Positions 1-64,000 of a DNA stretch of 64,000 bases are shown here, one piece after another. The position numbers were made by a program, and so were the translations under genes. Positions within the stretch are counted from its first letter, which is position 1, and each line of letters begins with the position of its first letter. Below the pieces are notes generated by a model, which ran no database searches, was not told where the DNA came from, and worked only from the letters and a program-made list of their open reading frames with translations. The stretch comes from Escherichia phage A73: sequence record OP778609; one strand, given 5' to 3'.

Positions 1-891
1 GTTTCAGGGATAGGCAACATTGATCAAGTCATCACCGATGATATCCGTGCTGGTAAAGTGACTTCCGGTAACACTGTTATCACTCGCACTGTCGGGTCTA
101 ATGACCCTGCTCTTGAAGTTCGTGGACCAGGTGAGATTCAGGGCGACCTTAATGTAACCGGAACTGTAACTGGTAACATCGACCTTAGCTCTCAGGACGT
201 TAACGTTGCTTCTATGACCTCAACGGGAACAATAAATGCCCTTTCCATTGAGTCTCGTACATCGGTAATTGGATTATCTGGTACATTCGGTGAAGATTAT
301 GAAGGTGCACCTACATACGGGATAACTTCTCTTTCCGGCGCAAACATCAACAAGAACCTTCGAGTTGGTGGAAACCTGACTGTTGTTGGTAACATCTCTG
401 GCAATATCGACTTGTCTGGAAAGGCGATCGAGCCTGCATCTTTGTCTACCACGACAGCTACGTTAACGACGGCGAACATAACAGACCTGACTGTAACTGG
501 TCAGTTTAATATCCCGACTGTACCGTTAAATGTTCAATCCCTTAGTTCTGAAAACGCTATTTCCGCAAGCAAGTTCAGCACCACACCAAAAGAAGTAAGC
601 ACCACCTCTTCTTCTTATATCCCAGACGGCTCAACGAGCATATATAACGTAAACGTTATAAATGATGTTGAAGTGAAAGCGCCGATTGGCCTGTTGAGTT
701 CAGGAAAAGGTGAGTCAGTATTCCTTTTCTTTGAACAGGATGGTACTGGTGGACATGCGGTAACATTCGGATCGGAGTTTGTTGTGCACGGTACTGAAAC
801 CATCAACACAGATGCAAACACTGTATCGGTAGTTAACATGGTTTATCGTGGCAAAGGCCCATTGATTGACGTATTCATCACTCGTCGCTAA
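1..891 (+). CDS. tail fiber-like protein, 5' partial (open at window start)
   Basis: Frame 1 is open from nt 1 to the stop at 889-891; repeated 'GNIxG/TGxV' beta-repeat pattern and Ser/Thr-rich stretches typical of phage fibers. Confidence 0.6.
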   Translation, partial: VSGIGNIDQVITDDIRAGKVTSGNTVITRTVGSNDPALEVRGPGEIQGDLNVTGTVTGNIDLSSQDVNVASMTSTGTINALSIESRTSVIGLSGTFGEDYEGAPTYGITSLSGANINKNLRVGGNLTVVGNISGNIDLSGKAIEPASLSTTTATLTTANITDLTVTGQFNIPTVPLNVQSLSSENAISASKFSTTPKEVSTTSSSYIPDGSTSIYNVNVINDVEVKAPIGLLSSGKGESVFLFFEQDGTGGHAVTFGSEFVVHGTETINTDANTVSVVNMVYRGKGPLIDVFITRR

Positions 892-894
892 TAG

Positions 895-919
895 AGGCCC
901 TTCGGGGCCTTTTCTTTTT
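895..919 (+). terminator. rho-independent terminator
   Basis: Hairpin AGGCCCTTCGGGGCCT followed by a T-run, directly after the stop. Confidence 0.7.
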
Positions 920-930
920 AGGAGGACAAC

Positions 931-2166
931 ATGATCCCTTTTCCAATTATTAATTTCGGTGGCGGTGTTCCACTACCTGTAGGCGTTACAATCAAGTATG
1001 CAGTAAGTACCAGCACCGGAAATATTTTTATTCTGCTTACCAATGGGCATCTATATGTAACCGGATCTAATTATCTAAACGGGCTTGGTAAAACAGGGAC
1101 CACAAATAATGCAACTTCGGGATGGTCACTTACTAACACAGGTGTTGAAGAAGTTTATGAGGTAGGAACAGAAAGTACACTGTACGGCGGTGTGTGGGTT
1201 AAGAAAAATAATAACCACTATGAATATATCTCTGCCGTAGTCTTTCCCACTGTTGACACAACTCTCCAAAACAGTTGGAACGTCTTGCCTGAATCCGCAT
1301 ACATCGTTGATGGTGTAAATATCTTATCTTCAGCAATACAAATAGCCAGATCATACGCGATCCAACCCGACGGCACTGTTTACAGACTGCTTCCAGAGGG
1401 GCCGCAAGTAGCTTGGCCTGAAAAAACAAAATACCTGTATTTTGCAAACTATAATGCCATTCGTGTCGAGGTGGATGGGACTTTAAAATACCGAGGCGAC
1501 AATGGTGTAGATCAAGTGGCAGGCACTTCTGCCGGAACAACATTATCAACTTGGACAACCATCGGGGATTCTTCTGTAAGGTATATTAGGGCAAAATGTG
1601 CTCGTGGTCAAGTGGCTAACACGAGTGGCGGTTCAGGTGCTCAATCTATTGTACTTGTTGTTGCACAGAGGGAAGATGGGTCATGGGATGCAGTTGGATC
1701 GACAGCAAGAGCAGGGATAAACTCAACCAACGTCCTCGGTCCTAATTTAGCACCTATGACAAGCATACCTGCGGGGGTTGAAGTTTATGTCACTAACCAG
1801 GTCAGTTATACAAACGCAAGTGTGGGAACAAGGGGAGCATTGCAAGTGTTCATCTCCGATAGGGTTAATGGCATCTATCAATCAACGGGTGGACAAGGTG
1901 GATACACCTATTCTTTATTTAGGAATCTTTCTATAACCACTAATGCAACATCTTTCGATAATATATCTGAAGATATTATAAACGATGGTGGTATCCTTCA
2001 CATGACGGGTTCATTATCCGATACTTTCAAAGTGATTGTTAGTGGTAATGGTAATCTTTACTGGACAGGGAGAGGATATTCAGGGGCTATGTACCCTGCT
2101 GACTTTACGGCCTCTAATACGATAGCTCAGAAGTTTAACTTGGAAGGTATAGTTATTCCAGCATAA
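931..2166 (+). CDS. RCC1-like beta-propeller repeat protein (putative fiber/host-interaction protein)
   Basis: 411 aa; repeated 'G.LY.TG.N..G.LG' motifs; paralogous to the three tandem genes at 58228-61726. Confidence 0.6.
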   Translation: MIPFPIINFGGGVPLPVGVTIKYAVSTSTGNIFILLTNGHLYVTGSNYLNGLGKTGTTNNATSGWSLTNTGVEEVYEVGTESTLYGGVWVKKNNNHYEYISAVVFPTVDTTLQNSWNVLPESAYIVDGVNILSSAIQIARSYAIQPDGTVYRLLPEGPQVAWPEKTKYLYFANYNAIRVEVDGTLKYRGDNGVDQVAGTSAGTTLSTWTTIGDSSVRYIRAKCARGQVANTSGGSGAQSIVLVVAQREDGSWDAVGSTARAGINSTNVLGPNLAPMTSIPAGVEVYVTNQVSYTNASVGTRGALQVFISDRVNGIYQSTGGQGGYTYSLFRNLSITTNATSFDNISEDIINDGGILHMTGSLSDTFKVIVSGNGNLYWTGRGYSGAMYPADFTASNTIAQKFNLEGIVIPA

Positions 2167-2200
2167 AGAAAAGGCGCTCAAATGAGCGCCTTTATTTTTA
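2166..2200. terminator. bidirectional rho-independent terminator
   Basis: AAGGCGCTCAAATGAGCGCCTT hairpin flanked by an A-run and a T-run, between converging genes. Confidence 0.7.
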
Positions 2201-2214
2201 TCTAAATTTTACGA

Positions 2215-3390
2215 TCAAAACGGAATATCGTCGTCAAAATCCATATCATCTACAGACATATTTACATGTCCTTCAATATCAGGGGTAGGTGAATCTTCTG
2301 CTGACGGAGTTAACTGCGGTTCCGGCTCAGGTTTCTTTTCCTCTTGCTTAGGAGTTGAAGCACCGTTACGGATCTTATCTTCCAATTGACAGATGAATCG
2401 GAAATTCTCTTCAGTCTTAGCAATAAAGGTTTCGATATTGTCACGACCCCAACGGGCAGAAAGAATGCCACACTGGCCTAAACGAGCACCGAAAGAGTAA
2501 TCATCCATAGATTTAAACTCTTCACGCAGTTTTGCTTTGATCGAATCCATCGCTGCAAGAACTTGTTCTACGATCACACCCTGATTTGCAATAGTTTCAT
2601 CAGGGAACATTGCATCGGTAATAGATAGTGCATTACCTAAACGAATAGGTAGATCATCTTTACCTTTACCTGAACGTGATCCTGTTCCAGTACTTGCACC
2701 TTTTGGACCGTAAGCTTTAAAGCCTGTAACCGTACCATCATCTGAACGAACACCTGCAATACGACCACCTTCTGTAATCTGACCCGTCTGTTCATCAGTG
2801 AGGTTTACAGTAACTTCTGTGCCGTCTTCCAGCTTAACAACTACCTTATTGCCTTCGATAGATGTGATATCACCATAAATCTTCTTAGCTGCACCACCAG
2901 ACGGCTTTTGCTGCTGTTGGGAACCACTTGATTGCTGCTGTTGCTGACGAGGCTCACGAGCACCGGATGCGTCAGTAATCTTGATACGTGCTTTCTTACC
3001 TTCTGTAGAAGAACCTTGACTACCATCTTGTTTGGTATAGGTCTTGATAACAACAGGTAAACGAATTTTCATACCCTCTTTAAGATCGGTGTAACCACCT
3101 TCAGGATTTTTAATCTGGAACTGATTCTCATACTTCAGATTTTTAACTTCACCCTCACCAAAAGAAATCCATGCTTGATCTTCACCTTCTTTAAGAAGAA
3201 CCGCATAGCGGTGGGTATTGTTAATGCTTTTCTGCTGACCAGTATTCTTGTCTTTGAAGGTAGTCACTCGTGGGCTACCATCTTCATTAATACGTTTGAT
3301 CATGATACGTTCAATCGTACCTGCTGCAATGTTTACTGTGGTATCGGAAACAGCATCGTATACAGCATTGATAACTTTAACTTCAGACAT
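2215..3390 (-). CDS. ssDNA-binding (SSB-like) protein with E. coli SSB-type acidic C-terminal tail
   Basis: 391 aa; C-terminus MDFDDDIPF matches the E. coli SSB tip; Gln/Gly/Ser-rich linker; N-terminal domain not confidently recognised as a canonical OB fold. Confidence 0.65.
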   Translation of the reverse strand: MSEVKVINAVYDAVSDTTVNIAAGTIERIMIKRINEDGSPRVTTFKDKNTGQQKSINNTHRYAVLLKEGEDQAWISFGEGEVKNLKYENQFQIKNPEGGYTDLKEGMKIRLPVVIKTYTKQDGSQGSSTEGKKARIKITDASGAREPRQQQQQSSGSQQQQKPSGGAAKKIYGDITSIEGNKVVVKLEDGTEVTVNLTDEQTGQITEGGRIAGVRSDDGTVTGFKAYGPKGASTGTGSRSGKGKDDLPIRLGNALSITDAMFPDETIANQGVIVEQVLAAMDSIKAKLREEFKSMDDYSFGARLGQCGILSARWGRDNIETFIAKTEENFRFICQLEDKIRNGASTPKQEEKKPEPEPQLTPSAEDSPTPDIEGHVNMSVDDMDFDDDIPF

Positions 3391-3473
3391 TTAAATCTCC
3401 TTTAACTATTGAACACACCACTTAAGGCCGAGAAACTATATTACAACTAACTTATTTGAATTGCAAACAACTT

Positions 3474-3854
3474 TTAGAGATAAACTCGCTTAACTTTTTC
3501 ATGAACATTATCAAACAAAGTGTTGATCATCTGCAAGTCTTTAATAAGTTCTTCCGTAAATTGTTCTTCTTTGTGAGCAAACACACGAGAACGGTCAATG
3601 TTTACAGGATCTGAACTTTGGTCGCCTGACAGATCGAAAATGTCGATACCGATACGAGCACGGCCTTTTTCAATCTTGTTGTTTTCATCAATACCGAAGA
3701 CACTCATGATTTGCATTTCACGATCTTCTTCACTGTTTGTGTAAATGATCGTCGTATTCAAATTCTTAACACCATCGTAAATGTGAATGTTACGTGTCGC
3801 AGAGATAGGAATCCAATCAGCAACCAAATAATCTTTACCGTCGAAAATACTCAT
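3474..3854 (-). CDS. hypothetical protein
   Basis: 126-aa ORF, co-oriented in the leftward block. Confidence 0.5.
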   Translation of the reverse strand: MSIFDGKDYLVADWIPISATRNIHIYDGVKNLNTTIIYTNSEEDREMQIMSVFGIDENNKIEKGRARIGIDIFDLSGDQSSDPVNIDRSRVFAHKEEQFTEELIKDLQMINTLFDNVHEKVKRVYL

Positions 3855-3908
3855 CTTCTTTCCTCTTTTGTTTAAGTGGGGCCATTATGCCCCACACTTA
3901 ACTTTCTG

Positions 3909-4481
3909 TCAAGGACGTTTCGGTGGACTAACGACACCTTTTTTAGATAAAGGTAATTCGTCTGCATCTTTTCCACGGAGAGATTCTAACCACTCATCTA
4001 AAGATAGAGGTACTTTGCCAACACCCTTGGACCATACAGATAAGCAATACAGGTCGTATGCAGATGGGCCAGCATCACCCTTGTCACCATACGGCCCTTT
4101 TAAACTCGCCAACCAATCCTTTTCATTCAGTGGGATAGTGCCTGGATCTTCTTGTCGAAGAACTCTTAGGTATGTTTCATAAGCAGACTCTCCACGGGGA
4201 CCCATTGGACCAGGTAAACCTTGCGGTCCCTTTGCATAGTCTAAATATGCAGACTTTGAACCATCATTGACCACTGAAACTTTATACAATGACCAAGCCA
4301 ACAGAACTATCCAACAAGCAAACAATGCAAGCGGGTAAGGGATCATTGAAGTAAAGAATGACAGGGCTAAAATTACAACCTTGTTCTTGTGATCACGACG
4401 GAAAGCGATGATCACAGGGGCTAACCAGATAGCAAAGATAACCCACGCAGATAAGATAAACAACCAACTAATGTATTCCAT
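3909..4481 (-). CDS. membrane protein with collagen-like Gly-X-Y repeats
   Basis: 190 aa; two N-terminal hydrophobic helices; GPQGLPGPMGPRGES and GPYGDKGDAGPS triplet repeats. Confidence 0.55.
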   Translation of the reverse strand: MEYISWLFILSAWVIFAIWLAPVIIAFRRDHKNKVVILALSFFTSMIPYPLALFACWIVLLAWSLYKVSVVNDGSKSAYLDYAKGPQGLPGPMGPRGESAYETYLRVLRQEDPGTIPLNEKDWLASLKGPYGDKGDAGPSAYDLYCLSVWSKGVGKVPLSLDEWLESLRGKDADELPLSKKGVVSPPKRP

Positions 4482-4669
4482 TAAGCCTCCTCAGTATCGT
4501 CTTTAAAGTAATCTAACATCCAACTCTCTACAGGTTTCGCATAGTAACCCGTTCGCCCTTTCTTTTGGAACTCCATAACAATTTCATTTGCAATACCTTT
4601 TGTGATTGCGATCCCGATCAGTGCACCACCAGGCCCCATTACTGCATGTGAACTAAGATCATTACTCAT
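4481..4669 (-). CDS. hypothetical small protein
   Basis: 62-aa ORF; Gly-zipper-like segment GPGGALIGIAITKG; start overlaps the upstream stop. Confidence 0.4.
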   Translation of the reverse strand: MSNDLSSHAVMGPGGALIGIAITKGIANEIVMEFQKKGRTGYYAKPVESWMLDYFKDDTEEA

Positions 4670-4961
4670 TTTTAACCCCCTTCATTTTATCTCTTAAACT
4701 TTGAGCATCCCACGTATAACCTGAGGAGATACCTTTTTCACGTTCACTATCTTTGAACTTGCAAATTACAGATTTTGCTTCACCATCAACAACAACCGCA
4801 TAACTGTTGTAGTAATTGTGTTGCTTCTTGCAAAATTCGTGTAACTCCTTGACCTCTATTGGCATCAGAGAAGGTAGATTTTTGTATCGCTTTGTCTGAT
4901 CATCTTCACCCTCTCCGCAACCAACAAGAAGAAGTATACATAAAATGATTAACCTTTTCAA
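4662..4961 (-). CDS. putative lipoprotein
   Basis: 99 aa; signal peptide with lipobox LLVGC; probable TTG start preceded by GGGGG. Confidence 0.55.
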   Translation of the reverse strand: MKRLIILCILLLVGCGEGEDDQTKRYKNLPSLMPIEVKELHEFCKKQHNYYNSYAVVVDGEAKSVICKFKDSEREKGISSGYTWDAQSLRDKMKGVKNE

Positions 4962-5109
4962 TAGCTACCCCCAAAATATTTTGTAGTCTCTACTGCAAAT
5001 ATTGTCCCAAGTATGAACCATGTCGCACTTAGCACGTTGAAAGGTAAAAACCTCGATCCTGCAAGAGAAACCATAATAAAAAACGTTACAAAAATCTCTG
5101 GAGGAATCA

Positions 5110-5511
5110 TCATTGTTTGATAGTCCCTTTGGCGATCATCTCGTCAAGTTCATCTTCCGCACGACACATGATTTGGTAGATAGTTTCTGGATTGTTTAAG
5201 AATTCTGTGTACTTCTTGATACGACAAACTAAACGTGCACGAACTTTACGCTCACGGGCCACATGATTAAAGTAATGTCCCTTTTGTCTGTAGACCCAAG
5301 CATAATATACAGTTTTTGCTCTCTGGCGATCAGAACCTAAACGTTCAGCTAATTCTGTGTACGGGTCATTGTTGGTTGGACCAAACAAAAATATTTCTGC
5401 AAAACTTTCCTTCATGATACGAGCTTCTTCATCCGTAACTCGCGGACATTCTTCAGAACCGTAACGTGGGGTTTTAGTGGCATTTGGCTTCTTAGGGTAT
5501 ACTTTACGCAT
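5110..5511 (-). CDS. hypothetical protein
   Basis: 133-aa basic ORF. Confidence 0.5.
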   Translation of the reverse strand: MRKVYPKKPNATKTPRYGSEECPRVTDEEARIMKESFAEIFLFGPTNNDPYTELAERLGSDRQRAKTVYYAWVYRQKGHYFNHVARERKVRARLVCRIKKYTEFLNNPETIYQIMCRAEDELDEMIAKGTIKQ

Positions 5512-5578
5512 TTCATCACTCCTCTAATTAAAACTCTTACTCCCGATGTGAGGAGCCTTTCGGCCCCTCCCTTAAATA

Positions 5579-6187
5579 TCAATCACAACTGCTTGAAGAA
5601 CTGCTACTGCTACTATCCGAAGAATAACTATCGTAAGATGATGAGCTATCATACGAACTTGATCGACTTGGAGAACAGTAAGAACTTGAACTACTTGTAC
5701 GATCTTCACTGGATGACATTACGGCAGCATACGTTGCCACACCACCTAAAGCTGCCACCTGAGGATCAACCTGGCTAGTCCCGTACCCGTTTGGGGAGTC
5801 GCTCATCTTACGTGGTGCTGCCCGACGTGCCTGATCAATATACTGTCGCTTTGCCTTCGGCGGTAATTTCTTACCTTGAGCATAGGACGGTAATTCAACG
5901 CCCTTCAGTTGTTCATCCAAGGACTTAGGCGGTGTAGCCTGAGCTTTTGGGCGTTCAATTGAGATATCTACAACCTTCATTGTTTTATCTTTAAGGTTTA
6001 CCCCTACCAACGCTTCATTTTCCTTTAGTGGTTCTTCTAAAGATCGTGTTTCAACTGGACTGAATTTAACGCTTGCAGTTTCTTGACGTTGTTCAGCTTG
6101 CTTTGCGATATACTTATCGATCGCCGCAGTTTCTACTTCCAGAGGAATAAATAATGATTTTACCCAAGCAACAAACTTCTTGATCAT
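5579..6187 (-). CDS. hypothetical protein with Ser-rich low-complexity C-terminal tail
   Basis: 202 aa; N-terminal hydrophobic segment; C-terminal poly-Ser/Tyr/Asp tract. Confidence 0.5.
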   Translation of the reverse strand: MIKKFVAWVKSLFIPLEVETAAIDKYIAKQAEQRQETASVKFSPVETRSLEEPLKENEALVGVNLKDKTMKVVDISIERPKAQATPPKSLDEQLKGVELPSYAQGKKLPPKAKRQYIDQARRAAPRKMSDSPNGYGTSQVDPQVAALGGVATYAAVMSSSEDRTSSSSSYCSPSRSSSYDSSSSYDSYSSDSSSSSSSSSCD

Positions 6188-6408
6188 ACTCTTTCTCCTT
6201 TTTCATCAATAACGATTAATGGCTCAATAACTAAAAGGCGCTGCTTCATAAGACTTTTTATAGTCTCATCGATATCAGATAGAAGAATATCTTTTTGACT
6301 TTCTATCCAATTACGTGCTGCCTTTTCTGAAACAAATGCAATACCTTCTTGACCAATATCCCATTCACAGAATACTTTATACACCATCATCTTCTCCCTT
6401 GTCAACAT
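6184..6408 (-). CDS. hypothetical protein
   Basis: 74-aa ORF; ATGA-type overlap with neighbour. Confidence 0.4.
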   Translation of the reverse strand: MLTREKMMVYKVFCEWDIGQEGIAFVSEKAARNWIESQKDILLSDIDETIKSLMKQRLLVIEPLIVIDEKGERV

Positions 6409-6694
6409 TTTTCGGATTAAGTTTCTTTTCTGCGGCCTTCAAAATAATATCCAGCTTTTCAATTTCCTTATGTAAAGGCTCAGATAATAACTTCTCACCA
6501 AAAAGCCAGAATTTCTTCATGCCTTTCTTAACGCACTTTCCCATAAAGCCCGCGAGGTCTTCTAGTCGCCAAGCAATAAAACTAAATATTGCAGCTAAAA
6601 GGTGAATCAAGGCCAGTAGTAAACGATGCGGGTTTAGTACAGCAAGGCACAGGATCATAAAGATTATTTTAGTAAAACCCCAAATAATTTTCAT
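6377..6694 (-). CDS. small membrane protein
   Basis: 105 aa; two predicted TM helices. Confidence 0.45.
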   Translation of the reverse strand: MKIIWGFTKIIFMILCLAVLNPHRLLLALIHLLAAIFSFIAWRLEDLAGFMGKCVKKGMKKFWLFGEKLLSEPLHKEIEKLDIILKAAEKKLNPKNVDKGEDDGV

Positions 6695-7077
6695 TCGTAA
6701 TTGATCTCCACTTTAACAATTTTACCAGTTTTATCATTGAATACTTCAATGTCATAGTATTCAACAACGCCTTCATCATCAAAAGAACTTTTTTGTTTGC
6801 AAGGTGATACCCAAAAACCGTGGATTACTGCCTCCTCCAGTCCGTCGGTATGTGATACAACACTCAATGTTGGGTAAGGGACCATAATAGGTTTTACCTC
6901 ACCACAACCACACGTACAGCAAAATACTTCATCTTCTTCCAGTTGGTACAGTCGCTTTTCTGGAACAAAGGTCAGATGCGCCAAAGGATATTTAGAGACG
7001 ATGGCATTAATATAAGGTTTTCCTGCCAAGCTGTCAATAAATTCATTAAACTCTTTTCTATTTTTTGATAAGCTCAT
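6691..7077 (-). CDS. hypothetical Cys-rich protein
   Basis: 128 aa; CCTCGCGE cluster. Confidence 0.5.
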   Translation of the reverse strand: MSLSKNRKEFNEFIDSLAGKPYINAIVSKYPLAHLTFVPEKRLYQLEEDEVFCCTCGCGEVKPIMVPYPTLSVVSHTDGLEEAVIHGFWVSPCKQKSSFDDEGVVEYYDIEVFNDKTGKIVKVEINYE

Positions 7078-7310
7078 CGAGTACCTCCAAAAATATTTAA
7101 AGCTTTAGAATAATCAATGTGACCTGGAACAGTGTGGGCCTCTTGTACAAGGCATTGCCGACAAATACGTGACACAACTGTTGTCTTGATCTCTTCTGTA
7201 TCGTAGAAGCGAGACATTACCTTTGTAACTTGATTGCATTGAGTAATAACAAAATCGTGTTTACAACTTGGTTTGTTTTCTTCAGTTTCTTTCTTTTTAA
7301 AAGGCCACAT
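7074..7310 (-). CDS. putative zinc-ribbon protein
   Basis: 78 aa; four Cys arranged C..C....C..C. Confidence 0.45.
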   Translation of the reverse strand: MWPFKKKETEENKPSCKHDFVITQCNQVTKVMSRFYDTEEIKTTVVSRICRQCLVQEAHTVPGHIDYSKALNIFGGTR

Positions 7311-7318
7311 GGTGACTC

Positions 7319-7501
7319 CTATTCTTCAACTATTTCGTATTCATCTTTCAAGAGCATAAATTGATAGCCCTTGCCCTTATTCGCAATAATAGTACCAGAC
7401 GCGCTCTCTTTTGTCACGAAAAGAATTGAATCTTTTTGGACACCGTAATACTTAAGTTGCTCAAGCAGTTTGGTCTTTGATTCTAAGATTTTGACTTTCA
7501 T
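7319..7501 (-). CDS. hypothetical protein
   Basis: 60-aa ORF. Confidence 0.35.
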   Translation of the reverse strand: MKVKILESKTKLLEQLKYYGVQKDSILFVTKESASGTIIANKGKGYQFMLLKDEYEIVEE

Positions 7502-7596
7502 TAGATATCAATTACTACGATTTCAAGCATTGAGTTTTCAACAGCTTCCTTATGTTTTGCTGAGTAAAATTTCATTTAATTATCCTCTCTGCCAGT

Positions 7597-7863
7597 TTAT
7601 AATTTTTCTTTGCCTAAAGTAAGACTAATTTCGAAAGTTTTTGTGATAACTTTATCGTCTTTGTCGAAGAAATCAAATTGGACATAACTCTCGGTCGAAC
7701 TGACAACCAGACCTACAGAGACAGTCCCTTCTGGTACGAGAGCCTTATATTCTTCTTTTAGCACAACGTCGTAAAAATACAACGCTCCACAATAAACTTC
7801 ATCCCAACCATCAAAAGATTCGATGAAAGCTTTTTCAATACCAACTAAAGTATTTTCTGACAT
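7597..7863 (-). CDS. hypothetical protein
   Basis: 88-aa ORF. Confidence 0.4.
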   Translation of the reverse strand: MSENTLVGIEKAFIESFDGWDEVYCGALYFYDVVLKEEYKALVPEGTVSVGLVVSSTESYVQFDFFDKDDKVITKTFEISLTLGKEKL

Positions 7864-7886
7864 TATATTATCCTCTTCGTTTCAAG

Positions 7887-8153
7887 TTAGATATAGTCTA
7901 CACCAGCTTGTTCCAACAAGTCAAGCCTTAATTTAAGTTCTTTTTCACGATAGTCGGAAACAAGTTTATCCTTTTTCTTTTCTTCTTCGTCGAACTGTTC
8001 GAGTGGAAGAATACGAATAATGTGCTCTGCCTTCATGTAGGACGTTGATCCGATAAGCTGAACATTACCATTTGGTAACAATCGACCCTTGATCACCCGA
8101 TAACGAGGGAACAAGTCATATTTAACAATCGCGGTAACTGCTAGATTACTCAT
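7887..8153 (-). CDS. hypothetical protein
   Basis: 88-aa ORF. Confidence 0.4.
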   Translation of the reverse strand: MSNLAVTAIVKYDLFPRYRVIKGRLLPNGNVQLIGSTSYMKAEHIIRILPLEQFDEEEKKKDKLVSDYREKELKLRLDLLEQAGVDYI

Positions 8154-8523
8154 GTGTATTCTCCATATCGCGAATTCGATCTTCTACCCAACCACGACGA
8201 TAAATGTTGAGGTAAGATTTACCTTTTGAACCATGATGGGCATATTCGTCAAAATCAAAATCAAAAGGCGTCTCGGTGTTAAGACCCGCATCAAAGAATT
8301 GATTCTTCATTTCGAATTGCACTTTCATGTCTGGATCATTTTTACCTAAAAATGAAGACAAATTAAAACAAAGGCCAGCACCTCGGTAAAAAGCCCCATC
8401 TTTTGGTGCACCGATATCTAACCATTTTTTATATTCTCGGTAGAAATTCAGAAGTTGCGGACTGCTTTTCATTTTGTTCTCCTCATTTGTTTTGATAGGA
8501 CTACTATAACATAGTCCTATCAA
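8146..8523 (-). CDS. hypothetical protein (paralog of 17858-18154)
   Basis: 125 aa; shares W-L-D-GAP, GLC, F(F/T)DAGL and FPFD motifs with the 98-aa protein at 17858-18154. Confidence 0.5.
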   Translation of the reverse strand: MIGLCYSSPIKTNEENKMKSSPQLLNFYREYKKWLDIGAPKDGAFYRGAGLCFNLSSFLGKNDPDMKVQFEMKNQFFDAGLNTETPFDFDFDEYAHHGSKGKSYLNIYRRGWVEDRIRDMENTHE

Positions 8524-8605
8524 CTTGTATACTATTTAATTAAAGATTTTATGAATGCTTGGTAGGACCCTTCTTTAAATACTCATCTGGATAATAAAAA
8601 TCATC

Positions 8606-8983
8606 CTATACTCCAAATGTGGATTTGATTTCAGCAATAACCTCATGCACATTGTTTTCGTTTACTTCAAATGTGTAGGACGTTGGTTTAAGGAACGTCT
8701 GAGGTGAAACATTAACAAAGAATTCAAATTCATCATTAAAAATTTCAAAGTATTTTCCAGGTGTTGATTCTTGGCTTTTGAAAACAGTACCATCTTCCAT
8801 AGTAACAGAAGAAACAGATTTTTCACCAAGGGTGTATGTTTTTAGCTCGTCAACAACGAAACTGGGGCCGTGGCGACGGAGTATTTCAACCATAGTTCGG
8901 TTAGCTCCACAAATACCAGTACGATTAATAAATAACTCTTCACACCGAGGATTGAGAATATAAGTTTTTCCTACTTGCATCAT
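8606..8983 (-). CDS. hypothetical protein, tandem paralog family member 1
   Basis: 125 aa; starts M(M)QVGKTYILNP; RBS AAGGAG; similar to the next two genes. Confidence 0.55.
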   Translation of the reverse strand: MMQVGKTYILNPRCEELFINRTGICGANRTMVEILRRHGPSFVVDELKTYTLGEKSVSSVTMEDGTVFKSQESTPGKYFEIFNDEFEFFVNVSPQTFLKPTSYTFEVNENNVHEVIAEIKSTFGV

Positions 8984-8993
8984 TACAATCTCC

Positions 8994-9353
8994 TTATGCT
9001 AAGTTAAATGTGGATTTGATCAGGTCAATAACCTCTTGTGCGTTGCTCTCCGACACAGATACCTGAATAATTTTAAGGTCGCTGACCTCTTCAAAGTATT
9101 CGAACTCAGATTCACGAAGTTCAAAGTACATTGCCCCACAGCCCACACTGAATGAATCACACCCTACAGCACCATCTTCTGTTGTGATGTTATTAACATA
9201 CTCATCACCTTCGATCATGCTCATGTTGTTAACAATAAATCGTGGCCCGTGCTCATCCAGAAAAGAAACAATCTCGTGATTGTAACTTGGGTCAGCCTGA
9301 ATAAATTCTTCTACGAGTTTTGGATTAAGTTTATAAGTTTTTCCGACTTCCAT
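8994..9353 (-). CDS. hypothetical protein, tandem paralog family member 2
   Basis: 119 aa; MEVGKTYKLNP ... HGPRFIVNN ... SNAQEVIDLIKSTFNLA. Confidence 0.55.
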   Translation of the reverse strand: MEVGKTYKLNPKLVEEFIQADPSYNHEIVSFLDEHGPRFIVNNMSMIEGDEYVNNITTEDGAVGCDSFSVGCGAMYFELRESEFEYFEEVSDLKIIQVSVSESNAQEVIDLIKSTFNLA

Positions 9354-9364
9354 CTTTGTTCTCC

Positions 9365-9739
9365 TTACGCCAGGTTAAAGGTAGCTTTAATCAAATCTAA
9401 AGTTTCTTGTGCATTACTACGAGAGACGGCAACCTGAATAATAACAGGGTCTTCATCTTCCCCGACTTCTTTGAAGAAGGGAAATTCACTCTCTGCAAGT
9501 TCAAAGTATACACACTTGTTACCTTCGCAGTCGTGAAAAACGTCACTACCTAAAGTACCATCTTCAAATATGACATTGTTAACATATGCAACATTATCAT
9601 AGAAGTGGGTGGTGTTGACAACAAATTTAGGACCGTGCTTATAAATAAGGTCAACCAATTCTTGATTGTAGCTAGGGTCCATATTGATAAAAGCTTTTTC
9701 TAAGTCTTTATTAAGAATGTAAGTTTTTCCGATTTCCAT
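9365..9739 (-). CDS. hypothetical protein, tandem paralog family member 3
   Basis: Start moved to the internal Met (MEIGKTYILN) with RBS GAGGAG by paralog alignment; track ORF extends to 9826. Confidence 0.5.
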   Translation of the reverse strand: MEIGKTYILNKDLEKAFINMDPSYNQELVDLIYKHGPKFVVNTTHFYDNVAYVNNVIFEDGTLGSDVFHDCEGNKCVYFELAESEFPFFKEVGEDEDPVIIQVAVSRSNAQETLDLIKATFNLA

Positions 9740-9816
9740 CTTTGCTCTCCTCTTCAGTTGATGGATACATCTTAGTTGATATAGACATGTCTTGTCAATA
9801 ACTTTTTGCACATAAA

Positions 9817-9840
9817 AGAAAACCACCCTTCGGGGTGGTT
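9817..9840 (-). terminator. rho-independent terminator
   Basis: ACCACCCTTCGGGGTGGT hairpin with a T-run on the minus strand, after the polymerase 3' segment. Confidence 0.6.
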
Positions 9841-9847
9841 TAAATTA

Positions 9848-9994
9848 CTAGTGGCACGCCCCCCAGTTCATCCCTGTGAGGTATTCACCTGTTATGTGGA
9901 CAGGAGATTTCATCATTCGTGCTGCTTGCTCTACACAACGAACAACCATCTCTCCAACTGGACAATACATGATCGTGTAGATTCCATTCTCATC
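9848..9994 (-). CDS. DNA polymerase A, C-terminal segment (motif C Asp-Glu to C-terminal His)
   Basis: The last 48 aa of track ORF 9848-10198 (DENGIYTIMYCPVGEMVV...GMNWGACH) match the remembered T7 gp5/Pol I C-terminus including the terminal His; continues exon 1, which ends ...YYH. Confidence 0.6.
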   Translation of the reverse strand, partial: DENGIYTIMYCPVGEMVVRCVEQAARMMKSPVHITGEYLTGMNWGACH

Positions 9995-10919
9995 AGGATC
10001 ACACTTAAACTTCCCTTCTTTCACACAATGACCATCCAAGATCATTTTCTTAGCCAAGCAAGCTTCTACAAATTTCTTCGCGTCAGCTTCGTTGTCAAAG
10101 GTCCAGGTCTTCTTGAACTTGTGCGGTACTTCAAGCTGGTATTCATCCAAAAGTTTAACGAGGTCGTTACTCTCGCCCACATCATTACATGTTGCCATAC
10201 GTTTTCACATATGGATCGGACTATATCACCATCCTTTTCAGGATGCTCCCCATTTCGACGGCACTTGCTCGCCTACGCCTCTCGGCTAGTCTCTGAACGT
10301 TAGGACCATGTGTAGTCACAAGAGATGTGTGTCCAGTTTTTACGGATTTTTATGGACCTTACCACGTTGTAAGGATAACCCATATCCCGAATCTGTGCAC
10401 TTCCATAACCTTGCCCCAGGAAGTTGCAAATCTCTCTAACCTCTTCTTCGGTAACTATACTTCTGGCGTTATCAACCCCTGTTGCTGAACGACATTTATC
10501 AGCAAAGGTTTTCTTGATATTTCCACCACGAGTTGTCCATTGGAGGTTTGAATAGTGGTTATTCCTTTTGTCAGGCCACTTATGATCAACCTCCGGCAAA
10601 CCTTCAGGGTTTGGTACAAAACACTCTGCCACCAAAACGTGAACAGCCTTTGTAGTCGTCCTTTTGTTGAGATACAGACTTACAATAAGATACCCACGTC
10701 CATTATCAACTGCCGCCATTGGTTTCCCTCGACGACCTATAATGGTCCCGTCTTCATAAACCTTGTAACCGAAATAATCTTTATATTCCACATGATCCTC
10801 TTCGCTGCTGATTAACATAGTCTCATACTAACTCACACTTGAATTAATATCAACCTTAGTCTTCCAGCAATTAAAGGAGTTTTCGATGTGAGTTACCTCA
10901 CAAAGCCACAATGTTACTT
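9995..10919 (-). mobile_element. intervening sequence splitting the polymerase gene (intron-like or free-standing homing endonuclease cassette)
   Basis: About 925 nt inserted between the His and Asp codons of polymerase motif C; contains an HNH endonuclease ORF. Confidence 0.55.
10300..10818 (-). CDS. HNH homing endonuclease
   Basis: 172 aa; NUMOD4-like N-terminus (YKVYEDGTIIG) and HNH motif (VDHKWPDKRNNHYSNLQW). Confidence 0.8.
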   Translation of the reverse strand: MLISSEEDHVEYKDYFGYKVYEDGTIIGRRGKPMAAVDNGRGYLIVSLYLNKRTTTKAVHVLVAECFVPNPEGLPEVDHKWPDKRNNHYSNLQWTTRGGNIKKTFADKCRSATGVDNARSIVTEEEVREICNFLGQGYGSAQIRDMGYPYNVVRSIKIRKNWTHISCDYTWS

Positions 10920-13250
10920 ATGGTAATAGATAATACGTCTAACGCCTTCATCATACCAACCTTTCTTGACCAACTGCCAGTGCAGGAGGATACCCACCAA
11001 GTCAAACAGTGCAGCACCACCATTCTGCTGATAAGCATTAAGCAATGAGTGTTTGGAACGAGTGTAGATCTTACGTCCATCAAGACCGTAGATGAATCGC
11101 TTACCGTTAGCTTCCCAAAACTTCTCTAATGCTTCTTTACGACCTTTCAAGCCGATGTTGCTATCCCAGAATGCGTCGATTACTGCCTGGGCCTTCTCAA
11201 GAGTGATCCCCAGCATTGATGCAATCTTCGCTGCCTGTGCCCCGTACATAATTCCGTATGTCACACCTTTACCTTCACCACGAGAAACCTTCTTCCCTGC
11301 CGCTTTGGTATACGCTTCTGCGTTTCGGGAGTGAGCATCTCCAGATTCCATGATACGAAGATAAGCACCGCCATCGAAATCATAAGCGCCCCATGCTGCG
11401 ATCATACCTTCTAGGTTTGAACCGTCGATACCTACCTGATATTTACCCTCAGAGGCTCTGAATAGTTCACGCATCTCTTTACCGAGAAGAACTTTCTCAT
11501 CCGGCTTAGGTACGTTTGCTACGATCGTATGCTTACGACGACCTGTGTTAGTTATTCCACTATAACGGGCCGGAAGTTTACCGTCAACTCGTAGACGTGG
11601 ATGGTTAAGCCATCCGGTATCAACCTTCTCTTCTTTCAGCGGGTCAAGAACAGATCGTCGGTTACGTAAAGACAGCCATTTAACAATCTGTTTAGCCATT
11701 TCACCATCTACTCGCTCAAGGTTAGGGCAAAGACCCTGTTGATCCTTAAGTTGTGGAGATGTAGGTAATGCACGAGCTTTCTTACGGAAAAACTTGAACA
11801 TCTTTTCTTTATCTGACCACTGCTTAGGTGTGATCGCCAAGCTTTTCAGAATCAGATCACGATACTCCGTCTGATCCAAATCTTCAATGTATTGACGAAC
11901 AATCAGATCAACTTCACTATCGGGACGTTGTTTCTTGAACTGATCTTTAGTTGCATCCTTTGTACGCCAAATTGTTGGGACCCATCCTGCATCACGGATC
12001 AGGAACTTCTTAACGTCGTCCTGGTTACCAATACGCATCGGAATCATAATGTCCGGCATCTTTTGTTCTTTGATATCCATCAAAGCACGAGCCATATCTT
12101 CCGGCGGCAAAGGAACAAGCCCTTGCTGCTTAACGTTTTGTGCACGGATAAAATCACCCATTTTGGATTCGTCCTCTACACCGTGTTCAACACAATACTT
12201 GATCGCGGCAGCAGTAAGAGATCCGTCAGCCTTAAACGGCTTACTTGGTGCACCTTTAAATTCCAAGGCTTCCCAATTGATATTATAACCTAACTTCTCT
12301 AACCATTTCCAACCTGTACCGGAAAGAGATCCATCACCCTTGAAAGGTTTGGATGGGAATGTCGGTTGTGCTGATTTCGACATCTCTTTCTTCGGCAACT
12401 TAGGTTCAACCTCTAACTCAATGTCAGTCATCATCTTATCGATACGATCACGAAGCTTGAGTGCTTTTTCTTCATCAAATGAAACACCCTGAATTTCTTG
12501 CTCAATCATCAGGTAGTCAGTCAACATACCTCGACGCAGGGCATTCTTCCAGTTGATCATTTTATACTTCTTCTGATCTTTGTCTGTTTCATCCTTAAAC
12601 ATGAAGCGTTTATCATCCGGCATGGATTCACAGGAGATCTCTTTCATCAGAGCATCCCACACCATTTCGTTGATAATTACGTCTTCAATAATACGATCGC
12701 AATACTTCCAAAGTGGAAGGCCACGCCAATCTTCAATCGCCACTTTCTGGTTAGCTACTCGCATACCCCAAGCTTCAAGCCCGTGTGGCCCTACAGGCTT
12801 CATTTTACCTGTGACGGGGTTCTTTACCATCTCAGGACAACCGCGAGGCAGAGGGCGATCTGGATACAATGTACGGGACATTGAAAGTGTATCGAAGATG
12901 GTTACTTGTTTACCATTGATCGTCCCCATGCAACCAGGGTCTGCAAACATATCGTAAGTTGTTCCTAGCATCTTCTTAAACAACTGGAGGTCATAGCCGA
13001 AGATGTTGTGGATAGCAACTGCTTTAGGCTCGGTAACGAACCATTCGTTTAATTCTTCAAGGGTGCGGATCTTGAAGTTTTTACCTTTAGATTGGATAAA
13101 TTTAACAGCTTGATCGTAACCTTCTCGCTGTGGATCAAGAAAGATGTTCCAGTTATCTTTTTTGTACTCTTTAAACAAGATGCAGTGGATTAGATCAACT
13201 TCTGTCAACAGACCATTAGCTTCCGCATCTCCAATAAATAAGCCTTTCAT
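10920..13250 (-). CDS. DNA polymerase A (T7 gp5-like), N-terminal exo domain plus polymerase domain through the His of motif C
   Basis: 3'-5' exo motif GDAEANGL; motif A GIDGSNLEGM; motif B KGVTYGIMYGA; tail GLDGRKIYTRS...NAYQQNGGAALFDL; the ORF stops two codons after the motif C His. Confidence 0.85.
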
Positions 13251-13416
13251 TTTTTCTCCTTCTTTTAAACTCCAACTAGACTAAAACAAAGCCTAGCCGG
13301 AGGTATGACCCTTCGGCTAGGTTATCAAAAGTGTCGGTATCCTTCATCAACAAAATAAAGTATTACCAAGATGGCAAACACGACACCCAAGAATATTAAT
13401 CCTAGTGAAGTTGGCA

Positions 13417-13650
13417 TCAGTCTTCTATTACCTCAAATTCATCATTAAAAGCTACGATAGTTTCACCGTAGCCCATGTTTAATCGGGCAGTTGTAGGTTT
13501 GCCATTCCTAGATAGATAGTACACCCTCGCTTCGTAAATGTCACCAACTTTTACACCGTAAGCCTGTAGGTCTTTGTTATTGATATCTTTATTTTCAGCA
13601 TTGATTATTCGAACACTGCTGATCTCTGAGTATACAGAATTATCTTTCAT
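13417..13650 (-). CDS. hypothetical protein
   Basis: Start set at the internal Met with RBS GAGGA; track ORF 13417-13692. Confidence 0.4.
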   Translation of the reverse strand: MKDNSVYSEISSVRIINAENKDINNKDLQAYGVKVGDIYEARVYYLSRNGKPTTARLNMGYGETIVAFNDEFEVIED

Positions 13651-13940
13651 CAGTATTTTTCCTCTGGACGGAAAACTCCACGGCAAGCCCACATACTTGC
13701 TTCTTTGAGGCGATCTTTAGCCTTAGATAAGCAATCAGATGCAAAAAGCACGGAATCTAGATCCCCTTCGGGAATCGAAGAGTCATTAGCCAGTCGATTA
13801 TATTCCTCAATAATCTCGTCTTCTAATGCTTTTAAAATAAGACCTAAACGAATTTCAGCATCTTTAATGGCATTCACCTTACCGATTTTTTCATCGGTGT
13901 GTGGTTTGTAGCCCTTAATGTCATCAATAGCCATTACCAA
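13650..13940 (-). CDS. hypothetical protein
   Basis: 96-aa ORF. Confidence 0.45.
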   Translation of the reverse strand: MVMAIDDIKGYKPHTDEKIGKVNAIKDAEIRLGLILKALEDEIIEEYNRLANDSSIPEGDLDSVLFASDCLSKAKDRLKEASMWACRGVFRPEEKY

Positions 13941-14422
13941 TCCTCTTCTGTTTGTTCATACTCGGAAGGGGTGATGAAGTAATTCTGCCCCCGCTTGCAC
14001 TGGTTGAAAGTCCCAACATACCAAGTACCGATATCCATGTTGATGAAAGTTTCTTCTTGAACAAAGATCAGATCAGTAAGATTATTGTCTGATCGTTGGG
14101 TCGCTAACAAAATATGCTCAAAATCTGCTAATGTTATGTTGTAACAGAAACCATCTTCGTCCTCCATAACTGCAACAACAGAGCTACGCCCTTGGGTGAA
14201 TTGACGAAACTGTAAACGTAAATGACGATGTTCATGTTCATTCGTCTTCACCTTTTTCCGATTTTCGAAATATTCTTCGGAATAATTTGGATGCTTTAAT
14301 TTCAGCTTTTCGATCTCTTCGGTAGAAAGAGCATCCTTATCCCAACCAGTAAACCATTTACCGTTATCATTAAATACCGCAGGGTATTTACGCTTACTCA
14401 AATCTTTAAACATTTGAATCAT
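13934..14422 (-). CDS. hypothetical protein
   Basis: 162-aa ORF. Confidence 0.5.
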   Translation of the reverse strand: MIQMFKDLSKRKYPAVFNDNGKWFTGWDKDALSTEEIEKLKLKHPNYSEEYFENRKKVKTNEHEHRHLRLQFRQFTQGRSSVVAVMEDEDGFCYNITLADFEHILLATQRSDNNLTDLIFVQEETFINMDIGTWYVGTFNQCKRGQNYFITPSEYEQTEEDW

Positions 14423-14732
14423 CTCCTTCAGCTAGGCTACGAATATACTTGAAAATTTCTTCATGATCATTACCAAATGCAACATATCCCTTTTCAGCAT
14501 CAAGTCCATAATTATGCTCTATTTTCTCTAAAAAGCAATTTCCGTAAGTAATTTTTTCAACCAGGGGATCGGATTCTGAAAAACCCAACCCAAAAGCTTT
14601 CCAGTGCTCACGTTTAAGCTCCACGTATTCCCACGGTTTATCTCCATCGTGGAATAACACAAGGGTGTCTTGATCTTTCTTTTCTACATTGACATGACCA
14701 TAAAATCCACTGGGCGATTTGTTAAATTTCAT
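14406..14732 (-). CDS. hypothetical protein
   Basis: Start set at the internal Met with RBS GGAG; track ORF 14406-14792. Confidence 0.45.
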   Translation of the reverse strand: MKFNKSPSGFYGHVNVEKKDQDTLVLFHDGDKPWEYVELKREHWKAFGLGFSESDPLVEKITYGNCFLEKIEHNYGLDAEKGYVAFGNDHEEIFKYIRSLAEGDDSNV

Positions 14733-15054
14733 AATCTTCTCCGTAAATATCTTTAATTTTTGAACTGAGGTATCCAGGATCGCAGCCATCATACCACACT
14801 TCTACGAAAACCTTTTGGGAATCTTTGATGATCTTTGCCCCGACTCTTTCAATCCCCTTGAAGAAAGATTGTAAGATGTAATCATCTAACACGTTTACTC
14901 CATAAGCATCGTGGAGGGATTTTTCATCGTGAACATACACAACCATCTTACCATCATACGTAACTTGAATGCAAGGGTCATCTTCCCAAGTAATAGCCGG
15001 AGAATCCGGCTCAAGCTTTGCAATAACACCAATAGTCAATCGGTTGTCACTCAC
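14722..15054 (-). CDS. hypothetical protein
   Basis: 110-aa ORF. Confidence 0.45.
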   Translation of the reverse strand: MSDNRLTIGVIAKLEPDSPAITWEDDPCIQVTYDGKMVVYVHDEKSLHDAYGVNVLDDYILQSFFKGIERVGAKIIKDSQKVFVEVWYDGCDPGYLSSKIKDIYGEDYEI

Positions 15055-16268
15055 TCTTTACCCCCTGCGATGCGTAACATTTGGATAGTTTTCTCCAGTT
15101 CTTTACGAGGTTTGGCAACTAAACGACGTTCGTGTCGCTTCAGGAAGCCTTCTAAGAACTCTAACGGTTTAAAGGATAACACTTCCTGTACTGATTCGTC
15201 AACAGCATACTCTTTCTGGACCATACGATAAACCGGATTTTTTACAGTTACAGGAGTATAACCCTTACTGATCGCCATTTGGGTAACAACACGCTTCTTG
15301 CCATCGGTCCATGAGTCATCGATCGGGAAAGAATCTTTACCGTATTTTTCAGAGAATAACTTAACTGCTGTTTTTGTCAAGTCATCCTGATCTTCTTGTG
15401 TTCGACTTTGACCCCAATAATAACCACCAGAGGTCTTAGCACGACGTTCCGAGAACAAAGCAAGGTCATCGTACTGCTCAAGAGCTAAACGCGCCAGAAG
15501 CTCGATATCGTCGCTTTCTGACAGCAGTCGGTTTGCTTCGTACTTAACTTCAAAAGTATTTGCACTATCACGATCACGGTCAAGGGTGAAAGCTTCTGGC
15601 TTGAAGTCGTAATCGAATTTAAAATTACCTGGAACACGAGTAACGAACAGTCCATTTACAAACAGGTTGCAGTCACCGCCTGTGATAGATCCATCCTCTT
15701 CTTCATTTTGGTATTCATCAGCCGCATTGTACAGCTTAGTATAAGCTTTGCCTCGATCATTCTGAATAACGACTGTACGTTCAGTTGTTGGTGCATAGTT
15801 ATCCATAATTTCTGACATAGCGTACTGAGGGATGTTTTCAATGATCACAGTTACAGTATTTGAATCACGGCCCGACAAAGCATTTTCATGGATATCTACA
15901 GCCAAAATGTTCTGTTCGTATGTGGTATCGTAAACCATATTTGGAATCCAAAGATCATTACCATTTTCGATAACGATATCTGCACCTTCACGAACAAGCA
16001 CTAAAAGACCTACTTTCAGACCTTCGCCAAACTTACCGATCTTACTGTCATCATCACGTTTGGTTGAAACACCCATCAAAAGGCCGGAGACAGGAACAAC
16101 GCCACCACGAGAGATGATTGTGATCTTGCCTTGATTACTGTCATCATTGCCAAAATAAATATTGAAATCTTCCGTATCGATAGCGTTTTGCATGAGTTCA
16201 CGAGCACCTTGCCACCATGACCAGTGGCTGACGTAATTTTCAGTGATGCTCAATTTAATCTGTTTCAT
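15051..16268 (-). CDS. GHKL-superfamily ATPase (MutL/MORC/Hsp90-type ATP-binding fold)
   Basis: 405 aa; N-box ELMQNAID and Gly-rich G2-like box GKFGEGLKVG. Confidence 0.6.
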   Translation of the reverse strand: MKQIKLSITENYVSHWSWWQGARELMQNAIDTEDFNIYFGNDDSNQGKITIISRGGVVPVSGLLMGVSTKRDDDSKIGKFGEGLKVGLLVLVREGADIVIENGNDLWIPNMVYDTTYEQNILAVDIHENALSGRDSNTVTVIIENIPQYAMSEIMDNYAPTTERTVVIQNDRGKAYTKLYNAADEYQNEEEDGSITGGDCNLFVNGLFVTRVPGNFKFDYDFKPEAFTLDRDRDSANTFEVKYEANRLLSESDDIELLARLALEQYDDLALFSERRAKTSGGYYWGQSRTQEDQDDLTKTAVKLFSEKYGKDSFPIDDSWTDGKKRVVTQMAISKGYTPVTVKNPVYRMVQKEYAVDESVQEVLSFKPLEFLEGFLKRHERRLVAKPRKELEKTIQMLRIAGGKE

Positions 16269-16280
16269 TTATTTACCCTC

Positions 16281-16997
16281 TTATTTGTTGTATTGATAAA
16301 TTGCTTCAGCTAAACCCCGTGGAGTTAGTGACCGGATCATCTTAGTTCTTGCTGACTTACCTCCCAACTTATTCTGCTGATCTGACCAACCAGGTGCAAC
16401 AGGAACCGGAGAGGTTTTTGGAATTATAAACCCATTTCCTGTCCAAAGTCCAGTCTTTTTCGGATAAGCATCCCGTGGTTTAATGTATTGAGGAAAATAA
16501 GGGTTAACATCATTTACCGGAAGGTAACCACCATATTCCCAAGGGTTAAAATATACAGTAGGTTTTCGCCATTGTCCAGCTAAAACACTTACTGGGTTTT
16601 CAATCATATACGGACAATCGAAAACAAATTCAGCAAGCCAGGCTGCAATCTTCGCAGTTCTTACCGCCTTGATCTGGAAGAAAGGATCTTTTGCTTTCTT
16701 CGATGCAAAGTGACGAGAACCACTAACAGCCATATCGGTACATGGAGGGTAGGCAAGGATCAGGTCCGGCGCAGGCAATCCTAAGTTCTCTACATTCTCC
16801 ATCCATTCAATATCGATAAAGGCGTTAACGTAAGTGATGTTGGGATGAATTTCCTTTACGCCTTCATAATCCCCGTGATCAGCATCATCATAGTTGAAGC
16901 AGTAGCATTTGTGCCCTGCCTTCGCCCAGGGAAGAACATCAATCCCTGAGCCAGAAAAGAGACTCCAGATAATCTTTTTATTCATCGTAGCATCCAT
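16281..16997 (-). CDS. DNA (cytosine-5)-methyltransferase-like protein, minimal
   Basis: 238 aa; motif I LFSGSG, motif IV PPCTDMAVSG (catalytic Pro-Cys), motif VI ENP, motif IX-like RSLTPRG; very short target-recognition region. Confidence 0.65.
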   Translation of the reverse strand: MDATMNKKIIWSLFSGSGIDVLPWAKAGHKCYCFNYDDADHGDYEGVKEIHPNITYVNAFIDIEWMENVENLGLPAPDLILAYPPCTDMAVSGSRHFASKKAKDPFFQIKAVRTAKIAAWLAEFVFDCPYMIENPVSVLAGQWRKPTVYFNPWEYGGYLPVNDVNPYFPQYIKPRDAYPKKTGLWTGNGFIIPKTSPVPVAPGWSDQQNKLGGKSARTKMIRSLTPRGLAEAIYQYNK

Positions 16998-17290
16998 ATA
17001 GTGGTTAATTTACAAATACACCAGAAAATCCCGATCAGTGTAGCAAGAGCAATAACACAAGTCAATGCCATAGGTAAGAATATTGTCATAATCACTGCAA
17101 ATACTGAAATACCTACGCTTGCAATAAGATCCGGTACGAAATAGTGAAATGGTTCTCTGGCCTTTTTAACGTTGTCCCATGTTATCACTACGGAGGTAAT
17201 AGCGAGCCAGAATAAAAAGTACAAAGTGCAAGAAAATAAAGTCATATTTGACTTAATCATATCAAACCACATGTTGTAGAATTCAATCAT
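16982..17290 (-). CDS. small multi-pass membrane protein
   Basis: 102 aa; about three hydrophobic helices. Confidence 0.45.
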   Translation of the reverse strand: MIEFYNMWFDMIKSNMTLFSCTLYFLFWLAITSVVITWDNVKKAREPFHYFVPDLIASVGISVFAVIMTIFLPMALTCVIALATLIGIFWCICKLTTIWMLR

Positions 17291-17610
17291 TCAGTTTTCC
17301 TCGGTACAGATGCAATAACAGCCTTTTCGACGAGACATACAATAAATCTCCCAATCCCTGCCAAAAGGAGAGCAAAGACTGTAAAAGGCAACCCATAAAT
17401 AAGAACTAGGGCCATCAATCCAAAACCAATGGCAAACAGGGTTTCTGTGCCTAGCCACATCTTAGAGTAATTGATATAATTATACCGCAATTTTAAAAAC
17501 AGTCCAGCAATAGAGCCTACAGAAAATATACCAATCAACCAAGGTGCGGTTACAAATGAACGACTGAACCCTTCCCAAAAAACAAAAACATTAATGATTG
17601 CTTCGATCAT
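17287..17610 (-). CDS. small multi-pass membrane protein
   Basis: 107 aa; three to four hydrophobic helices. Confidence 0.45.
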   Translation of the reverse strand: MIEAIINVFVFWEGFSRSFVTAPWLIGIFSVGSIAGLFLKLRYNYINYSKMWLGTETLFAIGFGLMALVLIYGLPFTVFALLLAGIGRFIVCLVEKAVIASVPRKTE

Positions 17611-17861
17611 AAACCATACCTCGCTTCATATAAGAATTCATCAAGATCTTTACTGTCGTCTGAACCTTCTACTGTCAGTGGCATTAGATGTTCTTTAAAA
17701 TAATAGCAAAGATTGCCGGAACTTGTTTCTACTAAACATGTTGTTTTGCAAACCATTTTAACCCTTACCGATAGTCCGGCATCTTCATGGCTGTGGACCA
17801 TTGCAAGGCAACCATCGTAAAGCTTATCCTCATAAGGTAAGCAAGGATCTGGATTTTTCAT
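17607..17861 (-). CDS. hypothetical protein
   Basis: 84-aa ORF. Confidence 0.4.
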   Translation of the reverse strand: MKNPDPCLPYEDKLYDGCLAMVHSHEDAGLSVRVKMVCKTTCLVETSSGNLCYYFKEHLMPLTVEGSDDSKDLDEFLYEARYGL

Positions 17862-18154
17862 TGGGAACTTTCCTCCTCTGCATGTTTACGTACCCAAGCT
17901 ACACGGGCCGGATTGAGGTGTTTCTTAGTGTCTTTATGATATGTATACCGGCCTTTATCAAAAGGGAACTCACAGCACAGTCCAGCGTCGGTAAACTGTT
18001 GTTGCATCTCTTCAGACAAATCAAAATTATAGTCCGGCCAATGGTCCAGTGAGTAACATAACCCCTTACGACGATTAAACGGATCGCGGTCAGGTGCGCC
18101 ATCGTCAAGCCACGCGGCATAGGCTTTATAGAATGCTTTAAGTTGCTCGCTCAT
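17858..18154 (-). CDS. hypothetical protein (paralog of 8146-8523)
   Basis: 98 aa; shared motifs with the 8146-8523 protein. Confidence 0.5.
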   Translation of the reverse strand: MSEQLKAFYKAYAAWLDDGAPDRDPFNRRKGLCYSLDHWPDYNFDLSEEMQQQFTDAGLCCEFPFDKGRYTYHKDTKKHLNPARVAWVRKHAEEESSQ

Positions 18155-18550
18155 TTATTCCTCCTCTGCATATGCAATCTTAGTCATGTAGTCAATACAA
18201 TCATATTGAACATTGTGGCTATTAAAAACAGCCTTGCCTTTGTAAATAACTTCCCAATAATTAATACTTTCAATTTCGGAAAGGTAGGCAACACACTCCC
18301 CCTTCGGATTAATAAGTTCAACCTGCTCAGTTTCTCGTAATTTCCAACCAGTAGGCAACTGAACAACTTGTTCCTTAAAAATCATAATATTGTCACGGTA
18401 ACCCGTTGCCCTTTTAAATGCTCGGAGTAATTCTTTGTATTCACGATATTTCACATAAAGGCCGTCCTCTGATTTTTCCATACGGGCTTCATTGATATTG
18501 CAATTACCATCCATATCTCCAACCAGGTCGTAACGATATACAGGTTTCAT
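18155..18550 (-). CDS. hypothetical protein
   Basis: 131-aa ORF. Confidence 0.5.
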   Translation of the reverse strand: MKPVYRYDLVGDMDGNCNINEARMEKSEDGLYVKYREYKELLRAFKRATGYRDNIMIFKEQVVQLPTGWKLRETEQVELINPKGECVAYLSEIESINYWEVIYKGKAVFNSHNVQYDCIDYMTKIAYAEEE

Positions 18551-18759
18551 TTTTTAACTTTCTCCTTTTTCTCAGGTTTTACATCGCAAACTTTTTGTTG
18601 ATAACTGATCGGTGTTACATAGCGCCACGTCTTTTTAAGGTTCTCAACGAGGATTCGCATTTGTTCCTCATCAGCACCCCAGCCTGCGGTATGTGCTATT
18701 TCATCAACACTCATCTGGCATTTAACGTACCATCTTGTAATTGTCTTCGATTGTATCAT
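18547..18759 (-). CDS. hypothetical protein
   Basis: 70-aa ORF. Confidence 0.4.
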   Translation of the reverse strand: MIQSKTITRWYVKCQMSVDEIAHTAGWGADEEQMRILVENLKKTWRYVTPISYQQKVCDVKPEKKEKVKK

Positions 18760-18786
18760 TATCGTTTCCTTGAGGTCAAGAGATTT

Positions 18787-19083
18787 TTATTTAATACCTA
18801 ATTCTTTTGCACTGTAAATATCATTACCTTCATAGCCTTTGTAGTAGATCAGGATATCTTTGACAATCTCTCCCGTCGGTCCGCTCCGGCGAGTACGTGG
18901 TCGCTGTGCATTGACCAAATAAACTTCACCACGAGTATTTATTTTTGTTGTACGATGGCCTTCGACAAAGGTCAAAGTTGTATATGCAGGAACCTTAACA
19001 AGAACTTCTACCTGGTCACCAGCAGTATTCTGTTGTTCATTTGCCATATCATCTTTAACAACAGTAGTCATAAGTTTGGTCAT
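18787..19083 (-). CDS. hypothetical protein
   Basis: 98-aa ORF. Confidence 0.45.
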   Translation of the reverse strand: MTKLMTTVVKDDMANEQQNTAGDQVEVLVKVPAYTTLTFVEGHRTTKINTRGEVYLVNAQRPRTRRSGPTGEIVKDILIYYKGYEGNDIYSAKELGIK

Positions 19084-19085
19084 TT

Positions 19086-19409
19086 TTATTCTCCTTTGTT
19101 CAGTGTGGATACGAATTCGATATAAGATTCTGCATTTCGTTTATGATAAATCTTAGGGTAACTTTCGGTTACTTTGCTGTATTTGATGTATCGCTCAAAC
19201 ATACCGACGACACCACCAATGGAATGCACAACAACGCCCTCTTCACCAACAAAGGTAACAACCTCTACGAATGGAGTATTATCGTAAGAGCGATTTACAA
19301 TCAGGTCGCCAACTTCAAATTCGATTTTATCATTTTGTGAGTAGTACATTTGTTTTCTCCTTTCTGTTTGGTATGGGAGAAGTATAGGGGAGTTTGATGA
19401 GGGTGTCAA
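19086..19409 (-). CDS. hypothetical protein
   Basis: 107-aa ORF. Confidence 0.45.
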   Translation of the reverse strand: MTPSSNSPILLPYQTERRKQMYYSQNDKIEFEVGDLIVNRSYDNTPFVEVVTFVGEEGVVVHSIGGVVGMFERYIKYSKVTESYPKIYHKRNAESYIEFVSTLNKGE

Positions 19410-19411
19410 TA

Positions 19412-19440
19412 GAAAAAACCGCCCGAAGGCGGTTTATTTT
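19412..19440 (-). terminator. rho-independent terminator (bidirectional-capable)
   Basis: AACCGCCCGAAGGCGGTT hairpin flanked by an A-run and a T-run, just downstream of the primase-helicase stop. Confidence 0.7.
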
Positions 19441-19445
19441 TAGGA

Positions 19446-21491
19446 TCAGAAAGGTGCGTCGTCGTCCCAATCATCCGGCTCTGTGTCCGGCACATCAGGA
19501 ATATCACCTGTGGATTCAACGATACTTTGTTGTTCCCACGTAGGTTCTTCTGAAGGTTGTTCCATTTCTTCCATAACCTTCTTGATCTCTTCCTCTTGCT
19601 CACGCAGGAAGTTATCATCCGGCTCAGGAATATCTTCCTCTTTAATATCTGAACGAGTGAGATCACTGTTTTGTTCAGACAGAGGTTGAATCTCTGCTGC
19701 TTTAGGCTTAAAGTCTGGAGAACGATGATCATCTTCTGGATGAGCGGCATACCACTCACGAAGAGTTTCATAAGGACTCTCTAAGAAGCCCTCTGGCGGT
19801 TCCAGATAATCACCCGTGTCAATGTCATAGAACACAGGGAATTTACCAGCACGACCGTGTTTACGGTCATCCAGAATAACAAAGTAAGAAGTGTTACGTT
19901 GTTTCATCGGGAGTTCTGGATCTTTGTTACGTTCAATACCCCACATGTAATAAGTGTTACGCATCATTGCACGGCTACCAGCAAACTGCGCTGACTGGAC
20001 TTGACCACCAAATTCATGAGGCTTACCAGATTCAGGCTTGTTAAGGTGACAGAAGCAATAATAGGTAAAGCCAAGCTCTTTTGCCAGTTTGGAGATCTCA
20101 TCAGAGAATCGTTCCAGTTCCTGGTTAGCTTCGGAAGCACTCATACCTTGCACAAGACGAGTGATTGGGTCAATAAAGATATCTTCACAACCTTCTACGA
20201 TCACTGCGTGACGGATAGCACCTTTCAGTTCATCCCATACTGCACGACCATAGTTGTTATAATAGATAACACTATCACCAACTTCATCAGTAGCCTTGAT
20301 CAGTTCTTCTTGCTTAAAGTAGCCACGTTGACCTTCAAATACTTCATTACCCCAAATGTCACGGAAAGTTCCATCTTCTTGAGGAATCATTACCTTTTCT
20401 GCGTTAACAAAGTCTTTATGATAACGCTTACCTGCGATCTTTTTACAGGTAATTTCGTTCTCTTCTTCAAACTTAAACACCGCAGCCTTTGACTTCTCAA
20501 TGCCTGTAATGTGTTCTACCATCTGGTTAAGAAGTTCACTCTTACCCATCTTGACCCCAGCCCCGATAAAGTAACCTTCACCTGGGCGACGGCCTAAAGT
20601 AAGCTTGGTCATGGTAGGCCAAGGGAATTTCTTACCAAGTTTAGGGATCTCATGGGCTTTTTCACGGAACTGTGAATAAGTCGAGAAACCATCCGGCACA
20701 TATTCCTTTGGCTTCATTGCAGCCCAAAACAACTGATCAGAAAGTCCTTTGTTATACATGTCGCAAGGGTCCATATCTTCTGGAATGTCCACGACTTTCA
20801 TTTGTGGAATTACAGAGTATACCGCTGCAACTGCATCTTTACCTTTCATGATCCCTTTGGCCTTCTCTGCCTCTGTTGCACGGTCAGCGTCGAAAGCTAC
20901 GATAATCTCTTCAAACTTACTCAGAAGCTTATAGTTATTCTTCTGTGATAAGTTTTGCACGGCATTGGATGTACCGTTAGAGATTGATACTACGGTGAAG
21001 TTAGGTTTACGGGTGGAACCATCCTTCGGTTTGTACTTCTCTGTCAATACCTGCCACAAGATTGCAGCATCATATTCACCTTCAGTGATAAAGATCATAC
21101 GTTTGGAAGACTTATTTGCACCTTCCAGCCCAAACATATCACAAGCCACAGATTGGAAACCAATAGTTGTAAAGTGACCTTTCTGTTGCTTAGGGATCGT
21201 AAGATCACGCTTCTTAAAACCTACAACCTTACCTTCCAATGTGTACGGAAAATAATGTGCTTCTGGAGTCATACCGTCTTTAGCTGACAACTTGGTACGA
21301 ATACCAAATCGTTTAGCTGTCTTTTCGTCGATACCACGCTCAGGGATACTTTTACACGGATAAGTCAATACGTCTTCAACTGTTTCTTCCACACGAGACA
21401 CACCACCACCATAATTACGTGCTACTGAAGCTTTAGGATTTTTATGTCCAAACTTATAACCGCCAAACAGACTTTCGCCAATAGTGCTCAT
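19446..21491 (-). CDS. T7 gp4-like primase-helicase (TOPRIM plus DnaB-like helicase) with acidic C-terminal tail
   Basis: 681 aa; TOPRIM ITEGEYDAAIL and FDADRAT; Walker A GAGVKMGKSE; CHLNKPESGKPHE; long acidic tail ending DDWDDDAPF; no N-terminal Cys4 zinc-binding domain. Confidence 0.85.
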   Translation of the reverse strand: MSTIGESLFGGYKFGHKNPKASVARNYGGGVSRVEETVEDVLTYPCKSIPERGIDEKTAKRFGIRTKLSAKDGMTPEAHYFPYTLEGKVVGFKKRDLTIPKQQKGHFTTIGFQSVACDMFGLEGANKSSKRMIFITEGEYDAAILWQVLTEKYKPKDGSTRKPNFTVVSISNGTSNAVQNLSQKNNYKLLSKFEEIIVAFDADRATEAEKAKGIMKGKDAVAAVYSVIPQMKVVDIPEDMDPCDMYNKGLSDQLFWAAMKPKEYVPDGFSTYSQFREKAHEIPKLGKKFPWPTMTKLTLGRRPGEGYFIGAGVKMGKSELLNQMVEHITGIEKSKAAVFKFEEENEITCKKIAGKRYHKDFVNAEKVMIPQEDGTFRDIWGNEVFEGQRGYFKQEELIKATDEVGDSVIYYNNYGRAVWDELKGAIRHAVIVEGCEDIFIDPITRLVQGMSASEANQELERFSDEISKLAKELGFTYYCFCHLNKPESGKPHEFGGQVQSAQFAGSRAMMRNTYYMWGIERNKDPELPMKQRNTSYFVILDDRKHGRAGKFPVFYDIDTGDYLEPPEGFLESPYETLREWYAAHPEDDHRSPDFKPKAAEIQPLSEQNSDLTRSDIKEEDIPEPDDNFLREQEEEIKKVMEEMEQPSEEPTWEQQSIVESTGDIPDVPDTEPDDWDDDAPF

Positions 21492-21649
21492 TACTGCTCC
21501 TTGATCATTGTCGCCAAATAAATAGTGTTACCGTTTGAATTAATGCCTGCTGTTACAGGACCCATCAATTTATAACCATAATCGTAATGCTTCAGTATAT
21601 ATTTTTGAAGAGACAACAAATTTGTATACGATAGGATCTTAATGTCCAT
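21491..21649 (-). CDS. hypothetical small protein
   Basis: 52-aa ORF absent from the track (<60 aa); RBS GGAGG; start and stop overlap the flanking genes. Confidence 0.35.
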   Translation of the reverse strand: MDIKILSYTNLLSLQKYILKHYDYGYKLMGPVTAGINSNGNTIYLATMIKEQ

Positions 21650-21957
21650 CAAAAACCTCCAGTTTCTTCATCAAATGCCTGACTTACTTGTGCATCACGG
21701 ACACGTTCTTCAATACAACGATACACTACTTCATACGGGATATCAAGAGCAATTTCTTCACCATCTTCATAAACAGTGATTGAAAAAATATCTAAGTAAT
21801 CTTCGGCATCCCAATCCGACTCCGCATCTGGAATACCTTTGTACATAACAACCTCTGCTTCAACAACTACCTCTTTACCGATCGCTTTATGAAAATGTGT
21901 GAATTCGAAGTTTACTGTACGCATTTTATTTTCTCCTGATAATTTATATTTATTCAA
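21649..21957 (-). CDS. hypothetical protein
   Basis: 102-aa acidic ORF. Confidence 0.45.
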   Translation of the reverse strand: MNKYKLSGENKMRTVNFEFTHFHKAIGKEVVVEAEVVMYKGIPDAESDWDAEDYLDIFSITVYEDGEEIALDIPYEVVYRCIEERVRDAQVSQAFDEETGGF

Positions 21958-21960
21958 TTC

Positions 21961-22152
21961 TTACTTTTTGGAAATGATATGCTCTTCACGAACCTGAAGC
22001 TTAGTGCCATCTGTCATCTCGACAAGGTAGGCATTGCAAAGAATGTATTCTTGCAGCATCAAGATCTTACCATCACCTTTCTTACCATACTTTTCGCCAA
22101 CCTGATCGAAGCTTACATCATCATTGATTGCGTATTTGAACACATTATTCAT
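21961..22152 (-). CDS. hypothetical protein
   Basis: 63-aa ORF. Confidence 0.4.
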   Translation of the reverse strand: MNNVFKYAINDDVSFDQVGEKYGKKGDGKILMLQEYILCNAYLVEMTDGTKLQVREEHIISKK

Positions 22153-22352
22153 GCGTATTCAACCTCACTAATCATTTCAAAACCATCATTTTGGATCAGT
22201 GTTTTAACAAAGCCGATATTACCCTCTTCTATGTTTCTATGCAACCACATATACCCTTCAGCACAGTAAAGATTAACACCGTAACCTAGTTTAGCTGCTC
22301 GTTCAAAATCACCACTTTCTTTCTTAACCAAACAACGAACCGTCTTTTTCAT
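22149..22352 (-). CDS. hypothetical protein
   Basis: 67-aa ORF. Confidence 0.4.
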   Translation of the reverse strand: MKKTVRCLVKKESGDFERAAKLGYGVNLYCAEGYMWLHRNIEEGNIGFVKTLIQNDGFEMISEVEYA

Positions 22353-22516
22353 CAGTCTTTCCCCTTATGATCAGGAACAACGTGTTTATTGATTACCTTA
22401 ACAAGACGTTCCCGTAATTGTTGTGTATGACCATACTTTGAAACAGTTTCCATAATCTCACCAATGTACTTATTGAACAGATGAGGTGGAATTTTTAACT
22501 TTTCAAGTTGGTCCAT
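22352..22516 (-). CDS. hypothetical protein
   Basis: Start set at the internal Met with RBS GAGGA; track ORF 22352-22582. Confidence 0.35.
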   Translation of the reverse strand: MDQLEKLKIPPHLFNKYIGEIMETVSKYGHTQQLRERLVKVINKHVVPDHKGKD

Positions 22517-22517
22517 A

Positions 22518-22742
22518 TCAATCCTCAATAATTTCAAGCTTACCGTTAATAGTATACAGAGTTGTCGCCTTCTCTTCAACAACTTTTAACGCGTTAATGA
22601 CAGAATCATAAAACTCTTCAGATTCCTTAACTTCTTGTTTGCACTTCTTGATATGGTCGGCACTAATATCACGAAGACTCAACAGTTGTGCACGATTAAG
22701 TACAGACAAGTCTACAGAAAAATCATCAACTTTAAAACTCAT
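22518..22742 (-). CDS. hypothetical protein
   Basis: 74-aa ORF. Confidence 0.4.
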   Translation of the reverse strand: MSFKVDDFSVDLSVLNRAQLLSLRDISADHIKKCKQEVKESEEFYDSVINALKVVEEKATTLYTINGKLEIIED

Positions 22743-22824
22743 ATTTAATCTCCTTGTTTGTGTTCAGTTACTTTATCACTTTGAGAGAAAGATGCAACAA
22801 GATTATCGCATCTTTTTTAATTAT

Positions 22825-24183
22825 TTACTGGTTATTGAAAATACTCGGGAACTTCTCGTGATAGAAGTCTACAACATCCTGATCAACGATGATATCTTTT
22901 ACTCGCAGACGCTTCATCAGGCGAAGACCTTCTACGGATGTGGCACGAGATAGCATGACGTAGGCTTGCCCAGGTGTAAAAGTACCAAAACCAAGATCAA
23001 TATTTACTTTACCCAAGGTAAGACCCTGCGCTTTATGACCCGTGATTGCATAACCTAACTTAAATGGGTACTGGATATACTCACCGATAGATTTATCAAC
23101 AAGAACAGTTTTTTCAACCATCTTCTTGATCGTCTTTTTGGTTCCGTCCGGCATATCCACCTCTTCCTCTTCAAGCATCATCTTTTTCTCAGGTACTTGA
23201 GCAACGTTGTTCCATGTTGCAGGGCCTATTGGGACCATCTTGCCATCGATATCTACAACAACAAAGGTTTTTGCGATACGACGAACAATGCCGACTGTAC
23301 CGTTGACATAATCAGGCACTTTCTTCTTCTGATCATTGTCGTTAACAACAATCATTACTTTAAGACCTTCCTTGAGAAAGAGTTTTTCATTAACTGGACG
23401 TTCAACAAACTCACCAGTAATACGGGCATTAAATTCATGCTGTTCAGCATTAATCTTTGCGTACTCTTTGTTGTTAATCTCTTCTGCCAGCTTGTTTGTG
23501 GTAGTTAAAGTTACTGCCCCGTCAAGTGGACGACCAAAGCAACGCTGGTTAAAGAAGTTAACGGCATCAGGGATGTTTTTCCCGATACGAATATTGTTCA
23601 GGTGTTCTGCAAACACTGGATCACTTTGACGATGAACTTTAGGAAGATAAGCATAGGTCAGATTCAAAGATTCCCAAGTTTCACACCCAAAAGGAATTTC
23701 TTTCCCGTGCAGTTCACGGAACAAAGGAACTTCTTCTTTCTTAAGTACAGGCTTGATCTGGAAGCCGTCACCAAACATGATGATCTGGAGTCCACCAAAA
23801 GGCTTATCGGATTTACGATGGTGGCGAAGTTTCATATCGATTTCTTTCAGTTTGTCACTTCTAGTCATACCGATCTCATCGAACACGATACCATCGAGTG
23901 CATCAGATGCCATAAGCATAGCTGCCTTTTTAGATTTTGCTTTATAATCCTCGGAAGTTGTGACACCAAAGGTTAAACCAAACGCTTTATGGGTAGTAAC
24001 ACCACGGATGTTTAATGATGCCACGCCTGTTGGACCAACAAACAGAAAACTATCAGCAAAGAAGTCACGCAGTGCTGCGATCATCATACTTTTACCACTA
24101 CCACCAGGTCCGGTGATAAAAACGTTTTCCCCATTCATGATTGCTTGCATTGCCGCTTCGTTACCGATCACTGTCTTAGTCAT
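22825..24183 (-). CDS. Dda/Pif1/RecD-like SF1B DNA helicase
   Basis: 452 aa; Walker A GPGGSGKS, motif II VFDEIGM, GDGFQ, HKAQGLT, YVMLSRAT. Confidence 0.8.
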   Translation of the reverse strand: MTKTVIGNEAAMQAIMNGENVFITGPGGSGKSMMIAALRDFFADSFLFVGPTGVASLNIRGVTTHKAFGLTFGVTTSEDYKAKSKKAAMLMASDALDGIVFDEIGMTRSDKLKEIDMKLRHHRKSDKPFGGLQIIMFGDGFQIKPVLKKEEVPLFRELHGKEIPFGCETWESLNLTYAYLPKVHRQSDPVFAEHLNNIRIGKNIPDAVNFFNQRCFGRPLDGAVTLTTTNKLAEEINNKEYAKINAEQHEFNARITGEFVERPVNEKLFLKEGLKVMIVVNDNDQKKKVPDYVNGTVGIVRRIAKTFVVVDIDGKMVPIGPATWNNVAQVPEKKMMLEEEEVDMPDGTKKTIKKMVEKTVLVDKSIGEYIQYPFKLGYAITGHKAQGLTLGKVNIDLGFGTFTPGQAYVMLSRATSVEGLRLMKRLRVKDIIVDQDVVDFYHEKFPSIFNNQ

Positions 24184-24373
24184 TATTTAGTTCCTCATAT
24201 TCGTATGGGTAGATTTGATACTCTTTGTTGTCTTTTAGTGCGACGGCTGTAACACTTTCAACGTAAAAATCATCATCATAGTGTATTTCCTCAATTACGA
24301 GAATATCACCTTTCTTTGGATGATCATCACGATCACTGAAATCATTTAATAGCTTTATTTTTACGTTTTTCAT
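24176..24373 (-). CDS. hypothetical protein
   Basis: 65-aa acidic ORF. Confidence 0.4.
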   Translation of the reverse strand: MKNVKIKLLNDFSDRDDHPKKGDILVIEEIHYDDDFYVESVTAVALKDNKEYQIYPYEYEELNND

Positions 24374-24554
24374 ACAACATCTCCGCTGCTACAAGTGATA
24401 AGATCATTGCCATATACATCACAATAGAGGTCACACTGATTTGAATGAATAGTTCATCAGTAACATGATTGAAGTAAACATTCTTTACATATCGAACCCC
24501 TATAAGCCAAAATGCCATCACCACAGCAAATGTTAGTATCATACGTTTTATCAT
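24342..24554 (-). CDS. holin-like small membrane protein
   Basis: 70 aa; two TM helices and a charged C-terminus EKRKNKAIK; ATGA overlap with the hydrolase gene. Confidence 0.45.
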   Translation of the reverse strand: MIKRMILTFAVVMAFWLIGVRYVKNVYFNHVTDELFIQISVTSIVMYMAMILSLVAAEMLYEKRKNKAIK

Positions 24555-25066
24555 TTCTTCTTCTCCTCTTTGTCTTTATAAAAGATGTGATTTTCTATGG
24601 TTACTGTTCTTTTTAGAAGTTTACGCCAAACGGGTTTAACCTTCTTCGTATGATAATACAGAGATCCATATGTCGGGTCAAACCTTTTGTACAAAATCTC
24701 GTTATTTTTTAGCTTATGTACGAATTTTGATATACTAAGAGCACCCTCCCAAGAATCTTTATCTGTTATATTATAGGAAGATTTGGTTAGTGTCCACGAG
24801 AACTGAGAGGCTTGATACACAACACCCTTCATAGTGGTTGGGAACTTATCATGCTTCATACGATTCATGGTTACAAATGCAACAGCCATCTGACCATTAA
24901 CAGTCTCACCTCTTGCTTCCATATAGACATTACAGGCTAAGGCATTTACAGAATTATCCTTTTTCGTACATTTATGAATAACCTTCTGTGCTCTCTCTTT
25001 GGCATAAGTGACACCTGGTGCCAGAGACAGAGTACAAATCAAACCACATAAAACTAATTTTTTCAT
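24551..25066 (-). CDS. secreted cell-wall hydrolase, SleB/CwlJ family (candidate endolysin)
   Basis: 171 aa; N-terminal signal peptide; YMEARGETVNGQMAVAFVTMNRMKHDKFP and GSLYYH match the SleB catalytic-domain signature. Confidence 0.7.
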   Translation of the reverse strand: MKKLVLCGLICTLSLAPGVTYAKERAQKVIHKCTKKDNSVNALACNVYMEARGETVNGQMAVAFVTMNRMKHDKFPTTMKGVVYQASQFSWTLTKSSYNITDKDSWEGALSISKFVHKLKNNEILYKRFDPTYGSLYYHTKKVKPVWRKLLKRTVTIENHIFYKDKEEKKK

Positions 25067-25112
25067 TTTTCCTCCAATTGAGGACCCAGCTTATCACTGG
25101 GTCACCCTCTTG

Positions 25113-25499
25113 TCAACTACCTTCGATATGCTTCTGAATTTGATCAGCAATGCCTTTCCATAAACCATTAAGGAAAGGGTTACTTGTGATGATTTCGCCC
25201 AACCAAGGGCCATACAGGCGGTATACGTAGTCATCTGTGATCGCATAGATACTTCCATCACGTACAGCAAGACCACGTACAAGGGAGGTTGTTACACGAC
25301 GACCTGCAAACCCCGTCTTTTGGTATTCCAGTTCAGAATGTTCAATATAACCTACCAGATTTACCAGATTTTGAGTTCCATCAATTGCAAACCCACATTT
25401 CTTTTCAAGGTCTTCTGAAATCTTACTGACCCCCTCTAATGCGAAGTTACCTCCAAATTTTAGGCCGTACTTAGCTGCAAGTTTATCGTGCGCTGTCAT
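25113..25499 (-). CDS. hypothetical protein
   Basis: 128-aa ORF. Confidence 0.5.
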   Translation of the reverse strand: MTAHDKLAAKYGLKFGGNFALEGVSKISEDLEKKCGFAIDGTQNLVNLVGYIEHSELEYQKTGFAGRRVTTSLVRGLAVRDGSIYAITDDYVYRLYGPWLGEIITSNPFLNGLWKGIADQIQKHIEGS

Positions 25500-25690
25500 T
25501 TTACACTTTCCTTGATCAGTTGTTCAAAAGTTTCAACATCCTGAGTGATATGTGCTGTACTTCCATCACGGAAGACAACAACGGTAGTTTCTTCACCAAA
25601 ATGATTACCTTCACGAAAGAGAAGAATCTCTTCTACACGTAGAGCAACTTTAAGACCACCCTCACCTGTCAAATTTGCTTTTACGAACAT
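25496..25690 (-). CDS. hypothetical protein
   Basis: 64-aa ORF. Confidence 0.4.
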   Translation of the reverse strand: MFVKANLTGEGGLKVALRVEEILLFREGNHFGEETTVVVFRDGSTAHITQDVETFEQLIKESVK

Positions 25691-25881
25691 TATAAACCTC
25701 CCATGCTACGAAGAATAACATCTTTCATACGAATAAGAATTTCATTCTTATCCACCTCAGGAAAAATTTCAACCAGTTTAATAAGTAAACTTCTTCCACT
25801 TTTATACTCACCCGATCTTGCAAGGTGTAGAACAGTTCTTGCAAACTCTAACTCGTCTAAAGGTACTTTTCCTTCAACCAT
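25690..25881 (-). CDS. hypothetical protein
   Basis: 63-aa ORF. Confidence 0.4.
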   Translation of the reverse strand: MVEGKVPLDELEFARTVLHLARSGEYKSGRSLLIKLVEIFPEVDKNEILIRMKDVILRSMGGL

Positions 25882-26093
25882 TCCGCAGCCTCCTTCAAGT
25901 TGTCAAACACTTTATAAGCAACACCTGTATATTCTGAATCCCAATCGTCACTTGGGTCATAATCCTCGTTAATCTCTTCTACATCAACATGATACTTATT
26001 TTCGTAGTCCTTTTCAACAAGAATACGAAGATCATGATAAACAGATGCTTCAACTTGGTCTGCTATTTTATCAAAGTAATCTCGATCTGTCAT
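25857..26093 (-). CDS. hypothetical protein
   Basis: Start set at the internal Met; track ORF 25857-26135. Confidence 0.4.
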   Translation of the reverse strand: MTDRDYFDKIADQVEASVYHDLRILVEKDYENKYHVDVEEINEDYDPSDDWDSEYTGVAYKVFDNLKEAAEWLKEKYL

Positions 26094-26095
26094 CT

Positions 26096-26347
26096 TTATA
26101 CCCCACAACGTTGGAGAAAAGCTTCGCAAATGCACAAAAAATCTTCTTTTTCTACATTCTTGATATCCATACCGATCTCTTTAAAAAGTTTAGGAAGATC
26201 AAGAGCCTTCGCGTCCTTTTCTAACTTGAAATAGCCGTTCTTATCATACGGAATTTTTTGGAGGAATAGAACATCTGGATTATCAGAGCCTTTTGTTTTT
26301 GTTGCTAGATAATCATAAATATCTTCACGAGGTACTGGCTTCTTCAT
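26096..26347 (-). CDS. hypothetical protein
   Basis: 83-aa ORF. Confidence 0.4.
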   Translation of the reverse strand: MKKPVPREDIYDYLATKTKGSDNPDVLFLQKIPYDKNGYFKLEKDAKALDLPKLFKEIGMDIKNVEKEDFLCICEAFLQRCGV

Positions 26348-26348
26348 A

Positions 26349-26792
26349 TTATTCTCCTGTCAAATTTAATTTGTCACCTTTTCGCATCTCAAGGAAGGCT
26401 TTGAGATCTCCAAACTTAGTTTCCGTAAACGCAGAACCTGCCGGAGCTTTGTTATAATCCCATGTTTCCTTTGCTTCGTCAATATCTCCCACACGAGATT
26501 CAATTTTCTTTCTGAATTCGTAAACGGAATACTTTGAACGAATAACTTTCGGCGGTACGTAACGCATAATGCCTGCGTCGCTTGATCTCTTTGATAATGA
26601 AACCTTTTGTTGATGCATTTTAACACATCTTAAAACGTACTCCTCGAATTCCTTTTTAAAAGCCAGGTGAATCAAGGATTCTGGTGCAGAGAAGTGAACC
26701 TTACGATAAGACCCATCATCATCCATAAGGTAACACACTTCTGGTTTTCCTGCAAAAACTTCAACATCAAAACTTTCAATCTGGAACTTCAT
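26349..26792 (-). CDS. hypothetical protein
   Basis: 147-aa ORF. Confidence 0.5.
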   Translation of the reverse strand: MKFQIESFDVEVFAGKPEVCYLMDDDGSYRKVHFSAPESLIHLAFKKEFEEYVLRCVKMHQQKVSLSKRSSDAGIMRYVPPKVIRSKYSVYEFRKKIESRVGDIDEAKETWDYNKAPAGSAFTETKFGDLKAFLEMRKGDKLNLTGE

Positions 26793-26836
26793 AAAGTAAA
26801 ACCCCCATCGGTTAGGATAGGGGTATATTACATTGG

Positions 26837-27031
26837 TTACTCTACAGAGTCAACCGTTTCAACAAAGATAATATCACCATATTTCAGCTTACGGCGGTTG
26901 TCACCTTTGTGGGTGTGGTCCACAGGGTTAAATGATCCAATATCATTGGAATGTTTCCAGCCAGATTTAACAGAAAACTGCTTAACAACAGCAGCAAAAT
27001 CTTCCGGCTTTAACTCAATCATATGCTCCAT
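26837..27031 (-). CDS. hypothetical protein
   Basis: 64-aa ORF. Confidence 0.4.
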   Translation of the reverse strand: MEHMIELKPEDFAAVVKQFSVKSGWKHSNDIGSFNPVDHTHKGDNRRKLKYGDIIFVETVDSVE

Positions 27032-27119
27032 TACATACTCCTTTCATAAGAAATTTCTCTATAGGGGCTTCATAGAGTAAAAACCCCTATTGATTAAGAT
27101 AGAACCTATTATCAGTTAT

Positions 27120-27509
27120 TTACTCGTCAACAACTTTCCAACTCCAAAGATAACCATCTTTAGGCATAGTGGAACCTTTAACAAATATCATTTCGTCATA
27201 AAGATCATTTTCGTTAGGCAAATCTTCTAGGAGTTTAAACTCAACATTGTTATACTCATTATAGATGATTTGTGCACGGAGTTTCTTGCCTACCTTAATG
27301 GAGTTAGTTTCTGATCGAACACATTCAATAATGTATCCCTTTTCATAAGAAATTTCTTCACGAGATACCTTATAGACCTTGACCAACGCAGGAAATTCCT
27401 TTTGTATTTTCAAAGCTGTATGCTGCGCTTCTTGTTCACTATCATAACCCTTGAAGAATTTAAAAACTTCACCTTCCCACTTGATCCAGACTTCATATTC
27501 TTTTTCCAT
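27120..27509 (-). CDS. hypothetical protein
   Basis: Start set at the internal Met (MEKEYEVW); track ORF 27120-27617 overlaps the upstream gene. Confidence 0.45.
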   Translation of the reverse strand: MEKEYEVWIKWEGEVFKFFKGYDSEQEAQHTALKIQKEFPALVKVYKVSREEISYEKGYIIECVRSETNSIKVGKKLRAQIIYNEYNNVEFKLLEDLPNENDLYDEMIFVKGSTMPKDGYLWSWKVVDE

Positions 27510-27519
27510 GTATCGCCTC

Positions 27520-27837
27520 TTAAGAAATAAGTTGGATTTTTGGACCTTTTTCTTTTTCTGCTTGACGCAGGCGTTCACGAACGTACAGTTCGATATCAGT
27601 TGGTCGCCACAATTCAACTATAACCACATCGAAACGGTTTTCGTGAGCACCAGGTTGTTTATTCATGTAGCTTGCCATCAGGTCTGCACTTTCTTGATCA
27701 GCAAATACAGCTTTTGCTACGATTGGCTTACCATCTTCAGTTTGTCCCATACTCATGCTCGGAATGTTGTGACCTGCATCATTATCACGAATAGCAAACA
27801 CAAGAGTAGTTTCAGCATTTTTCAGAAAGTCAGTCAT
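27520..27837 (-). CDS. hypothetical protein
   Basis: 105-aa ORF. Confidence 0.45.
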   Translation of the reverse strand: MTDFLKNAETTLVFAIRDNDAGHNIPSMSMGQTEDGKPIVAKAVFADQESADLMASYMNKQPGAHENRFDVVIVELWRPTDIELYVRERLRQAEKEKGPKIQLIS

Positions 27838-28063
27838 TAATAATCTCCACGTCAGAATTGATATCAGTTTTATAAAACAGTCCCAGAGTTTCTGCGACCC
27901 CTATCTCTATGAAAACAGCATCCTCATACACAACTGCATCAGAGGTTGCGTATACTTTATTATAAATTGGCTGGCCTGTAAAGTCACAATCAACAATATA
28001 TTTAAACTTTTGGCCTTTCTTTACATCACGGGCCTTGATCAGCTTAACATTAATCATCGGCAC
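27830..28063 (-). CDS. hypothetical protein
   Basis: 77-aa ORF. Confidence 0.4.
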   Translation of the reverse strand: MPMINVKLIKARDVKKGQKFKYIVDCDFTGQPIYNKVYATSDAVVYEDAVFIEIGVAETLGLFYKTDINSDVEIIND

Positions 28064-28745
28064 TCCCTATTTGTAATGGTACAATACCTAAAGCTTCCAA
28101 ACCTGCCTCCACGACCTTACGATTTACAGAAGCCTCAAACTCTGCTTGTGCTTTCGCCTTAACAACCTCGGAGTTTTCCTTAAACACGTTAATCGCATGT
28201 TGAGTGATATCCGGCAGCTTTGAATGAACACGAGTGATCTTATTCTTAAGTTCAGTCAATTCTTTCTTTGTTGCCTTACCTTTCTCAATAAGTTGCTGGA
28301 CTTCAATTACGGCTTCCAGATGGTCCTTTAAAAGATCTTTTAAGTCTTTATCCACGTTCAAGCCGATCATGTCAGAACTGTTTTGTTGTCCCTCAATGCC
28401 AGGAACATATCCATCGCCCTTGATATATCTTAATGTGATTGGTACGCCTTGTCCACTATGGGATGCCACTAACTCTGCCCATTGGTAAGATGTTAATTCA
28501 ATCTCAATGACACGAGAGTTTCGTGACGTATAATAAGACGGCAAACCATAAGAAATCTCCTGGTATGCGGTATCAATACGTAAACAAACACGTTGATTAT
28601 GGGTCGTGTCTGATCCGAACATTTCCACATTCCCACCAGTTGGGTGAGTGATTGATGCCAACCCATAAGCGGGGTGTGTCTGGATTACACGCTCAAATAC
28701 GCCAGCTTCAGACAATTTTACTTCGGGCTTCATTACGTTTCTCAT
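28050..28745 (-). CDS. hypothetical protein
   Basis: 231 aa; C-terminal coiled-coil-like region. Confidence 0.55.
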   Translation of the reverse strand: MRNVMKPEVKLSEAGVFERVIQTHPAYGLASITHPTGGNVEMFGSDTTHNQRVCLRIDTAYQEISYGLPSYYTSRNSRVIEIELTSYQWAELVASHSGQGVPITLRYIKGDGYVPGIEGQQNSSDMIGLNVDKDLKDLLKDHLEAVIEVQQLIEKGKATKKELTELKNKITRVHSKLPDITQHAINVFKENSEVVKAKAQAEFEASVNRKVVEAGLEALGIVPLQIGSADD

Positions 28746-28753
28746 AAAATCCC

Positions 28754-28954
28754 CTATTTTATTTTTACAATGTATTTAGAAGTTCTTCGGATTCTTTGGG
28801 TCCTTGTCCAAGTTGGGTCAACATACTCTATTTCTGCCAGACCCTTACTCGGGATGATTCTGGTGATAATCCCCTTAAATATAGTTTTACGATCGTCATA
28901 AGTAAAATCTACTTTGTCACCAACTTTCATCTCTATACCCATTAAATCTTTCAA
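28754..28954 (-). CDS. hypothetical protein
   Basis: 66-aa ORF. Confidence 0.4.
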   Translation of the reverse strand: MKDLMGIEMKVGDKVDFTYDDRKTIFKGIITRIIPSKGLAEIEYVDPTWTRTQRIRRTSKYIVKIK

Positions 28955-28958
28955 ATCA

Positions 28959-29183
28959 TCAACCCCGTCTTTCTTTCAGTTCCTGTAAGAATAACTCATC
29001 CGCAAGATTATTTAAACTATTTGCCAGATTTCGGGCTTGTTCACGAGTAACACGAATACCAACAGAATCACAACCTTCGCGATCGCAGTAGTCAATACCA
29101 ATCAGAATTTTACCTTTTTCAGTTGAAGGGGTGATGTTAATTTCTGCCTGATAATCTACACCAATATCTTGAAATGCCATCAT
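28959..29183 (-). CDS. hypothetical protein
   Basis: 74-aa ORF. Confidence 0.4.
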   Translation of the reverse strand: MMAFQDIGVDYQAEINITPSTEKGKILIGIDYCDREGCDSVGIRVTREQARNLANSLNNLADELFLQELKERRG

Positions 29184-29337
29184 TTTGTATATACCTCTTG
29201 TATTTCTGCGATTAATGTTTCAGAGGAACTGGCAATTTCTGCTCGGACTTCCTCTGCTTTTTCTTTATCTTCAAACAGGGTCGGATGAATTTGAGCATCC
29301 TCACCACAATGAAGACACAGTATAGCATAATACTTCA

Positions 29338-29700
29338 TCACTTATTACCTTTTTCTTCTTCATGCGGCTTAACAATAATCTCTTCAATAATCTCAGGATC
29401 AATGTTTTTAGTATACATAAAAGTATAAAGCGCCGTTTTCAAAGCGGCACGTTTACCATAGTAATGATCTGCGATGCCATTCTGTTTTGATAGTTTATGA
29501 ATCTCCACTATTTTGCTTTCAACTTCTTCGTTGGAGATCTCTATGTACTCGACTGCTGACATACGTTCAATAAATATTGCATTAAGACCGTATAACTTGG
29601 CATCTCGCTCCACGTATTCTTTGAATCGCTGCCACTCTACCTCATCTTTGATAAGGTCTGCAATTTTAAAGATTACTGGGTGCTTACGTGATTTGGTCAT
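29338..29700 (-). CDS. hypothetical protein
   Basis: 120-aa ORF. Confidence 0.5.
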   Translation of the reverse strand: MTKSRKHPVIFKIADLIKDEVEWQRFKEYVERDAKLYGLNAIFIERMSAVEYIEISNEEVESKIVEIHKLSKQNGIADHYYGKRAALKTALYTFMYTKNIDPEIIEEIIVKPHEEEKGNK

Positions 29701-29756
29701 TTATTCTCTCCTCGTTTGTTTTGATAGGGTCATATTACACAACCCTTGATATGGTG

Positions 29757-30014
29757 TCAACTAAAAATTAAAGAAACAACGTGGTAAATTACTTGGGGAA
29801 AGATAACTACGAAGTACAGATCAACAAATCCAGAGATAAAGTGATAAGCCTTCAGTTTTGTACGTTTACCTTTGTAAAAATCAGAGATGATTTTGAAATA
29901 TTTATAAAGATTCCTTAAAAGTGCAAAACCGATCAACCCCAACCCACTAAGAACCACAACAAAAAGTGAAAACTGGACGTCCGCACTAAAAACACCAATA
30001 ATAAGATCTAACAT
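29757..30014 (-). CDS. small membrane protein
   Basis: 85 aa; two or three hydrophobic helices. Confidence 0.45.
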   Translation of the reverse strand: MLDLIIGVFSADVQFSLFVVVLSGLGLIGFALLRNLYKYFKIISDFYKGKRTKLKAYHFISGFVDLYFVVIFPQVIYHVVSLIFS

Positions 30015-30289
30015 TAAATTTCCTCCAATTCAGACTCTACGATGTAAAAACCTTGTAATATTTCATAAACCCACGTATTAAAATGGTCAGAATATACTAT
30101 ACCCTTTACACTATAAGTTTTATTTTCAAACTTAACTGTTGGGTTATTGACCCTCACCACAGTATCACTTGCAAACTTGGGCATACCGTGCTTTGAAATT
30201 GCTTCACGATCAACTTTATAAACATTCCTCCCAAAGAACTTTTCCAGTGGGCAAAGATTATTCTCAAAATCAGTACCCATAGTCAACAT
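30014..30289 (-). CDS. hypothetical protein
   Basis: 91-aa ORF. Confidence 0.45.
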   Translation of the reverse strand: MLTMGTDFENNLCPLEKFFGRNVYKVDREAISKHGMPKFASDTVVRVNNPTVKFENKTYSVKGIVYSDHFNTWVYEILQGFYIVESELEEI

Positions 30290-30536
30290 CCCCTGTAATT
30301 ACTGAAGTGCTTTTCTTTGTCTTACCATTTGAAGTCTTGATATGAGTATCTGCATGAGGACAATACACCACATTCAGACTCATATCTCCTGGGTTAGCTT
30401 TGAGACGATAAATCTTACAACCTGCCTCTTTCATTTCTTGCGGTAAAATGTAATTAGTAGTCTTATCGACAACGCCCTTTTGATCACAACCGGAAATGAA
30501 ACATACCATAAAAATCGCAGCAATAATCTTTTTCAT
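30270..30536 (-). CDS. putative lipoprotein
   Basis: 88 aa; signal peptide with lipobox FISGC. Confidence 0.55.
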   Translation of the reverse strand: MKKIIAAIFMVCFISGCDQKGVVDKTTNYILPQEMKEAGCKIYRLKANPGDMSLNVVYCPHADTHIKTSNGKTKKSTSVITGDVDYGY

Positions 30537-30883
30537 TTTACCTCCATCATAAATACTTTAACTTTTCGTACCTCTAATCTTACTTTATTAGAGCCTTGAA
30601 GTCTATTTCTTTTTTCAATTGCGTCATTAATGTCGCCATAGAAGTAGTGATCCTTACCTATTGTTGGTATTCCATTGCCGCCTTGCATAGCCAGTGTATA
30701 CATTTCTTTTCCACCTTGCAACCCTTTTGATACTTTTTCTTCAAAATATTTATTGAATTGGGTTGGTGAAGTGTCAATTTCTACATCATCTTCCCATCCC
30801 ATAACTTTATCCCAAAAACGGTCAATCTTGTCAAGAACTTTGTTACTAATCTTTTTAATCTTCTTCAACATAATCTTCCCCAT
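30533..30883 (-). CDS. hypothetical protein
   Basis: 116-aa ORF. Confidence 0.45.
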   Translation of the reverse strand: MGKIMLKKIKKISNKVLDKIDRFWDKVMGWEDDVEIDTSPTQFNKYFEEKVSKGLQGGKEMYTLAMQGGNGIPTIGKDHYFYGDINDAIEKRNRLQGSNKVRLEVRKVKVFMMEVK

Positions 30884-31343
30884 TATTTATTTGGATACCG
30901 AAACGATTTTCATTAGTGGAAAAGAAACCATTTTCCATGCGGCGAATCTCTTCTTTCATCACTTCCTGCATCGTTAATTTAAGGATTTCTTTGTTTAATT
31001 TTGGCTTAACTTCACGGAGCTTGTCAAGAAGTTTTTCCATTTCTTCTTTTACTTTTTCTTCCTCATTTTCTACCTCTAATTGGTCCATTGCATCTTTACA
31101 AACACAGCAATGGCCCACAACTCTTAAAATATGATTTTGTATAGGTAATGCTTTTCTTCCACAATACCCACAAACAATAGACCCACCGGAGGACCGGGCA
31201 TCTATCGTCAATGTAGGCTTGGCCCCTTCTGCTTGAGAATGCCAAGTCTTTTTACCCTGGTAATCATACATAAAGAATTCGTAGGATCTTTCATCAACGT
31301 GGTCTTCGAGCATATGTAAAGTTCGTGTATTGAAATGTTTCAT
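30855..31343 (-). CDS. hypothetical zinc-finger protein
   Basis: 162 aa; CGYCGRK ... HCCVCK Cys cluster; Glu/Lys-rich coiled-coil-like C-terminus; first gene of the leftward block. Confidence 0.5.
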   Translation of the reverse strand: MKHFNTRTLHMLEDHVDERSYEFFMYDYQGKKTWHSQAEGAKPTLTIDARSSGGSIVCGYCGRKALPIQNHILRVVGHCCVCKDAMDQLEVENEEEKVKEEMEKLLDKLREVKPKLNKEILKLTMQEVMKEEIRRMENGFFSTNENRFGIQINNGEDYVEED

Positions 31344-31380
31344 TTTTAACTCCTCGTCGTTTGTATGTGCTAACTATACG

Positions 31381-31394
31381 AGAACTTGAGGGGA
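31381..31394. promoter_or_regulatory. GAGAACTTGAGGGG motif in divergent promoter region
   Basis: Same motif as the direct repeats at 40066-40240; lies between divergent gene starts at 31343 and 31464. Confidence 0.4.
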
Positions 31395-31404
31395 AGATCA
31401 ATAC

Positions 31405-31432
31405 TTGATTTGCATTTTATTTTCATTATACT
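31405..31432 (+). promoter_or_regulatory. sigma70-like promoter for the rightward block
   Basis: TTGATT-N16-TATACT upstream of the gene at 31464. Confidence 0.5.
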
Positions 31433-31463
31433 GTGCACATCTAAAACGAGAAGGAGATGACAA

Positions 31464-32027
31464 ATGAGTCAAGATAAAGAGTTAGCCATTGCGATATCCG
31501 TAGCTGCTTCTGCCCATGTTGACCAAGTAGATAAAGGGGGGAATATCTATATTCTTCATCCTTTGCAGGTGATGCAAACATTGCAGCAAAAGGGAAGGGA
31601 AGATTTAATGGCAGCAGGAGTTTTGCATGATGTGATTGAAGATACTGAAATCACTATGGAACACCTCTTTAAAAAGGGGATTTCAGAAAGAACCTTAGTG
31701 ATTGTCGATGCAGTGACAAAGAAACGTAAGCAATCTTCATCTGATTACCTAGAGGGGATTTTAGAGAGTGAGGGTGCTTGTCATGTTAAGCTTGCGGATC
31801 TTAAACACAACTTAGATATTCTGCGAACTTGTAGCACCACAGAAAAAGACTTGCAACGGGTCAGGAAGTATGTAACAATGCACTTGTTGATTACGGAGAT
31901 GGTTGATTGGTATGAAAGTATCGGAAGGTATCTCGATTATTGTGATTCTTTTGCCTATTCTAGCTATCTCGACGAACGTAAAGAATTTGTTCAGAAACTT
32001 ATTAAAAAATGGAAGGAGTTTAAATGA
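31464..32027 (+). CDS. small alarmone hydrolase (RelA/SpoT-type HD-domain (p)ppGpp hydrolase-like)
   Basis: 187 aa; HD-domain signature NIYILHPLQV ... AAGVLHDVIEDT ... IVDAVTKK ... HVKLADLKHN. Confidence 0.75.
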   Translation: MSQDKELAIAISVAASAHVDQVDKGGNIYILHPLQVMQTLQQKGREDLMAAGVLHDVIEDTEITMEHLFKKGISERTLVIVDAVTKKRKQSSSDYLEGILESEGACHVKLADLKHNLDILRTCSTTEKDLQRVRKYVTMHLLITEMVDWYESIGRYLDYCDSFAYSSYLDERKEFVQKLIKKWKEFK

Positions 32028-32557
32028 AAAAGGTATTGAGTATTGAGCCGTTCACAACAACATACTTTGACGATTTGGAACGTCATGGTGATTATGGGGT
32101 ACAAGACGCTGATGGTTGGAAAGAATTCCCTGAAGAAACAAAAGGTGACATTACAAAGCTCGGTTGTAAGATCAATGGATCTGAACCAAAAGGTGTTTAC
32201 ACCATGTTTTCTTTCCTTGAAGCTATGAACCCAACGTACAAGGGAGATCGGCAATTTGGTTTTTCTTTTGCATCATTCCTTACTTGTAGCTGTGGTCATG
32301 GGGGTTGTGCAGGCTATCATGATAATGTGGTTATTCGACGTAAAAAGAATACCGTGATGGTCATGGGTAAAAAGGAAGATGGTTATGACGAAGGTGTTGT
32401 ATTGACAGGTGAATCTGTTGTATACTTCGATAAAAAGCAGTGGGACGGTGTTCTAGAACACTACCTTAAACTCTTCAAAGAAAATCCTGATGGTGTTTTT
32501 GAAGATGCGGGTTTTATGTTTACTGGTCGTTGGGGGACTAAAAATTTTTCAAAATAA
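32024..32557 (+). CDS. hypothetical protein
   Basis: 177 aa; Cys/His cluster CSCGHGGCAGYHD; ATGA overlap with the upstream gene. Confidence 0.5.
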   Translation: MKKVLSIEPFTTTYFDDLERHGDYGVQDADGWKEFPEETKGDITKLGCKINGSEPKGVYTMFSFLEAMNPTYKGDRQFGFSFASFLTCSCGHGGCAGYHDNVVIRRKKNTVMVMGKKEDGYDEGVVLTGESVVYFDKKQWDGVLEHYLKLFKENPDGVFEDAGFMFTGRWGTKNFSK

Positions 32558-32627
32558 TTTAAAAACTTGTTGACTTAAGAAATAGAAAAGATATACTTAT
32601 CACATCAAAAACAAGAGGAGATATAAA

Positions 32628-33857
32628 ATGCAAGCAACTTATCAACGTATGGACCAAACCATGTTCAAAAAACGTATCAGTATCCGTGATATGGAACCAC
32701 TGATCCGTCTGGGCGCTTCCATCGGTAAGACCGTGTTCTTTTTTGGTGGTGCAGGTCTTGGTAAGTCTGAAAAAGTAAAACAGATCGCGGACTCTATGTT
32801 CCCACATCGTGTAGGAAATAACCTGTGTGATGTTCGTCTGTCCGATAAAGAGCCGCAAGATATTGCAGGTATTCCGATTCCGATCTCTTATCCAGATCCA
32901 AAGACTGGTGAAGAAGTTACCCGTACTGTATATGCTGTTCCAAACTTCTGGCCTACCGATCCTGATTGGGAAGGTATCGTGTTCCTGGATGAACTGCCGA
33001 ACGCACCATTGGGTACTCAGCACTCTGCATATCAGGTTATTCTTGATCACGTTGCAGGTGAACATAAGTTCCCGAAAGGTACTGTGTTTGTAGGTGCAGG
33101 TAACCGTGATACTGATGGCGCTGGGACAACATCTATGCCTGGTCCACTGGTTAACCGTATGATCATTGCAGAGGTCGATTATAATCTGGATGTGTGGATC
33201 GAAGATTATGCGATTCCGTTCCGTCTGCATCCGAACATTATTGGTTTCTTGAAGCAGTTTCCAGAGCATTTCTATACTGGTGACGTAGAAAACCGAAGCA
33301 CTCCGGTTTATTCATCTCCTCGCCAATGGAAAACCGCGTCTGACATTCTGTATAAGTACGATGCTGGCGAGATTAATGAATTTATCGCAGAGGTTGCCCT
33401 GGCAGGTACAGTTGGTGAAGGCTTGGAAGTGCAGATCCTTGCTTACCATTTACGTGCTAAAGAACTTCCTCCGATTGAAGATATCTTTAGTGGTGCAGTT
33501 AAAGAGCATAAACTTGATCGCAGCAAGAACGACCTTGTTTACGTACTGGCACAAACTGGTCTGCGTCGTATGGAAGATGAAGTTATGGATAACGATATGA
33601 CTGATGATAAGTTCCTTGAACGTGCAGGTAACTTCCTTACGTTCATGTACAATAACTATTATGCAAACAACAAGGATACGATGATTGCTTTGATCTTGGG
33701 CGTGTTCCGTGGTCCAAACGATAAGCCATCTATCCTGACTGTTAACCCGAAACGTCAGAAAATGATTCCGCTCATGCGTAAAAGTTGCCCGACTGTTTCT
33801 GCCGCAGTTATGGAATACATGACTCGCTATGGTCAACTGATTAAAGAATTCGAATAA
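32628..33857 (+). CDS. MoxR/CbbQ-like AAA+ ATPase (AAA_5 type)
   Basis: 409 aa; Walker A GGAGLGKSE, Walker B VFLDELPNAP; strong E. coli-like optimal codon usage (CGT, CTG, CCG, GGT). Confidence 0.75.
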   Translation: MQATYQRMDQTMFKKRISIRDMEPLIRLGASIGKTVFFFGGAGLGKSEKVKQIADSMFPHRVGNNLCDVRLSDKEPQDIAGIPIPISYPDPKTGEEVTRTVYAVPNFWPTDPDWEGIVFLDELPNAPLGTQHSAYQVILDHVAGEHKFPKGTVFVGAGNRDTDGAGTTSMPGPLVNRMIIAEVDYNLDVWIEDYAIPFRLHPNIIGFLKQFPEHFYTGDVENRSTPVYSSPRQWKTASDILYKYDAGEINEFIAEVALAGTVGEGLEVQILAYHLRAKELPPIEDIFSGAVKEHKLDRSKNDLVYVLAQTGLRRMEDEVMDNDMTDDKFLERAGNFLTFMYNNYYANNKDTMIALILGVFRGPNDKPSILTVNPKRQKMIPLMRKSCPTVSAAVMEYMTRYGQLIKEFE

Positions 33858-33937
33858 TCTCTTGACAACGAAAAACAGTTAACTTAATATAAGGGCATCT
33901 CGAAAGAGGTGTCCTTTTTTAATTTGGAGAAAATGAA

Positions 33938-35476
33938 ATGGCAAAACTTACGATTGAAGAAAGCAATATGATTGAAATGCAAGTCTCTGAAGCAGAGCGT
34001 ATCATCGAGGCTGCTAGTCTACAACTGATGCGGTTTAAGCCCTTCTACGGGGTAATGCTTTCGTCTATGCCTGTTAAAAAGGCGACGGAGTGGTGTAGTA
34101 CAATGGCGACTGATGGACGTAACCTGTATTACCATCCAGAGTTCGTTGCAGGTATGACAGAAGAACGTAAAAAATTGGTACTTGATCGACTTTCCAAAAC
34201 TGAGAAAGATCCTAAAAAGCTGAAAGAGTCCACTGAGTTTATTAATGTCTTCTATCGTCGCAAGACTGCCCGTGAGCTTGCTCTTATTCTTGAGCACGAA
34301 TGCGATCATGTGATCTCTGATCATGCCTCTCGCGGTAAAGGATTTAATCATGAACTTTACAACATTGCAGCGGATCATCGTATCAATACAACGGCGGTTC
34401 TTATTCACCAAAAGGGGGATGAGTTAGGTAAGGCATGGTTCCCTGCCGGAGAAAGAACAGTATTCGATAAGAATGCAGAATTTGGATTTATGGCCTGGTC
34501 TTACTGTGATTTCCGATTCAAAGATATGTATACTGAGCAGATCTATGAAATCCTGAATAAAGAGCAAGATGATAAAGAAAAATCCAAAGGGAAAGGTTCT
34601 GGTTCTGGAAGTGAAGAGGGTGATGGTGAAGAAGGTGGTCAAGGTCGTAAAGGTGTTGATCAGCACATGGATCAGAATGGTGATCCAGAAGATTCAGAAG
34701 GTGATGGTATCGAAGATGCACTAGGAATCGACCGTAAAGCGAAGCCTAAGCAAACAGCAGAGGAACGCCAGTATAACGATGGGGTTATGCGTCGAGCCAT
34801 TGAGAATGCCGTACAGGCAGCAGGAAGCGGTGCACCGGAAGATGCTCGTCGTTTTGTAGAAGCGGCGGGTAAACCAAAGATTAATTATCTTCGTTTGTTG
34901 CGTAAAACTATTGAACGTCTGTTCAAAGATGATGTATCATATCGTCGTTTGTCACGCCGTAGTCACTCGTTAACTCGGACTCTTCGTGGCTCGGGTTACT
35001 TATCTGGACGACAGACGATTGGTTTACCCTCAAAGAATAAACAGAAGACTATTCGTGCAGGTGTCTTCTTCGACGTATCGGGATCATTTAACGATGATCT
35101 ATTGCGTCCAACAATGCGTGAGATTCGTGGATTATGTAATCTTTACGACGAATTTGAGGTCACGATGGCTTGCTGGTCAACAAAGGTTGGTAACATCGAG
35201 ACGTATACGAAAAGAAACGTTGGTGAGATTGCTGACTATAAGATCAAAACGACATTTGGTACGGATGTTTCTTGTGTGTTTGAAGCATTAGATGAAATGA
35301 AAGACCCTATGGATCAGATCATCATCTATACTGACGGTTACTTTGCTGATGTATCCCAAAAGAAAGATTGGGCCAAAAAGTATGGTAAGAATGTTCTTTG
35401 GATCATCCTGGGTCGTGGGTCTTCGTTCACCCCACCTTTCGGTAAGGCAATTGATTTTGACAAGTATCTTAAATAA
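33938..35476 (+). CDS. vWA-domain protein with N-terminal HExxH putative metallopeptidase domain
   Basis: 512 aa; HECDH motif; acidic/Gly-rich linker; C-terminal vWA with MIDAS-like DVSGSF. Confidence 0.7.
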   Translation: MAKLTIEESNMIEMQVSEAERIIEAASLQLMRFKPFYGVMLSSMPVKKATEWCSTMATDGRNLYYHPEFVAGMTEERKKLVLDRLSKTEKDPKKLKESTEFINVFYRRKTARELALILEHECDHVISDHASRGKGFNHELYNIAADHRINTTAVLIHQKGDELGKAWFPAGERTVFDKNAEFGFMAWSYCDFRFKDMYTEQIYEILNKEQDDKEKSKGKGSGSGSEEGDGEEGGQGRKGVDQHMDQNGDPEDSEGDGIEDALGIDRKAKPKQTAEERQYNDGVMRRAIENAVQAAGSGAPEDARRFVEAAGKPKINYLRLLRKTIERLFKDDVSYRRLSRRSHSLTRTLRGSGYLSGRQTIGLPSKNKQKTIRAGVFFDVSGSFNDDLLRPTMREIRGLCNLYDEFEVTMACWSTKVGNIETYTKRNVGEIADYKIKTTFGTDVSCVFEALDEMKDPMDQIIIYTDGYFADVSQKKDWAKKYGKNVLWIILGRGSSFTPPFGKAIDFDKYLK

Positions 35477-35485
35477 GGAGGGTCT

Positions 35486-35857
35486 TTGAGCGAGTATACT
35501 TACAAGTTGTCAGTTGGTAGGCGTGGTGTGGTTATGACTATCAACATGATTAATGAGAGTGCGGAGGCTGTGAAGTGGTGGGCCTCCACCTTCAACGGGA
35601 AAGGTTTTACTTTATCGCGTCATAAGATTGAATCAGGAAAGCCGATAGATCTTGTCAAGGAGGACACTTTCTTGTATCCTGATCGTATCAGTGATGAAGA
35701 TATTGATTTCCTGTCCGCTACGGTTGGTAGTCTGTTAGATGAGGAGCCAGATATTGTAAGGTTGCTCTCTTTGCTTTCCGCAATGTGGTCAGCAGGTCAT
35801 GATGAGGAAAGTATGCATACGATGGTAAGGAATACGTTGAGACGTTGGTCTAAGTAA
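35486..35857 (+). CDS. hypothetical protein (TTG start)
   Basis: 123 aa; AGGAGG Shine-Dalgarno 5 nt upstream of TTG. Confidence 0.45.
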   Translation: MSEYTYKLSVGRRGVVMTINMINESAEAVKWWASTFNGKGFTLSRHKIESGKPIDLVKEDTFLYPDRISDEDIDFLSATVGSLLDEEPDIVRLLSLLSAMWSAGHDEESMHTMVRNTLRRWSK

Positions 35858-36177
35858 CAACATTTCCTTTATGCCCATTTAGGCATACAATACTATATTA
35901 GATGATAAACCCCTCAACCTGCTCGGTTGCTTCGACGGGGTTTATATATCTATTAAAAAATTAACCACACTCACATTCGTTCGGTACTTAATTTTTTAAG
36001 TCACCACAAAATTGTGTTGACACCACAATGAAACAGATGTAGAGTTAACAAGAGAAGGAAAGTCAATTGGATAAGTTTTACATATACTGTCTAACATTGG
36101 GATTGATCTTCATGATTGTTGGATCAGTGGGTAAAGTTTTACTCAATAGTTTTGGAATTTATTAAGAGGAGATCGTA

Positions 36178-36420
36178 ATGAGAGTACGTCAACATCGTGG
36201 TACATTGATCGAAAGTTTGAAAACTGTTAAACAGATTGAAAGTACAAAACAAGCTCTTGTGGATCATATCAACAAAGAGTTAGGTAAACCGTTTAACTTC
36301 TCTGTTGATTCGATCAGTATTGTGGAAAAAGGAGTTGATGAGCGTATCAACTGGAACAATCATCTCATCCTGATTGATGGATTTGGTGTATTTGGTTATT
36401 GTGATCAACATCCTGTTTAA
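36178..36420 (+). CDS. hypothetical protein
   Basis: 80 aa; RBS GAGGAG. Confidence 0.5.
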   Translation: MRVRQHRGTLIESLKTVKQIESTKQALVDHINKELGKPFNFSVDSISIVEKGVDERINWNNHLILIDGFGVFGYCDQHPV

Positions 36421-36540
36421 GAGGTGGTTATGGGTATTAAATGGTGGTTGTTTGTAGTTCCTGCAAATGATAATGCAGGTGGTGATGATAAACGTGCAGT
36501 CGCACAAACCTATGTCTATGGTCGTCGTTAAGGGGTTATT

Positions 36541-36948
36541 ATGGATGCTTTTTTGAGTATAGTCTTTGCACTAACAGTGGTTGATTGGGTATTTATCGGT
36601 ATCTATTTACTGTGTATTCCTTTTGTGATCTGGTTTTACATTGACCTTTTGGCAGGTACTGGCAAAGTAAGTGGGATGGACTACTTCATGTTTATTGTTG
36701 TGATCCTGATGGGACCTTTAGCTTTGTTGTCTTTCCTTATTGCAAACATTGTGGTAAGAGGGGGCGCTATCAAACAAGCCATTCTTTTAAAGGTGAGTGG
36801 AACTGATATCGGTAAGAAGATCATTGTCTGGAACATTACACGTAAGCTTAAGAAGACTGATACCAAATGGGTTAATCCTTTAGAGCGAGCCGTTCAGAAA
36901 CGTCACAAAGTCTTAATAGGGAGAAAACATGGGAAATACAATCCGTAA
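36541..36948 (+). CDS. membrane protein
   Basis: 135 aa; three hydrophobic helices. Confidence 0.5.
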   Translation: MDAFLSIVFALTVVDWVFIGIYLLCIPFVIWFYIDLLAGTGKVSGMDYFMFIVVILMGPLALLSFLIANIVVRGGAIKQAILLKVSGTDIGKKIIVWNITRKLKKTDTKWVNPLERAVQKRHKVLIGRKHGKYNP

Positions 36949-37089
36949 AATCAAGTGGAAGTTTTGGGAATACGCGTTGGTTGTTGCTGGATATCTTTTC
37001 GGATACGGTCATGAAGTGTACTATGGTGTGAAGCATAATCGAAACATGGCGTACTTCGCGTGGAAGTTTCCAGAGCGTAAGGAAAAGAA

Positions 37090-37611
37090 ATGAAAGTCAC
37101 AGAAAGCTTAGTTAAAAAGGTTCGAATAGAAGAACTCCAGGAAGAAAGGCTCGATCCTATCGAGGTTATCATTGAGAACTACGAGAATGGAAGAGGTAAG
37201 CTTATAGTCACCTCAAGTGGCAAGTCTTGGGTAGGCCAATGGAATGCAATGGGAGGTAGTGTAGAGTCCTTCATCCAACGTGTAGATAATGACTACCTTA
37301 TCGGATGTATGGGGCGAGCGCCTAAATTTATTGAAGATAAGGATGAAGATCCTGTTTTCATTAAGAAGATGATCTTGAAGCAACGCCGGACCGATTCAAT
37401 AACTAAAGGGCAGGCGAAATGGGCTTGGGATTATACGGAGACGTTTGCCCCTGACCGTGATCATATCTTTCATGGGGTTCCTTTTGCGCTTCAACCCTTG
37501 AGGGAGTTAGAAGAGCCTTGGCATCTTGACTGGCCTACAAAAATCAATACTGAATATACGCATCAAAGTGAGATTTTGGATGTTGTTCGTAAAGTTATAA
37601 AGCCAAATTAA
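37090..37611 (+). CDS. hypothetical protein
   Basis: 173-aa ORF. Confidence 0.5.
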   Translation: MKVTESLVKKVRIEELQEERLDPIEVIIENYENGRGKLIVTSSGKSWVGQWNAMGGSVESFIQRVDNDYLIGCMGRAPKFIEDKDEDPVFIKKMILKQRRTDSITKGQAKWAWDYTETFAPDRDHIFHGVPFALQPLRELEEPWHLDWPTKINTEYTHQSEILDVVRKVIKPN

Positions 37612-37681
37612 TCACAAAAGGGGTTGACGAGAGTCACCCCCTGAGCTAAACTTCAGTTATCAAAACAAAGAGGAGAAAGAA

Positions 37682-38302
37682 ATGGCTATATATGCAAAAC
37701 TGAAAGAAAGTAAGAAAAGTTATTTTATTTCAATGGACCCATCTAACCGACGTATGATTGAAAATCATGGTGATCGATTCATTGTTCGACCTTCTGAGAA
37801 TAACGATTCTTACTTACGTCCGGTGGGTCCACGTATTGAGGGTCAGTTCTTAACATCCAGAGATATCGAAGAGTATTTCACATTCTTCCCTCAATGGTCA
37901 GCGGAGTCGGCAGAATACATCGTTAACCTAGCGATCCCAAGGGGTGAAGTGGCTATTGATGATCAGTATCTGCTGGGGGATAAATGGGGTGACTACAAGA
38001 TCAAAACAAGTCATCCAAATATGTGGCGACTGTATAACTCCGATAATCCTGACGATTATGTTATGCTTAAGCAAAGTAATTTGGAAAAATACTTCACCTT
38101 GCAGGAAGATAGCTTAAAAAAAGCATTGGCTAAGTTTGATAATTACACTCCTGCACCTGTAGAAAAAGAACAGGAAGTTGTAGATACGGATGTTTTTGAA
38201 GTGAACATTAAGCGCACAGTCAGAGTTAAGGATGCGGAAGTCACAGAGGACAATCTGGATCAATTCATTGCACAGCTTACTAAACTGGTTAAAGGAGAAT
38301 AA
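37682..38302 (+). CDS. hypothetical protein
   Basis: 206 aa; RBS GAGGAG. Confidence 0.55.
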   Translation: MAIYAKLKESKKSYFISMDPSNRRMIENHGDRFIVRPSENNDSYLRPVGPRIEGQFLTSRDIEEYFTFFPQWSAESAEYIVNLAIPRGEVAIDDQYLLGDKWGDYKIKTSHPNMWRLYNSDNPDDYVMLKQSNLEKYFTLQEDSLKKALAKFDNYTPAPVEKEQEVVDTDVFEVNIKRTVRVKDAEVTEDNLDQFIAQLTKLVKGE

Positions 38303-38305
38303 AAG

Positions 38306-38620
38306 ATGATTATTGATGAAAGAACACAAGCAGTTATTGACAAGACTTTCAGTGTACGTAAAAGTATTGTTGCAGACATTAGTCTTGAGCGTATAACCGA
38401 AGAGGGTATCGATACTTCTGTAAACTACCCATTGGTGGAAGAAGACTTCTTACGTAAAATTATGAAGCAAAGTTTTACCGATCATGTGCAGGTAGAAACT
38501 AACGAAGAGATGTGGTTAGTCTTTAAACTATCTGCCGATACTGATCACGAACAAGAATTCAATGCGGCATTGGCATGGATTCTTAAATACTGTAATGACA
38601 ATGATCTGGAGGTGATGTAA
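38306..38620 (+). CDS. hypothetical protein
   Basis: 104-aa ORF. Confidence 0.5.
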   Translation: MIIDERTQAVIDKTFSVRKSIVADISLERITEEGIDTSVNYPLVEEDFLRKIMKQSFTDHVQVETNEEMWLVFKLSADTDHEQEFNAALAWILKYCNDNDLEVM

Positions 38621-38847
38621 TGCACAAGCTTCCAAAGAACTTTCGATTCTATCGTGATCTGAAATTAAAGTCTGTACTGTTTGTCGAGAATTTAGAGTTA
38701 GAGGAGTTTTATGGTTTTGAATGGTACAAAGGGGATATGGGAGAGATGAACTTAGAGAATGTTCTCAAATTTTGGGGCAATGATGATGGGGAAGGATACA
38801 GCCCCACACCAAAACACGAGCTTTCCCTTGTTGAGATTAGACAGTAA
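38620..38847 (+). CDS. hypothetical protein
   Basis: 75-aa ORF; ATGA overlap. Confidence 0.45.
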   Translation: MHKLPKNFRFYRDLKLKSVLFVENLELEEFYGFEWYKGDMGEMNLENVLKFWGNDDGEGYSPTPKHELSLVEIRQ

Positions 38848-38952
38848 CAAAAGAAGGGGCCTAAACAGGCCCCTATAAGCATAAACAAGCACAAGACGAT
38901 AAATGACCTTACCAAAGATAAAAGGTCCTCACAAACGCATACAGGAGCTTAC

Positions 38953-39771
38953 ATGGCCTATCGTAAATTTGACCCACTAATCATTTATGAAGTTGTCCCA
39001 ATGAGTGTCTCCAATCCTCATGGTTTGCAATCACCTACTCCACTTGACCATAAGACAATGATCAGGAATGCAGAGTACACCTTAAGAGATCTTGAGAACG
39101 AAGAGATTGAAAGTGCTGTGCATGGATTGAAAGACCTGATCCGTGAACTTGATACGGATGATTCTGTTCAAGAATATATTGAAAAGTCAGAGGCGCTAAT
39201 CACGAAGTTTCATGAGTACCGCACTAAGGTATCGCGTATTCTTGATGAAGCTTTTGATCCTTCATCAAAAGACCCGATAAATGATGACAAGGCAATAGCC
39301 TTACTCAGCCAAATAGCTGACGCTACTGACAGCATGGACCCTGGTTTTGTAAGGGCTGATCATACCTGTGTAGATCAGTTTCCTTTAGCCTATCTTAAAT
39401 CCAAAAAAGCATTTGGTAGTCTGGCTTTTGTCTGGGAGTATGAGAAAGATTCCCTTACTCGTTACATCAATCGGGTAGGTAAGAAAGATACTTCAGTTAC
39501 GTTAAATATCTTTTGTGATGGTTCCTTGATGGTCCATAACAACTGGACAAAAGAGAGCATCCTCTTTGGTAAAGAAAGAGATCAGAAATTTAAACTGGTA
39601 AACTATATCCGTTTCGCAACAGAGGATAGTAAAATGGGTAAGTCATTTAAAGAGGAGGACTTTAAAACTTTCTTTGAGGATTGGCTTTCCCCAACAGAAG
39701 AAGAGATCCAACTCTTCAAGGCTGTAAATGGGGATGTTTCATTTGACCTGTACACACTCTTTAACGAGTGA
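38953..39771 (+). CDS. hypothetical protein
   Basis: 272 aa; RBS CAGGAG. Confidence 0.55.
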   Translation: MAYRKFDPLIIYEVVPMSVSNPHGLQSPTPLDHKTMIRNAEYTLRDLENEEIESAVHGLKDLIRELDTDDSVQEYIEKSEALITKFHEYRTKVSRILDEAFDPSSKDPINDDKAIALLSQIADATDSMDPGFVRADHTCVDQFPLAYLKSKKAFGSLAFVWEYEKDSLTRYINRVGKKDTSVTLNIFCDGSLMVHNNWTKESILFGKERDQKFKLVNYIRFATEDSKMGKSFKEEDFKTFFEDWLSPTEEEIQLFKAVNGDVSFDLYTLFNE

Positions 39772-39800
39772 TATTTGTTTGCTAAAACAAATTCAGATTT

Positions 39801-39890
39801 CAGATTCAAAATCTATTTGAGATATTTCCCTGTGATATTTGTTTCATGGGGAATTTTCAGATTTCAATTTGAAATTCTATTTGAGATAAA
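39801..39890. repeat. two copies of a roughly 33-bp AT-rich element containing palindromes
   Basis: TTCAGATTTCAGATTCAAAATCTATTTGAGATA and TTCAGATTTCAATTTGAAATTCTATTTGAGATA; the second contains the perfect palindrome ATTTCAATTTGAAAT. Confidence 0.6.
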
Positions 39891-40065
39891 TTTAAGACTC
39901 TTGCCACCGTGTTACATCCATACTGTTTCATTCCTACATACCCCGCACCACTAGAACAACTAAGCTGATGCCTCGCTTACAGACACATCCTCCAGATTCA
40001 ATACGTTACTGTTCCAGTGTACATACGACACAAAGCAAACATACGACACCAGTGACCAAAATAAT

Positions 40066-40240
40066 TTGAGAACTTGAGGGGTTTTTCATTTTTTAGATCG
40101 TAACCTGAAAGTTGTGAACGAGAACTTGAGAGGTTTTTCGATAGAGAAATTAGGAACTTGAGAGGTTTTTCATTTTTAAGTTTGCATTTGAAATTGAGAA
40201 CTTGAGCTACAGGCCAGATACTTGAGGGGTTTTTCAAATT
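40066..40240 (+). repeat. iteron-like direct repeats (four to five copies of AACTTGAGRGGTTTTTC)
   Basis: Copies near 40068, 40120, 40153 and 40221, partial copy near 40196; one further copy near 31381. Confidence 0.65.
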
Positions 40241-40599
40241 TCAGTTTCATTTCAAAATTTAAAAATTTTTTATATGCACAAAAATATAGGGGTTGTCAAG
40301 GTCTTTGATAAGAAATTTTTCAGGGGGTGAGAATTATTCTCATTTTCAGAATAGCAGGCAGGGGTGGTGATTGCTTCGTGAAACCGTCCTCATCACCATG
40401 AATACATAATATCACCATTCTTGATCCGAAAGCAAGAACATTTTAAAAATATTTTTCGGTAAATTTTGGGCGAGCTACCGGCGATCCACCTTACAACCTG
40501 GCGGCGATGCCTGGTATGTTAGCCCCGCCTTTACGCCGTGGGGATGGCGATTGTTTTCCTATGCAGGTAGTATGGCCCCTGGCGGGGCCGTTGTCAACA

Positions 40600-40884
40600 T
40601 TATTTTTTATTTTCTTGCCAGGAAAGAACGCCTAACCAAAAATGCACGTTGCCCCGAGCGTCCTGCGGTATCTTGCTTTCTTTACCGCCACCACACGCCC
40701 AAAGATAACCATCGGTAAACGTATCAAGGTAGTCCATATCTTCCACCTTTCGATCCGCCAGGTTAAGGATAGTATTAACGTCTAAGCCTGTTGCGCTTGC
40801 TAACTGGTAGACCGTGCCGCCTTGCCAGCCTAACGAGTGCATAAGATGCAAAGTAGTAGTAGTAGCAGTAGTGATGGTAGTCAT
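40600..40884 (-). CDS. hypothetical protein (isolated antisense ORF in a locally GC-rich segment)
   Basis: 94-aa ORF; RBS AAGGG; surrounding 500 bp visibly more GC-rich than flanking sequence. Confidence 0.35.
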   Translation of the reverse strand: MTTITTATTTTLHLMHSLGWQGGTVYQLASATGLDVNTILNLADRKVEDMDYLDTFTDGYLWACGGGKESKIPQDARGNVHFWLGVLSWQENKK

Positions 40885-40998
40885 GGTGTCGCCCTTTCTT
40901 CTGTTGTTGTGCGCCCTGGTTGGCGCGGTAAAAAGACTATAAATGATCTTCCTTTATATGGCAAGGAAAAAGAAAATTAAAAAAGATTGAAAATAATG

Positions 40999-41027
40999 TT
41001 GACGTGGTGAATCTGGTAGCGTAGTAT
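40999..41027 (+). promoter_or_regulatory. sigma70-like promoter (first of the early cluster)
   Basis: TTGACG-N17-TAGTAT followed by a CATCTCATCG leader. Confidence 0.55.
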
Positions 41028-41084
41028 TCATCTCATCGAACGGCGACATGCCAACAAGTAAACAAATAAAAGGGCAACAACAAA

Positions 41085-41270
41085 ATGAATAAAAGAATTA
41101 CAAACGTAAATCCTGGCGAACGTTTCCAACATGAGGGGCATTTGCACACTGTAGTAAGCAACAAAGAGCATACTGTAAGAGTAAATAGAAATATCTTGCA
41201 ACTTCGCGATCGTTTTGGTATCGTACAGACTTACACTTTCGAAGCAAATAAAACAGTTAAAACTTTCTGA
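41085..41270 (+). CDS. hypothetical early protein
   Basis: 61-aa ORF downstream of a promoter. Confidence 0.45.
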   Translation: MNKRITNVNPGERFQHEGHLHTVVSNKEHTVRVNRNILQLRDRFGIVQTYTFEANKTVKTF

Positions 41271-41281
41271 GGATTTTTAAA

Positions 41282-41617
41282 ATGGCACTAGTCACTAAGT
41301 ATTTCATTGAAGGCCAGCAAGCGGCGCAACAAGGTTACAGCCGTGTTACTCGTTATAAGAAAGAAGAAAACAAGATTGAATTTTTCAAGGGTTACGATAG
41401 TGTAAACCGTGATGCAATGGTCCTACGCTTCGAATCCGATCCAGTGGGCAAGCCTGTTACCTCTTACCAGGCATCACCGCAGATTGTTTATGTTGGTACT
41501 GTTAAAGAATGTAACGACAAGTTAATCACTTTGAAGCAGGCCGATCGTGCGGGTTACTTTGTTGTTTACACTGCTGACGGTAAGCCTTACCAGTACGAAA
41601 GCAAATATTTTAAATAA
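41282..41617 (+). CDS. hypothetical early protein
   Basis: 111 aa; RBS GAGGA. Confidence 0.5.
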   Translation: MALVTKYFIEGQQAAQQGYSRVTRYKKEENKIEFFKGYDSVNRDAMVLRFESDPVGKPVTSYQASPQIVYVGTVKECNDKLITLKQADRAGYFVVYTADGKPYQYESKYFK

Positions 41618-41707
41618 AAAGTATTGACAGAAAGAAAGAAGTAAATTAAATTATACCACGTAACGCCGCAATCGTGCGGCAATAAAAACTGATAGGAATT
41701 GAACAAA

Positions 41708-41920
41708 ATGGCTAAAATCATCATTAAAAAATCCCGTGTATCTTCTGTTGCTCGCGTCGAAATGGTAAACACTATGCCAGGTTACCGGACTCGCGAGGAA
41801 GCCCGAAGCGTTGCAAAACAGATTAAAGCCCGTGGCTTAACTGTAAGTGCACCGACCAAAACACAAGAAGGATGGAAGGTATCTATTAAATCCGGTACAC
41901 TGTCAATCAATAAACACTAA
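41708..41920 (+). CDS. hypothetical early protein
   Basis: 70 aa from the ATG (track start is an upstream TTG at 41699); RBS AGGAA; basic protein. Confidence 0.45.
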   Translation: MAKIIIKKSRVSSVARVEMVNTMPGYRTREEARSVAKQIKARGLTVSAPTKTQEGWKVSIKSGTLSINKH

Positions 41921-41983
41921 TAGCCAAAACATTAACGGGGCAACTTTGCCCCTCATTAAATAACATTATCCAGGAGTATTAAC

Positions 41984-42142
41984 ATGACTAGCCAAAACAC
42001 TAACATTGAAAAAATCAACATTACTAAAGAGCGTAAAGCATGGAATGAAACATTAAATCTCAAAGGTAAGAAGCTAAATAAAACTAAACGCGATCGCAGT
42101 ACAAAGCGGGCCTTTTGTGAATTTACAGCGGATCAAGAATGA
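41984..42142 (+). CDS. hypothetical small basic protein
   Basis: 52-aa ORF absent from the track; preceded by GGGGCAACTTTGCCCC hairpin and RBS CAGGAG. Confidence 0.4.
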   Translation: MTSQNTNIEKINITKERKAWNETLNLKGKKLNKTKRDRSTKRAFCEFTADQE

Positions 42143-42438
42143 TGATTAAAGTTATTGCACTTACTACTTTATTGTGTATACCATTTTTGGCGCACGGTAC
42201 TAAGTTTTACGGTGCTAACTTGATAGATTGTAAAGCTCATATGCTGGACCATGAAACAGGCAACAAATTTGTTAAGCCTTTCCAGATCAATCCAGCGGCA
42301 TTTAGTGACGGTGTTTTGTATCAGGAAGGTAAAGCCAGTACGCTGATAATCCATTACGATCCAGCGACAAAGAAAGGTAGCTTATCAATCCAGATTGAAG
42401 GCGCGGAAGAGTTTTCAGGTAAAATAATCTGCAATTAA
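42139..42438 (+). CDS. secreted small protein
   Basis: 99 aa; N-terminal signal peptide (ALTTLLCIPFLAHG). Confidence 0.5.
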   Translation: MMIKVIALTTLLCIPFLAHGTKFYGANLIDCKAHMLDHETGNKFVKPFQINPAAFSDGVLYQEGKASTLIIHYDPATKKGSLSIQIEGAEEFSGKIICN

Positions 42439-42444
42439 TATGTT

Positions 42445-42476
42445 AAGGCCCGCCATTGTGCGGGCCTTTCTTTTAT
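42445..42476 (+). terminator. rho-independent terminator
   Basis: GGCCCGCCATTGTGCGGGCC hairpin plus TTTCTTTTAT. Confidence 0.7.
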
Positions 42477-42498
42477 GAAAATAATTTTGAAAATGTTG

Positions 42499-42526
42499 TT
42501 GACAGCACCGATTAAAAGCGTATAAT
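42499..42526 (+). promoter_or_regulatory. sigma70-like promoter with leader hairpin and no downstream ORF
   Basis: TTGACA-N16-TATAAT; leader hairpin CGGGGAACCAAACAAGTAACTCCCCG near 42541-42566; no ORF before the next promoter. Confidence 0.55.
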
Positions 42527-42616
42527 GTATTACATCAGGACGGGGAACCAAACAAGTAACTCCCCGTTAAGTAGTCCAGGAGTAAGACATACGAAAACCT
42601 CCCCTGATAAAATAGT

Positions 42617-42644
42617 TTGACAATAGTTTTTAGTACTGTATAAT
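42617..42644 (+). promoter_or_regulatory. sigma70-like promoter plus leader hairpin
   Basis: TTGACA-N16-TATAAT; hairpin GGGGAGAATAGTTCTCCCC near 42657-42675. Confidence 0.6.
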
Positions 42645-42695
42645 ACATTACATCAAGGGGAGAATAGTTCTCCCCACATCAAAGGAATCAAAACA

Positions 42696-42923
42696 ATGGC
42701 TATCGTAATCACTCGCGTATCTGGTACAGTTGGCAATGCGGCAGTAGTAGCGGTTATCACTAACAAGAAAGGTGCGGAACTACATTTTGCAATGTATAAC
42801 TGGTCAGTTGATGAGTTTGGTCAGTACGCTAGTGTAGAATACATTGAAACCTATCAAGTGCCGTCGATTAGTTTAACTGATTTGGGCGTTGAGCGTATCC
42901 TTTGCCTGGATGAATTAAATTAA
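42696..42923 (+). CDS. hypothetical early protein
   Basis: 75-aa ORF with promoter, hairpin and RBS. Confidence 0.5.
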   Translation: MAIVITRVSGTVGNAAVVAVITNKKGAELHFAMYNWSVDEFGQYASVEYIETYQVPSISLTDLGVERILCLDELN

Positions 42924-42931
42924 AAAAGTAC

Positions 42932-42959
42932 TTGCAAAGTAAGTCGGATAAAGTATAAT
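42932..42959 (+). promoter_or_regulatory. sigma70-like promoter plus leader hairpin
   Basis: TTGCAA-N16-TATAAT; hairpin GGGGAGAAATGATTCTCCCC. Confidence 0.55.
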
Positions 42960-43008
42960 ACATTACATCAAGGGGAGAAATGATTCTCCCCACTAAAAGG
43001 AAACTAAA

Positions 43009-43152
43009 ATGAAAACTTGTCAGTGTGGTAAAAAGTCTATTACTGGTCTGCGTCGCGGTGTTGCTTTATGCCAGTATCATTACAATAGTCAAGTATGGGG
43101 TAAAACGTGGGCTGACCAGGTTGAAGCAGCAAATAAAGCAAAAAGTAATTGA
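43009..43152 (+). CDS. small zinc-ribbon-like protein
   Basis: 47-aa ORF absent from the track; CQCG ... CQYH; own promoter, hairpin and RBS. Confidence 0.45.
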   Translation: MKTCQCGKKSITGLRRGVALCQYHYNSQVWGKTWADQVEAANKAKSN

Positions 43153-43176
43153 CAGTAAGAAGAAAAAGAGTAAACT
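43149..43176 (+). promoter_or_regulatory. sigma70-like promoter plus leader hairpin
   Basis: TTGACA-N16-TAAACT; hairpin GCGGCAATAGCGCCGC. Confidence 0.55.
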
Positions 43177-43227
43177 GTATTACGTAGAGCGGCAATAGCG
43201 CCGCCACATCAAAGAGAGAGAATCAAA

Positions 43228-43440
43228 ATGGCTAATATCCGCACTGCACTGAAAAATGCAAAACAAGTTTTATTCTCTGACGAGGAAGTATTTAATAAAG
43301 ATATTACAGGCGTTCGAAATCTTAAAGATATCTATGACATTTTCAGTATACGCATGAATATGAAACGTGTTGGAACGTTCGGGAATAAAGTACTGTATCA
43401 GAACGGTGATTATAATTTTACACTGACTATTATTAGTTGA
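43228..43440 (+). CDS. hypothetical early protein
   Basis: 70-aa ORF. Confidence 0.5.
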   Translation: MANIRTALKNAKQVLFSDEEVFNKDITGVRNLKDIYDIFSIRMNMKRVGTFGNKVLYQNGDYNFTLTIIS

Positions 43441-43533
43441 AAGTTTTAGTCTAGCGCTATTGACTTAAACCGATAGTGCTGGCATAATAACTTTTATCAA
43501 GTAGTACAAATCAAACAAAGAGAGAATACAATC

Positions 43534-43773
43534 ATGGCTAATAACAAAACTTTCAACGGTCACAAAAACAAAACTCATTGGAATGTTTCCTTGTGGATTA
43601 ATAACGATGCATCACTGTATCGACTGGCTAATGATTTCATCGCCGCTAACACTAATCGTAACGATGCGGCCCGTCATATGATGTTATTTTTAGAACAAAC
43701 CGGACAACATAAAACACCGGACGGATTCAAGTATAGTACTACTGCAATCCGTGCCGCGATGGTTGGAATGTAA
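43534..43773 (+). CDS. hypothetical early protein
   Basis: 79-aa ORF; promoter-like TTGACT ... CATAAT upstream. Confidence 0.5.
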   Translation: MANNKTFNGHKNKTHWNVSLWINNDASLYRLANDFIAANTNRNDAARHMMLFLEQTGQHKTPDGFKYSTTAIRAAMVGM

Positions 43774-43787
43774 AAAGAAAAAAGTAG

Positions 43788-43816
43788 TTGACACAAACAA
43801 GCAAAACAAGTAAATT
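43788..43816 (+). promoter_or_regulatory. sigma70-like promoter plus leader hairpin
   Basis: TTGACA-N17-TAAATT; hairpin GCGGGGAATGGCCCCGC. Confidence 0.55.
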
Positions 43817-43866
43817 AATCACATCAGGCGGGGAATGGCCCCGCTAAAAGAGAAGAGAGAAATCAA

Positions 43867-44196
43867 ATGGGCTTTTTATCTATCGTACAGACTAACTTCG
43901 AAAATGATTTTATTGCTCAAGCTATCAACATTGACAAAGGTATCCCAAATATCAATTTTGGTTTCAATAGTGGTGGTTATGAGAGATACCAGTATTTTGT
44001 AACTGACGATGGAAGTGTTTTAGGTATCAATACGGTGATGGCTAATATCCAAAACATTAATTTCAATGATCCCGATGAGCGCTCATTCTATATCGTCGGT
44101 GTCCAGGTGAACTACAATGATGACTCTTTAATCGATGATTACACTGGCGAGACGTTAGAAAGTGCTTACAGTGATGAATCAGAAGAAGAAAACTAA
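43867..44196 (+). CDS. hypothetical early acidic protein
   Basis: 109 aa; strongly acidic C-terminus. Confidence 0.5.
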   Translation: MGFLSIVQTNFENDFIAQAINIDKGIPNINFGFNSGGYERYQYFVTDDGSVLGINTVMANIQNINFNDPDERSFYIVGVQVNYNDDSLIDDYTGETLESAYSDESEEEN

Positions 44197-44210
44197 TATT
44201 AAAAAAGTAG

Positions 44211-44239
44211 TTGACTGAAAGAGTATAAAGAAGTAAGAT
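44211..44239 (+). promoter_or_regulatory. sigma70-like promoter plus leader hairpin
   Basis: TTGACT-N17-TAAGAT; hairpin GGGGGAACATTTCCCCC. Confidence 0.55.
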
Positions 44240-44294
44240 AATTAACGAATAGGGGGAACATTTCCCCCGTAAACAAAAGAAAGAGAGATTAAAA

Positions 44295-44477
44295 ATGACA
44301 GAACTGATTGCAACTACAAAGATCGAAGGCGTTAACGATGTTACTTTGTCCTATGATCCTTCTACTCTGGTTTATGTTGTGAAATATGGCAGAATGATCG
44401 CAGAACTTGATTGCATTGATGAGGCTTTCGAAAAATATTTCGAACTTATCAATATTGCTTATGATGACTACCGTTAA
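44295..44477 (+). CDS. hypothetical early protein
   Basis: 60-aa ORF. Confidence 0.45.
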   Translation: MTELIATTKIEGVNDVTLSYDPSTLVYVVKYGRMIAELDCIDEAFEKYFELINIAYDDYR

Positions 44478-44507
44478 TATACAACGCAAAAATAGGAAGG
44501 TGATAAA

Positions 44508-44717
44508 ATGATCAATGAAAAAACAATCAATGACGTTCGAGAGGAAGTTTTAGCCGTTGCCGTAGAATCTGGCGCACGTCAGGCATTTTGGAAAGCTACT
44601 GATCTTTACCCTGAGCAAGCCGAAAATATTCTCAATCAGGTCAGCGTTAAACTTGAACAAATGGGAAAACTGAAAACAAGTGAGCGCCTCGACCAAATCA
44701 TTAAAGAAAGTTTTTGA
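44508..44717 (+). CDS. hypothetical early protein
   Basis: 69 aa; RBS AGGAAGG. Confidence 0.5.
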   Translation: MINEKTINDVREEVLAVAVESGARQAFWKATDLYPEQAENILNQVSVKLEQMGKLKTSERLDQIIKESF

Positions 44718-44781
44718 TTGACTTTTAACATTGCCCCTATTAGTATTCAGGGGCAAGATTAAAAGAAACAAGGACACAAAG

Positions 44782-45093
44782 ATGAACGATATTGTTAGCA
44801 TCATAGGTTTACTGGGCATAGGTTACATCGCCACATCAATTACAATGAGTTACTTCAATAAAAGGCGTGATAAAATGTTTTGTTACTTTGAGTATCGTTA
44901 CCGTGGTAAGGTTGGATCATCCCGTGACTATGGTCCGATGTTAGAGATTGATGCGGTTGGCGCTATGCAGTATCGCCAGTCACTAGGGGCTGAAATAATT
45001 TTTGAAGTGTACCGCAGTACAGAAGAAGAGATCCACGACATTATTGACGAGCGTCAATATTACCACGAACAACAAACTAAACGCAGGGCTTAA
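44782..45093 (+). CDS. small membrane protein
   Basis: Start set at the ATG with RBS AAGGA; N-terminal TM helix (IVSIIGLLGIGYIATSI); track ORF begins at 44731. Confidence 0.5.
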   Translation: MNDIVSIIGLLGIGYIATSITMSYFNKRRDKMFCYFEYRYRGKVGSSRDYGPMLEIDAVGAMQYRQSLGAEIIFEVYRSTEEEIHDIIDERQYYHEQQTKRRA

Positions 45094-45096
45094 CAT

Positions 45097-45237
45097 ATGA
45101 CTAATACAAACCGACAAAAAATCATCAAAACTAAAAAACTTGATTTCGATACTTATCAAGAATGTAAGAAGAAGAAAGTAAAAGATAAGCGAGAGAACAA
45201 GCGGCACGAATGGATCACTAATACAATCGATCTTTAA
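45097..45237 (+). CDS. hypothetical small basic protein
   Basis: 46-aa Lys-rich ORF absent from the track; weak RBS. Confidence 0.3.
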   Translation: MTNTNRQKIIKTKKLDFDTYQECKKKKVKDKRENKRHEWITNTIDL

Positions 45238-45284
45238 CAATCAAGGCCCGCTATAATGTGGGCCTTTCTTTATGGAGAACAGAC

Positions 45285-45512
45285 ATGATTAATATTCTTT
45301 CACTTACAGAAGTGATCCGCTTCCTCAAAAACAACGCCCTGGGAACGTCTATAACGTATCTAATCCCTCAAGGTAAGGATTATGCCAGTGTTACACGTTC
45401 AATCACTGCTACGGCCTCCAGAGAAGAAATAAAGGTCAGTGTAAGCCAATTGCTCATCGTTGATCCTTCCTCCTGTGAAACAATCCAGGCTGTAAAGATA
45501 ATTAGAAAATAA
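45285..45512 (+). CDS. hypothetical early protein
   Basis: Start set at the ATG with RBS GGAGA; the track GTG start at 45258 lies inside the terminator hairpin. Confidence 0.45.
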   Translation: MINILSLTEVIRFLKNNALGTSITYLIPQGKDYASVTRSITATASREEIKVSVSQLLIVDPSSCETIQAVKIIRK

Positions 45513-45597
45513 TTTAAAAAACTTATTGCATCCATTATCGAGAAGATGTACATTAGTTTCATCAAGACGAGATGAAGATAACCCAAAGGTGATTGCT

Positions 45598-45891
45598 ATG
45601 TTATACGAAGTTTTTGCAGGTTTCTGTTTTTATGGTGCTGCCGCCGTTCGCCAGTGTGATGACTATGTAGTTGAGTCATTCGATGATCCTTTGGCGTGTG
45701 AGATTGTTACTACAGCTTATGAGCAAGATCGCCGTTGGATTAATCCAGCCTGTATCGCATCGCCTGAGGTTGAACCTATGCCGGAAGGTGAGGAATTAAC
45801 AGAGGAAGACTTGCAAGAAGTAAAAGAAGTTATGAGCTACATGATTGATAATCTGGACGCTGAAAACTTACAACGTGCATTGCAAAAATAA
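45598..45891 (+). CDS. hypothetical early acidic protein
   Basis: 97 aa from the internal ATG with RBS AAAGGTGA; the track start at 45526 lies inside the promoter. Confidence 0.45.
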   Translation: MLYEVFAGFCFYGAAAVRQCDDYVVESFDDPLACEIVTTAYEQDRRWINPACIASPEVEPMPEGEELTEEDLQEVKEVMSYMIDNLDAENLQRALQK

Positions 45892-45905
45892 TTTTAAAAA
45901 AGTAG

Positions 45906-45934
45906 TTGACTCGAAGAAACAAAACAATTAAATT
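45906..45934 (+). promoter_or_regulatory. sigma70-like promoter plus leader hairpin
   Basis: TTGACT-N17-TAAATT; hairpin GCGGGGAATGGCCCCGC, near-identical to the module at 43788. Confidence 0.55.
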
Positions 45935-45984
45935 AATCACATGAGGCGGGGAATGGCCCCGCTGAACAAAAAGAGATTATGAAA

Positions 45985-46359
45985 ATGGCTAAAAATACTA
46001 ACGTTTGTGATTACGCTGATCTGGTTACTCTGAATGCAGATTCTAAAATCAACCTGTCAAACGTGGAAGCGGTGCACGTCCTGGCCCGCCGCTGGTTCCA
46101 AAAGTTATATGGTAATACTTATTTCTCTTTAAGTGTAGATGTGGAGATCGCTGGTAAATTGGTAGAAGTAGTTAACGTCCCGTTTAAATATGGTTATGGT
46201 GATCATTTCGATACCGTGGCACTGGAAGAATTTAGCAAGGTTATCAACATGGAAGGAAAAGAGTTTTCAGAGTATAGTTACCTTTCCCGTTTTTGCCGTG
46301 ACAATAACATCCCTGTTTATTCGAACGCTGTTGATGTTAAACGCAAAAAAGATATGTAA
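45985..46359 (+). CDS. hypothetical early protein
   Basis: Start taken at the second ATG (MAKNTNV); track start 45979. Confidence 0.5.
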   Translation: MAKNTNVCDYADLVTLNADSKINLSNVEAVHVLARRWFQKLYGNTYFSLSVDVEIAGKLVEVVNVPFKYGYGDHFDTVALEEFSKVINMEGKEFSEYSYLSRFCRDNNIPVYSNAVDVKRKKDM

Positions 46360-46365
46360 TTATTA

Positions 46366-46393
46366 TTGACAGTACATAGAAAACAAGTAAACT
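46366..46393 (+). promoter_or_regulatory. sigma70-like promoter plus leader hairpin
   Basis: TTGACA-N16-TAAACT; hairpin AGCGGGAACACTTCCCGCT. Confidence 0.55.
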
Positions 46394-46446
46394 GTATTAC
46401 ATAGAAAGCGGGAACACTTCCCGCTTATATTCCAGGAGTAAGAGAA

Positions 46447-46698
46447 ATGATCGAACAAATCAAAACTACGACGGCTAATGTAACGGGTACAGTATCGCAC
46501 TTCATTAGTGATGAATCACGGGGCGTTCCTTATTGTGCAGTACATATAAACAAAAATGGCGACTACTGGTTAACGGCGTATGGATCTTATTCTTTCGGAC
46601 GTAGTGCACACCAAAAGATCCTAGATAAAGTACAGCCAACGGGTAAAAATATTACCGCTGAGATGTTTAATAAATCACTTGCAAAGTTAAAAGCGTAA
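46447..46698 (+). CDS. hypothetical early protein
   Basis: 83 aa; RBS CAGGAG. Confidence 0.5.
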   Translation: MIEQIKTTTANVTGTVSHFISDESRGVPYCAVHINKNGDYWLTAYGSYSFGRSAHQKILDKVQPTGKNITAEMFNKSLAKLKA

Positions 46699-46759
46699 AG
46701 TATAATACATCACATCAGGCGGGGAGTGTTTCCCCGCCACAAAACGAAAGGCCAACAAA

Positions 46760-46930
46760 ATGAAAGCAAGCATGATGGTAGCGACTGTAAACATTATCAT
46801 TGGTAACGGAACTGGACACCACGAAATCATAAAAAACAAGGCTTACTCTATTAGCTCCCTCAAAAACGACATGCGTTTATCTTTGGGCCAAATCCGCGCT
46901 TACTTTCGTGAAGGCTATCAGAAAAAGTAG
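46760..46930 (+). CDS. hypothetical small protein
   Basis: 56-aa ORF absent from the track; preceded by a TATAAT element and GCGGGGAGTGTTTCCCCGCC hairpin. Confidence 0.4.
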   Translation: MKASMMVATVNIIIGNGTGHHEIIKNKAYSISSLKNDMRLSLGQIRAYFREGYQKK

Positions 46931-46998
46931 CAAATTAATAGTTGACGCAAAGGTCATTTTAATTTAATCTATAACAAATCGACAAATGAGGCATAATC

Positions 46999-47301
46999 AT
47001 GTTTACCAAAGCAAATGAGTATTTCTTTTTAGATTTACTTGATGAAAGTATCTTTGTAGCTATGGGCAAAAAGTCAATGGTCTTTAAACGCAAAAAAGAT
47101 AATGGTGAATTTGAAGATAGCGAAGCCGTGCTAACAGTCAAGGAAGGTAAAGAACCTGCAACGTCTGTTTTAATCTACACCTTGACCAACGGCGGTGAAG
47201 TTATCGCATCAGGTAGTAGCCATCCGATCCCAAAATCGGAAGTGAACACTGTAATTATTGGTTTTGTTGCAGCTTGTTTCTACGAGGAAAAAAGCAAATG
47301 A
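46999..47301 (+). CDS. hypothetical early protein
   Basis: 100 aa; RBS GAGG. Confidence 0.5.
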   Translation: MFTKANEYFFLDLLDESIFVAMGKKSMVFKRKKDNGEFEDSEAVLTVKEGKEPATSVLIYTLTNGGEVIASGSSHPIPKSEVNTVIIGFVAACFYEEKSK

Positions 47302-47462
47302 ATCCGCAAAATTTATCTTATGTAAACTGGCCCAATAAGGCTGAGAAGAAAGAAAACTTGAAACGTCTGGTTAACTTTTATCGTGAAGCTGGTCATAGTA
47401 AAGTAACAGCGGTTAAAATGGCAAAGCGCCACCTTAACAAGCCAAGTACTAAACTAATTTAA
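47298..47462 (+). CDS. hypothetical small basic protein
   Basis: Start at the ATG overlapping the upstream stop (ATGA); track ORF 47274. Confidence 0.4.
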   Translation: MNPQNLSYVNWPNKAEKKENLKRLVNFYREAGHSKVTAVKMAKRHLNKPSTKLI

Positions 47463-47534
47463 AAAACTTGTTGACGTTGGCTTGTGCCGTACCTATAATG
47501 GACGGCATAGGCAAACGAAATAGGATTTATAGAA

Positions 47535-47741
47535 ATGAAAAAGAAAATTGTATATAATATTATTAGCTTTATCGCAACTATCCTCCTGGCTATTGCTGGT
47601 CTATCTTTGATTGTTGCAGTAGGATCTCTGTTTCCTGGGGCAATAAGTATTAGCATAGCTTTCGCCGCATTGTCTGTTTTTACAGGGTATGCAGGGATTA
47701 AAGTTACTTACTGGTCAGAAGATTACAAATATTCAAACTAA
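47535..47741 (+). CDS. small membrane protein (two TM helices)
   Basis: 68 aa, hydrophobic; promoter TTGACG-N17-TATAAT upstream. Confidence 0.5.
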   Translation: MKKKIVYNIISFIATILLAIAGLSLIVAVGSLFPGAISISIAFAALSVFTGYAGIKVTYWSEDYKYSN

Positions 47742-47754
47742 ATTGAGGTGTAAG

Positions 47755-47904
47755 ATGTACAAGCTATTAACCTGGGAAACAGAATCATCGTCACCGATCA
47801 GCCGGACCTTTTTTGATTTGTGCACGGCTTACAGGCTGGCAAAGGGAGGATATCATAAGGCCCAAATCATTGATGAATTTAATGTTATCCTTTATGAATT
47901 TTAA
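47755..47904 (+). CDS. hypothetical small protein
   Basis: 49 aa from the ATG with RBS GAGGTG; the track ORF starts inside the previous gene. Confidence 0.4.
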   Translation: MYKLLTWETESSSPISRTFFDLCTAYRLAKGGYHKAQIIDEFNVILYEF

Positions 47905-48033
47905 TCAATTCATACACTTAAAAGAAAGTTAGAAAAAGTTTTAAAAAGTGGTTGCAACAGGTATTGGATAGTAGTATAGTACTTTCAACGGGGCGAGATG
48001 GCCCAAAACGAAAAAACTTGAAAGGTGATTATC

Positions 48034-48129
48034 ATGATGGCAATTTTCTTAGTTTCTCTTCTGGTTGCTGTATGTTCTGCCACTGCTGCCGCTGTACTTT
48101 ATGACACTCGCTACAATGAGGAATAATAA
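48034..48129 (+). CDS. small hydrophobic peptide
   Basis: 31-aa ORF absent from the track; promoter TTGCAA-N17-TATAGT and RBS AAGGTGA. Confidence 0.35.
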
Positions 48130-48131
48130 AA

Positions 48132-48350
48132 ATGAATATTGTCAACATTACAGGTAAGACCGAGATCCTTAAGAATCTTGCACCAGGTGAGTCCACCGTA
48201 TGGATCTGCAAAGATGGAGAAGTAGAAAAACAAATGAGATTGTTTACCGCTATTTGTTGTCGGTTAAACATGAAAGTTACACAAATCCGGTCGATGATTG
48301 TTAGTGTGGGAAACATTCCGACTGAATGCATAATTCTTACAAAGATTTAA
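48132..48350 (+). CDS. hypothetical early protein
   Basis: 72 aa; RBS GAGGAA. Confidence 0.5.
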   Translation: MNIVNITGKTEILKNLAPGESTVWICKDGEVEKQMRLFTAICCRLNMKVTQIRSMIVSVGNIPTECIILTKI

Positions 48351-48426
48351 AAATAGCTTTACAACAACGATAAAATCAGTACAATACAAATCAGGCAATA
48401 AAGCCGACTAAAGAAAGGTAAAGACC

Positions 48427-48666
48427 ATGCAAACTATTATCACTAAATTTCTTCCTCCTACTAATACCCGTGGCGCTCGCATCAAAGCAAAATGTTGGTT
48501 GACAGATATCACTATCGCCTATCCGGTAGCCGAGATCAACGAAGCCCATAAACTGGCGGCAGAAGTGTTAATTACAAAATTGAAGATGACAACAGATATT
48601 GATTGGAATATCGTTGCAAGCGGTGAAACACCGGACGGCAGCGGCTACGCTTTCATTATCAAATAA
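48427..48666 (+). CDS. hypothetical early protein
   Basis: 79 aa; RBS AAAGG. Confidence 0.5.
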   Translation: MQTIITKFLPPTNTRGARIKAKCWLTDITIAYPVAEINEAHKLAAEVLITKLKMTTDIDWNIVASGETPDGSGYAFIIK

Positions 48667-48720
48667 TCATAAAGCGGCGGGAATAGTTCCCGCCTTATTA
48701 AAGAGAAAAGAGAAGATATC

Positions 48721-48999
48721 ATGACTATTACTAAATTATCCACCGAAGAGATCACCAACATTCTGACTACTAATCTTGAAGATTGGAAGCGTGAAGCTGA
48801 TTTGCAAGCAACCTGTAAGCTGAATACAGAGCTAACATCAGACGATATTGAAACGATCGTCCATGCTGATTTCTATGATGCTTTGCATGATGATTCTATC
48901 ATCCTTGAAACGATGCTAGATAATGCCTGGATTAATCCCGATTTGGCGGCGTATGGTCGTAGCACCTTTATCACTATCCACAATATTTATAACCGTTAA
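48721..48999 (+). CDS. hypothetical early protein (paralog of 49671-49949)
   Basis: 92 aa; MTI(T/A)KLSTEEI ... TTNLE(D/Q)WKREAD ... FITIH(N/D)IYN shared with the other copy. Confidence 0.55.
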   Translation: MTITKLSTEEITNILTTNLEDWKREADLQATCKLNTELTSDDIETIVHADFYDALHDDSIILETMLDNAWINPDLAAYGRSTFITIHNIYNR

Positions 49000-49126
49000 G
49001 AGGCGATAAATGGTCCTGTAACAGCCTAAAACGGCGAAAGTATGCAATCACCTTACTTGACGATATTCTACGCACTGGCTTACACTGGGGCTTTTAAAAG
49101 GGCACAAAATAATTCGAAAAAAGTAG

Positions 49127-49154
49127 TTGACGGCAATTAATAATCTGGTAAAGT
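49127..49154 (+). promoter_or_regulatory. sigma70-like promoter plus leader hairpin
   Basis: TTGACG-N16-TAAAGT; hairpin GGCGGCAATAGCGCCGCC. Confidence 0.55.
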
Positions 49155-49201
49155 GTACCACGTAAGGCGGCAATAGCGCCGCCATTAAAGAGATAAACGA
49201 A

Positions 49202-49588
49202 ATGAAACAAGAAATCATCAATGAAATTATTAGCGGTTACAAAGAAGCCTTTATTTTCGCTGAATCAGCAACAGATCAGCACGGGGAGTATATCGATAAC
49301 CTTGATCCTTATGACTTCTCCCAGGATGCAAACGACCGGATCGCCCAGGATGTGACAGCCTTTATCAATGCTAATGTTGCCGCTATCTCTGAAGCGATGA
49401 GCGACGGCGCTACAGCCAACCAGATCGGGAATGATTTACATTTTACCCGTAACGGTCACGGTGTAGGCTTTTGGGATCGCCCTGAAATATACACCACTAA
49501 CACGGCTAACCGTTTGAGCAATGCCGCTAAATTAATGCCTAACGTGTCAGCTTACATTGGGAAAGATAATCTGATTTATATTGAATAA
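49202..49588 (+). CDS. hypothetical early protein
   Basis: 128-aa ORF. Confidence 0.5.
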   Translation: MKQEIINEIISGYKEAFIFAESATDQHGEYIDNLDPYDFSQDANDRIAQDVTAFINANVAAISEAMSDGATANQIGNDLHFTRNGHGVGFWDRPEIYTTNTANRLSNAAKLMPNVSAYIGKDNLIYIE

Positions 49589-49594
49589 AAAGTA

Positions 49595-49622
49595 TTGACA
49601 AGCTGAATCAACCTGATAAGAT
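49595..49622 (+). promoter_or_regulatory. sigma70-like promoter plus leader hairpin
   Basis: TTGACA-N16-TAAGAT; hairpin GGGGCGACAAGCGCCCC. Confidence 0.55.
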
Positions 49623-49670
49623 GTATCACATAGGGGCGACAAGCGCCCCGCCTAACAGAGAGATAGAATC

Positions 49671-49949
49671 ATGACCATCGCCAAATTATCCACCGAAGAA
49701 ATCGAACAAGTGTTAACTACTAACCTGGAACAATGGAAACGTGAGGCAGATATACAATCAGCAAAATGGCTTAACGAGAAGTTAACACCGGATGATCTGA
49801 GTAAGATTATAGATCCTCAATTCTATGAAGATATTCACGACACGGCGTTATCCGTTGAGGATGTACTCGATAAGCATTACATTGCTACTGATTTGCAGGT
49901 TTACGGGCGTAAAAACTTTATTACTATTCACGACATTTACAATAACTAA
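49671..49949 (+). CDS. hypothetical early protein (paralog of 48721-48999)
   Basis: 92 aa; see 48721-48999. Confidence 0.55.
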   Translation: MTIAKLSTEEIEQVLTTNLEQWKREADIQSAKWLNEKLTPDDLSKIIDPQFYEDIHDTALSVEDVLDKHYIATDLQVYGRKNFITIHDIYNN

Positions 49950-49984
49950 GGGCGGCAACGCCCTACAACTAAAAGGGTAATATT

Positions 49985-50179
49985 ATGACGTTAGCAACAT
50001 GCACCGGATCAAAAATTGCTTGCTTTGAGTTTATGGAAGACTATGAAACGACAGCTATCACCGATCAATATATCACCGTGATCACGCGTGACGGTATCGC
50101 CTGGCATGTTCCGGTTTATGATGGGGATACCTATGAAGTCACCGACAGCGGCGGCAATACAGCTATCTTTGTTGTCTAA
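49985..50179 (+). CDS. hypothetical early protein
   Basis: 64-aa ORF. Confidence 0.45.
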   Translation: MTLATCTGSKIACFEFMEDYETTAITDQYITVITRDGIAWHVPVYDGDTYEVTDSGGNTAIFVV

Positions 50180-50192
50180 GGGGGGAAACACT

Positions 50193-50420
50193 ATGCACAA
50201 TAACATCATTACCGATCGTGCCGCTACTATGCGCCCTGGCGATCGGGCACGTTTACAGATCGGCGCTTATCCGTTCCCTACCTATGACTTTTGCAAAGTA
50301 ACCGCTATCGAAAACAATCCCTTTGATCCTGATACCGTGATCATCTGGTACGAAGGAAAGGGAAATAAATTTGAAGACATTTTGGGGCGGGATGAGCATA
50401 TCAATATTATTCGTTACTAA
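50193..50420 (+). CDS. hypothetical early protein
   Basis: 75 aa from the ATG with RBS AAGGGGGG; the track ORF 50088 starts inside the previous gene. Confidence 0.45.
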   Translation: MHNNIITDRAATMRPGDRARLQIGAYPFPTYDFCKVTAIENNPFDPDTVIIWYEGKGNKFEDILGRDEHINIIRY

Positions 50421-50538
50421 TCGCCACCTAACAGCCTAAATAGTAGGAGGCAATGCAATCCCCTACTCAATGAGAATGGAGCGCCCTGGCTTATGCTGGG
50501 GCGTTCTACGTTACAGCAAAATAATTTTAAAAATACAC

Positions 50539-50567
50539 TTGACGTTCGCCAGGTGAGCGGGTATATT
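50539..50567 (+). promoter_or_regulatory. sigma70-like promoter plus leader hairpin
   Basis: TTGACG-N17-TATATT; hairpin GGGCGGCAATAGTGCCGCTC. Confidence 0.55.
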
Positions 50568-50616
50568 TTATCACGTAGGGCGGCAATAGTGCCGCTCACT
50601 GACTGGAGCTATCATT

Positions 50617-51018
50617 ATGGCCTTTACAATCACCTCTTACACTGACGTTGCCAACATTGCTAAAACTTTCGGCCCTGAAGCCCTTAAGTATGCGGTATCC
50701 AATGGTAAACTAACGAAAGAGCAATGTTACCTGATTGGAAGCTGTAAACGTTGGGCGGCATCTCGTAACATCGAGATTGAAAACGTAAATGATGGTAACA
50801 TCGAGTATAGCGTTGATGCAGTATTCAAGGCCGTGTATTTGGGCGGTATCTACAATACCAATCTTAATGATGTTCGTATCGTTCGCACTGGTTTTGGGGC
50901 TTATGATGTTCCAGTCCGCGAAGCTATGGAAAAAGGTTATATTAATCCAGCTATTTTAAGTATGATCATGACTGAGGCCAAAGAACGTAACGAAGTACGG
51001 GCCATCCTGGGCCTGTAA
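50617..51018 (+). CDS. hypothetical early protein
   Basis: 133-aa ORF. Confidence 0.5.
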   Translation: MAFTITSYTDVANIAKTFGPEALKYAVSNGKLTKEQCYLIGSCKRWAASRNIEIENVNDGNIEYSVDAVFKAVYLGGIYNTNLNDVRIVRTGFGAYDVPVREAMEKGYINPAILSMIMTEAKERNEVRAILGL

Positions 51019-51039
51019 TGAAATATTAATCGAAAACTA

Positions 51040-51067
51040 TTGACACGGATCGTCAATATGCTAATAT
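51040..51067 (+). promoter_or_regulatory. sigma70-like promoter plus leader hairpin
   Basis: TTGACA-N16-TAATAT; hairpin GGGCGGCAATATCGCCGC. Confidence 0.55.
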
Positions 51068-51122
51068 TTATCACGTAGGGCGGCAATATCGCCGCTCACC
51101 CCTTAAAAGAGCGAGATCTAAA

Positions 51123-51338
51123 ATGGCGTTAACAAAACAAGAAATCATCGACCGCATCAAAGAGTCAACTGGCGAGAATATTGGTAATGGTTTAATTGTT
51201 AAAGTTCTTGATTATTCAAATAATCCCCTGGCACCGGAACCAGTGGCTTACAAATTATCCTGGATATCCGTATTTAGTGGTAAGCGTACAAGATGCGTAT
51301 ACTATCCGAACACCGTGGGGCGTCAGTACTGTAAATAA
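51123..51338 (+). CDS. hypothetical early protein
   Basis: 71-aa ORF. Confidence 0.45.
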   Translation: MALTKQEIIDRIKESTGENIGNGLIVKVLDYSNNPLAPEPVAYKLSWISVFSGKRTRCVYYPNTVGRQYCK

Positions 51339-51398
51339 AGGGCACTTTAATATTAATAAGGGGCGGCAACGCCCCAGGTCAACCAAAGGGAAACAACA

Positions 51399-51605
51399 AT
51401 GAGTATTGCAATGATTAGCTCATCCGACATTAAAAAGGCTTTATCTGTATTGCGCTATCACCATAGAAGGAAGGTAATCAATGACGAGAGCTATCTAGAT
51501 TCATCGTTAGAAAGCGATACGTTGGAAGCCATTTCAAAATTATCTGATTTGCATAAACGCATGACCGAAAGCAACCGATCCGACTTCATAGGGGGCGAAA
51601 TATGA
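51399..51605 (+). CDS. hypothetical early protein
   Basis: 68-aa ORF. Confidence 0.45.
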   Translation: MSIAMISSSDIKKALSVLRYHHRRKVINDESYLDSSLESDTLEAISKLSDLHKRMTESNRSDFIGGEI

Positions 51606-51862
51606 GTATTGCAATGTTAATCAATACCGTAGAAGAGGCGAAAGCATTAAAGTTACGTGTTGAACTGATTGATCAACCAGGTGGAGATCTCCTTGTACAA
51701 ATCTATCCCCCAAAGGATGATTCTGGCGCTTATGATTGGTGCTACTCTGACACGTTCGAACAAGTAGACATTAAAGCAATAACATCATTTATCAACAGGG
51801 CTATACTTGAGCAAACGATAGAACTTAACGGGATGTTAAAAACACCCTGGCACATTTACTGA
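51602..51862 (+). CDS. hypothetical early protein
   Basis: 86 aa; ATGA overlap; starts MSIAM like the upstream gene. Confidence 0.45.
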   Translation: MSIAMLINTVEEAKALKLRVELIDQPGGDLLVQIYPPKDDSGAYDWCYSDTFEQVDIKAITSFINRAILEQTIELNGMLKTPWHIY

Positions 51863-51871
51863 GTTCGACAA

Positions 51872-51900
51872 AAGGGCTTGACTTGTTCAGCCCTTTTTTG
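51872..51900 (+). terminator. rho-independent terminator
   Basis: AAGGGCT ... AGCCCTT stem followed by TTTTTT. Confidence 0.7.
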
Positions 51901-52038
51901 CTATTCTTATCAAACGGGCGGCACCTGGGAACAGGGGGAGGTAATCACTGGACGACTCCGCTATACAGTGATAGTAAATAGCTATCAATAATCTCCAAAA
52001 ATAAAATAAAACCTATCGAGTCTTTACAATTCTTTCTG

Positions 52039-52067
52039 TTGACACAACAACCGCATTACAGTATTAT
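52039..52067 (+). promoter_or_regulatory. sigma70-like promoter with conserved leader and no downstream ORF for about 300 nt
   Basis: TTGACA-N17-TATTAT and TTATCTCGTAGGG leader; stop codons dense in all three forward frames until the next promoter. Confidence 0.55.
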
Positions 52068-52341
52068 TTATCTCGTAGGGCAGCGAAGCAGTGATGTAAA
52101 GTAGTTACTCTATGATGTAAGTTCTGAGAAGTCGAATCCGATAAAGTATCAGAAAGTTTCTAAGTTTTCGAATCGTCCAGATGAAAAAGGCTGGCAAGTG
52201 TTGAGAAAGGGCACGTTGAGTAAGTCCTGAACAGGGGCGCTCCTAGACACCTTCTACTGAGATTGCGATCGAAGTGTTAAACTGTGAGAAACAAAAGAGC
52301 GCTAGGAAAGAAAGAAACAAGAAAAGAAGTTAAAAAGATTG

Positions 52342-52371
52342 TTGACACAAAAGTAAGTTGTATACTATTAT
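52342..52371 (+). promoter_or_regulatory. sigma70-like promoter
   Basis: TTGACA-N18-TATTAT with TCTCGTAGGG leader. Confidence 0.55.
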
Positions 52372-52415
52372 ATCTCTCGTAGGGCAAACATTCAAAACAT
52401 CAAAAAGGGTACAAA

Positions 52416-52691
52416 ATGTTACAACTTAACGCTAAATTAGACAAAGAAATCACTGAATTTTGGGATATGGTAGTAGCTACTGATGTGGACGGTGTAGCAA
52501 GTCCTTACCTCAATAACATCGAGTATCACAATGTTGCCGCTATCAATGCAGAACACAAAGAGAAAGGCGGTGCTGATAAATTTGCTAAAAGCAATGGCTT
52601 CACTGATGCTAATCACATGATGCAATCAGTATTGTGGCAAGCTCAAGAAGATTTCGAAGAAAAAACTCTTGAATTTGCCAGACGCTCATAA
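52416..52691 (+). CDS. hypothetical early protein
   Basis: 91-aa ORF; followed by GGGCCGAAAGGCCC hairpin. Confidence 0.5.
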   Translation: MLQLNAKLDKEITEFWDMVVATDVDGVASPYLNNIEYHNVAAINAEHKEKGGADKFAKSNGFTDANHMMQSVLWQAQEDFEEKTLEFARRS

Positions 52692-52746
52692 TAGAATAAT
52701 CAAACGGGCCGAAAGGCCCACTAACTGACCTAACAGGATTAACATC

Positions 52747-53016
52747 ATGAATCGCATCGACCAGCTTAAAGTAGTTCAGCATATGGCTTACCGTATCCTT
52801 GAAGTTCAGAAAGGGAGCAAAAAAGAAGTATGTGAGAAGGCTTATAAGGTATTCAGCCACAAAGCTGATGATTGGAAGTTGCAGAAAGTCAAAAAGGCCG
52901 ATATCCTGGGCTACCTTGAGGATGAGATCCGCCTTGCGGAGCAAAAACAGATTCGTCGTGATGAGGCAGAACATAACCAGGCCTGGCAGGAGTGGTTTAA
53001 AGGGTATACTAAGTAA
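52747..53016 (+). CDS. hypothetical early protein
   Basis: 89-aa Lys/Glu-rich ORF. Confidence 0.5.
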   Translation: MNRIDQLKVVQHMAYRILEVQKGSKKEVCEKAYKVFSHKADDWKLQKVKKADILGYLEDEIRLAEQKQIRRDEAEHNQAWQEWFKGYTK

Positions 53017-53026
53017 TATCGAAAAC

Positions 53027-53052
53027 GGGGGGTTATATGCCCCCTTTGTAAA
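53027..53052 (+). terminator. rho-independent terminator
   Basis: GGGGGGTTATATGCCCCC hairpin followed by a T-rich tract. Confidence 0.6.
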
Positions 53053-53079
53053 TATTCCATTAATTTACAATTCCCTCTA

Positions 53080-53109
53080 TTGACAAGAAAGTCAATTTTG
53101 CAGTATAGT
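53080..53109 (+). promoter_or_regulatory. sigma70-like promoter
   Basis: TTGACA-N18-TATAGT. Confidence 0.55.
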
Positions 53110-53149
53110 TATATCTCTAGCAGCAAACAACAAAACAAAGGACAACGAC

Positions 53150-53569
53150 ATGAACATCAAATCAACTAATCCGGCTTACTCTTTCGATAACGCTTTTTGT
53201 CACGGTAGTGCCGCCAAAGGTTTTGAAATTGATGGTAAACTGGTTATCGTCAATGTTGATGGGGAAGAGGTTGCAGTTTATCCAGTGGCAGACGTTAAAA
53301 GCCGTTTACAATGCCGCATGGATGTTAACGAATACCGCCTTGATCCGGTTCGTGTCGTTGCCCTGGTACTGGAAGAAGAAATTAAAGCAATGCAGCACAG
53401 CAACAAATTTATCGGCGATGCACAGGACAACATGAAAGTAAGCCGCCACAAAGTTAATGAAGCACTGAAAGATTTTGGCTTTAAAGATCTAGTTATCAAA
53501 CGTGATGAAAAATTTCGCTTTCGTAATGATCTGGCAAATCGCTACTATGAAATCTATGAAGCACTTTAA
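53150..53569 (+). CDS. hypothetical early protein
   Basis: 139-aa ORF. Confidence 0.5.
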   Translation: MNIKSTNPAYSFDNAFCHGSAAKGFEIDGKLVIVNVDGEEVAVYPVADVKSRLQCRMDVNEYRLDPVRVVALVLEEEIKAMQHSNKFIGDAQDNMKVSRHKVNEALKDFGFKDLVIKRDEKFRFRNDLANRYYEIYEAL

Positions 53570-53584
53570 GAGGTAAGACAACAA

Positions 53585-53608
53585 GGGGCCGCAATAGCGG
53601 CCTTTTCT
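53585..53608 (+). terminator. rho-independent terminator
   Basis: GGCCGCAATAGCGGCC hairpin plus TTTT, immediately before the next promoter. Confidence 0.65.
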
Positions 53609-53609
53609 A

Positions 53610-53638
53610 TTGACACCTGCTAATCATTCCTTTAATAT
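53610..53638 (+). promoter_or_regulatory. sigma70-like promoter
   Basis: TTGACA-N17-TAATAT. Confidence 0.55.
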
Positions 53639-53689
53639 GTACCTTGTAGGGCAAGCAATAACGCAAGCCCATAAATAGGACAAACTATC

Positions 53690-53887
53690 ATGACCATCGC
53701 TAATGAACTGATCGCTGTATTGAATGAAGCCAAATCTAATCAGATCGATGTACAGATCAAAGAATTGCCCAATGGCCTGATCGGTTGCACTTGCACCTGC
53801 TTCGGAAGTGACTACACAGAGGTAAGCTCTCTAGAATCTCTCATTCGTCACTTGAAATCAATAGTTGAAGATTGGAGAATCATCTAA
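53690..53887 (+). CDS. hypothetical early protein (last gene of the early cluster)
   Basis: 65 aa; followed by GGGCCGCAATAGTGGCCC hairpin. Confidence 0.5.
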   Translation: MTIANELIAVLNEAKSNQIDVQIKELPNGLIGCTCTCFGSDYTEVSSLESLIRHLKSIVEDWRII

Positions 53888-54379
53888 TCAACCAGGGGCC
53901 GCAATAGTGGCCCTTGTCATATCCATCGGCGTGACTCTCCCAACTCTATTAATCCCTTCCCCATTTGGATCATCATAACTTACCTCATCTAATCATTAAT
54001 CTAATCCCCTTTGGAATCTCTCCCCCACAAATCTAAACTAATCTGATAGCTTACCATAACATAATCCACAAAGAAAGAACTATTTTGCCCACAATGAAAG
54101 GCAGTTTTAAAGAGATACCATTGCCAGAGTATGGAGGTGGCGCGACCGTAGGGAGCGACACTATAAAACGAGTATACCCCTCCTACCGCTATGCGGTCAT
54201 CGGTGATAACCGATATCGTTACACGCTATCTGTTCTCTTCGTTTCCTCGTTTTATAGTGTCTATATGTAGTAATCTTTTATTCTTTGTCAATACATTATC
54301 GAAGATAATATTGAATTATTTAATGCTTTGTTATTCATATAAAGTGAATAGCTAGTCAATAGGAAGGCCGTTAGTGTGA

Positions 54380-54440
54380 CCACACAAAGAGGCTATGCAC
54401 CACAAAGAGAGGCCGTACTTGCCCACAAAAGGAGCAAACA
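54380..54440. repeat. three spaced copies of CCACAAAGAGG-like motif
   Basis: GACCACACAAAGAGG, CACCACAAAGAGAGG, GCCCACAAAAGGAGC at roughly 20-bp spacing. Confidence 0.55.
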
Positions 54441-54503
54441 AGCAAGGCGGTACGCCAGTTTGCTAATGAGCGTAGCTCTTTTGCTAGACAAAACTCTCTT
54501 CTC

Positions 54504-54661
54504 TCTTCTTTCCCAAAATAAATTTTTTCTTGCTTTTATTGCCAGAGTATGGCGGGGGGAATGTTGAAAAAATAGATCTTGACTGGTCAACATACGATAC
54601 ATCCTATCTTCTTTCCCAAAATAAATTTTTTCTTGCTTTTATTGCCAGAGTATGGCGGGGG
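54504..54661. repeat. perfect 55-bp direct repeat, two copies (about 54504-54558 and 54607-54661)
   Basis: TCTTCTTTCCCAAAATAAATTTTTTCTTGCTTTTATTGCCAGAGTATGGCGGGGG present twice; partial third copy TTGCCAGAGTATGGAGGTGGCG near 54121. Confidence 0.75.
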
Positions 54662-55344
54662 CGCTCAGGCTATTGATGGCCCTGATGGAGTCGCTCCTGT
54701 ACAGTTGGAATAGTTCACAGTTGGATAGTAACAAGTTGGTATTATTCTTCCCACAAGTTGGAGCAGGCCAGAACTGGCGGGGCTTAGAGTCGCCTCACTT
54801 GTTGGACTGGAAGGAGGGCGCTTGCGGTGCGTATAAGTTGTATTATGTTAAATGCAGATCGAAATCGGTATTCTAAACCAGATTCAGAAGTCAATAGAAA
54901 TCTTTAACTTTATTGTTGGGGCAGCACAACATTTTTCTTGACAAGTCGAATCAAAGATGTATTGTGGATTGAAAATAAATGAAGATAATGCTTGACTTCT
55001 TGGATATTTTGAAAACATCGGACCCCCTCCCCCTCCCCCACGGTCGCCGTGCCTGGCAGCAGTGCCAACGCACTAGACAAAAAAGATGCTTTCTTGCTGA
55101 CGAAGAACAAGGTCAACAGACAACAGACAAGGCTGGTTAGACTGGTTAGCCTCTTCAGGCCAGTACCCTTTGGATATATTTGGGCAGGTACAGAAAAGGA
55201 CCCACCCCGTCATTAGTGACTCAAAATTTTGGCGGGAGGGTAAAATAACTAAAAAGTGGTCGTTTAAAATTCAGGCTGGAGGTCCACTCAGAGTAGACGT
55301 ATACTGGAAATTATAAACTACAAGACGAGTGGATGTATGGACGT

Positions 55345-55690
55345 GACTCCGTGGCATGAATGCCACTCTGTGGACAATAGGCATTACTCTGTGGCAAGAG
55401 AGGAGCCTCTGTGGACAATCGGAGTGCCTCGATAGGCAGAATGGACTTGACTCTGTGGGCAAAGTAGTGTGTCTCAGTAGGCCAACAGTGGTTACTCTTT
55501 AGGCAAACTACCTAATTTTGGGATGAACTGATATTTGTGGGAATCATTGTACGATATTTGGGCATTATTGTAGGTGGAGTACAACAGTTTGGAAGGACGA
55601 TATAGTTTGGTGGGCACAACATTTTGGGATGAGCAGATGAGTTTGGTTGCAATCCAGATGCAAAAAGCACCCACTTTTGGGGTGCTCTCT
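55345..55690. repeat. array of about 16 degenerate 18-23-bp tandem repeats
   Basis: Cores (C)TCTGTGG(A/G)CAA in about six units, then TTTGGG/TTTGGNGG in about ten units, phased at roughly 21 bp. Confidence 0.7.
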
Positions 55691-55701
55691 GTAGTTCAGG
55701 A

Positions 55702-64000: not shown

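Follow-up and report, generated by a model that had tools for sequence, protein, structure and literature searches.

A known relative of the proteins analysed here is Frd.2 of phage T4. In a CRISPRi-ART screen, frd.2 stood alone among the T4 'Fit' genes in having no known function, and its score was modest (0.83, p 0.027, compared with 3.29 for gene 32) (PMC11879866). Plating was normal for an amber mutant of T4 frd.2, and the closest PDB neighbours of Frd.2 are FeoA-type SH3 domains (Kim et al. 2025, PMC12152347). Wild-type GoF and MotB.1, two T4 proteins of the same published superfamily, were without effect in an mRNA-stability reporter, in which only the GoF(D25Y) variant was effective (Kim et al. 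2025, PMC12152347). The definition of the PeSL, a type of cassette repeated in T4-like genomes, includes a subclass whose stem-loop lies over the -10 box (Arbiol et al. 2010, PMC2839356). In addition, gene sharing between rV5-like and T4-like phages was already noted in the rV5 annotation.

Compared with these systems, the locus described here has a familiar gene family in a different setting. The window, the whole 64,000-nucleotide stretch of Escherichia phage A73 (OP778609) that was analysed, is 100% identical at positions 8400-10300 to Escherichia phage W70 (OP778610.1, Vequintavirinae, 137 kb), and W70 gene names are used below. The array and its surroundings comprise the following features:

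8473-8560, minus strand: PeSL-type cassette downstream of copy 1 (promoter scan)
8606-8983, minus strand: Frd.2-family paralog copy 1, 125 aa, W70_89, Pfam FRD2 E 3.2e-20
8994-9353, minus strand: Frd.2-family paralog copy 2, 119 aa, W70_88
9365-9739, minus strand: Frd.2-family paralog copy 3, 124 aa, W70_87, Pfam FRD2 E 1.3e-18
9769-9798, minus strand: predicted sigma-70-like promoter, TTGACA-18 nt-TAAGAT, upstream of copy 3 (consensus scan, 10/12 matches)
9820-9841, minus strand: intrinsic-terminator-like hairpin with a T-run, after the polymerase C-terminal gene (terminator scan)
9848-10198, minus strand: C-terminal part of a family-A DNA polymerase, upstream of the array
10300-10818: HNH endonuclease gene between the two polymerase parts
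10914-13250, minus strand: N-terminal part of the family-A DNA polymerase

On profile evidence, the three array proteins are members of the T4 Frd.2 family, that is, PF03197 'Bacteriophage FRD2 protein' or PHROG 622. Pfam scores were 73.1, 73.0 and 67.9 bits for copies 1, 2 and 3, respectively, against a gathering cut-off of 29 bits, with all three copies covering profile positions 2-95 of 96, and PHROG 622 was matched by each copy over its whole length (E 8e-22 for copy 3), with a match spanning residues 1-123. The proteins also have the stand-alone size of the family (about 115-130 aa) and match it from end to end, including the N-terminal M..GK.Y motif, which lies outside the Pfam model. 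The initial annotation had presented the array as an unknown family; this description has to be given up, because the family is that of T4 Frd.2 and was already treated in Kim et al. 2025 (PMC12152347). When 1.84 billion cluster representatives were searched exhaustively with the profile, only 39 clusters were obtained, about 30 of which are stand-alone proteins of 112-138 aa. Giant matches (1749-6096 aa) were considered as polyvalent proteins, and since the two that were scanned proved to be cadherin-repeat proteins, they were taken as repeat-caused false positives. A search with the three-sequence alignment returned only three loci (a 170-kb contig, two tandem FRD2 genes and a partial match), and a word-indexed homolog search with the array proteins returned only the query's own cluster. 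In a full-length alignment of 30 sequences, consisting of the three copies and 27 cluster representatives, the invariant residues are Y7, N25, F39, E83, F87, N104 and F116, and all three copies also have the conserved YFEL.E.EF..FEEV block. FRD2 genes are usually found in T4-like genomes, flanked by gene 32 and frd, whereas the present genes lie downstream of a family-A polymerase in the Vequintavirinae. The gene 32-frd setting is a habit of the family and not part of its definition.

Elsewhere in the window, a plus-strand gene (37682-38302) encodes a 206-aa protein whose N-terminal segment, YFISMDPSNRRMIENHGDRFIV, resembles the N-terminal domain of Frd.2, with an hmmsearch E of 2.8e-7 within the window and 90% by hhalign. 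This protein had no Pfam match and no rV5 homolog, and it may be a fourth, distant relative of Frd.2.

The three copies are related to each other over their full length by BLASTP, at 54% identity between copies 3 and 2 (E 3e-43), 38% between copies 1 and 2 (E 8e-21) and 36% between copies 1 and 3 (E 5e-20). The three-copy alignment has 35 invariant columns distributed from end to end, and the similarity is therefore not confined to low-complexity segments, so that a low-complexity origin can be dismissed. The proposal that three consecutive genes are tandem paralogs of one small-protein family, each translated separately from its own RBS, is thus borne out by the full-length homology and by the GGAG-type Shine-Dalgarno found 5-6 nt before the ATG in all three copies; the intergenic spacers within the array are 10-11 nt. 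The initial annotation leaves unmentioned that all three genes are on the minus strand. Copies 2 and 3 form a sister pair in a neighbour-joining tree, and their similarity extends through the stop/RBS/start junction (TAAGGAGA.CAAAGATGGAA.TCGGAAAAAC), which fits a tandem duplication of a gene-plus-RBS unit. For copy 3, the GenBank start (W70_87) is GTG 9826, giving 153 aa. This start is probably wrong, since it sits within the terminator hairpin that follows the polymerase; in A5-4, A7_1 and UPEC06 the gene is annotated as the 375-nt form matching ATG 9739. This ATG, preceded by a strong RBS, is likely to be the true start.

The sequences flanking the array suggest how it may be expressed. Because the terminator-like hairpin (9841-9820; RNA fold -13.8 kcal/mol, z -3.6) and the sigma-70-like promoter both lie between the polymerase stop and copy 3, the three genes look like an operon separate from the polymerase transcript. 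The predicted promoter (9798-9769) is likely to drive this three-gene operon, with the count of sigma-70-like sites in the region being no higher than in shuffled sequence. At the other end of the array, the cassette at 8473-8560 consists of an AT-rich tract, a -35 box TATACA (8531-8526), a hairpin over the -10 box TATAGT, a Shine-Dalgarno and the ATG (8472) of the next gene. The hairpin, GATAGGACTA-N8-TAGTCCTATC (8521-8494), has a 10-bp stem (-18.4 kcal/mol, z -7.0). In this arrangement, the cassette fits the PeSL definition, in the subclass with the stem-loop over the -10 box, and its promoter and terminator activities are predicted ones. Among phage records, 383 carry the element, at 1640 places in total; the T4-like records listed have up to 10 per genome, and the window has a single copy. 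Mosigvirus FP43 has an element with an identical core between its two FRD2 genes.

The gene after the PeSL (minus-strand ORF 8146-8523, likely start ATG 8472, hence gene 8149-8472) belongs to PHROG 2510. A T4-like origin was considered for it and rejected, since its relatives are found in phAPEC8-like and other phages instead. With up to 6 places per genome, and two in W70, the PHROG 2510 gene is by its matches another multi-copy small-gene family. In addition, a 202-aa ORF with a long serine-rich, low-complexity tail (SSSSSYCSPSRSSSYDSSSSYDSYSSDSSSSSSSSSCD) is located at 5579-6187 on the minus strand.

The array has a narrow distribution outside the T4-like phages. When each copy was compared by tblastn with 50,697 phage records, 488-649 records were matched, and five Vequintavirinae (W70, A7_1, A5-4, UPEC06 and LTH01) carried three tandem copies each. 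The other records listed, with 27-47% identity, are T4-like by name or by a genome of about 160-175 kb, except for a handful of short or incomplete records and a 142-kb one that is labelled Pseudomonas phage; among the records listed, most have one FRD2 place and a subset has two. A profile search found no FRD2 member in any ORF of the full rV5 genome, nor in the ORFs of the 10 kb around the CR9 polymerase. The comparison of copy number in related phages, as called for in the initial annotation, thus gave three copies in all five W70-like phages and none in rV5 or at the CR9 polymerase locus. In CR9, the polymerase is separated by five unrelated genes from the homolog of the W70 gene at 7887-8153, and therefore the interval downstream of the polymerase is a variable region; the view of the array as accessory genes is upheld by this difference from CR9. 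Extra small genes absent from W70 are present between the polymerase and copy 3 in A5-4 (L002 4523-5474) and A7_1 (L005 706-2231), and A5-4 has one further small gene, also absent from W70, beyond copy 1 (L002 3132-3374), which confirms frequent gene gain and loss around the array.

The array had also been placed directly downstream of the polymerase split, and this position stands. The polymerase is split by the HNH gene in W70, LTH01 and A5-4, the last of these being annotated in three pieces, and CR9 has an HNH gene at the same polymerase site (74% identical). In contrast, UPEC06 and A7_1 have an intact polymerase, yet carry the same three array genes, and so the split is unrelated to the array. 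A link between the two was rejected, since the HNH insertion is present or absent among close relatives that all carry the array.

The relationships of individual copies point to T4-like phages as the source. Copy 1 matches FP43 at 111338-111694 (46% identity, tblastn E 7e-28) and groups with this downstream Frd.2 paralog of FP43 in the neighbour-joining tree, its identity to copies 2 and 3 being 37-41%. On the other hand, the gene in slot 1 of LTH01 (L007 3001-3390) groups with the upstream paralog of FP43, at 60% identity as against 47% to W70 copy 1. The first 12 residues of this LTH01 allele are those of W70 copy 1 and the remainder is of the T4/FP43-upstream type, which suggests that slot 1 of LTH01 was replaced by recombination with a breakpoint inside the gene. 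In LTH01, the PeSL similarity to FP43 runs on into the 3' end of the slot-1 gene, and the slot-1 gene together with the cassette aligns with FP43 over 99% of its length at 76% nucleotide identity. From these relationships we infer that the W70 lineage would have received Frd.2 genes from T4-like phages through recombination in which PeSL-type cassettes took part, and that the slot beside the PeSL would have been replaced at least once. As the protein identities are only 46-60%, the donor would be unsampled or the transfer old.

With regard to selection, dN/dS among the five W70-like phages was 0.00-0.08 for copy 1, 0.06-0.31 for copy 2 and 0.11-0.31 for copy 3, and by these ortholog ratios every copy is maintained by purifying selection. 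The ratios are gene-wide, five genomes giving no power at the level of single sites. Diversifying selection, which the initial annotation had offered as a reason for the tandem expansion, is therefore unsupported at the gene-wide level. Between paralogs, dS exceeds 1.5 and synonymous sites are saturated, so dN/dS is uninformative in this comparison, and the paralogs are by the same measure old. The numbers of variable columns among the five phages were 4, 11 and 19 for copies 1, 2 and 3; copy 3 is the most variable, with 10 of its 19 variable columns in residues 43-51 and 67-76. Diversification can be retained in one sense, in that the copy-1 slot is polymorphic (the LTH01 allele being 47% identical), but the change came through gene replacement and not through point mutation.

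The AlphaFold2 model of copy 2, built on the 30-sequence alignment, has a mean pLDDT of 91.6 and consists, in order, of a strand, two helices, a beta-hairpin, more strands and a C-terminal helix. The model shows an SH3/FeoA-like barrel as the predicted N-terminal domain, as published for the T4 GoF/MotB.1/Frd.2 group, and the closest PDB neighbours of this predicted SH3/LSm-like barrel are of the FeoA type, as for T4 Frd.2. Foldseek of the copy 2 model against the PDB gave no match below E 0.1, and a sequence search against the PDB matched no chain. Among predicted viral structures (BFVD), Foldseek gave 51 matches at E <= 1e-3, of which the named ones are all uncharacterised phage proteins; the matches include a GoF (E 1.6e-4) and T4 MotB.1 (E 6.9e-4). 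When the FRD2 profile was aligned by hhalign with T4 GoF and MotB.1, the probabilities were 91% and 60%, respectively. [quoted passage not shown]

Taken together, we favour, as a reasonably probable explanation, that the array is a set of Frd.2-family genes of T4-like origin, acquired with a PeSL and expressed as an early operon, whose products have a protein-binding barrel and distinct partners. First, a Frd.2 gene with an adjoining PeSL would have come from a T4-like phage into the variable region downstream of the polymerase in the W70 lineage, copies 2 and 3 would have arisen by tandem duplication of the gene-plus-RBS unit, and the slot beside the PeSL would have been swapped between two T4-type alleles. 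Second, the array would be transcribed as one early operon from the sigma-70-type promoter, and each product, a strongly acidic and presumably non-enzymatic protein of about 14 kDa, would bind a partner macromolecule through its barrel. Third, the three diverged paralogs would bind different partners or partner variants. The partner may be a host or phage protein in nucleic-acid transactions, which is likelier than RNA itself because the family is strongly acidic throughout (median pI 4.5, net charge -4 to -19) and its nearest solved folds are protein-interaction barrels. FRD2 genes stand beside replication genes in both groups of phages, gene 32 in the T4-likes and the DNA polymerase here, and this neighbourhood gives a weak hint that the partner acts on nucleic acids.

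A rather unlikely alternative is that these proteins bind RNA in the manner of LSm/Hfq and stabilise, or serve as chaperones for, certain mRNAs of the phage or the host, as Kim et al. 2025 (PMC12152347) propose in their working hypothesis for the GoF/MotB.1/Frd.2 family. A five-stranded bent barrel, termed LSm-like by the authors, is common to the family, and a gene 41 leader reporter has a longer half-life with GoF(D25Y) (PMC12152347). The remote similarity of T4 GoF to the FRD2 profile (91% probability), together with the GoF among the BFVD matches, also speaks for this hypothesis, but the acidic charge of the array proteins (pI 4.1-5.0) argues against direct RNA binding.

Less likely again, in our opinion, is that the three copies inhibit variable host factors or defence systems and that the array is the outcome of an arms race. 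Phage inhibitors are commonly early proteins that are small and acidic. The location of the array in a variable accessory region differing from CR9, the divergence of the three copies, the replaced slot-1 allele of LTH01 and the variation of copy 3 at 19 of its 124 positions among close relatives would all agree with such a role. However, the gene-wide dN/dS is 0.04-0.31 in all copies, and no family member is tied to any defence system in the literature searched. When the array proteins were compared with the PADLOC defence models, no significant match was obtained, and a stray Csm4 match (E 0.0076) concerned copy 2 only. We are more doubtful still about a stronger form of this idea, in which the array would be a portable host-takeover or counter-defence cassette that moves on PeSLs across unrelated phage families, with each paralog neutralising a different host protein. 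Finally, a chance or low-complexity resemblance, or a set of decaying and non-functional duplicates, has nothing in its favour except that the function of the family is not known, and it is refuted to the point of being negligible by the full-length BLASTP matches (E 5e-20 to 3e-43), by Pfam scores far over the cut-off and by the dN/dS results, the ORFs being intact, equipped with strong RBSs and retained in five phages under purifying selection.

The array of Frd.2-family, partner-binding paralogs that we prefer has several useful aspects. The Frd.2 family is extended beyond the T4-like phages into a small clade of rV5-like coliphages, and the T4-type PeSL bordering the array hints at a route by which accessory genes pass from one phage family to another. 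In addition, three diverged copies under purifying selection make it possible to ask, in a natural system, whether the partners differ between paralogs, and they lie away from the gene 32 neighbourhood, which complicates knock-downs in T4. To a specialist the array will not be surprising; it is a fairly ordinary case, a small extension of the range of the known T4 Frd.2 family with a clear evolutionary story.

The array and its cassette share features with several known systems to different degrees. The FeoA/SH3-like and Tudor-like barrels (PDB 6e55, CarD 4l5g and the UvrD C-terminal domain 7egs) are 5-18% identical to an array protein and, with no significant Foldseek match, resemble it in fold only and not as members of the family. 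T4 GoF and MotB.1 have an N-terminal barrel remotely homologous to that of the array proteins, and they are likewise small early proteins of unknown function. In contrast, their C-terminal halves are unlike those of the array proteins, there is no BLAST-level similarity, and a genetic phenotype, concerning growth on rho mutants and the level of gene 41 mRNA, is on record for GoF but not for Frd.2. The T4-type PeSLs (Arbiol et al. 2010, PMC2839356; Comeau et al. 2014, PMC4122927) have the same AT-rich tract, sigma-70-like boxes, stem-loop over the -10, Shine-Dalgarno and start codon as the cassette described here. They are intergenic, lie in variable regions and are repeated many times per T4-like genome, whereas here the element is single and in a genome that is not T4-like.

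Tandem or near-tandem FRD2 genes are also known in T4-like phages. Mosigvirus FP43 has two of them (110890-111276 and 111338-111700) in the order 32-FRD2-PeSL-FRD2-frd.1, and a metagenomic Logan contig (SRR19226105_3) has the order 32-FRD2-FRD3-FRD2. The T4-like arrangements are pairs beside gene 32 and frd.1, with two copies and not three, and the PeSL stands between the FRD2 pair in FP43, whereas in W70 it follows copy 1 and would drive an unrelated phAPEC8-type gene. The array proteins agree best with T4 Frd.2 itself (NP_049852, T4p241, 128 aa), which shares their Pfam and PHROG family, matches them over the full length and is of similar size (119-125 aa in the array). Both have the GK.Y N-terminus, N25, a G at alignment position 36, the YFE..E.EF..F.EV motif, N104 and a C-terminal helix ending in K..F, and T4 Frd.2 is likewise acidic, with a predicted N-terminal barrel whose best PDB neighbour is FeoA. 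The identity of T4 Frd.2 to the array copies is only 30-38%, however, and T4 Frd.2 is present in one copy between gene 32 and frd in the Tevenvirinae, whereas the array has three copies placed after a family-A DNA polymerase in the Vequintavirinae.

Follow-up and report, generated by a model that had tools for sequence, protein, structure and literature searches.

How is the DNA polymerase of Escherichia phage A73 made, when its open reading frame stops inside the catalytic site? In the stretch analyzed here (64,000 nucleotides of record OP778609, referred to as the window), all genes of the split-polymerase region lie on the minus strand. The T7-like family A polymerase frame at 10914..13250 (-) ends ...GVRRIIYYHK*, two codons past the His of motif C, and the Asp-Glu of this motif in family A polymerases is catalytic and essential. 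A second frame downstream (9848..10198 (-), 116 aa) ends GMNWGACH. A preliminary description of the locus had recognized both frames and had correctly set the 5' edge of the intervening insertion at 10919, but it placed the 3' edge at 9995, doubted that the insertion was a group I intron, and suggested that the polymerase may be made as two polypeptides. Our analysis very strongly favors a different answer: the T7-like family A polymerase gene of this Vequintavirinae phage is interrupted at YYH|DE by a self-splicing, mobile intron of group I, subgroup IA2.

The edges of the insertion were fixed by alignment to the intron-less alleles of Escherichia phage UPEC06, A7_1, and POP15, in which YYH|DEYQ is uninterrupted (UPEC06 reads ...RRIIYYH|DEYQLEVPHKF...), leaving no positional ambiguity. 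Together with Rfam RF00028 and covariation, these alleles define an intron of 772 nt at 10148..10919 (-). Its 5' start, AAGUAA, brings an in-frame stop two codons in, and its 3' end, CUUUUG, places the omega-G at 10148. Exon 1 (10920..13250 (-), 777 codons), delimited from the open reading frame list, the UPEC06 alignment, and Pfam DNA_pol_A, terminates in ...RRIIYYH with CAU at 10922..10920 as its final codon. Exon 2 (9848..10147 (-)) comprises 99 codons and a stop (DEYQLEV...GMNWGACH*) and matches the PHROG 8888 DNA polymerase family with E = 2e-48; the alignment with an intact polymerase that had been proposed as a check shows this downstream segment to be collinear with the UPEC06 C-terminus. 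Removing 10919..10148 yields an 876-aa frame that is collinear with the UPEC06 polymerase, equal to it in length, and separated from it by 6 substitutions. The two exons differ from UPEC06 at 101 nucleotide positions but in just 6 amino acids, the mark of purifying selection. In the spliced product, motif C (...riiyYHDEyql) aligns to the ...mawVHDEiqv of T7 polymerase structures, and the product carries the two features expected of a family A enzyme, the motif C His-Asp-Glu and a C-terminal His (...WGACH). The predicted spliced RNA junction is ...UAUUACCAU|GAUGAAUACCAG..., and the corresponding junction-spanning peptide is predicted to be IIYYHDEYQLEVPHK. Directly 3' of the polymerase stop, a consensus scan returned a terminator-like hairpin (9820..9841 (-); a run of T after a 9-bp stem), which is a pattern match only.

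The alignment also explains how the junction had come to be misplaced. The preliminary description joined YYH to DENG and held that this restored motif C exactly. DENG is instead a fortuitous second Asp-Glu, 51 codons into exon 2, and the true motif is YYH-DEYQLEV, aligned to VHDEIQV of T7. The intact UPEC06 gene puts the 3' edge at 10148 and the insertion at 772 nt rather than 925 nt, an error of 153 nt, and the C-terminal piece encodes 99 residues rather than 46. Joining YYH to DENG would delete 51 conserved residues that are kept in intact homologues; it also gains nothing in the Pfam DNA_pol_A match, which ends at profile position 279, whereas with the true splice, and only then, the match crosses the junction and reaches position 345. 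Two features that had been raised against an intron follow from the same misplacement. The U reported before the 3' junction was found there because the junction had been set at DENG, and the intron in fact ends in G (10148); the supposed 68-codon in-frame extension of the downstream frame consists of 51 genuine exon-2 codons and only 17 intronic ones. The case illustrates how a fortuitous second Asp-Glu can mislead a junction deduced from motifs alone.

A structure-aware group I search, another of the checks proposed earlier, matched Rfam Intron_gpI (RF00028) at 39.7 bits, far beyond chance whether the region (E = 3e-8) or the whole window (E = 1.2e-6) is considered, and the covariance model alignment spans model positions 1-253. 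At the 5' splice site, P1 (10906..10923 (-)) is formed by exon CCAU and intron AA (10923..10918) with the guide UUGUGG (10911..10906), the exon-terminal U10920 pairing with G in the splice-site U·G wobble; all six pairs are invariant in 10/10 orthologues. P10 is provided by guide CAUU (10913..10910), which forms 4 bp with GAUG of exon 2 (10147..10144), and by direct reading CCAUGAUG, the sequence of the joined exons, can pair along its full length with CAUUGUGG if G·U pairs are allowed. The hairpin P2 (10887..10902 (-); UGUGAG-GUAA-CUCACA) follows, and the block 10806..10879 holds the 5' strand of P3 (10879..10875 (-)) and P4 (10869..10864 with 10811..10806 (-)), which encloses P5-P5a/b (10861..10814). 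The P6a stem pairs 10799..10790 with 10311..10302 (-).

The 3' half of the catalytic core (10219..10298 (-)) contains the 3' strand of P6, P7, P7.1, P7.2, the 3' strand of P3, and P8. P7 pairs GACUA (10291..10287) with UAGUC (10223..10219) on the minus strand; the 3' strand of P3 lies at 10250..10246 (-) and P8 at 10245..10230 (-), so that the P3/P7 pseudoknot core is present. Introns of subgroup IA2 are recognized by two additional helices, P7.1 and P7.2, which lie between P7 and P3' and are connected by a G-U-A linker (PMC3428280). This signature is found at 10286..10257, which reads GCCGAGAGGC-GUA-GGCGAGCAAGUGCCGUC, with P7.1 at 10286..10277, the GUA linker, and P7.2 at 10273..10257 (-). 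The final block (10148..10213 (-)) folds into P9 (10213..10196, with a GAAA loop), P9.1 (10192..10179), and P9.2 (10176..10158). The Rfam model does not cover P9.1 and P9.2 and so stops 48 nt before the 3' splice site. The nominal 3' end that it gives (10196, the last base of an AUG at 10198..10196) was accordingly rejected as a model-edge artefact, and a similar shortfall of 48-50 nt is seen in JEP1 and KP12, where the exons fix the true ends.

Covariation was assessed on a hand-drawn P1-P9.2 structure, using 10 Vequintavirinae orthologues of the intron that share its insertion site. Paired cells amounted to 93.5% across P1-P9.2, compared with 33-43% in slid controls, a difference biased upward by the structure having been drawn on the A73 sequence. 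The count of pairs changed on both sides, which this bias does not explain, was 31 compared with 1-6 in the slid controls, and none of 500 shuffles reached the observed covariation values. By helix, P2 shows compensatory double changes in 5/6 pairs with 100% of cells paired, P3 has 3/5 compensatory pairs and is 100% paired, and in P7.2 all cells are paired and 4 pairs are compensatory. Pairing reaches 98-100% in P3, P7, P7.2, and P8 and 100% in each of P9, P9.1, and P9.2, with compensatory changes in all of these helices. P4 and P5 are weaker (72-83% paired in the cross-lineage alignment).

These elements are consistent with a conventional splicing pathway. The polymerase gene would be transcribed as one pre-mRNA, in which exon CCAU pairs with the internal guide to form P1, including the U·G pair, and an external guanosine bound in P7 would attack the 5' splice site. 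The guide would then align exon 2 through P10 (GAUG), allowing the 3'-OH of exon 1 to attack after the terminal G at 10148. The resulting mRNA is expected to encode one 876-aa polymerase in which motif C (YYHDEYQLEV) is intact. On unspliced RNA, translation would halt two codons into the intron and give a product without the catalytic Asp-Glu. We infer catalysis in A73 by homology: the CB7_50 intron of Pectobacterium phage vB_PatM_CB7 was reported to splice in vivo by RT-PCR and Sanger sequencing (Buttimer et al., 2020; PMC7344957), and it is the orthologue of the A73 intron, with the identical site YYH|DEYQ and a 3' core that is 95% identical. Phage vB_PatM_CB7 is itself classed in Certrevirus, Vequintavirinae.

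Could the polymerase nonetheless be a split enzyme whose two polypeptides are translated from unspliced RNA, the C-terminal piece starting at AUG 10198 and assembling non-covalently with the other? That in-frame AUG opens a 116-aa frame containing all of exon 2, for which the predicted N-terminal peptide would be MATCNDVGESNDLVK, and a separate 'DNA polymerase' CDS has been called in W70, LTH01, CR9, PBES 02, and others. A precedent also exists in the mobE-split NrdA of Aeromonas phage Aeh1, in which a non-splicing HNH insertion gives a two-piece enzyme (cited in PMC7344957). Aeh1 and A73 share the placement of an HNH gene between the halves of an essential gene of replication or nucleotide metabolism. 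The mobE-type insertion lacks a ribozyme and yields two polypeptides, however, whereas the A73 insertion is a complete covarying group I ribozyme and its downstream half has no translation signals of its own: the AUG (10198..10196) falls within the 7-bp P9 helix, on its 3' strand, and no Shine-Dalgarno sequence precedes it (GUGAAAACGU-AUG). Moreover, a stop codon interrupts the in-frame intronic segment in the orthologues from FV3, JEP1, and WalterGehring, and the 17 codons of this segment vary by RNA-compensatory rather than synonymous changes. The break would part His from Asp-Glu inside one catalytic motif. Given these points, the strong selection on the RNA fold, and the reported splicing of the CB7 orthologue (PMC7344957), we consider a two-piece polymerase very improbable. 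Both this suggestion and the earlier doubt over a group I intron arose because the 3' junction had been misplaced; every hallmark is present at the correct one.

Equally improbable, in our assessment, is a decayed and splicing-defective remnant, in which case the polymerase would be a pseudogene or the phage would rely on another polymerase. What speaks for decay is the Rfam score, 39.7 bits against a gathering score of 50. This copy, which formally falls short, bears a 497-nt open reading frame inserted in P6, and the insertion would account for the sub-threshold score: among same-site orthologues, the ORF-less introns of JEP1 and KP12 score 73.7 and 69.8 bits (70-74 bits when rounded), and that of PVP-SE1 scores 54.4. 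All core helices are intact in the A73 copy, its 3' core closely matches that of the CB7 intron, and purifying selection acts on both exons. In addition, W70, which is essentially identical to A73, has been propagated as an isolate, and its genome is complete. The least probable alternative holds that the insertion is an intein, or that a free-standing endonuclease gene has entered between two polymerase genes that were separate to begin with. It draws on the abundance of inteins and free-standing HNH genes in these phages (PMC7344957) and on a free-standing HNH gene adjoining the polymerase start in PBES 02, POP15, and CB7, but the sequence already refutes it, since the stop two codons into the insertion and the separately initiated HNH frame leave no continuous intein frame, a complete group I ribozyme surrounds the frame, and ORF-less versions of the same insertion exist.

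Turning to the gene carried by the group I intron, we located an HNH homing-endonuclease gene in the P6a loop (10300..10791 (-), 163 aa). The description of the insertion as encoding an HNH/NUMOD4 endonuclease holds for its HNH part (frame 10300..10818 (-)); for NUMOD4, the protein gave no Pfam match even at E <= 10, HNH_3 alone being found (24.0 bits, cut-off 24.8). The protein matches PHROG 59 (E = 6e-33) and I-HmuI (PDB 1U3E; E = 2e-5), with DH...NN...N conserved (also N-L). Translation likely starts at GUG 10791, which is preferred because it is preceded by AAGAGGA and because a 163-aa protein is annotated in PBES 02, AV124, and LTH01. The start of the longest frame, AUG 10818 (172 aa), was rejected, as it sits in P5'/P4' and lacks a Shine-Dalgarno sequence. 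A search for an intron-internal promoter for the HNH gene gave no excess of sigma-70-like matches in the region (4, compared with 2.7 ± 1.6 in shuffles); a single 9/12 match lies at 10853..10825. The A73 protein is 69-73% identical to those of PBES 02, CR9, and AV124, 51% identical to that of FV3, and approximately 30% identical to the 127-aa HNH protein of CB7 and phiTE.

The distribution of the intron argues for mobility. Escherichia phage W70 and the window share 99.9% identity. Among relatives that are 94-97% identical across the region, W70, LTH01, and A5-4 carry the intron and UPEC06 and A7_1 lack it, and 7-8 synonymous differences at positions -28..-4 co-segregate perfectly with its presence. 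The intron-less target of the UPEC06 type reads ...CGCCGTATCATTTACTATCAT|GATGAATACC..., and the spliced target of the W70 type reads ...AGACGTATTATCTATTACCAT|GATGAATACC.... These patterns would fit a homing event. Both the activity of the endonuclease and its target are inferred: in a mixed infection, polymerase alleles that lack the intron would presumably be nicked or cut close to the insertion site by the I-HmuI-like HNH enzyme, and repair would then copy in the intron and about 25-28 bp of the adjoining 5' flank.

A mobile group I intron at this site is already known biology, and A73 adds a further case of a homing intron that targets the best-conserved codons of a gene essential to a phage. 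The identical position also holds an intron in phiTE, CR9, PBES 02, AV124, SSE121, FV3/rV5-type phages, PVP-SE1, KP12, and JEP1. Relative to A73, these Vequintavirinae introns have an identical P1 and internal guide sequence and a 3' core that is 70-95% identical, and in most copies the frame sits in P6a, as it does in A73. Their endonuclease cargo differs between lineages: an I-HmuI-like HNH gene occupies P6a in A73, CR9, PBES 02, AV124, and FV3; P6a of the phiTE and CB7 introns holds a distant 127-aa HNH gene; PVP-SE1 has a LAGLIDADG gene in a different loop, beside P7.1; and the KP12 and JEP1 introns have no endonuclease gene. One tentative reading, to which we give a little less than an even chance, is that a single ribozyme lineage at a single site has been invaded repeatedly and independently by unrelated endonuclease genes. 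If so, the motif C intron would offer a natural test of the idea that mobile introns arise by an endonuclease invading a ribozyme. Varied cargo on one ribozyme lineage makes a useful comparative series and leaves current understanding unchanged.

Group I introns in phage family A polymerase genes are also known outside this subfamily. The introns of the T7-like polymerases of PhiI and W31, accessions AY769989 and AY769990, compared here by their published description, are reported to lie at Pol I site 881 (PMC3428280), which corresponds to the motif C His, the codon interrupted in A73. They share with the A73 intron a family A T7-like host polymerase, subgroup IA2 with P7.1/P7.2, and an HNH frame in P6a; the host phage is a podovirus for PhiI and W31 and a large myovirus for A73. 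The PhiI/W31 and Vequintavirinae introns may be homologous or may target this site independently; in the former case, the intron would have crossed between podovirus and myovirus polymerase genes. Introns of the I-HmuI type likewise interrupt phage family A polymerase genes, and the A73 endonuclease is a detectable I-HmuI homologue; unlike the A73 intron, they occupy Pol I site 674 in the fingers (PMC3428280) and are found in phages of Gram-positive hosts.

The main value of the finding lies in annotation. The real product is very probably a single polymerase of about 876 aa whose motif C is rebuilt by RNA splicing, yet GenBank lists the polymerase as two CDSs in W70, LTH01, A5-4, CR9, PBES 02, phiTE, FV3, and rV5-type phages. 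The rV5 polymerase has reportedly been described as a protein of 775 aa. In the GenBank copies of W70, LTH01, and A5-4, the locus consists only of two polymerase CDSs and a hypothetical protein. In the BASEL phage WalterGehring, the polymerase CDS is annotated as a two-piece join across the intron.

The element in the window is a mobile IA2 group I intron that interrupts motif C of a phage family A DNA polymerase and carries an HNH homing-endonuclease gene. As the preliminary description, which a model had made from the sequence alone, recognized in the open reading frames, a polymerase frame that stops two codons past the motif C His (778 codons, 10914..13250, ending ...GVRRIIYYHK*) is followed on the minus strand by an HNH frame with a weak Pfam HNH_3 match (172 codons, 10300..10818) and then by the polymerase C-terminus (116 codons, 9848..10198, ending ...GMNWGACH*). 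Escherichia phage W70, a ~137-kb myovirus of the Vequintavirinae, shares 99.9% identity with the window. Escherichia phage UPEC06, which lacks the insertion, is 95.6% identical over the shared parts of the region; its polymerase is a single uninterrupted gene of 876 codons reading ...GVRRIIYYHDEYQLEVPHKFKK..., and the gene is also unbroken at the insertion point in A7_1 and POP15. By aligning the window to these intron-less alleles, we delimited an insertion of 772 nt (10919..10148, minus strand), whose edges are without positional ambiguity because the bases differ on either side. Exon 2 (10147..9848) encodes 99 residues starting DEYQLEV, and joining it to exon 1 (13250..10920) yields an 876-aa protein with six substitutions relative to the UPEC06 polymerase. 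The best match among solved structures is T7 DNA polymerase, with ...riiyYHDEyql of the query aligned to ...mawVHDEiqv.

The 5' junction proposed earlier was correct. The 3' junction was off by 153 nt, YYH having been joined to DENG, a second, coincidental Asp-Glu that lies 51 codons further on than the true junction. Two puzzles arose from this misplacement, a U before the junction and a 68-codon extension of the downstream frame. The final intron base (10148), which directly precedes the real 3' junction, is G; 51 of the 68 codons are genuine exon and only 17 are intronic. Alignment to an intact polymerase, suggested as a check, identifies the downstream segment as the polymerase C-terminus, collinear with UPEC06. 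With the true splice, the Pfam DNA_pol_A match crosses the junction and reaches profile position 345, whereas with the DENG junction or exon 1 alone it ends at position 279.

A structure-aware group I intron search, also suggested, matched Rfam Intron_gpI (RF00028) at 10929..10196 (minus strand) over the whole model (39.7 bits, E = 3e-8), the sole RNA-family match in the 64-kb window, and P1–P9.2 are present. A 497-nt ORF in P6, which the model has to span, keeps the score under the gathering threshold of 50; orthologous same-site introns without an ORF reach 73.7 bits (JEP1) and 69.8 bits (KP12). In P1, exon CCAU and intron AA pair with UUGUGG, the exon-terminal U forming the canonical U·G wobble, and P10 is formed by the neighbouring guide bases CAUU with GAUG of exon 2; once ligated, the exons (CCAUGAUG) are complementary along their full length to CAUUGUGG, G·U pairs allowed. 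Core helices P2, P3, P4-P5-P5a/b, P6/P6a, P7, P8, P9, P9.1, and P9.2 can be read in the sequence, and GUA links P7.1 to P7.2, an arrangement that PMC3428280 treats as a signature for assigning subgroup IA2. The doubt expressed about a group I intron, drawn from the misplaced 3' junction, was unwarranted. The Rfam match ends at the G of an AUG (10198..10196), 48 nt short of the true 3' splice site, and 48–50 nt before it in every member of the intron lineage, since the model covers neither P9.1 nor P9.2. That terminal G falls on the AUG where gene callers start a spurious 116-aa 'DNA polymerase' CDS.

Many Vequintavirinae carry an insertion at the YYH|DEYQ site (PBES 02, CR9, AV124, SSE121, FV3/rV5-type phages, WalterGehring, phiTE, CB7, PVP-SE1, KP12, JEP1). 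We aligned ten same-site introns with the ORF loops taken out and counted pairs for the P1–P9.2 structure. Standard pairs filled 93.5% of cells, versus 33–43% with 3' partners slid 1–3 columns, a difference inflated by drawing the structure on the window sequence. The compensatory-pair count is not so inflated: both-side changes occurred in 31/77 pairs, versus 1–6 in slid controls. None of 500 shuffles matched the observed percent paired, the pairs or cells changed on both sides, or the covariation score; the number of further pair types was not above shuffles (290/500). P2, P3, P7, P7.2, P9, P9.1, and P9.2 were 100% paired and P8 98.3%, with compensatory changes in all; P4/P5 aligned less cleanly across lineages (72–83% paired). 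The rV5/FV3-type polymerase intron also occurs in 14 records (among MG065635-MG065690) with the label 'Campylobacter phage' and C. jejuni as host; their genomes are rV5-like in size (~135–143 kb) and look like those of Vequintavirus coliphages, so the host labels may be wrong.

This kind of element is ordinary and already documented. Using RT-PCR and Sanger-sequenced cDNA from Pectobacterium infected with CB7, Buttimer et al. 2020 (PMC7344957) showed that the HNH-containing introns of the CB7 polymerase gene are spliced, among them the one that carries CB7_50. This ORF is flanked by CB7_51 and CB7_49 and sits exactly at the YYH|DEYQ site, and the 3' core of its intron is 95% identical to that of the window intron. 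With a same-site orthologue in the same subfamily shown to splice, the window intron is predicted by homology to do likewise. In WalterGehring (BASEL collection), the polymerase annotation joins two CDS pieces across the same-site intron. The codon interrupted in the window, that of the motif C His, is presumably Pol I site 881. At site 881, according to PMC3428280, the T7-like phages PhiI and W31 have IA2 introns with an HNH ORF in P6a. Many GenBank records, and the '775-aa polymerase' described in the rV5 paper, cover exon 1 alone of this gene. Further upstream, where window exon 1 is unbroken, the polymerase genes of CB7 and phiTE contain a second intron with an HNH gene (CB7_52; 2457..3171 of CB7 sequence L014).

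Decay of the intron is unlikely, as all helices are intact in the window copy and W70, to which the window is essentially identical, is a propagated isolate. The earlier suggestion that the polymerase is made as two polypeptides without splicing fails. The downstream polypeptide would start at AUG 10198, which lies within the 3' strand of P9, a 7-bp helix, without an upstream Shine-Dalgarno; FV3, JEP1, and WalterGehring have a stop codon in the corresponding in-frame part of the intron; the 17 intronic codons vary by RNA-compensatory substitutions that change amino acids; and the break would part His from Asp-Glu inside one catalytic motif. An intein is ruled out because translation would stop two codons into the insertion.

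The HNH ORF of the group I intron fills the P6a loop, whose stem pairs 10799..10790 with 10311..10302. Its longest form starts at AUG 10818, within P5'/P4'. GUG 10791, preceded by AAGAGGA, is the more likely start judging from sequence and yields 163 aa, in agreement with the annotated length in PBES 02, AV124, and LTH01. The protein matches PHROG 59 (HNH endonuclease, E = 6e-33) and I-HmuI, the nicking enzyme of the SPO1 polymerase intron (PDB 1U3E, E = 2e-5), with the catalytic DH...NN...N residues aligned; the Pfam HNH_3 match, at 24.0 bits, falls just short of the 24.8 cut-off. The PHROG 59 and I-HmuI matches uphold the HNH half of an initial 'HNH/NUMOD4' assignment, and the Pfam search found no NUMOD4. 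A free-standing HNH gene overlaps the polymerase start in several Certrevirus phages, including intron-less POP15 (PBES 02, L004 4208..4720; POP15, L007 4827..5339; CB7_54, L014 1..482); it is only distantly related to the window intron HNH (32% over 93 aa, E = 5e-4), and none lies upstream of the window polymerase.

Intron cargo differs among relatives. Salmonella phage PVP-SE1 (L008 401..1319) has the same ribozyme and site as window 10148..10919 but carries a LAGLIDADG endonuclease gene, which is located after the P7 5' strand, adjoining P7.1, and not in P6a, there a short hairpin. The phiTE and CB7 introns encode a distant 127-aa HNH (~30% identity to that of the window), and those of KP12 (343 nt) and JEP1 (328 nt) have no ORF. 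Such differences suggest that one intron lineage may have been invaded repeatedly and independently by endonuclease genes.

Of the relatives that are 94–97% identical in this region, W70, LTH01, and A5-4 carry the intron, and UPEC06 and A7_1 lack it. Comparison of the window with UPEC06 shows 101 differences over 2631 exon positions; eight of them, all synonymous, lie at -28..-4 from the insertion site, and the 180 nt upstream of this patch contain no difference. Between intron-containing and intron-less close relatives, the patch (listed as window 10892..10948; exon 1 -28..-4) holds 7–8 synonymous substitutions and tracks intron presence perfectly (5/5 phages). Other polymorphisms do not, intron-containing A5-4 having downstream variants in common with intron-less A7_1. 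The exon ends ...UACCAU in 11/11 intron-containing alleles and ...UAUCAU or ...UACCAC in 3/3 intron-less ones. This pattern fits either 5'-flank co-conversion in the course of homing or selection acting on P1 pairing and the target of the endonuclease, and the patch may be a co-conversion tract or the site that the endonuclease recognizes.

Directly downstream of the window polymerase lie three tandem paralogous genes of ~120–125 aa (8606..9739, minus strand: 8606..8983, 8994..9353, and 9365..9739; mutual identity 36–54%, E 1e-19 to 1e-43). All start M-x-(I/V)-G-K-T-Y, end ...IK(S/A)TF-(NLA/GV), and are without Pfam annotation. The intron-less Escherichia phage A7_1 has four extra small hypothetical genes just downstream of its polymerase (L003 554..2079), where the window has none, and the annotated polymerase CDS of A7_1 has 8 additional N-terminal codons.

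Follow-up and report, generated by a model that had tools for sequence, protein, structure and literature searches.

Four adjoining genes of Escherichia phage A73, initially read as an epigenetic or DNA-modification module, are probably independent genes in one tightly packed middle-gene array, a reading to which we assign a probability of about 70%. Two of them, encoding a small C5-cytosine DNA methyltransferase (C5-MTase) and a protein of the GHKL superfamily, are on the sequence evidence two separate and already catalogued phage genes, and they constitute no new modification module. The initial annotation had grouped the C5-MTase, the GHKL protein and two membrane proteins into such a module; this grouping is not supported, because the genes are inherited independently, whereas both proposed folds stand and the suggested anti-restriction role is a reasonable one. 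The adjacency of the C5-MTase and GHKL genes represents the gene order of one phage clade rather than a functional unit, and as a module the locus is of little consequence. The folds, the conserved motifs and the separate distribution of the genes are demonstrated here, whereas enzymatic activity, the sequence targeted and the part that the proteins play in the phage are inferred.

The window, a 64,000-nucleotide stretch of A73, is 97% identical to phage W70 and belongs to a Septuagintavirus-like E. coli myovirus. All four open reading frames described initially were recovered on the minus strand. The GHKL gene (15051–16268) encodes 405 aa and belongs to phrog_6077, a family as yet uncharacterised whose members occur in phages or in phage-like settings. 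The C5-MTase gene (16281–16997) encodes 238 aa from its first ATG; relatives are annotated from the second ATG, which gives a protein of 234 aa, and the true start is probably at 16985. The distance from the C5-MTase stop to the GHKL start is 12 nt, one fewer than first reported. A terminator-like hairpin on the same strand (19435–19416; 8-bp GC-rich stem followed by a T-run) lies directly ahead of the region's best match to a sigma-70-like promoter (19409–19381, minus strand; TTGACA-17-TATACT, 11 of 12 matches). This predicted terminator/promoter pair (19381–19435) is likely to mark the start of a long array that holds all four genes. The array comprises about 15 genes, from primase/helicase to DNA polymerase, and downstream of the predicted promoter its genes overlap or abut, with spacings of −4 to +27 nt.

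The distribution of the two enzyme genes carries the case for independence. Among 35 GHKL loci, 29 have no C5-MTase gene within 8 kb. About 28 of these 29 are independent: one (L022) is the 4MG region of another (L003), and a further one (L018) matches pEp_SNUABM_01 in length and identity. The C5-MTase co-occurs in five of the 35 loci and persists as a remnant in one more, all from one clade, and only within this Septuagintavirus/Certrevirus clade does it lie upstream of the GHKL gene (four of six loci, from Septuagintavirus and three Certrevirus-like genomes). Even there, phiTE has the GHKL gene without a C5-MTase and PcCB7V keeps a 27-aa C5-MTase remnant only, so that the GHKL gene appears to have outlasted its neighbour. 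No C5-MTase was found in the GHKL contexts of 4MG, Vibrio 1.175.O or Pseudomonas Ab19. Conversely, the closest C5-MTase relatives (83% and 71% identity) occupy the same slot between primase and DNA polymerase genes with no GHKL gene, and in LNA4 both genes are present, more than 100 kb apart. The families also differ in reach, with the C5-MTase in 1520 of 50,697 phage genomes and the GHKL protein in 100. Finally, the two have diverged discordantly. The C5-MTase is only 45% identical to its counterpart in the sister genus Certrevirus and 62% identical to a Kagunavirus protein, whereas identity to Certrevirus counterparts is 70–75% for the GHKL protein, 80–87% for the polymerase and 88–90% for the primase, which points to horizontal exchange of C5-MTase alleles.

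Structure prediction and fold search support the folds first proposed for both proteins. The AlphaFold model of the C5-MTase (pLDDT 84, pTM 0.85) has the class I Rossmann-like methyltransferase fold common to solved C5-MTases. In a Foldseek search of the PDB, its best matches are DNMT3B and DNMT3A (E = 5.5e-8, probability 1.00, TM of about 0.5), and the top 47 matches are DNMT3A/B, MET1, DNMT1, DIM2 and the prophage methyltransferase 3g7u, with a single exception at rank 37, a pre-60S ribosomal-subunit chain. The protein also matches phrog_757, 'DNA methyltransferase', at E = 3e-78. It lies below the thresholds of the curated C5-MTase family models: its score against Pfam PF00145 is 20.8 bits for a gathering score of 22 and covers residues 11–109 only, and that against TIGR00675 is 15 bits for a cut-off of 100. 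A precomputed PF00145 match is present in some close homologues. Taken singly, neither the C5-MTase nor the GHKL protein of the window reaches a Pfam gathering threshold, and PDB sequence searches with the single proteins returned nothing useful.

The motifs I, IV and VI claimed initially are all present and conserved across 22 homologues. Motif I is F14-x-G16-S17-G18 (FSGSG), and both motif IV (P84-P85-C86) and motif VI (E133-N134-P135) are invariant. A weak profile match to M.HaeIII (E = 0.24) covers motifs I–IV, and hhalign of the family against E. coli Dcm aligns motif IV alone (E = 0.09); the Dcm and HaeIII alignments both stop short of the motif VIII/IX/X region. After motif VI there remain only some 85 conserved residues. 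The canonical motif VIII, QxRxR, is absent from the protein, the candidates for this position being the invariant W143-R144 and R175-D-x-Y-x-K180-K. The statement that motif X is missing is doubtful: an invariant C-terminal IRSLTPRGLAEAI is followed by a confidently predicted helix (residues 227–237), and in the model the two look like a degenerate motif X. The C-terminal R-S-x-x-P presumably resembles motif X of DNMT3, which we take as a lead only. The catalytic domains of DNMT3A and DNMT3B share with the A73 protein a very small target-recognition region, but identity is 12–18%, the TM score is modest and the A73 protein has no PWWP or ADD domain. The enzyme is predicted to follow the classical C5-MTase mechanism, in which Cys86, from PPC, would attack a flipped-out cytosine at C6 and N3 would be protonated by Glu133, from ENP. 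Given the minimal, DNMT3-like recognition region, the enzyme would probably work as a dimer.

By homology, the protein, of 234 or 238 aa, is an AdoMet-dependent orphan C5-cytosine DNA methyltransferase, one of a very widespread phage family whose genes are exchanged horizontally. Other orphan phage C5-MTases of PHROG 757, which are Dcm-like, are homologous over their full length and 55–62% identical to the A73 enzyme, and they agree with it in size (about 230 aa), in their invariant motifs and in having no cognate endonuclease; nothing substantive sets the A73 copy apart, which resides in a 140-kb Vequintavirinae genome. The family comprises more than 2300 protein clusters and is found in unrelated groups, among them Kagunavirus, Dhillonvirus, Drexlerviridae, Webervirus and RB49-like phages. 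It occurs in about 3% of sequenced phage genomes and is among the commonest genes of Enterobacteriaceae phages. In GenBank the enzyme is already named as a cytosine methylase, and it has been reported as such for Septuagintavirus (PMC11370258).

The likely benefit of such an enzyme would be that replicating phage DNA is shielded from some host restriction enzymes. This is the standard reading of an orphan C5-MTase and a reasonable one, with its protective value assumed here, because the BASEL study found no simple link between phage methyltransferase genes and resistance to restriction, and found the Vequintavirinae to be very sensitive to RM systems (PMC8594841). A site-avoidance analysis showed no strong avoidance of CCWGG or of 4-bp palindromes, from which no methylation target could be deduced, and our literature search did not yield a recognition sequence for a single PHROG 757 member. 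The gene is already annotated and published; knowledge of the family's specificity would be of modest value, as a help in predicting phage host range.

The 405-aa protein is a stand-alone member of the GHKL superfamily from a large uncharacterised family, whose cluster count is 6686 with a cut-off of E ≤ 1e-3 and falls to 1807 with E ≤ 1e-30. It adopts the Bergerat fold and consists of a GHKL domain (residues ~1–235) and a family-specific alpha/beta C-terminal domain (~238–405). Both motifs that first suggested this fold are confirmed, with their key residues invariant in the family. The N box (ELMQNAID, residues 24–31) conforms to ExxxNxxD, with E24 as the catalytic Glu and N28 as the Asn that binds Mg. 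A set of 31 sequences shows no variation at E24, N28 or D31; in a larger alignment of 132, every sequence has D31, and 131 have E24 and N28, the remaining row being a gap. The G2 box (GKFGEGLKVG, residues 78–87) contains the GxxGxG pattern as G78-K-F-G81-E82-G83, in which G78, E82 and G83 never vary and G81 is kept in 127 of 132. Invariant or nearly so are also K70, K85 and an R-D-R motif located directly after the GHKL domain.

The motif assignment needs one correction, which concerns the G1 box. Instead of DxGxG, the protein has S53 at the position of the Asp, which contacts adenine N6. S53 ends the strand 49–53 in the predicted structure, the usual site of the G1 Asp, and in HMM alignments it lies opposite the G1 Asp of TopoVI-B and MORC2. 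Across 132 family members this position is Ser in 62, Asn in 50, Thr in 17, Ala in 2 and Asp in 1, and in the 31-sequence alignment DxGxG is kept only by the remote members P0058 and P0059.

The initial assignment to the MutL/MORC/Hsp90 type holds at the superfamily level only. MORC, MutL, Hsp90 and type II topoisomerase ATPases, as well as sacsin-type domains, share the N box and G2 box with the A73 protein, and the family has weak profile matches to TopoVI-B (E = 0.04), MORC2, HATPase_c_3 and the sacsin N-terminal domain. The family differs from these ATPases in the replacement of the G1 Asp by Ser, Asn or Thr, in its unique C-terminal domain of about 170 aa, in the invariant R-D-R directly after the GHKL domain, and in that no S5, Toprim, CW or Hsp90 middle domain was seen; specifically, no S5-fold transducer with a phosphate-sensing Lys, as in MutL and MORC, was detected after the GHKL domain. 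Pfam (E ≤ 0.1) and NCBIfam scans of the A73 protein returned no match. HATPase_c_3 is matched weakly by 12 of 31 family members, and triple-repeat relatives exceed its Pfam cut-off (53–59 bits against 25). A PADLOC scan gave marginal matches only, to TmtA (E = 2e-4) and DruM (E = 2.5e-3), from which we claim no membership of a defence system.

The genes that usually surround the GHKL gene encode replication and repair functions (helicase, ligase, exonuclease, dUTPase, Fpg/Nei glycosylase and PNKP). Over 30 loci there is no universal partner, and the sole recurrent neighbour is a protein of 50–110 aa; in Seunavirus and in Erwinia phages its gene directly follows the GHKL gene, and here it lies 2 kb upstream (18547–18759). 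In at least one phage the GHKL gene is interrupted by an HNH endonuclease gene. We propose that, in replication or repair, the protein could act on DNA or on some factor of the host as a nucleotide-dependent dimerising clamp or switch, with an atypical nucleotide pocket in which Ser takes the place of the adenine-binding Asp, and that it would not need the methylase. A broader reading is offered tentatively, as one with some, though limited, prospect of being right: that this large unstudied family, with its Asp exchanged for Ser, Asn or Thr, may work with some nucleotide besides ATP, or bind nucleotide in a novel manner, and could serve as a replication/repair factor or an rIIA-like counter-defence factor, with a clade-specific partnership with the C5-MTase being possible. 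Assigning a function to the family would be of modest value: it would close a gap met repeatedly when phage genomes are annotated, and would give the GHKL superfamily a further, non-canonical branch.

The loss of the adenine-contacting Asp also suggests that the protein could be a catalytically dead or non-ATP-binding scaffold, or bind a ligand other than ATP. In Hsp90 and GyrB, an Asp-to-Asn change at the G1 position abolishes ATP binding, and the near-absence of Asp from the family, together with the structural and HMM placement of S53, fits such a reading. With this residue replaced, the A73 protein may lack ATP hydrolysis altogether. The (near-)invariance of E24, N28, D31, the G2 box, K70, K85 and R-D-R is, however, hard to explain without nucleotide chemistry, and we consider a dead or other-ligand protein unlikely.

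Similarly doubtful is the view that the protein is a short rIIA-like factor that, as T4 rIIA does, counters an abortive-infection system of the host or a prophage, perhaps in concert with the two small hydrophobic proteins at the membrane. In rIIA proteins a GHKL ATPase forms the N-terminal part and the C-terminal domain varies; they have been described as obscure in function or as part of a poorly understood counter-defence system (PMC7824862). The A73 protein has the same general layout; beyond its own family, dozens of rIIA proteins head its viral fold matches (E = 1e-8 to 1e-7), so that rIIA is the nearest named viral fold match, and T4 rIIA aligns with it from the N box to the G2 box. Its weak similarity to sacsin-type domains and to the Tiamat protein TmtA, and the absence of an rIIA-sized open reading frame from the 64-kb window, are also compatible with an rIIA-like role. 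The similarity, though real in fold, nevertheless does not extend past the core that all GHKL proteins share (92 columns in hhalign, at a probability of 5%). At 405 aa, the protein is about half as long as rIIA (~700–800 aa) and lacks its long C-terminal region and adjacent rIIB partner, and T4 rIIA retains the G1 Asp (DFGPG) that the A73 family has lost. In Seunavirus, SSE121 encodes rIIA and rIIB and its congener 4MG encodes the short GHKL protein, so one is probably no replacement for the other. The membrane proteins, for their part, are not conserved beside the GHKL gene. Membership in the rIIA family was rejected on the restricted hhalign match, the length and the lack of a nearby rIIB. 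On characterised phage proteins of this GHKL type, our literature search yielded only the generic statement on rIIA.

A single module that joins the C5-MTase to the GHKL protein, whether or not the membrane proteins take part, we regard as very unlikely. Such a module might be an RM link of the MORC/paraMORC kind, or might use an ATP-driven GHKL clamp to load or regulate a minimal C5-MTase without a recognition domain of its own; the same low probability covers both variants. Prokaryotic MORC and paraMORC GHKL ATPases were reportedly linked to RM systems by Iyer, Abhiman and Aravind in 2008, and there, as in A73, a gene for a GHKL-fold protein adjoins a DNA methylase gene. The short gap, the predicted co-transcription, the gene order shared with Certrevirus-like genomes, the near-absence of a target-recognition domain from the C5-MTase and the resemblance of the GHKL protein to MORC2 and MutL all favour a joint function. 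The distribution and the discordant divergence described above speak against it, and the co-occurrence that would mark a GHKL–methylase conflict module, such as MORC-linked RM, is not seen. The A73 locus further differs from these systems in that no endonuclease, helicase or S5 transducer domain was detected (Pfam, PHROG and PADLOC scans found no nuclease or helicase partner for the pair), in an adjacency that is limited to one clade and repeatedly broken, and in its setting, a lytic phage replication operon rather than a defence island. Within the clade, where the C5-MTase gene is upstream in four of the six loci and one more locus retains the remnant, a lineage-specific interaction is possible. 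An Hsp90/HtpG-like chaperone for phage proteins, suggested by the GenBank label 'chaperon protein htpG' of the PcCB7V homologue, is highly improbable, as Topo II, MORC and MutL score almost equally and the match is thus to the shared GHKL core, Hsp90 middle and C-terminal domains and a Pfam HSP90 match are absent, and the gene lies in a replication/repair rather than a morphogenesis module.

The independent-gene reading extends to the two proteins encoded immediately upstream of the C5-MTase on the minus strand, of 102 aa (16982–17290) and 107 aa (17287–17610). As first described, both are predicted multi-pass membrane proteins, with about three hydrophobic spans each on the Kyte–Doolittle scale (residues 16–38 and 49–101 in the former, 19–41 and 52–102 in the latter). 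A possible paralogous relationship between the two was rejected (BLASTP E = 3.5). The 102-aa protein has no Pfam or PHROG match, and the 107-aa protein matches phrog_15955 (E = 3e-8), a family with no assigned function. Their occurrence marks them as accessory genes confined to this lineage, and no link with the C5-MTase or the GHKL protein could be demonstrated; among the GHKL loci compared, homologues of both are found only in UPEC06.

Escherichia phage W70 shares 96.8% identity with the region 13,000–19,500, and phages A5-4, A7_1, LTH01 and UPEC06 share 94–95%; all are Vequintavirinae myoviruses of 137–145 kb. The genus described as 'Septuagintavirus', with W70 as its founding isolate, is sister to Certrevirus (PMC11370258). 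The four minus-strand open reading frames (ORFs) described in the initial annotation are all present, and deposited proteins match those of the window at 99–100% identity. They encode a GHKL-like protein of 405 residues (15051–16268), a C5-cytosine methyltransferase of 238 residues (MTase; 16281–16997; relatives are annotated as 234-residue proteins starting at the second ATG) and two hydrophobic proteins of 102 residues (16982–17290) and 107 residues (17287–17610). The gap between the MTase and GHKL genes measures 12 nt rather than the 13 nt first given, and the remaining junctions are overlaps of 4–16 nt; such details aside, the original observation is correct. Just past the primase/helicase gene, positions 19435–19381 (minus strand) hold a terminator-like hairpin and a near-consensus promoter. 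From there down to 13417, about 15 genes abut or overlap, so co-transcription is not peculiar to these four. Each hydrophobic protein has one N-terminal hydrophobic span followed by a hydrophobic C-terminal stretch of about 50 residues, a pattern consistent with about three membrane helices. A paralogous relationship was rejected after comparing the two. Among the fetched GHKL loci, their homologues are confined to the closest relatives.

The C5-MTase assignment is borne out at several levels. The Pfam DNA_methylase profile aligns to residues 11–109 with 20.8 bits, just under the threshold of 22, and PHROG 757 ('DNA methyltransferase') covers the full-length protein (E 3e-78). Across 22 homologues, little or no variation is seen in FxGSG (motif I), PPC (motif IV), ENP (motif VI) and an extended C-terminal block, LGGKSxRTKxIRSLTPRGxAxA. 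The AlphaFold model (pLDDT 84, pTM 0.85) resembles C5-MTase catalytic domains, with DNMT3B and DNMT3A as the top fold matches (E 5e-8), followed by MET1, DNMT1, DIM2 and the prophage CP-933R MTase (3g7u). The recognition regions of DNMT3 enzymes are the smallest, in agreement with the minimal target-recognition region noted initially. The reported lack of motif X is doubtful: its place is filled by an invariant IRSLTPRGLAEAI and a confidently predicted terminal helix (227–237), a region that sequence alignments to Dcm or M.HaeIII stop short of. The family is very widespread: it comprises more than 2300 protein clusters and was found in 1520 of 50,697 phage genomes from many unrelated genera. 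The MTase is known and ordinary; it is annotated as 'DNA cytosine methyltransferase' in UPEC06 and was named in the Septuagintavirus paper via an HHpred match to 3ME5 (PMC11370258). In the BASEL collection, phage-encoded adenine and cytosine MTases were abundant, no simple link to restriction resistance could be made, and Vequintavirinae were unusually sensitive to restriction–modification systems (PMC8594841).

The proposal that the MTase, the GHKL protein and the membrane proteins form one epigenetic, anti-restriction or DNA-modification module is not supported: distributions are independent, divergence is discordant and adjacency is limited to a clade. A phage genome search placed the GHKL family in 100 genomes, including Certrevirus, Seunavirus, Pseudomonas Abidjanvirus, 147-kb Klebsiella and Erwinia phages, and Vibrio phages of 44–51 kb and 130–140 kb, and in none of the very numerous Vequintavirus genomes. 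Of the 35 GHKL loci fetched with flanks of up to 8 kb on either side, only UPEC06, of the window's genus, and three Certrevirus-like genomes have an MTase homologue upstream of the GHKL gene. None was found within that span in phiTE and 28 other loci (two of which are duplicates: L022 repeats the 4MG region of L003, and L018 corresponds to pEp_SNUABM_01 by length and identity), or in the annotated GHKL contexts of 4MG, Vibrio phage 1.175.O and Pseudomonas phage Ab19. In PcCB7V (L002), a 27-residue C-terminal MTase remnant (6221–6301; 67% identity) sits directly upstream of the GHKL gene, within an ORF annotated as 'N-type ATP pyrophosphatase'; this remnant demonstrates the loss of the MTase by deletion in that lineage.

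The MTases closest to that of the window, 83% identical in a metagenomic Vequintavirinae-like lineage and 71% in Salmonella phage SSBI34, likewise sit between primase/helicase and polymerase, but neither phage group has a GHKL gene; in LNA4, more than 100 kb separates the two genes. Identity between the window and the Certrevirus-like genomes is 88–90% for the primase, 80–87% for the polymerase and 70–75% for the GHKL protein, but 45–46% for the MTase, whereas Kagunavirus siphovirus MTases are 62% identical to that of the window. Judged by these values, the MTase acts like an accessory gene exchanged horizontally, and the GHKL protein tracks the replication genes. A Lar-type restriction-alleviation gene (PF14354) lies about 0.5–1 kb downstream of the MTase in SSBI34 (L051) and in metagenomic loci L052–L054, all without a GHKL gene, so the primase–polymerase slot seems to gather anti-restriction accessory genes; a Pfam scan detected no Lar homologue in the window.

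The sole part of the locus worth following up is the GHKL protein. Its family is large and uncharacterised and has an unusual nucleotide pocket; it counts 6686 clusters at E ≤ 1e-3, 1807 of them at E ≤ 1e-30, mostly of 350–400 residues with full-length matches. A Pfam scan of the window protein gave no match, PHROG 6077 (function unknown) matches it at E 7e-126, and 12 of 31 homologues match HATPase_c_3. The family profile weakly matches TopoVI-B (E 0.04) and MORC2 (E 0.1) from the N box to the G2 box; the NCBIfam sacsin N-terminal domain and PADLOC TmtA gave sub-threshold matches. Matches to TRAP1/Hsp90 (9.9), to viral, phage and human topoisomerase II ATPase domains (9.5–9.1), to MORC2 (9.0) and to MutL (8.6) support a Bergerat fold for about residues 1–235; with the family-level profile matches, the original GHKL call proves right. 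The last ~170 residues are a family-specific alpha/beta domain. Relatives of about 1100 residues, matched by the family profile in three stretches each, pass the Pfam threshold with 53–59 bits. The metagenomic proteins P0185–P0190, P0200, P0202, P0206 and P0212 (940–1120 residues) each contain three separate family-profile matches, with Pfam matches in at most two of the three regions and the HATPase_c_3 threshold passed, an arrangement that recalls the repeated regions of sacsin.

Among 132 family members, E24, N28 and D31 (N box), G66, K70, G78, E82 and G83 (the last three in the G2 box), K85, G206 and R231-D232-R233 are invariant or show at most one gap or substitution. The G1-box Asp, which touches adenine N6 in characterised GHKL enzymes, is replaced by S53, a register backed by HMM alignments and by a model strand ending at residue 53. 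This position is Ser in 62 members, Asn in 50, Thr in 17, Ala in 2 and Asp in 1. In the remote members P0058 and P0059 the G1 Asp is retained and the C-terminal part contains an HExxH metallopeptidase-like motif; in Ab19, the ORF immediately upstream of the GHKL gene is a small one annotated 'metallopeptidase'.

The GHKL gene is usually surrounded by replication, repair or nucleotide-metabolism genes: primase and polymerase in the window, helicase and dUTPase in a Vibrio phage, ligase and exonuclease in Ab19, and an Fpg/Nei glycosylase and PNKP-type phosphatase in a metagenomic phage. Across the loci compared, no universal neighbour was found. A 70-residue protein (18547–18759, minus strand), here 2 kb upstream in the same array, is the sole neighbour recurring across GHKL lineages, with homologues directly downstream of the GHKL gene (0–3 nt) in Seunavirus, Erwinia and Raoultella phages. 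A homologue recorded as 'bacterial' (Sphingobacterium) proves to be on a phage-like contig. In Pectobacterium phage CB7 (KY514263.1 46485–47814; search match H32), the match to the homologue falls into two parts, an HNH endonuclease is annotated beneath it, and the gene appears interrupted. Because homing endonucleases are often directed at conserved genes, this hints at, but does not prove, the gene's importance. Matches are likewise in two pieces in POP18 and Vibrio phage 1.187.O.

On the most economical reading, the GHKL protein would be a nucleotide-dependent clamp or switch that targets DNA or a host factor. The main alternative is an rIIA-like counter-defence factor: among predicted viral structures, the best matches beyond its own family are rIIA proteins (E 1e-8 to 1e-7), the sequence relationship to T4 rIIA being limited to the GHKL core. 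Published work describes rIIA as a GHKL ATPase at the N-terminus followed by a variable C-terminal domain, part of a poorly understood counter-defence system (PMC7824862). The replaced G1-box Asp also leaves room for a non-ATP ligand or a non-catalytic role.

Elsewhere in the window, the DNA polymerase gene (9851–13250, minus strand) is split, with residues 1–777 at 13250–10920 and residues 778–876 at 10147–9851. The 772-bp insert between them, an intron or else a free-standing homing-endonuclease insertion, is missing from UPEC06 and holds an HNH endonuclease ORF (10300–10818; phrog_59, E 1e-33); the related metagenomic phages L052 and L053 have the same 779-residue polymerase followed by an HNH gene. 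Over the whole window (1–64000), GC-rich 6-bp palindromes are strongly avoided: 25 of 64 palindromic hexamers have zero counts, against 3.4 expected under a maximal-order Markov model, including GGATCC, CTGCAG, GGTACC, TCCGGA, GGCGCC, CCATGG, GTCGAC and CTCGAG. AT-rich GAATTC, AAGCTT and GATATC and a few GC-rich palindromes (GTGCAC, CGATCG) are undepleted, CCWGG stands at 0.89 of expectation, and non-palindromic hexamers show no comparable deficit. From this composition, site avoidance rather than methylation looks like the main defence of phage A73 against type II restriction. The plus-strand stretch at about 40000–55000 (~15 kb) looks like an early-gene block, given its ~35 small ORFs of 70–139 residues (gaps of 80–300 bp), no ORF of at least 150 residues, no tRNAs and a positive AT skew.

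Follow-up and report, generated by a model that had tools for sequence, protein, structure and literature searches.

Architecture of the primase-helicase gene

The window analysed here is a stretch of 64,000 nucleotides from Escherichia phage A73 (sequence record OP778609), a 140-kb myovirus. One of its minus-strand genes encodes a 681-aa protein with the following layout:

19446..21491, minus strand: whole gene (from the ORF list) for a gp4-type primase-helicase without a zinc-binding domain (ZBD); stop codon TGA at 19446-19448
21497..21502, minus strand: Shine-Dalgarno sequence AAGGAG, 5 nt before the ATG of the gene
21387..21491, minus strand: N-terminal tail, residues 1-35 (MSTIGESLFGGYKFGHKNPKA...), rich in Gly, Tyr and Lys, without Cys, with a conserved G-Y-x-K-G motif
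20688..21338, minus strand: RNA-polymerase (primase) domain of TOPRIM fold, residues 52-268, aligning to T7 gp4 from 84 to about 262
20607..20687, minus strand: linker between primase and helicase, residues 269-295, placed by alignment to the T7 linker
19782..20606, minus strand: SF4 (DnaB/gp4-type) helicase domain, residues 296-570; Pfam DnaB_C, E 1e-7, above the cut-off
19449..19781, minus strand: acidic, low-complexity C-terminal tail, residues 571-681, ending DDWDDDAPF

A phmmer search of PDB sequences identified T7 gp4 as the best match (5ikn, E=2e-20; 6n7i, E=6e-20), with residues 51-529 aligning to residues 83-512 of the T7 protein. Identity to T7 gp4 is only ~23%, and the primase (TOPRIM) and helicase regions correspond block for block in the alignment. 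The profile phrog_239 (“DNA primase/helicase”) matches with an E value of 5e-157 over its positions 101-658 of 801. The AF2 model has a mean pLDDT of 85.6, and Foldseek placed T7 gp4 first (E ~1e-29 to 1e-30) and Twinkle second; the top 12 hits are T7 gp4 chains only (E 7e-30 to 3e-25), so that the overall fold is gp4-like. The original prediction of a gp4-like protein is thereby borne out. We assign to this gene the role of replicative helicase-primase in a phage of the Vequintavirinae (Septuagintavirus-type); in its product, a TOPRIM (RNA-polymerase) domain of DnaG/T7 type is fused, as in T7 gp4, to an SF4 hexameric helicase.

Among 82 homologues, 34 of the 217 columns of the primase domain and five of the 27 columns of the linker are invariant, and the primase domain is almost as well conserved as the helicase (majority-residue frequency 0.70 compared with 0.76). 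As in gp4-type proteins, the C-terminal tail is acidic and closes on an aromatic residue: the terminal Phe is present in 76 of the 82 homologues and in ~100/120 of a larger set. In the model, pLDDT falls below 50 at residues 647-679 of this tail.

The ATG at 21491 overlaps the stop codon of an upstream 53-aa ORF (TAATG). An in-frame stop lies 12 codons upstream, with no start codon in between, and no Cys-rich ORF was found in the other two upstream frames. An N-terminal extension or a frameshift into a Cys-rich upstream frame, which we also considered, is ruled out by stops in all frames and by the lack of a Cys motif. The start codon of the gene is secure.

A conserved tail in place of the zinc-binding domain

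The only Cys among residues 1-50 is C46, and C-x2-C pairs are absent. The Cys4 ZBD (primase motif I) is thus missing, and no zinc ribbon is present in the AF2 model of the protein. This agrees with the original prediction, for which an upstream in-frame start adding a Cys4 domain was also looked for and none found. ZBD-less proteins of the family gave no significant match to a gp4 ZBD profile within the set searched (best E ~1).

Where T7 gp4 has its ZBD and linker, the phage protein carries the N-terminal tail of 35 residues. It is predicted to be mostly disordered (pLDDT 42-63): in the model, residues 1-11 are disordered, residues 12-30 are of low confidence, and a hairpin spans residues 22-35. 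The tail is nevertheless conserved among the 82 homologues (G11 in 67, Y12 in 74, G15 and A21 in 55 each). A similar tail is found in the rV5 protein, and many deeper ZBD-less relatives lack it and have only 13-30 aa ahead of the domain. The protein had been thought to begin at roughly the position of T7 gp4B, the short form of gp4. This has to be corrected: M64 of T7, the gp4B start, aligns with T37, so the protein begins 36 residues ahead of the equivalent point with a conserved tail of its own.

In principle, a genuine ZBD could be hidden by a misassigned start codon, by a frameshift or by faulty assembly, a chance that we regard as negligible. The Shine-Dalgarno sequence is strong, no start codon lies between the ATG and the stop 12 codons upstream, the upstream reading frames contain no Cys-rich sequence, and the same architecture recurs in 120 independent homologue clusters and in the deposited genomes of rV5, ICP1, LTH01 and CR9. 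As judged from the sequence, such an artefact is refuted.

Catalytic residues of both enzymes are invariant

The following catalytic motifs were located by alignment to T7 gp4:

21069..21083, minus strand: TOPRIM motif E137-G-E-Y-D141 (T7 E157...D161); E137, G138, E139 and D141 invariant
20883..20891, minus strand: metal-binding D201-A-D203 (T7 D207, D209); invariant
20769..20771, minus strand: D241, equivalent of T7 D237; invariant in 82 homologues (two alignments differ by 2 residues and give D239 or D241)
20538-20561, minus strand: Walker A AGVKMGKS of the helicase domain

In the primase domain, K93/R95/D96 correspond to T7 K122/R124/D125. Six residues, E137, D141, D201, D203, D241 and K93 (T7 E157, D161, D207, D209, D237 and K122), are invariant in all 82 homologues and kept in essentially all of 80 ZBD-less cluster representatives (see below), and for E137 and D141 this extends to essentially all 115 representatives. 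The TOPRIM metal ligands and the K122 site of gp4-type primases are thus present by alignment. The Pfam models Toprim and Toprim_2 match the protein only below their cut-offs. In the helicase domain, K317, E342, D441, H482 and R543 (T7 K318, E343, D424, H465 and R522) are likewise invariant, and the protein has the Walker A Lys, catalytic Glu, Walker B Asp, H3 His and arginine finger of an SF4 helicase. A helicase-only protein of the metazoan Twinkle type would have lost both zinc finger and Mg-binding residues; here the zinc finger is absent and the Mg-binding residues are all invariant. The invariance of the primase catalytic residues argues against a simple “gp4B-like, helicase-only” reading.

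The ZBD-less architecture defines a large phage clade

All of the 120 closest homologues lack the ZBD, as do 80 of the 115 alignable representatives of clusters formed at 50% identity. A single split of the unrooted tree places 79/81 ZBD-less and 0/34 ZBD-bearing sequences on one side. The ZBD-less architecture therefore defines a large phage clade and is not a peculiarity of one gene. Neither this clade-wide distribution nor the invariance of all primase catalytic residues had been noticed in the original prediction. A tblastn search with the primase half retrieved 705 phage records, among them the model phages ICP1 and rV5, many therapy candidates and also some zinc-finger-bearing relatives. 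Members of the clade comprise rV5 (gp230), ICP1, rV5-like phages and relatives from Certrevirus and Septuagintavirus. The rV5, ICP1, Certrevirus and Septuagintavirus proteins carry the same insertion signature (RDWTxxKE..HFTT) as the 681-aa protein and, like it, have a PF-ending tail, whereas the primase halves of the rV5 and ICP1 proteins are only ~26-33% identical to it. Papers that name the rV5- and ICP1-type proteins helicase-primase by analogy do not mention the missing ZBD, and our full-text literature searches found neither a description of ZBD-less phage gp4 homologues nor a biochemical assay of any member of the clade.

Two insertions distinguish the primase domain of this clade from that of its ZBD-bearing relatives:

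21189..21203, minus strand: insertion 1, L97-T-I-P-K101, just after K93/R95/D96
20838..20879, minus strand: insertion 2, residues 205-218 (ATEAEKAKGIMKGK), directly after the DxD motif

The segment 96-107 has a median length of 12 in ZBD-less and 7 in ZBD-bearing representatives, and K101 occurs in 71/80 of the former compared with 0/33 of the latter. For the segment 203-241, the corresponding median lengths are 40 and 28, and E209, K216 and G217 of insertion 2 are invariant among the 82 homologues. Judging solely from their neighbours in the sequence, both insertions would flank the primase active site.

No second primase or detached primase-type zinc ribbon is detectable

Among the called ORFs that lie at positions 58-52974 of the window and reach 45 aa or more, Pfam scans (run on concatenated sequences) revealed no second primase; they returned PolA, PIF1 helicase, HNH, methylase and others, and zf-CHC2 was not found among the window ORFs. 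For the relative LTH01, Pfam analysis of 10 large ORFs of unknown function in its remaining genome gave only a ligase, NT5C, ClpP and an RlaP-type nucleotidyltransferase, and no primase. The published whole-genome annotations of Septuagintavirus and rV5 contain no other primase, and none is found within ±10 kb of the gene in two other lineages.

A detached zinc ribbon was sought with a gp4-type ZBD profile, which recovered 13 ZBD proteins not used in its training (E 4e-19 to 7e-6). Applied to all six frames, it gave no hit in the window (lowest E 0.63) or in the complete genome of the close relative LTH01 (lowest E 0.39), and the surroundings of the gene in rV5, ICP1 and two metagenomic lineages were negative as well. 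Three ORFs had been proposed as possible sources of a primase zinc ribbon (7074-7310, 30855-31343 and 43009-43152). All score negative bits against the profile and show no match to zf-CHC2 or any other primase-type Pfam family even at E<=10; two match only PHROGs of unknown function, and 43009-43152 matches none. The original interpretation thus holds for a gp4-like, ZBD-less protein without an upstream start, whereas its three zinc-ribbon candidates gain no support from profile or Pfam similarity.

It would still be conceivable that the primase is split and that a separate small zinc-ribbon protein stands in for the ZBD by acting in trans on the TOPRIM domain. The zinc finger of plant Twinkle directs template recognition, and the zinc-finger and RNA-polymerase domains of the Arabidopsis protein, purified apart, reconstitute a primase in trans (PMC10557236). 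In group 2 jumbo phages, a DnaG Toprim protein is accompanied by a primase-type zinc ribbon encoded on its own; like the protein described here, this Toprim protein is a TOPRIM primase polypeptide without a zinc ribbon (PMC7824862). In our window, ORF 30855-31343 would suit such a role: it contains a ribbon of the type C-x2-C-x18-C-x2-C (CGYC ... CCVC), opens the leftward replication-gene block, and is conserved in 104 phage records from several genera that also carry ZBD-less helicases (a word-indexed search returned one homologue). Yet neither ICP1 nor rV5-type Vequintaviruses, both of which have ZBD-less primase-helicases, appear among the 40 listed of its 104 matches, no Vibrio phage is among the matches, and no zinc-ribbon ORF adjoins the primase-helicase gene in rV5 or ICP1. 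The ribbon of the jumbo phages is recognisable as a separate primase-type gene, whereas none was detected in the window or in LTH01, and the controlled profile search was equally negative in rV5, ICP1 and the two metagenomic lineages. Short zinc ribbons diverge fast, so missing similarity is weak evidence and a very divergent ribbon could escape; even so, we consider a split primase quite improbable.

Replication partners encoded in the same genome

The window contains further replication genes:

9848..13250, minus strand: family A (T7-like) DNA polymerase gene with a group I intron; Pfam DNA_pol_A
2215..3390, minus strand: 391-aa SSB-like protein, ending MDFDDDIPF
22825..24183, minus strand: PIF1/RecD-type accessory helicase; Pfam PIF1, E 2e-21

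Inside the polymerase gene, Intron_gpI matches at 10196-10929 with 39.7 bits; Rfam applied to the whole window at the gathering threshold gave no match. The family A polymerase is likely the partner of the helicase tail. The C-terminus MDFDDDIPF of the SSB-like protein is the exact tip of E. coli SSB; ~80/97 homologues of the phage protein end in D[DE]DIPF, and its model shows a weak match to OB folds of bacterial SSB. PolA and this SSB-like protein with its acidic tip represent the T7-like replisome partners in the window, and the replisome set of the phage comprises its own PolA, SSB, ligase and an annotated ribonuclease.

Comparison with known gp4-type proteins

The 63-kDa form of T7 gp4 (gp4A) likewise consists of an RNA-polymerase/TOPRIM domain, a linker, an SF4 helicase and a Phe-ending acidic tail in the same order, shares the catalytic residues of both enzymes, and belongs to a comparable T7-like module with a family A polymerase. 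Unlike gp4A, the 681-aa protein has no Cys4 ZBD, contains the two insertions and carries the Gly-Tyr-Lys N-terminal tail. Its acidic C-terminal tail measures ~110 residues; that of T7 gp4 (ending ...DTDF) is short, and there 17 C-terminal residues are involved in contacting T7 DNA polymerase (PMC2241861). The 56-kDa form gp4B also combines an RNA-polymerase domain and a helicase without a ZBD. It arises from an internal start, is made alongside gp4A and does not perform template-directed primer synthesis, and the isolated T7 RNA-polymerase domain (RPD) shows no detectable template binding (PMC2910064). In contrast to gp4B, the ZBD-less form is the only one here, with no full-length partner in the genome. 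Metazoan mitochondrial Twinkle, the second-best structural match, is another gp4 homologue without a zinc finger. In the human protein, which has no primase activity, zinc finger and Mg-binding residues are both gone (PMC2241861); the latter are invariant in the clade of the 681-aa protein. Beyond the T7-like phages, activity as a gp4-type primase-helicase is found in the plant organellar protein AtTwinkle, which, unlike the phage protein, has kept its zinc finger. For the apicoplast protein PREX lacking a zinc finger, we found nothing usable in the literature.

How primers may be made

The zinc finger of bacterial and T7-type primases serves to choose the site on the template, to aid the formation of dinucleotides and to pass the primer on to the polymerase. 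To our knowledge, it is regarded as essential in all of these enzymes, and we know of no DnaG/gp4-type primase studied so far that manages template-directed synthesis without it, which speaks against zinc-free priming. So do the behaviour of the T7 56-kDa form and of its RPD (PMC2910064) and the dependence of template recognition on the zinc finger in plant Twinkle (PMC10557236). Two lysines point the same way: the insertion leaves the equivalent of T7 K128 ambiguous, and conservation is absent at T7 K137. Moreover, conserved acidic residues could serve a TOPRIM function other than priming.

The main rival explanation, which we consider rather unlikely, assigns the protein a helicase-only role in the style of T7 gp4B or metazoan Twinkle, with primers coming from elsewhere. 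The primase-like domain would then serve in DNA binding, ring loading or polymerase coupling, and host DnaG, host RNA polymerase transcripts or recombination intermediates would provide the primers. T7 gp4B indeed has full helicase activity without template-directed priming (PMC2910064), the N-terminal domain of Twinkle aids ssDNA binding and helicase activity without priming (PMC2241861), and T7 primase-domain residues are reportedly required for loading the hexamer onto DNA (PMC9198812). DnaG could perhaps be recruited via SSB-type tips, namely those of the SSB-like protein (...MDFDDDIPF) and of the helicase tail (...DDDAPF); the SSB-like protein favours this route by its tip, shared as D[DE]DIPF by most of its homologues, and by its weak resemblance to bacterial OB folds. 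DnaG and further replication proteins of the host are known to bind the SSB tip. Gp4-type helicases, however, lack the N-terminal domain of DnaB, the docking site of DnaG, which counts against the host-DnaG route, and the Phe-ending acidic tails of T7 bind the phage polymerase, so that acidic tips need not indicate host proteins. A helicase-only role is also at odds with a phage that otherwise supplies its own replisome and with TOPRIM metal ligands and a K122 equivalent that are invariant across at least 80 clusters below 50% identity: Twinkle lost exactly those ligands when it lost priming (PMC2241861).

Because the primase catalytic residues are all invariant, priming by the 681-aa protein alone is our leading hypothesis, and we lean towards a primase-helicase that primes without a zinc finger. 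In this model, the hexamer would unwind DNA ahead of the phage family A polymerase, as in T7, and its acidic tail would bind this polymerase. The primase domain would be catalytically active and synthesise the lagging-strand primers itself. Template and primer may be held by clade-specific elements together with ssDNA from the attached helicase, in replacement of the zinc finger; candidate elements are the LTxPK loop by the K122 equivalent, the 12-residue basic insertion after the DxD motif and, in this subfamily, the Gly-Tyr-Lys N-terminal tail. The template sequence preference would probably differ from, or be weaker than, that of T7. More tentatively, we propose that the ZBD-less clade as a whole could represent genuine TOPRIM primases whose primer initiation needs no zinc-binding module, the insertions (and here the tail) holding template and primer.

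Implications

A large phage clade thus combines a fully conserved primase active site with the lack of a zinc finger and of any other detectable primase. Should host primase, recombination or transcription prime replication instead, this would bear on host range, on how the satellite PLE exploits the ICP1 replisome and on the design of phage therapy. If zinc-independent priming is true, it would constitute new enzymology for TOPRIM primases and a second design for a DnaG-type primase; hundreds of sequenced phages would have it, and the view of the zinc finger as indispensable for this type of enzyme would be overturned.

The primase-helicase gene and its start codon

The gene comes from a Septuagintavirus-type phage (Vequintavirinae), and the coordinates originally reported for it delimit exactly one ORF:

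19446..21491, minus strand, primase-helicase ORF, 681 aa

Its DNA is 95-98% identical to that of Escherichia phages A5-4, LTH01, UPEC06, A7_1 and W70 and ~80% identical to that of Certrevirus-like Cronobacter, Pectobacterium and Enterobacter phages. An AAGGAG sequence (21497-21502) precedes the ATG at 21491, which shares TAATG with the stop codon of a 53-aa upstream ORF. We looked for an in-frame start further 5′ that would add a Cys4 domain, the finding named in the original prediction as speaking against it, but none is present before a stop 12 codons upstream, and the remaining upstream frames contain no peptide rich in Cys. The assignment of the start is secure.

The protein matches T7 gp4 but lacks its zinc-binding domain

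Among PDB sequences, T7 gp4 was the top phmmer match (E 2e-20 to 6e-20), with residues 51-529 aligned to T7 residues 83-512. An AlphaFold2 model built with 82 homologues as input (mean pLDDT 85.6) gave the same picture: when the PDB was searched with Foldseek, its best 12 matches were T7 gp4 chains without exception (E 7e-30 to 3e-25), and Twinkle and DnaB came after them. Residues 1-50 contain nothing corresponding to the T7 zinc-binding domain (ZBD) and only a single cysteine, C46; the model has disorder at residues 1-11, low confidence at 12-30, a small hairpin at 22-35 and no ribbon. Taken together, these results indicate that the block-for-block match to T7 gp4 and the absence of the Cys4 ribbon are both real. 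The comparison with gp4B, the short T7 form, holds in part: the protein lacks a ZBD as gp4B does, but T7 M64, where gp4B starts, aligns with T37, so that it begins 36 residues earlier. Every gp4 family feature that we tested is present, except the ZBD.

The TOPRIM metal ligands and their neighbours correspond one-to-one with T7 (E137=E157, D141=D161, D201=D207, D203=D209), D241 corresponds to T7 D237 (D239 does so instead in one alignment), and K93 to T7 K122. All six residues are invariant in the 82 homologues, as are helicase residues K317, E342, D441, H482 and R543 (T7 K318, E343, D424, H465 and R522). Judged by sequence, the primase domain is conserved nearly as much as the helicase domain, with a majority-residue frequency of 0.70 versus 0.76 and 34 of 217 versus 74 of 275 columns invariant, and the protein is a gp4-type helicase with an intact primase active site. 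Human Twinkle is the opposite case: its zinc finger and its Mg-binding residues are both gone, and it does not act as a primase (PMC2241861). Since the A73 protein keeps its metal ligands, it does not fit the Twinkle type.

Both ends of the protein carry conserved tails. Phe is the last residue of the acidic C-terminal tail of ~110 residues, just as it is of T7 gp4 (DDWDDDAPF versus DTDF), and 76 of 82 homologues have this terminal Phe. At the N-terminus, a Gly-Tyr-Lys tail (G11 in 67 and Y12 in 74 of 82) is still recognisable in phage rV5. It is missing from many deeper ZBD-less relatives and therefore cannot be a general substitute for the ZBD.

The ZBD is missing from a whole clade

The 120 best homologues from a 5.8-billion-protein collection (53-90% identity) all lack a Cys motif ahead of EGExD. 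An exhaustive HMMER search with residues 1-285 against 1.84 billion cluster representatives returned 655 matches (E≤0.001), and after local re-scoring the best 64 of the listed representatives were all without an N-terminal extension. Among 115 alignable representatives, 80 are ZBD-less (≤55 residues and ≤2 Cys before the domain), 33 carry a typical Cys4 ZBD and two are ambiguous; essentially every representative keeps the primase catalytic positions, with or without the ZBD. In an unrooted neighbour-joining tree of the shared columns, with insertions taken out, a single split places 79 of 81 ZBD-less but none of 34 ZBD-bearing proteins on one side; the two outliers are short fragments. In these alignments, the missing ZBD is thus the property of a clade and not of the A73 gene alone. 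The rV5 and ICP1 primase-helicases fall inside this clade, and a LUZ24-like podovirus protein retains the ZBD. Two insertions, both adjoining the catalytic centre, are diagnostic of the ZBD-less clade (residue numbers):

L97-T-I-P-K101, insertion 1, 5 residues, right after K93/R95/D96 (= T7 K122/R124/D125)
205-218, insertion 2, ~12 residues, ATEAEKAKGIMKGK, directly after the DxD motif

K101 is found in 71 of 80 ZBD-less and in none of 33 ZBD-bearing representatives.

Search for a detached zinc finger or a second primase

Pfam scans of called ORFs with 45 aa or more (window 58-52974) identified a family A polymerase, a PIF1 helicase, an HNH endonuclease, a methylase and others, but no DnaG, zf-CHC2, archaeo-eukaryotic primase or PrimPol domain. 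Likewise, among ten large ORFs without annotation in the remainder of the LTH01 genome, Pfam identified a ligase, a nucleotidase, ClpP and an RlaP-type nucleotidyltransferase but no primase, and no separate primase is entered in the published Septuagintavirus functional tables or the rV5 genome paper.

A 41-position ZBD profile, built from 34 ZBD-bearing relatives, recovered 13 ZBD proteins outside its training set (E 4e-19 to 7e-6). Run against six-frame ORFs, it found nothing in the window (best E 0.63), in the complete LTH01 genome (best E 0.39) or near the gene in rV5, ICP1 and two metagenomic lineages. The ORFs originally suggested as separate zinc ribbons (7074-7310, 30855-31343 and 43009-43152) find no support as primase ribbons: all three score negative bits against this profile, and none has a primase-type Pfam match even at E≤10. 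Two match only PHROGs of unknown function, and 43009-43152 matches none. One does encode a ribbon:

30855-31343, minus strand, 162-aa protein (phrog_13698), Cys4 ribbon CGYC, 18 residues, CCVC

After the ribbon come a long helix rich in Lys and Glu and an acidic end. This gene opens a leftward block and is conserved across 104 phage records, from Septuagintavirus and from Certrevirus-like, phAPEC8-like and Pseudomonas PAK_P/KPP10-like phages. These 104 include no Vibrio phage, and the 40 listed include neither ICP1 nor an rV5-type Vequintavirus.

Replication genes and introns

The primase-helicase shares a T7-like module with a family A polymerase and an SSB-like protein:

2215-3390, minus strand, SSB-like protein, 391 aa, phrog_4477 (unknown function), ending ...DDMDFDDDIPF
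9848-13250, minus strand, split family A DNA polymerase gene (ORFs 10914-13250 and 9848-10198)
10196-10929, minus strand, group I intron (Rfam Intron_gpI, full model, 39.7 bits, E 2.7e-8; below the gathering score of 50)
10300-10818, HNH endonuclease ORF between the polymerase ORFs, inside the intron

The last nine residues of the SSB-like protein match those of the E. coli SSB C-terminal tip, and D[DE]DIPF ends about 80 of 97 homologues. Its AlphaFold2 model (pLDDT 78) shows beta-rich N-terminal domains weakly matching bacterial SSB OB folds; on this basis it is probably a phage SSB with a host-type interaction tip.

The Intron_gpI match fits the gap between the polymerase ORFs, for which the LTH01 annotation has two 'DNA polymerase' CDSs. 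In A5-4, UPEC06, A7_1 and W70 the primase-helicase gene, too, is split, by insertions that resemble one another. In A5-4 (locus L002, 3001-5795), 749 bp inserted between nt 935 and 936 split the Walker A codons (between GAG and VKMGKS; window about 20556/20557) and contain an ORF for an HNH homing endonuclease as well as a group I intron match that stays below threshold (24.6 bits, E 6e-4); in GenBank, such exons are entered as two proteins. The window copy is intron-free. Homologues of 830-1000 aa also exist, one (P0096) with an intein homing-endonuclease domain (PF05203) and another (P0121) with a ~290-aa insertion within the primase domain. Inteins as well as introns appear to target this gene frequently.

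Other genes of the window are as follows:

8606-9826, minus strand, three tandem paralogous ORFs (8606-8983, 8994-9353, 9365-9826), Pfam FRD2 (bacteriophage protein of unknown function; E 1e-55 concatenated, three matched stretches)
13650-13940, minus strand, small ORF with Acb2/Tad1 hairpin domain (Pfam, E 1e-14); the family comprises anti-CBASS/anti-Thoeris nucleotide sponges
31464-32027, plus strand, HD_4 (RelA/SpoT-like) domain protein
32628-33857, plus strand, 409-aa ORF without a match in the Pfam scan, probably the MoxR entry for A5-4 in Table S5 of the Septuagintavirus paper
33938-35476, plus strand, following the latter, DUF2201 metallopeptidase/VWA protein
41984-42142, plus strand, small T7 gp1.1-like ORF (Pfam Phage_1_1, E 1e-6)

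Nowhere in the window (1-64000) does an Rfam family attain its gathering score, and no tRNA gene was found; the LTH01 tRNA cluster lies outside the region covered.

How the lagging strand may be primed

We lean slightly towards a primase-helicase that primes the lagging strand without a zinc finger. The main objection comes from T7, where gp4B is fully active as a helicase but does not carry out template-directed primer synthesis, and template binding by the isolated RNA-polymerase domain is undetectable (PMC2910064). The protein could accordingly act as a helicase only, with primers coming from host DnaG, transcripts or recombination. The SSB-like protein offers a lead in this direction, since DnaG and other host replication proteins are known to dock on the SSB tip. 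Nevertheless, DnaG docks on the DnaB N-terminal domain, which gp4-type helicases lack, and the invariance of the catalytic residues also speaks against a helicase-only role, which we regard as rather unlikely.

A zinc ribbon supplied in trans has precedents in plant Twinkle, whose zinc-finger and RNA-polymerase domains function in trans when purified apart (PMC10557236), and in the standalone primase-type ribbon of some jumbo phages (PMC7824862). The ZBD profile, Pfam and PHROG searches lend it no positive support in A73; as they found no standalone primase-type ribbon, the protein does not fit the jumbo-phage split type, and we consider such a split primase improbable. That an artefact hides a true ZBD is hardly conceivable given the sequence and 120 independent homologue clusters.

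For priming without a zinc finger, we propose that the hexamer would unwind DNA while its acidic tail docks the phage polymerase, and that the primase domain would make the lagging-strand primers. The attached helicase would present the template, which the two clade-specific insertions may hold, and in the A73 subfamily the Gly-Tyr-Lys tail may assist.

Family members are usually annotated as 'DNA primase/helicase' (phrog_239; many GenBank records), and the rV5 and ICP1 papers report a T7-like helicase-primase, with the missing zinc finger going unmentioned. No account of phage gp4 homologues that lack the ZBD but keep intact catalytic sites turned up in the full-text literature searched, whose coverage is incomplete. 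The A73 gene is an ordinary member of its clade, and the point of interest is the architecture of the clade.
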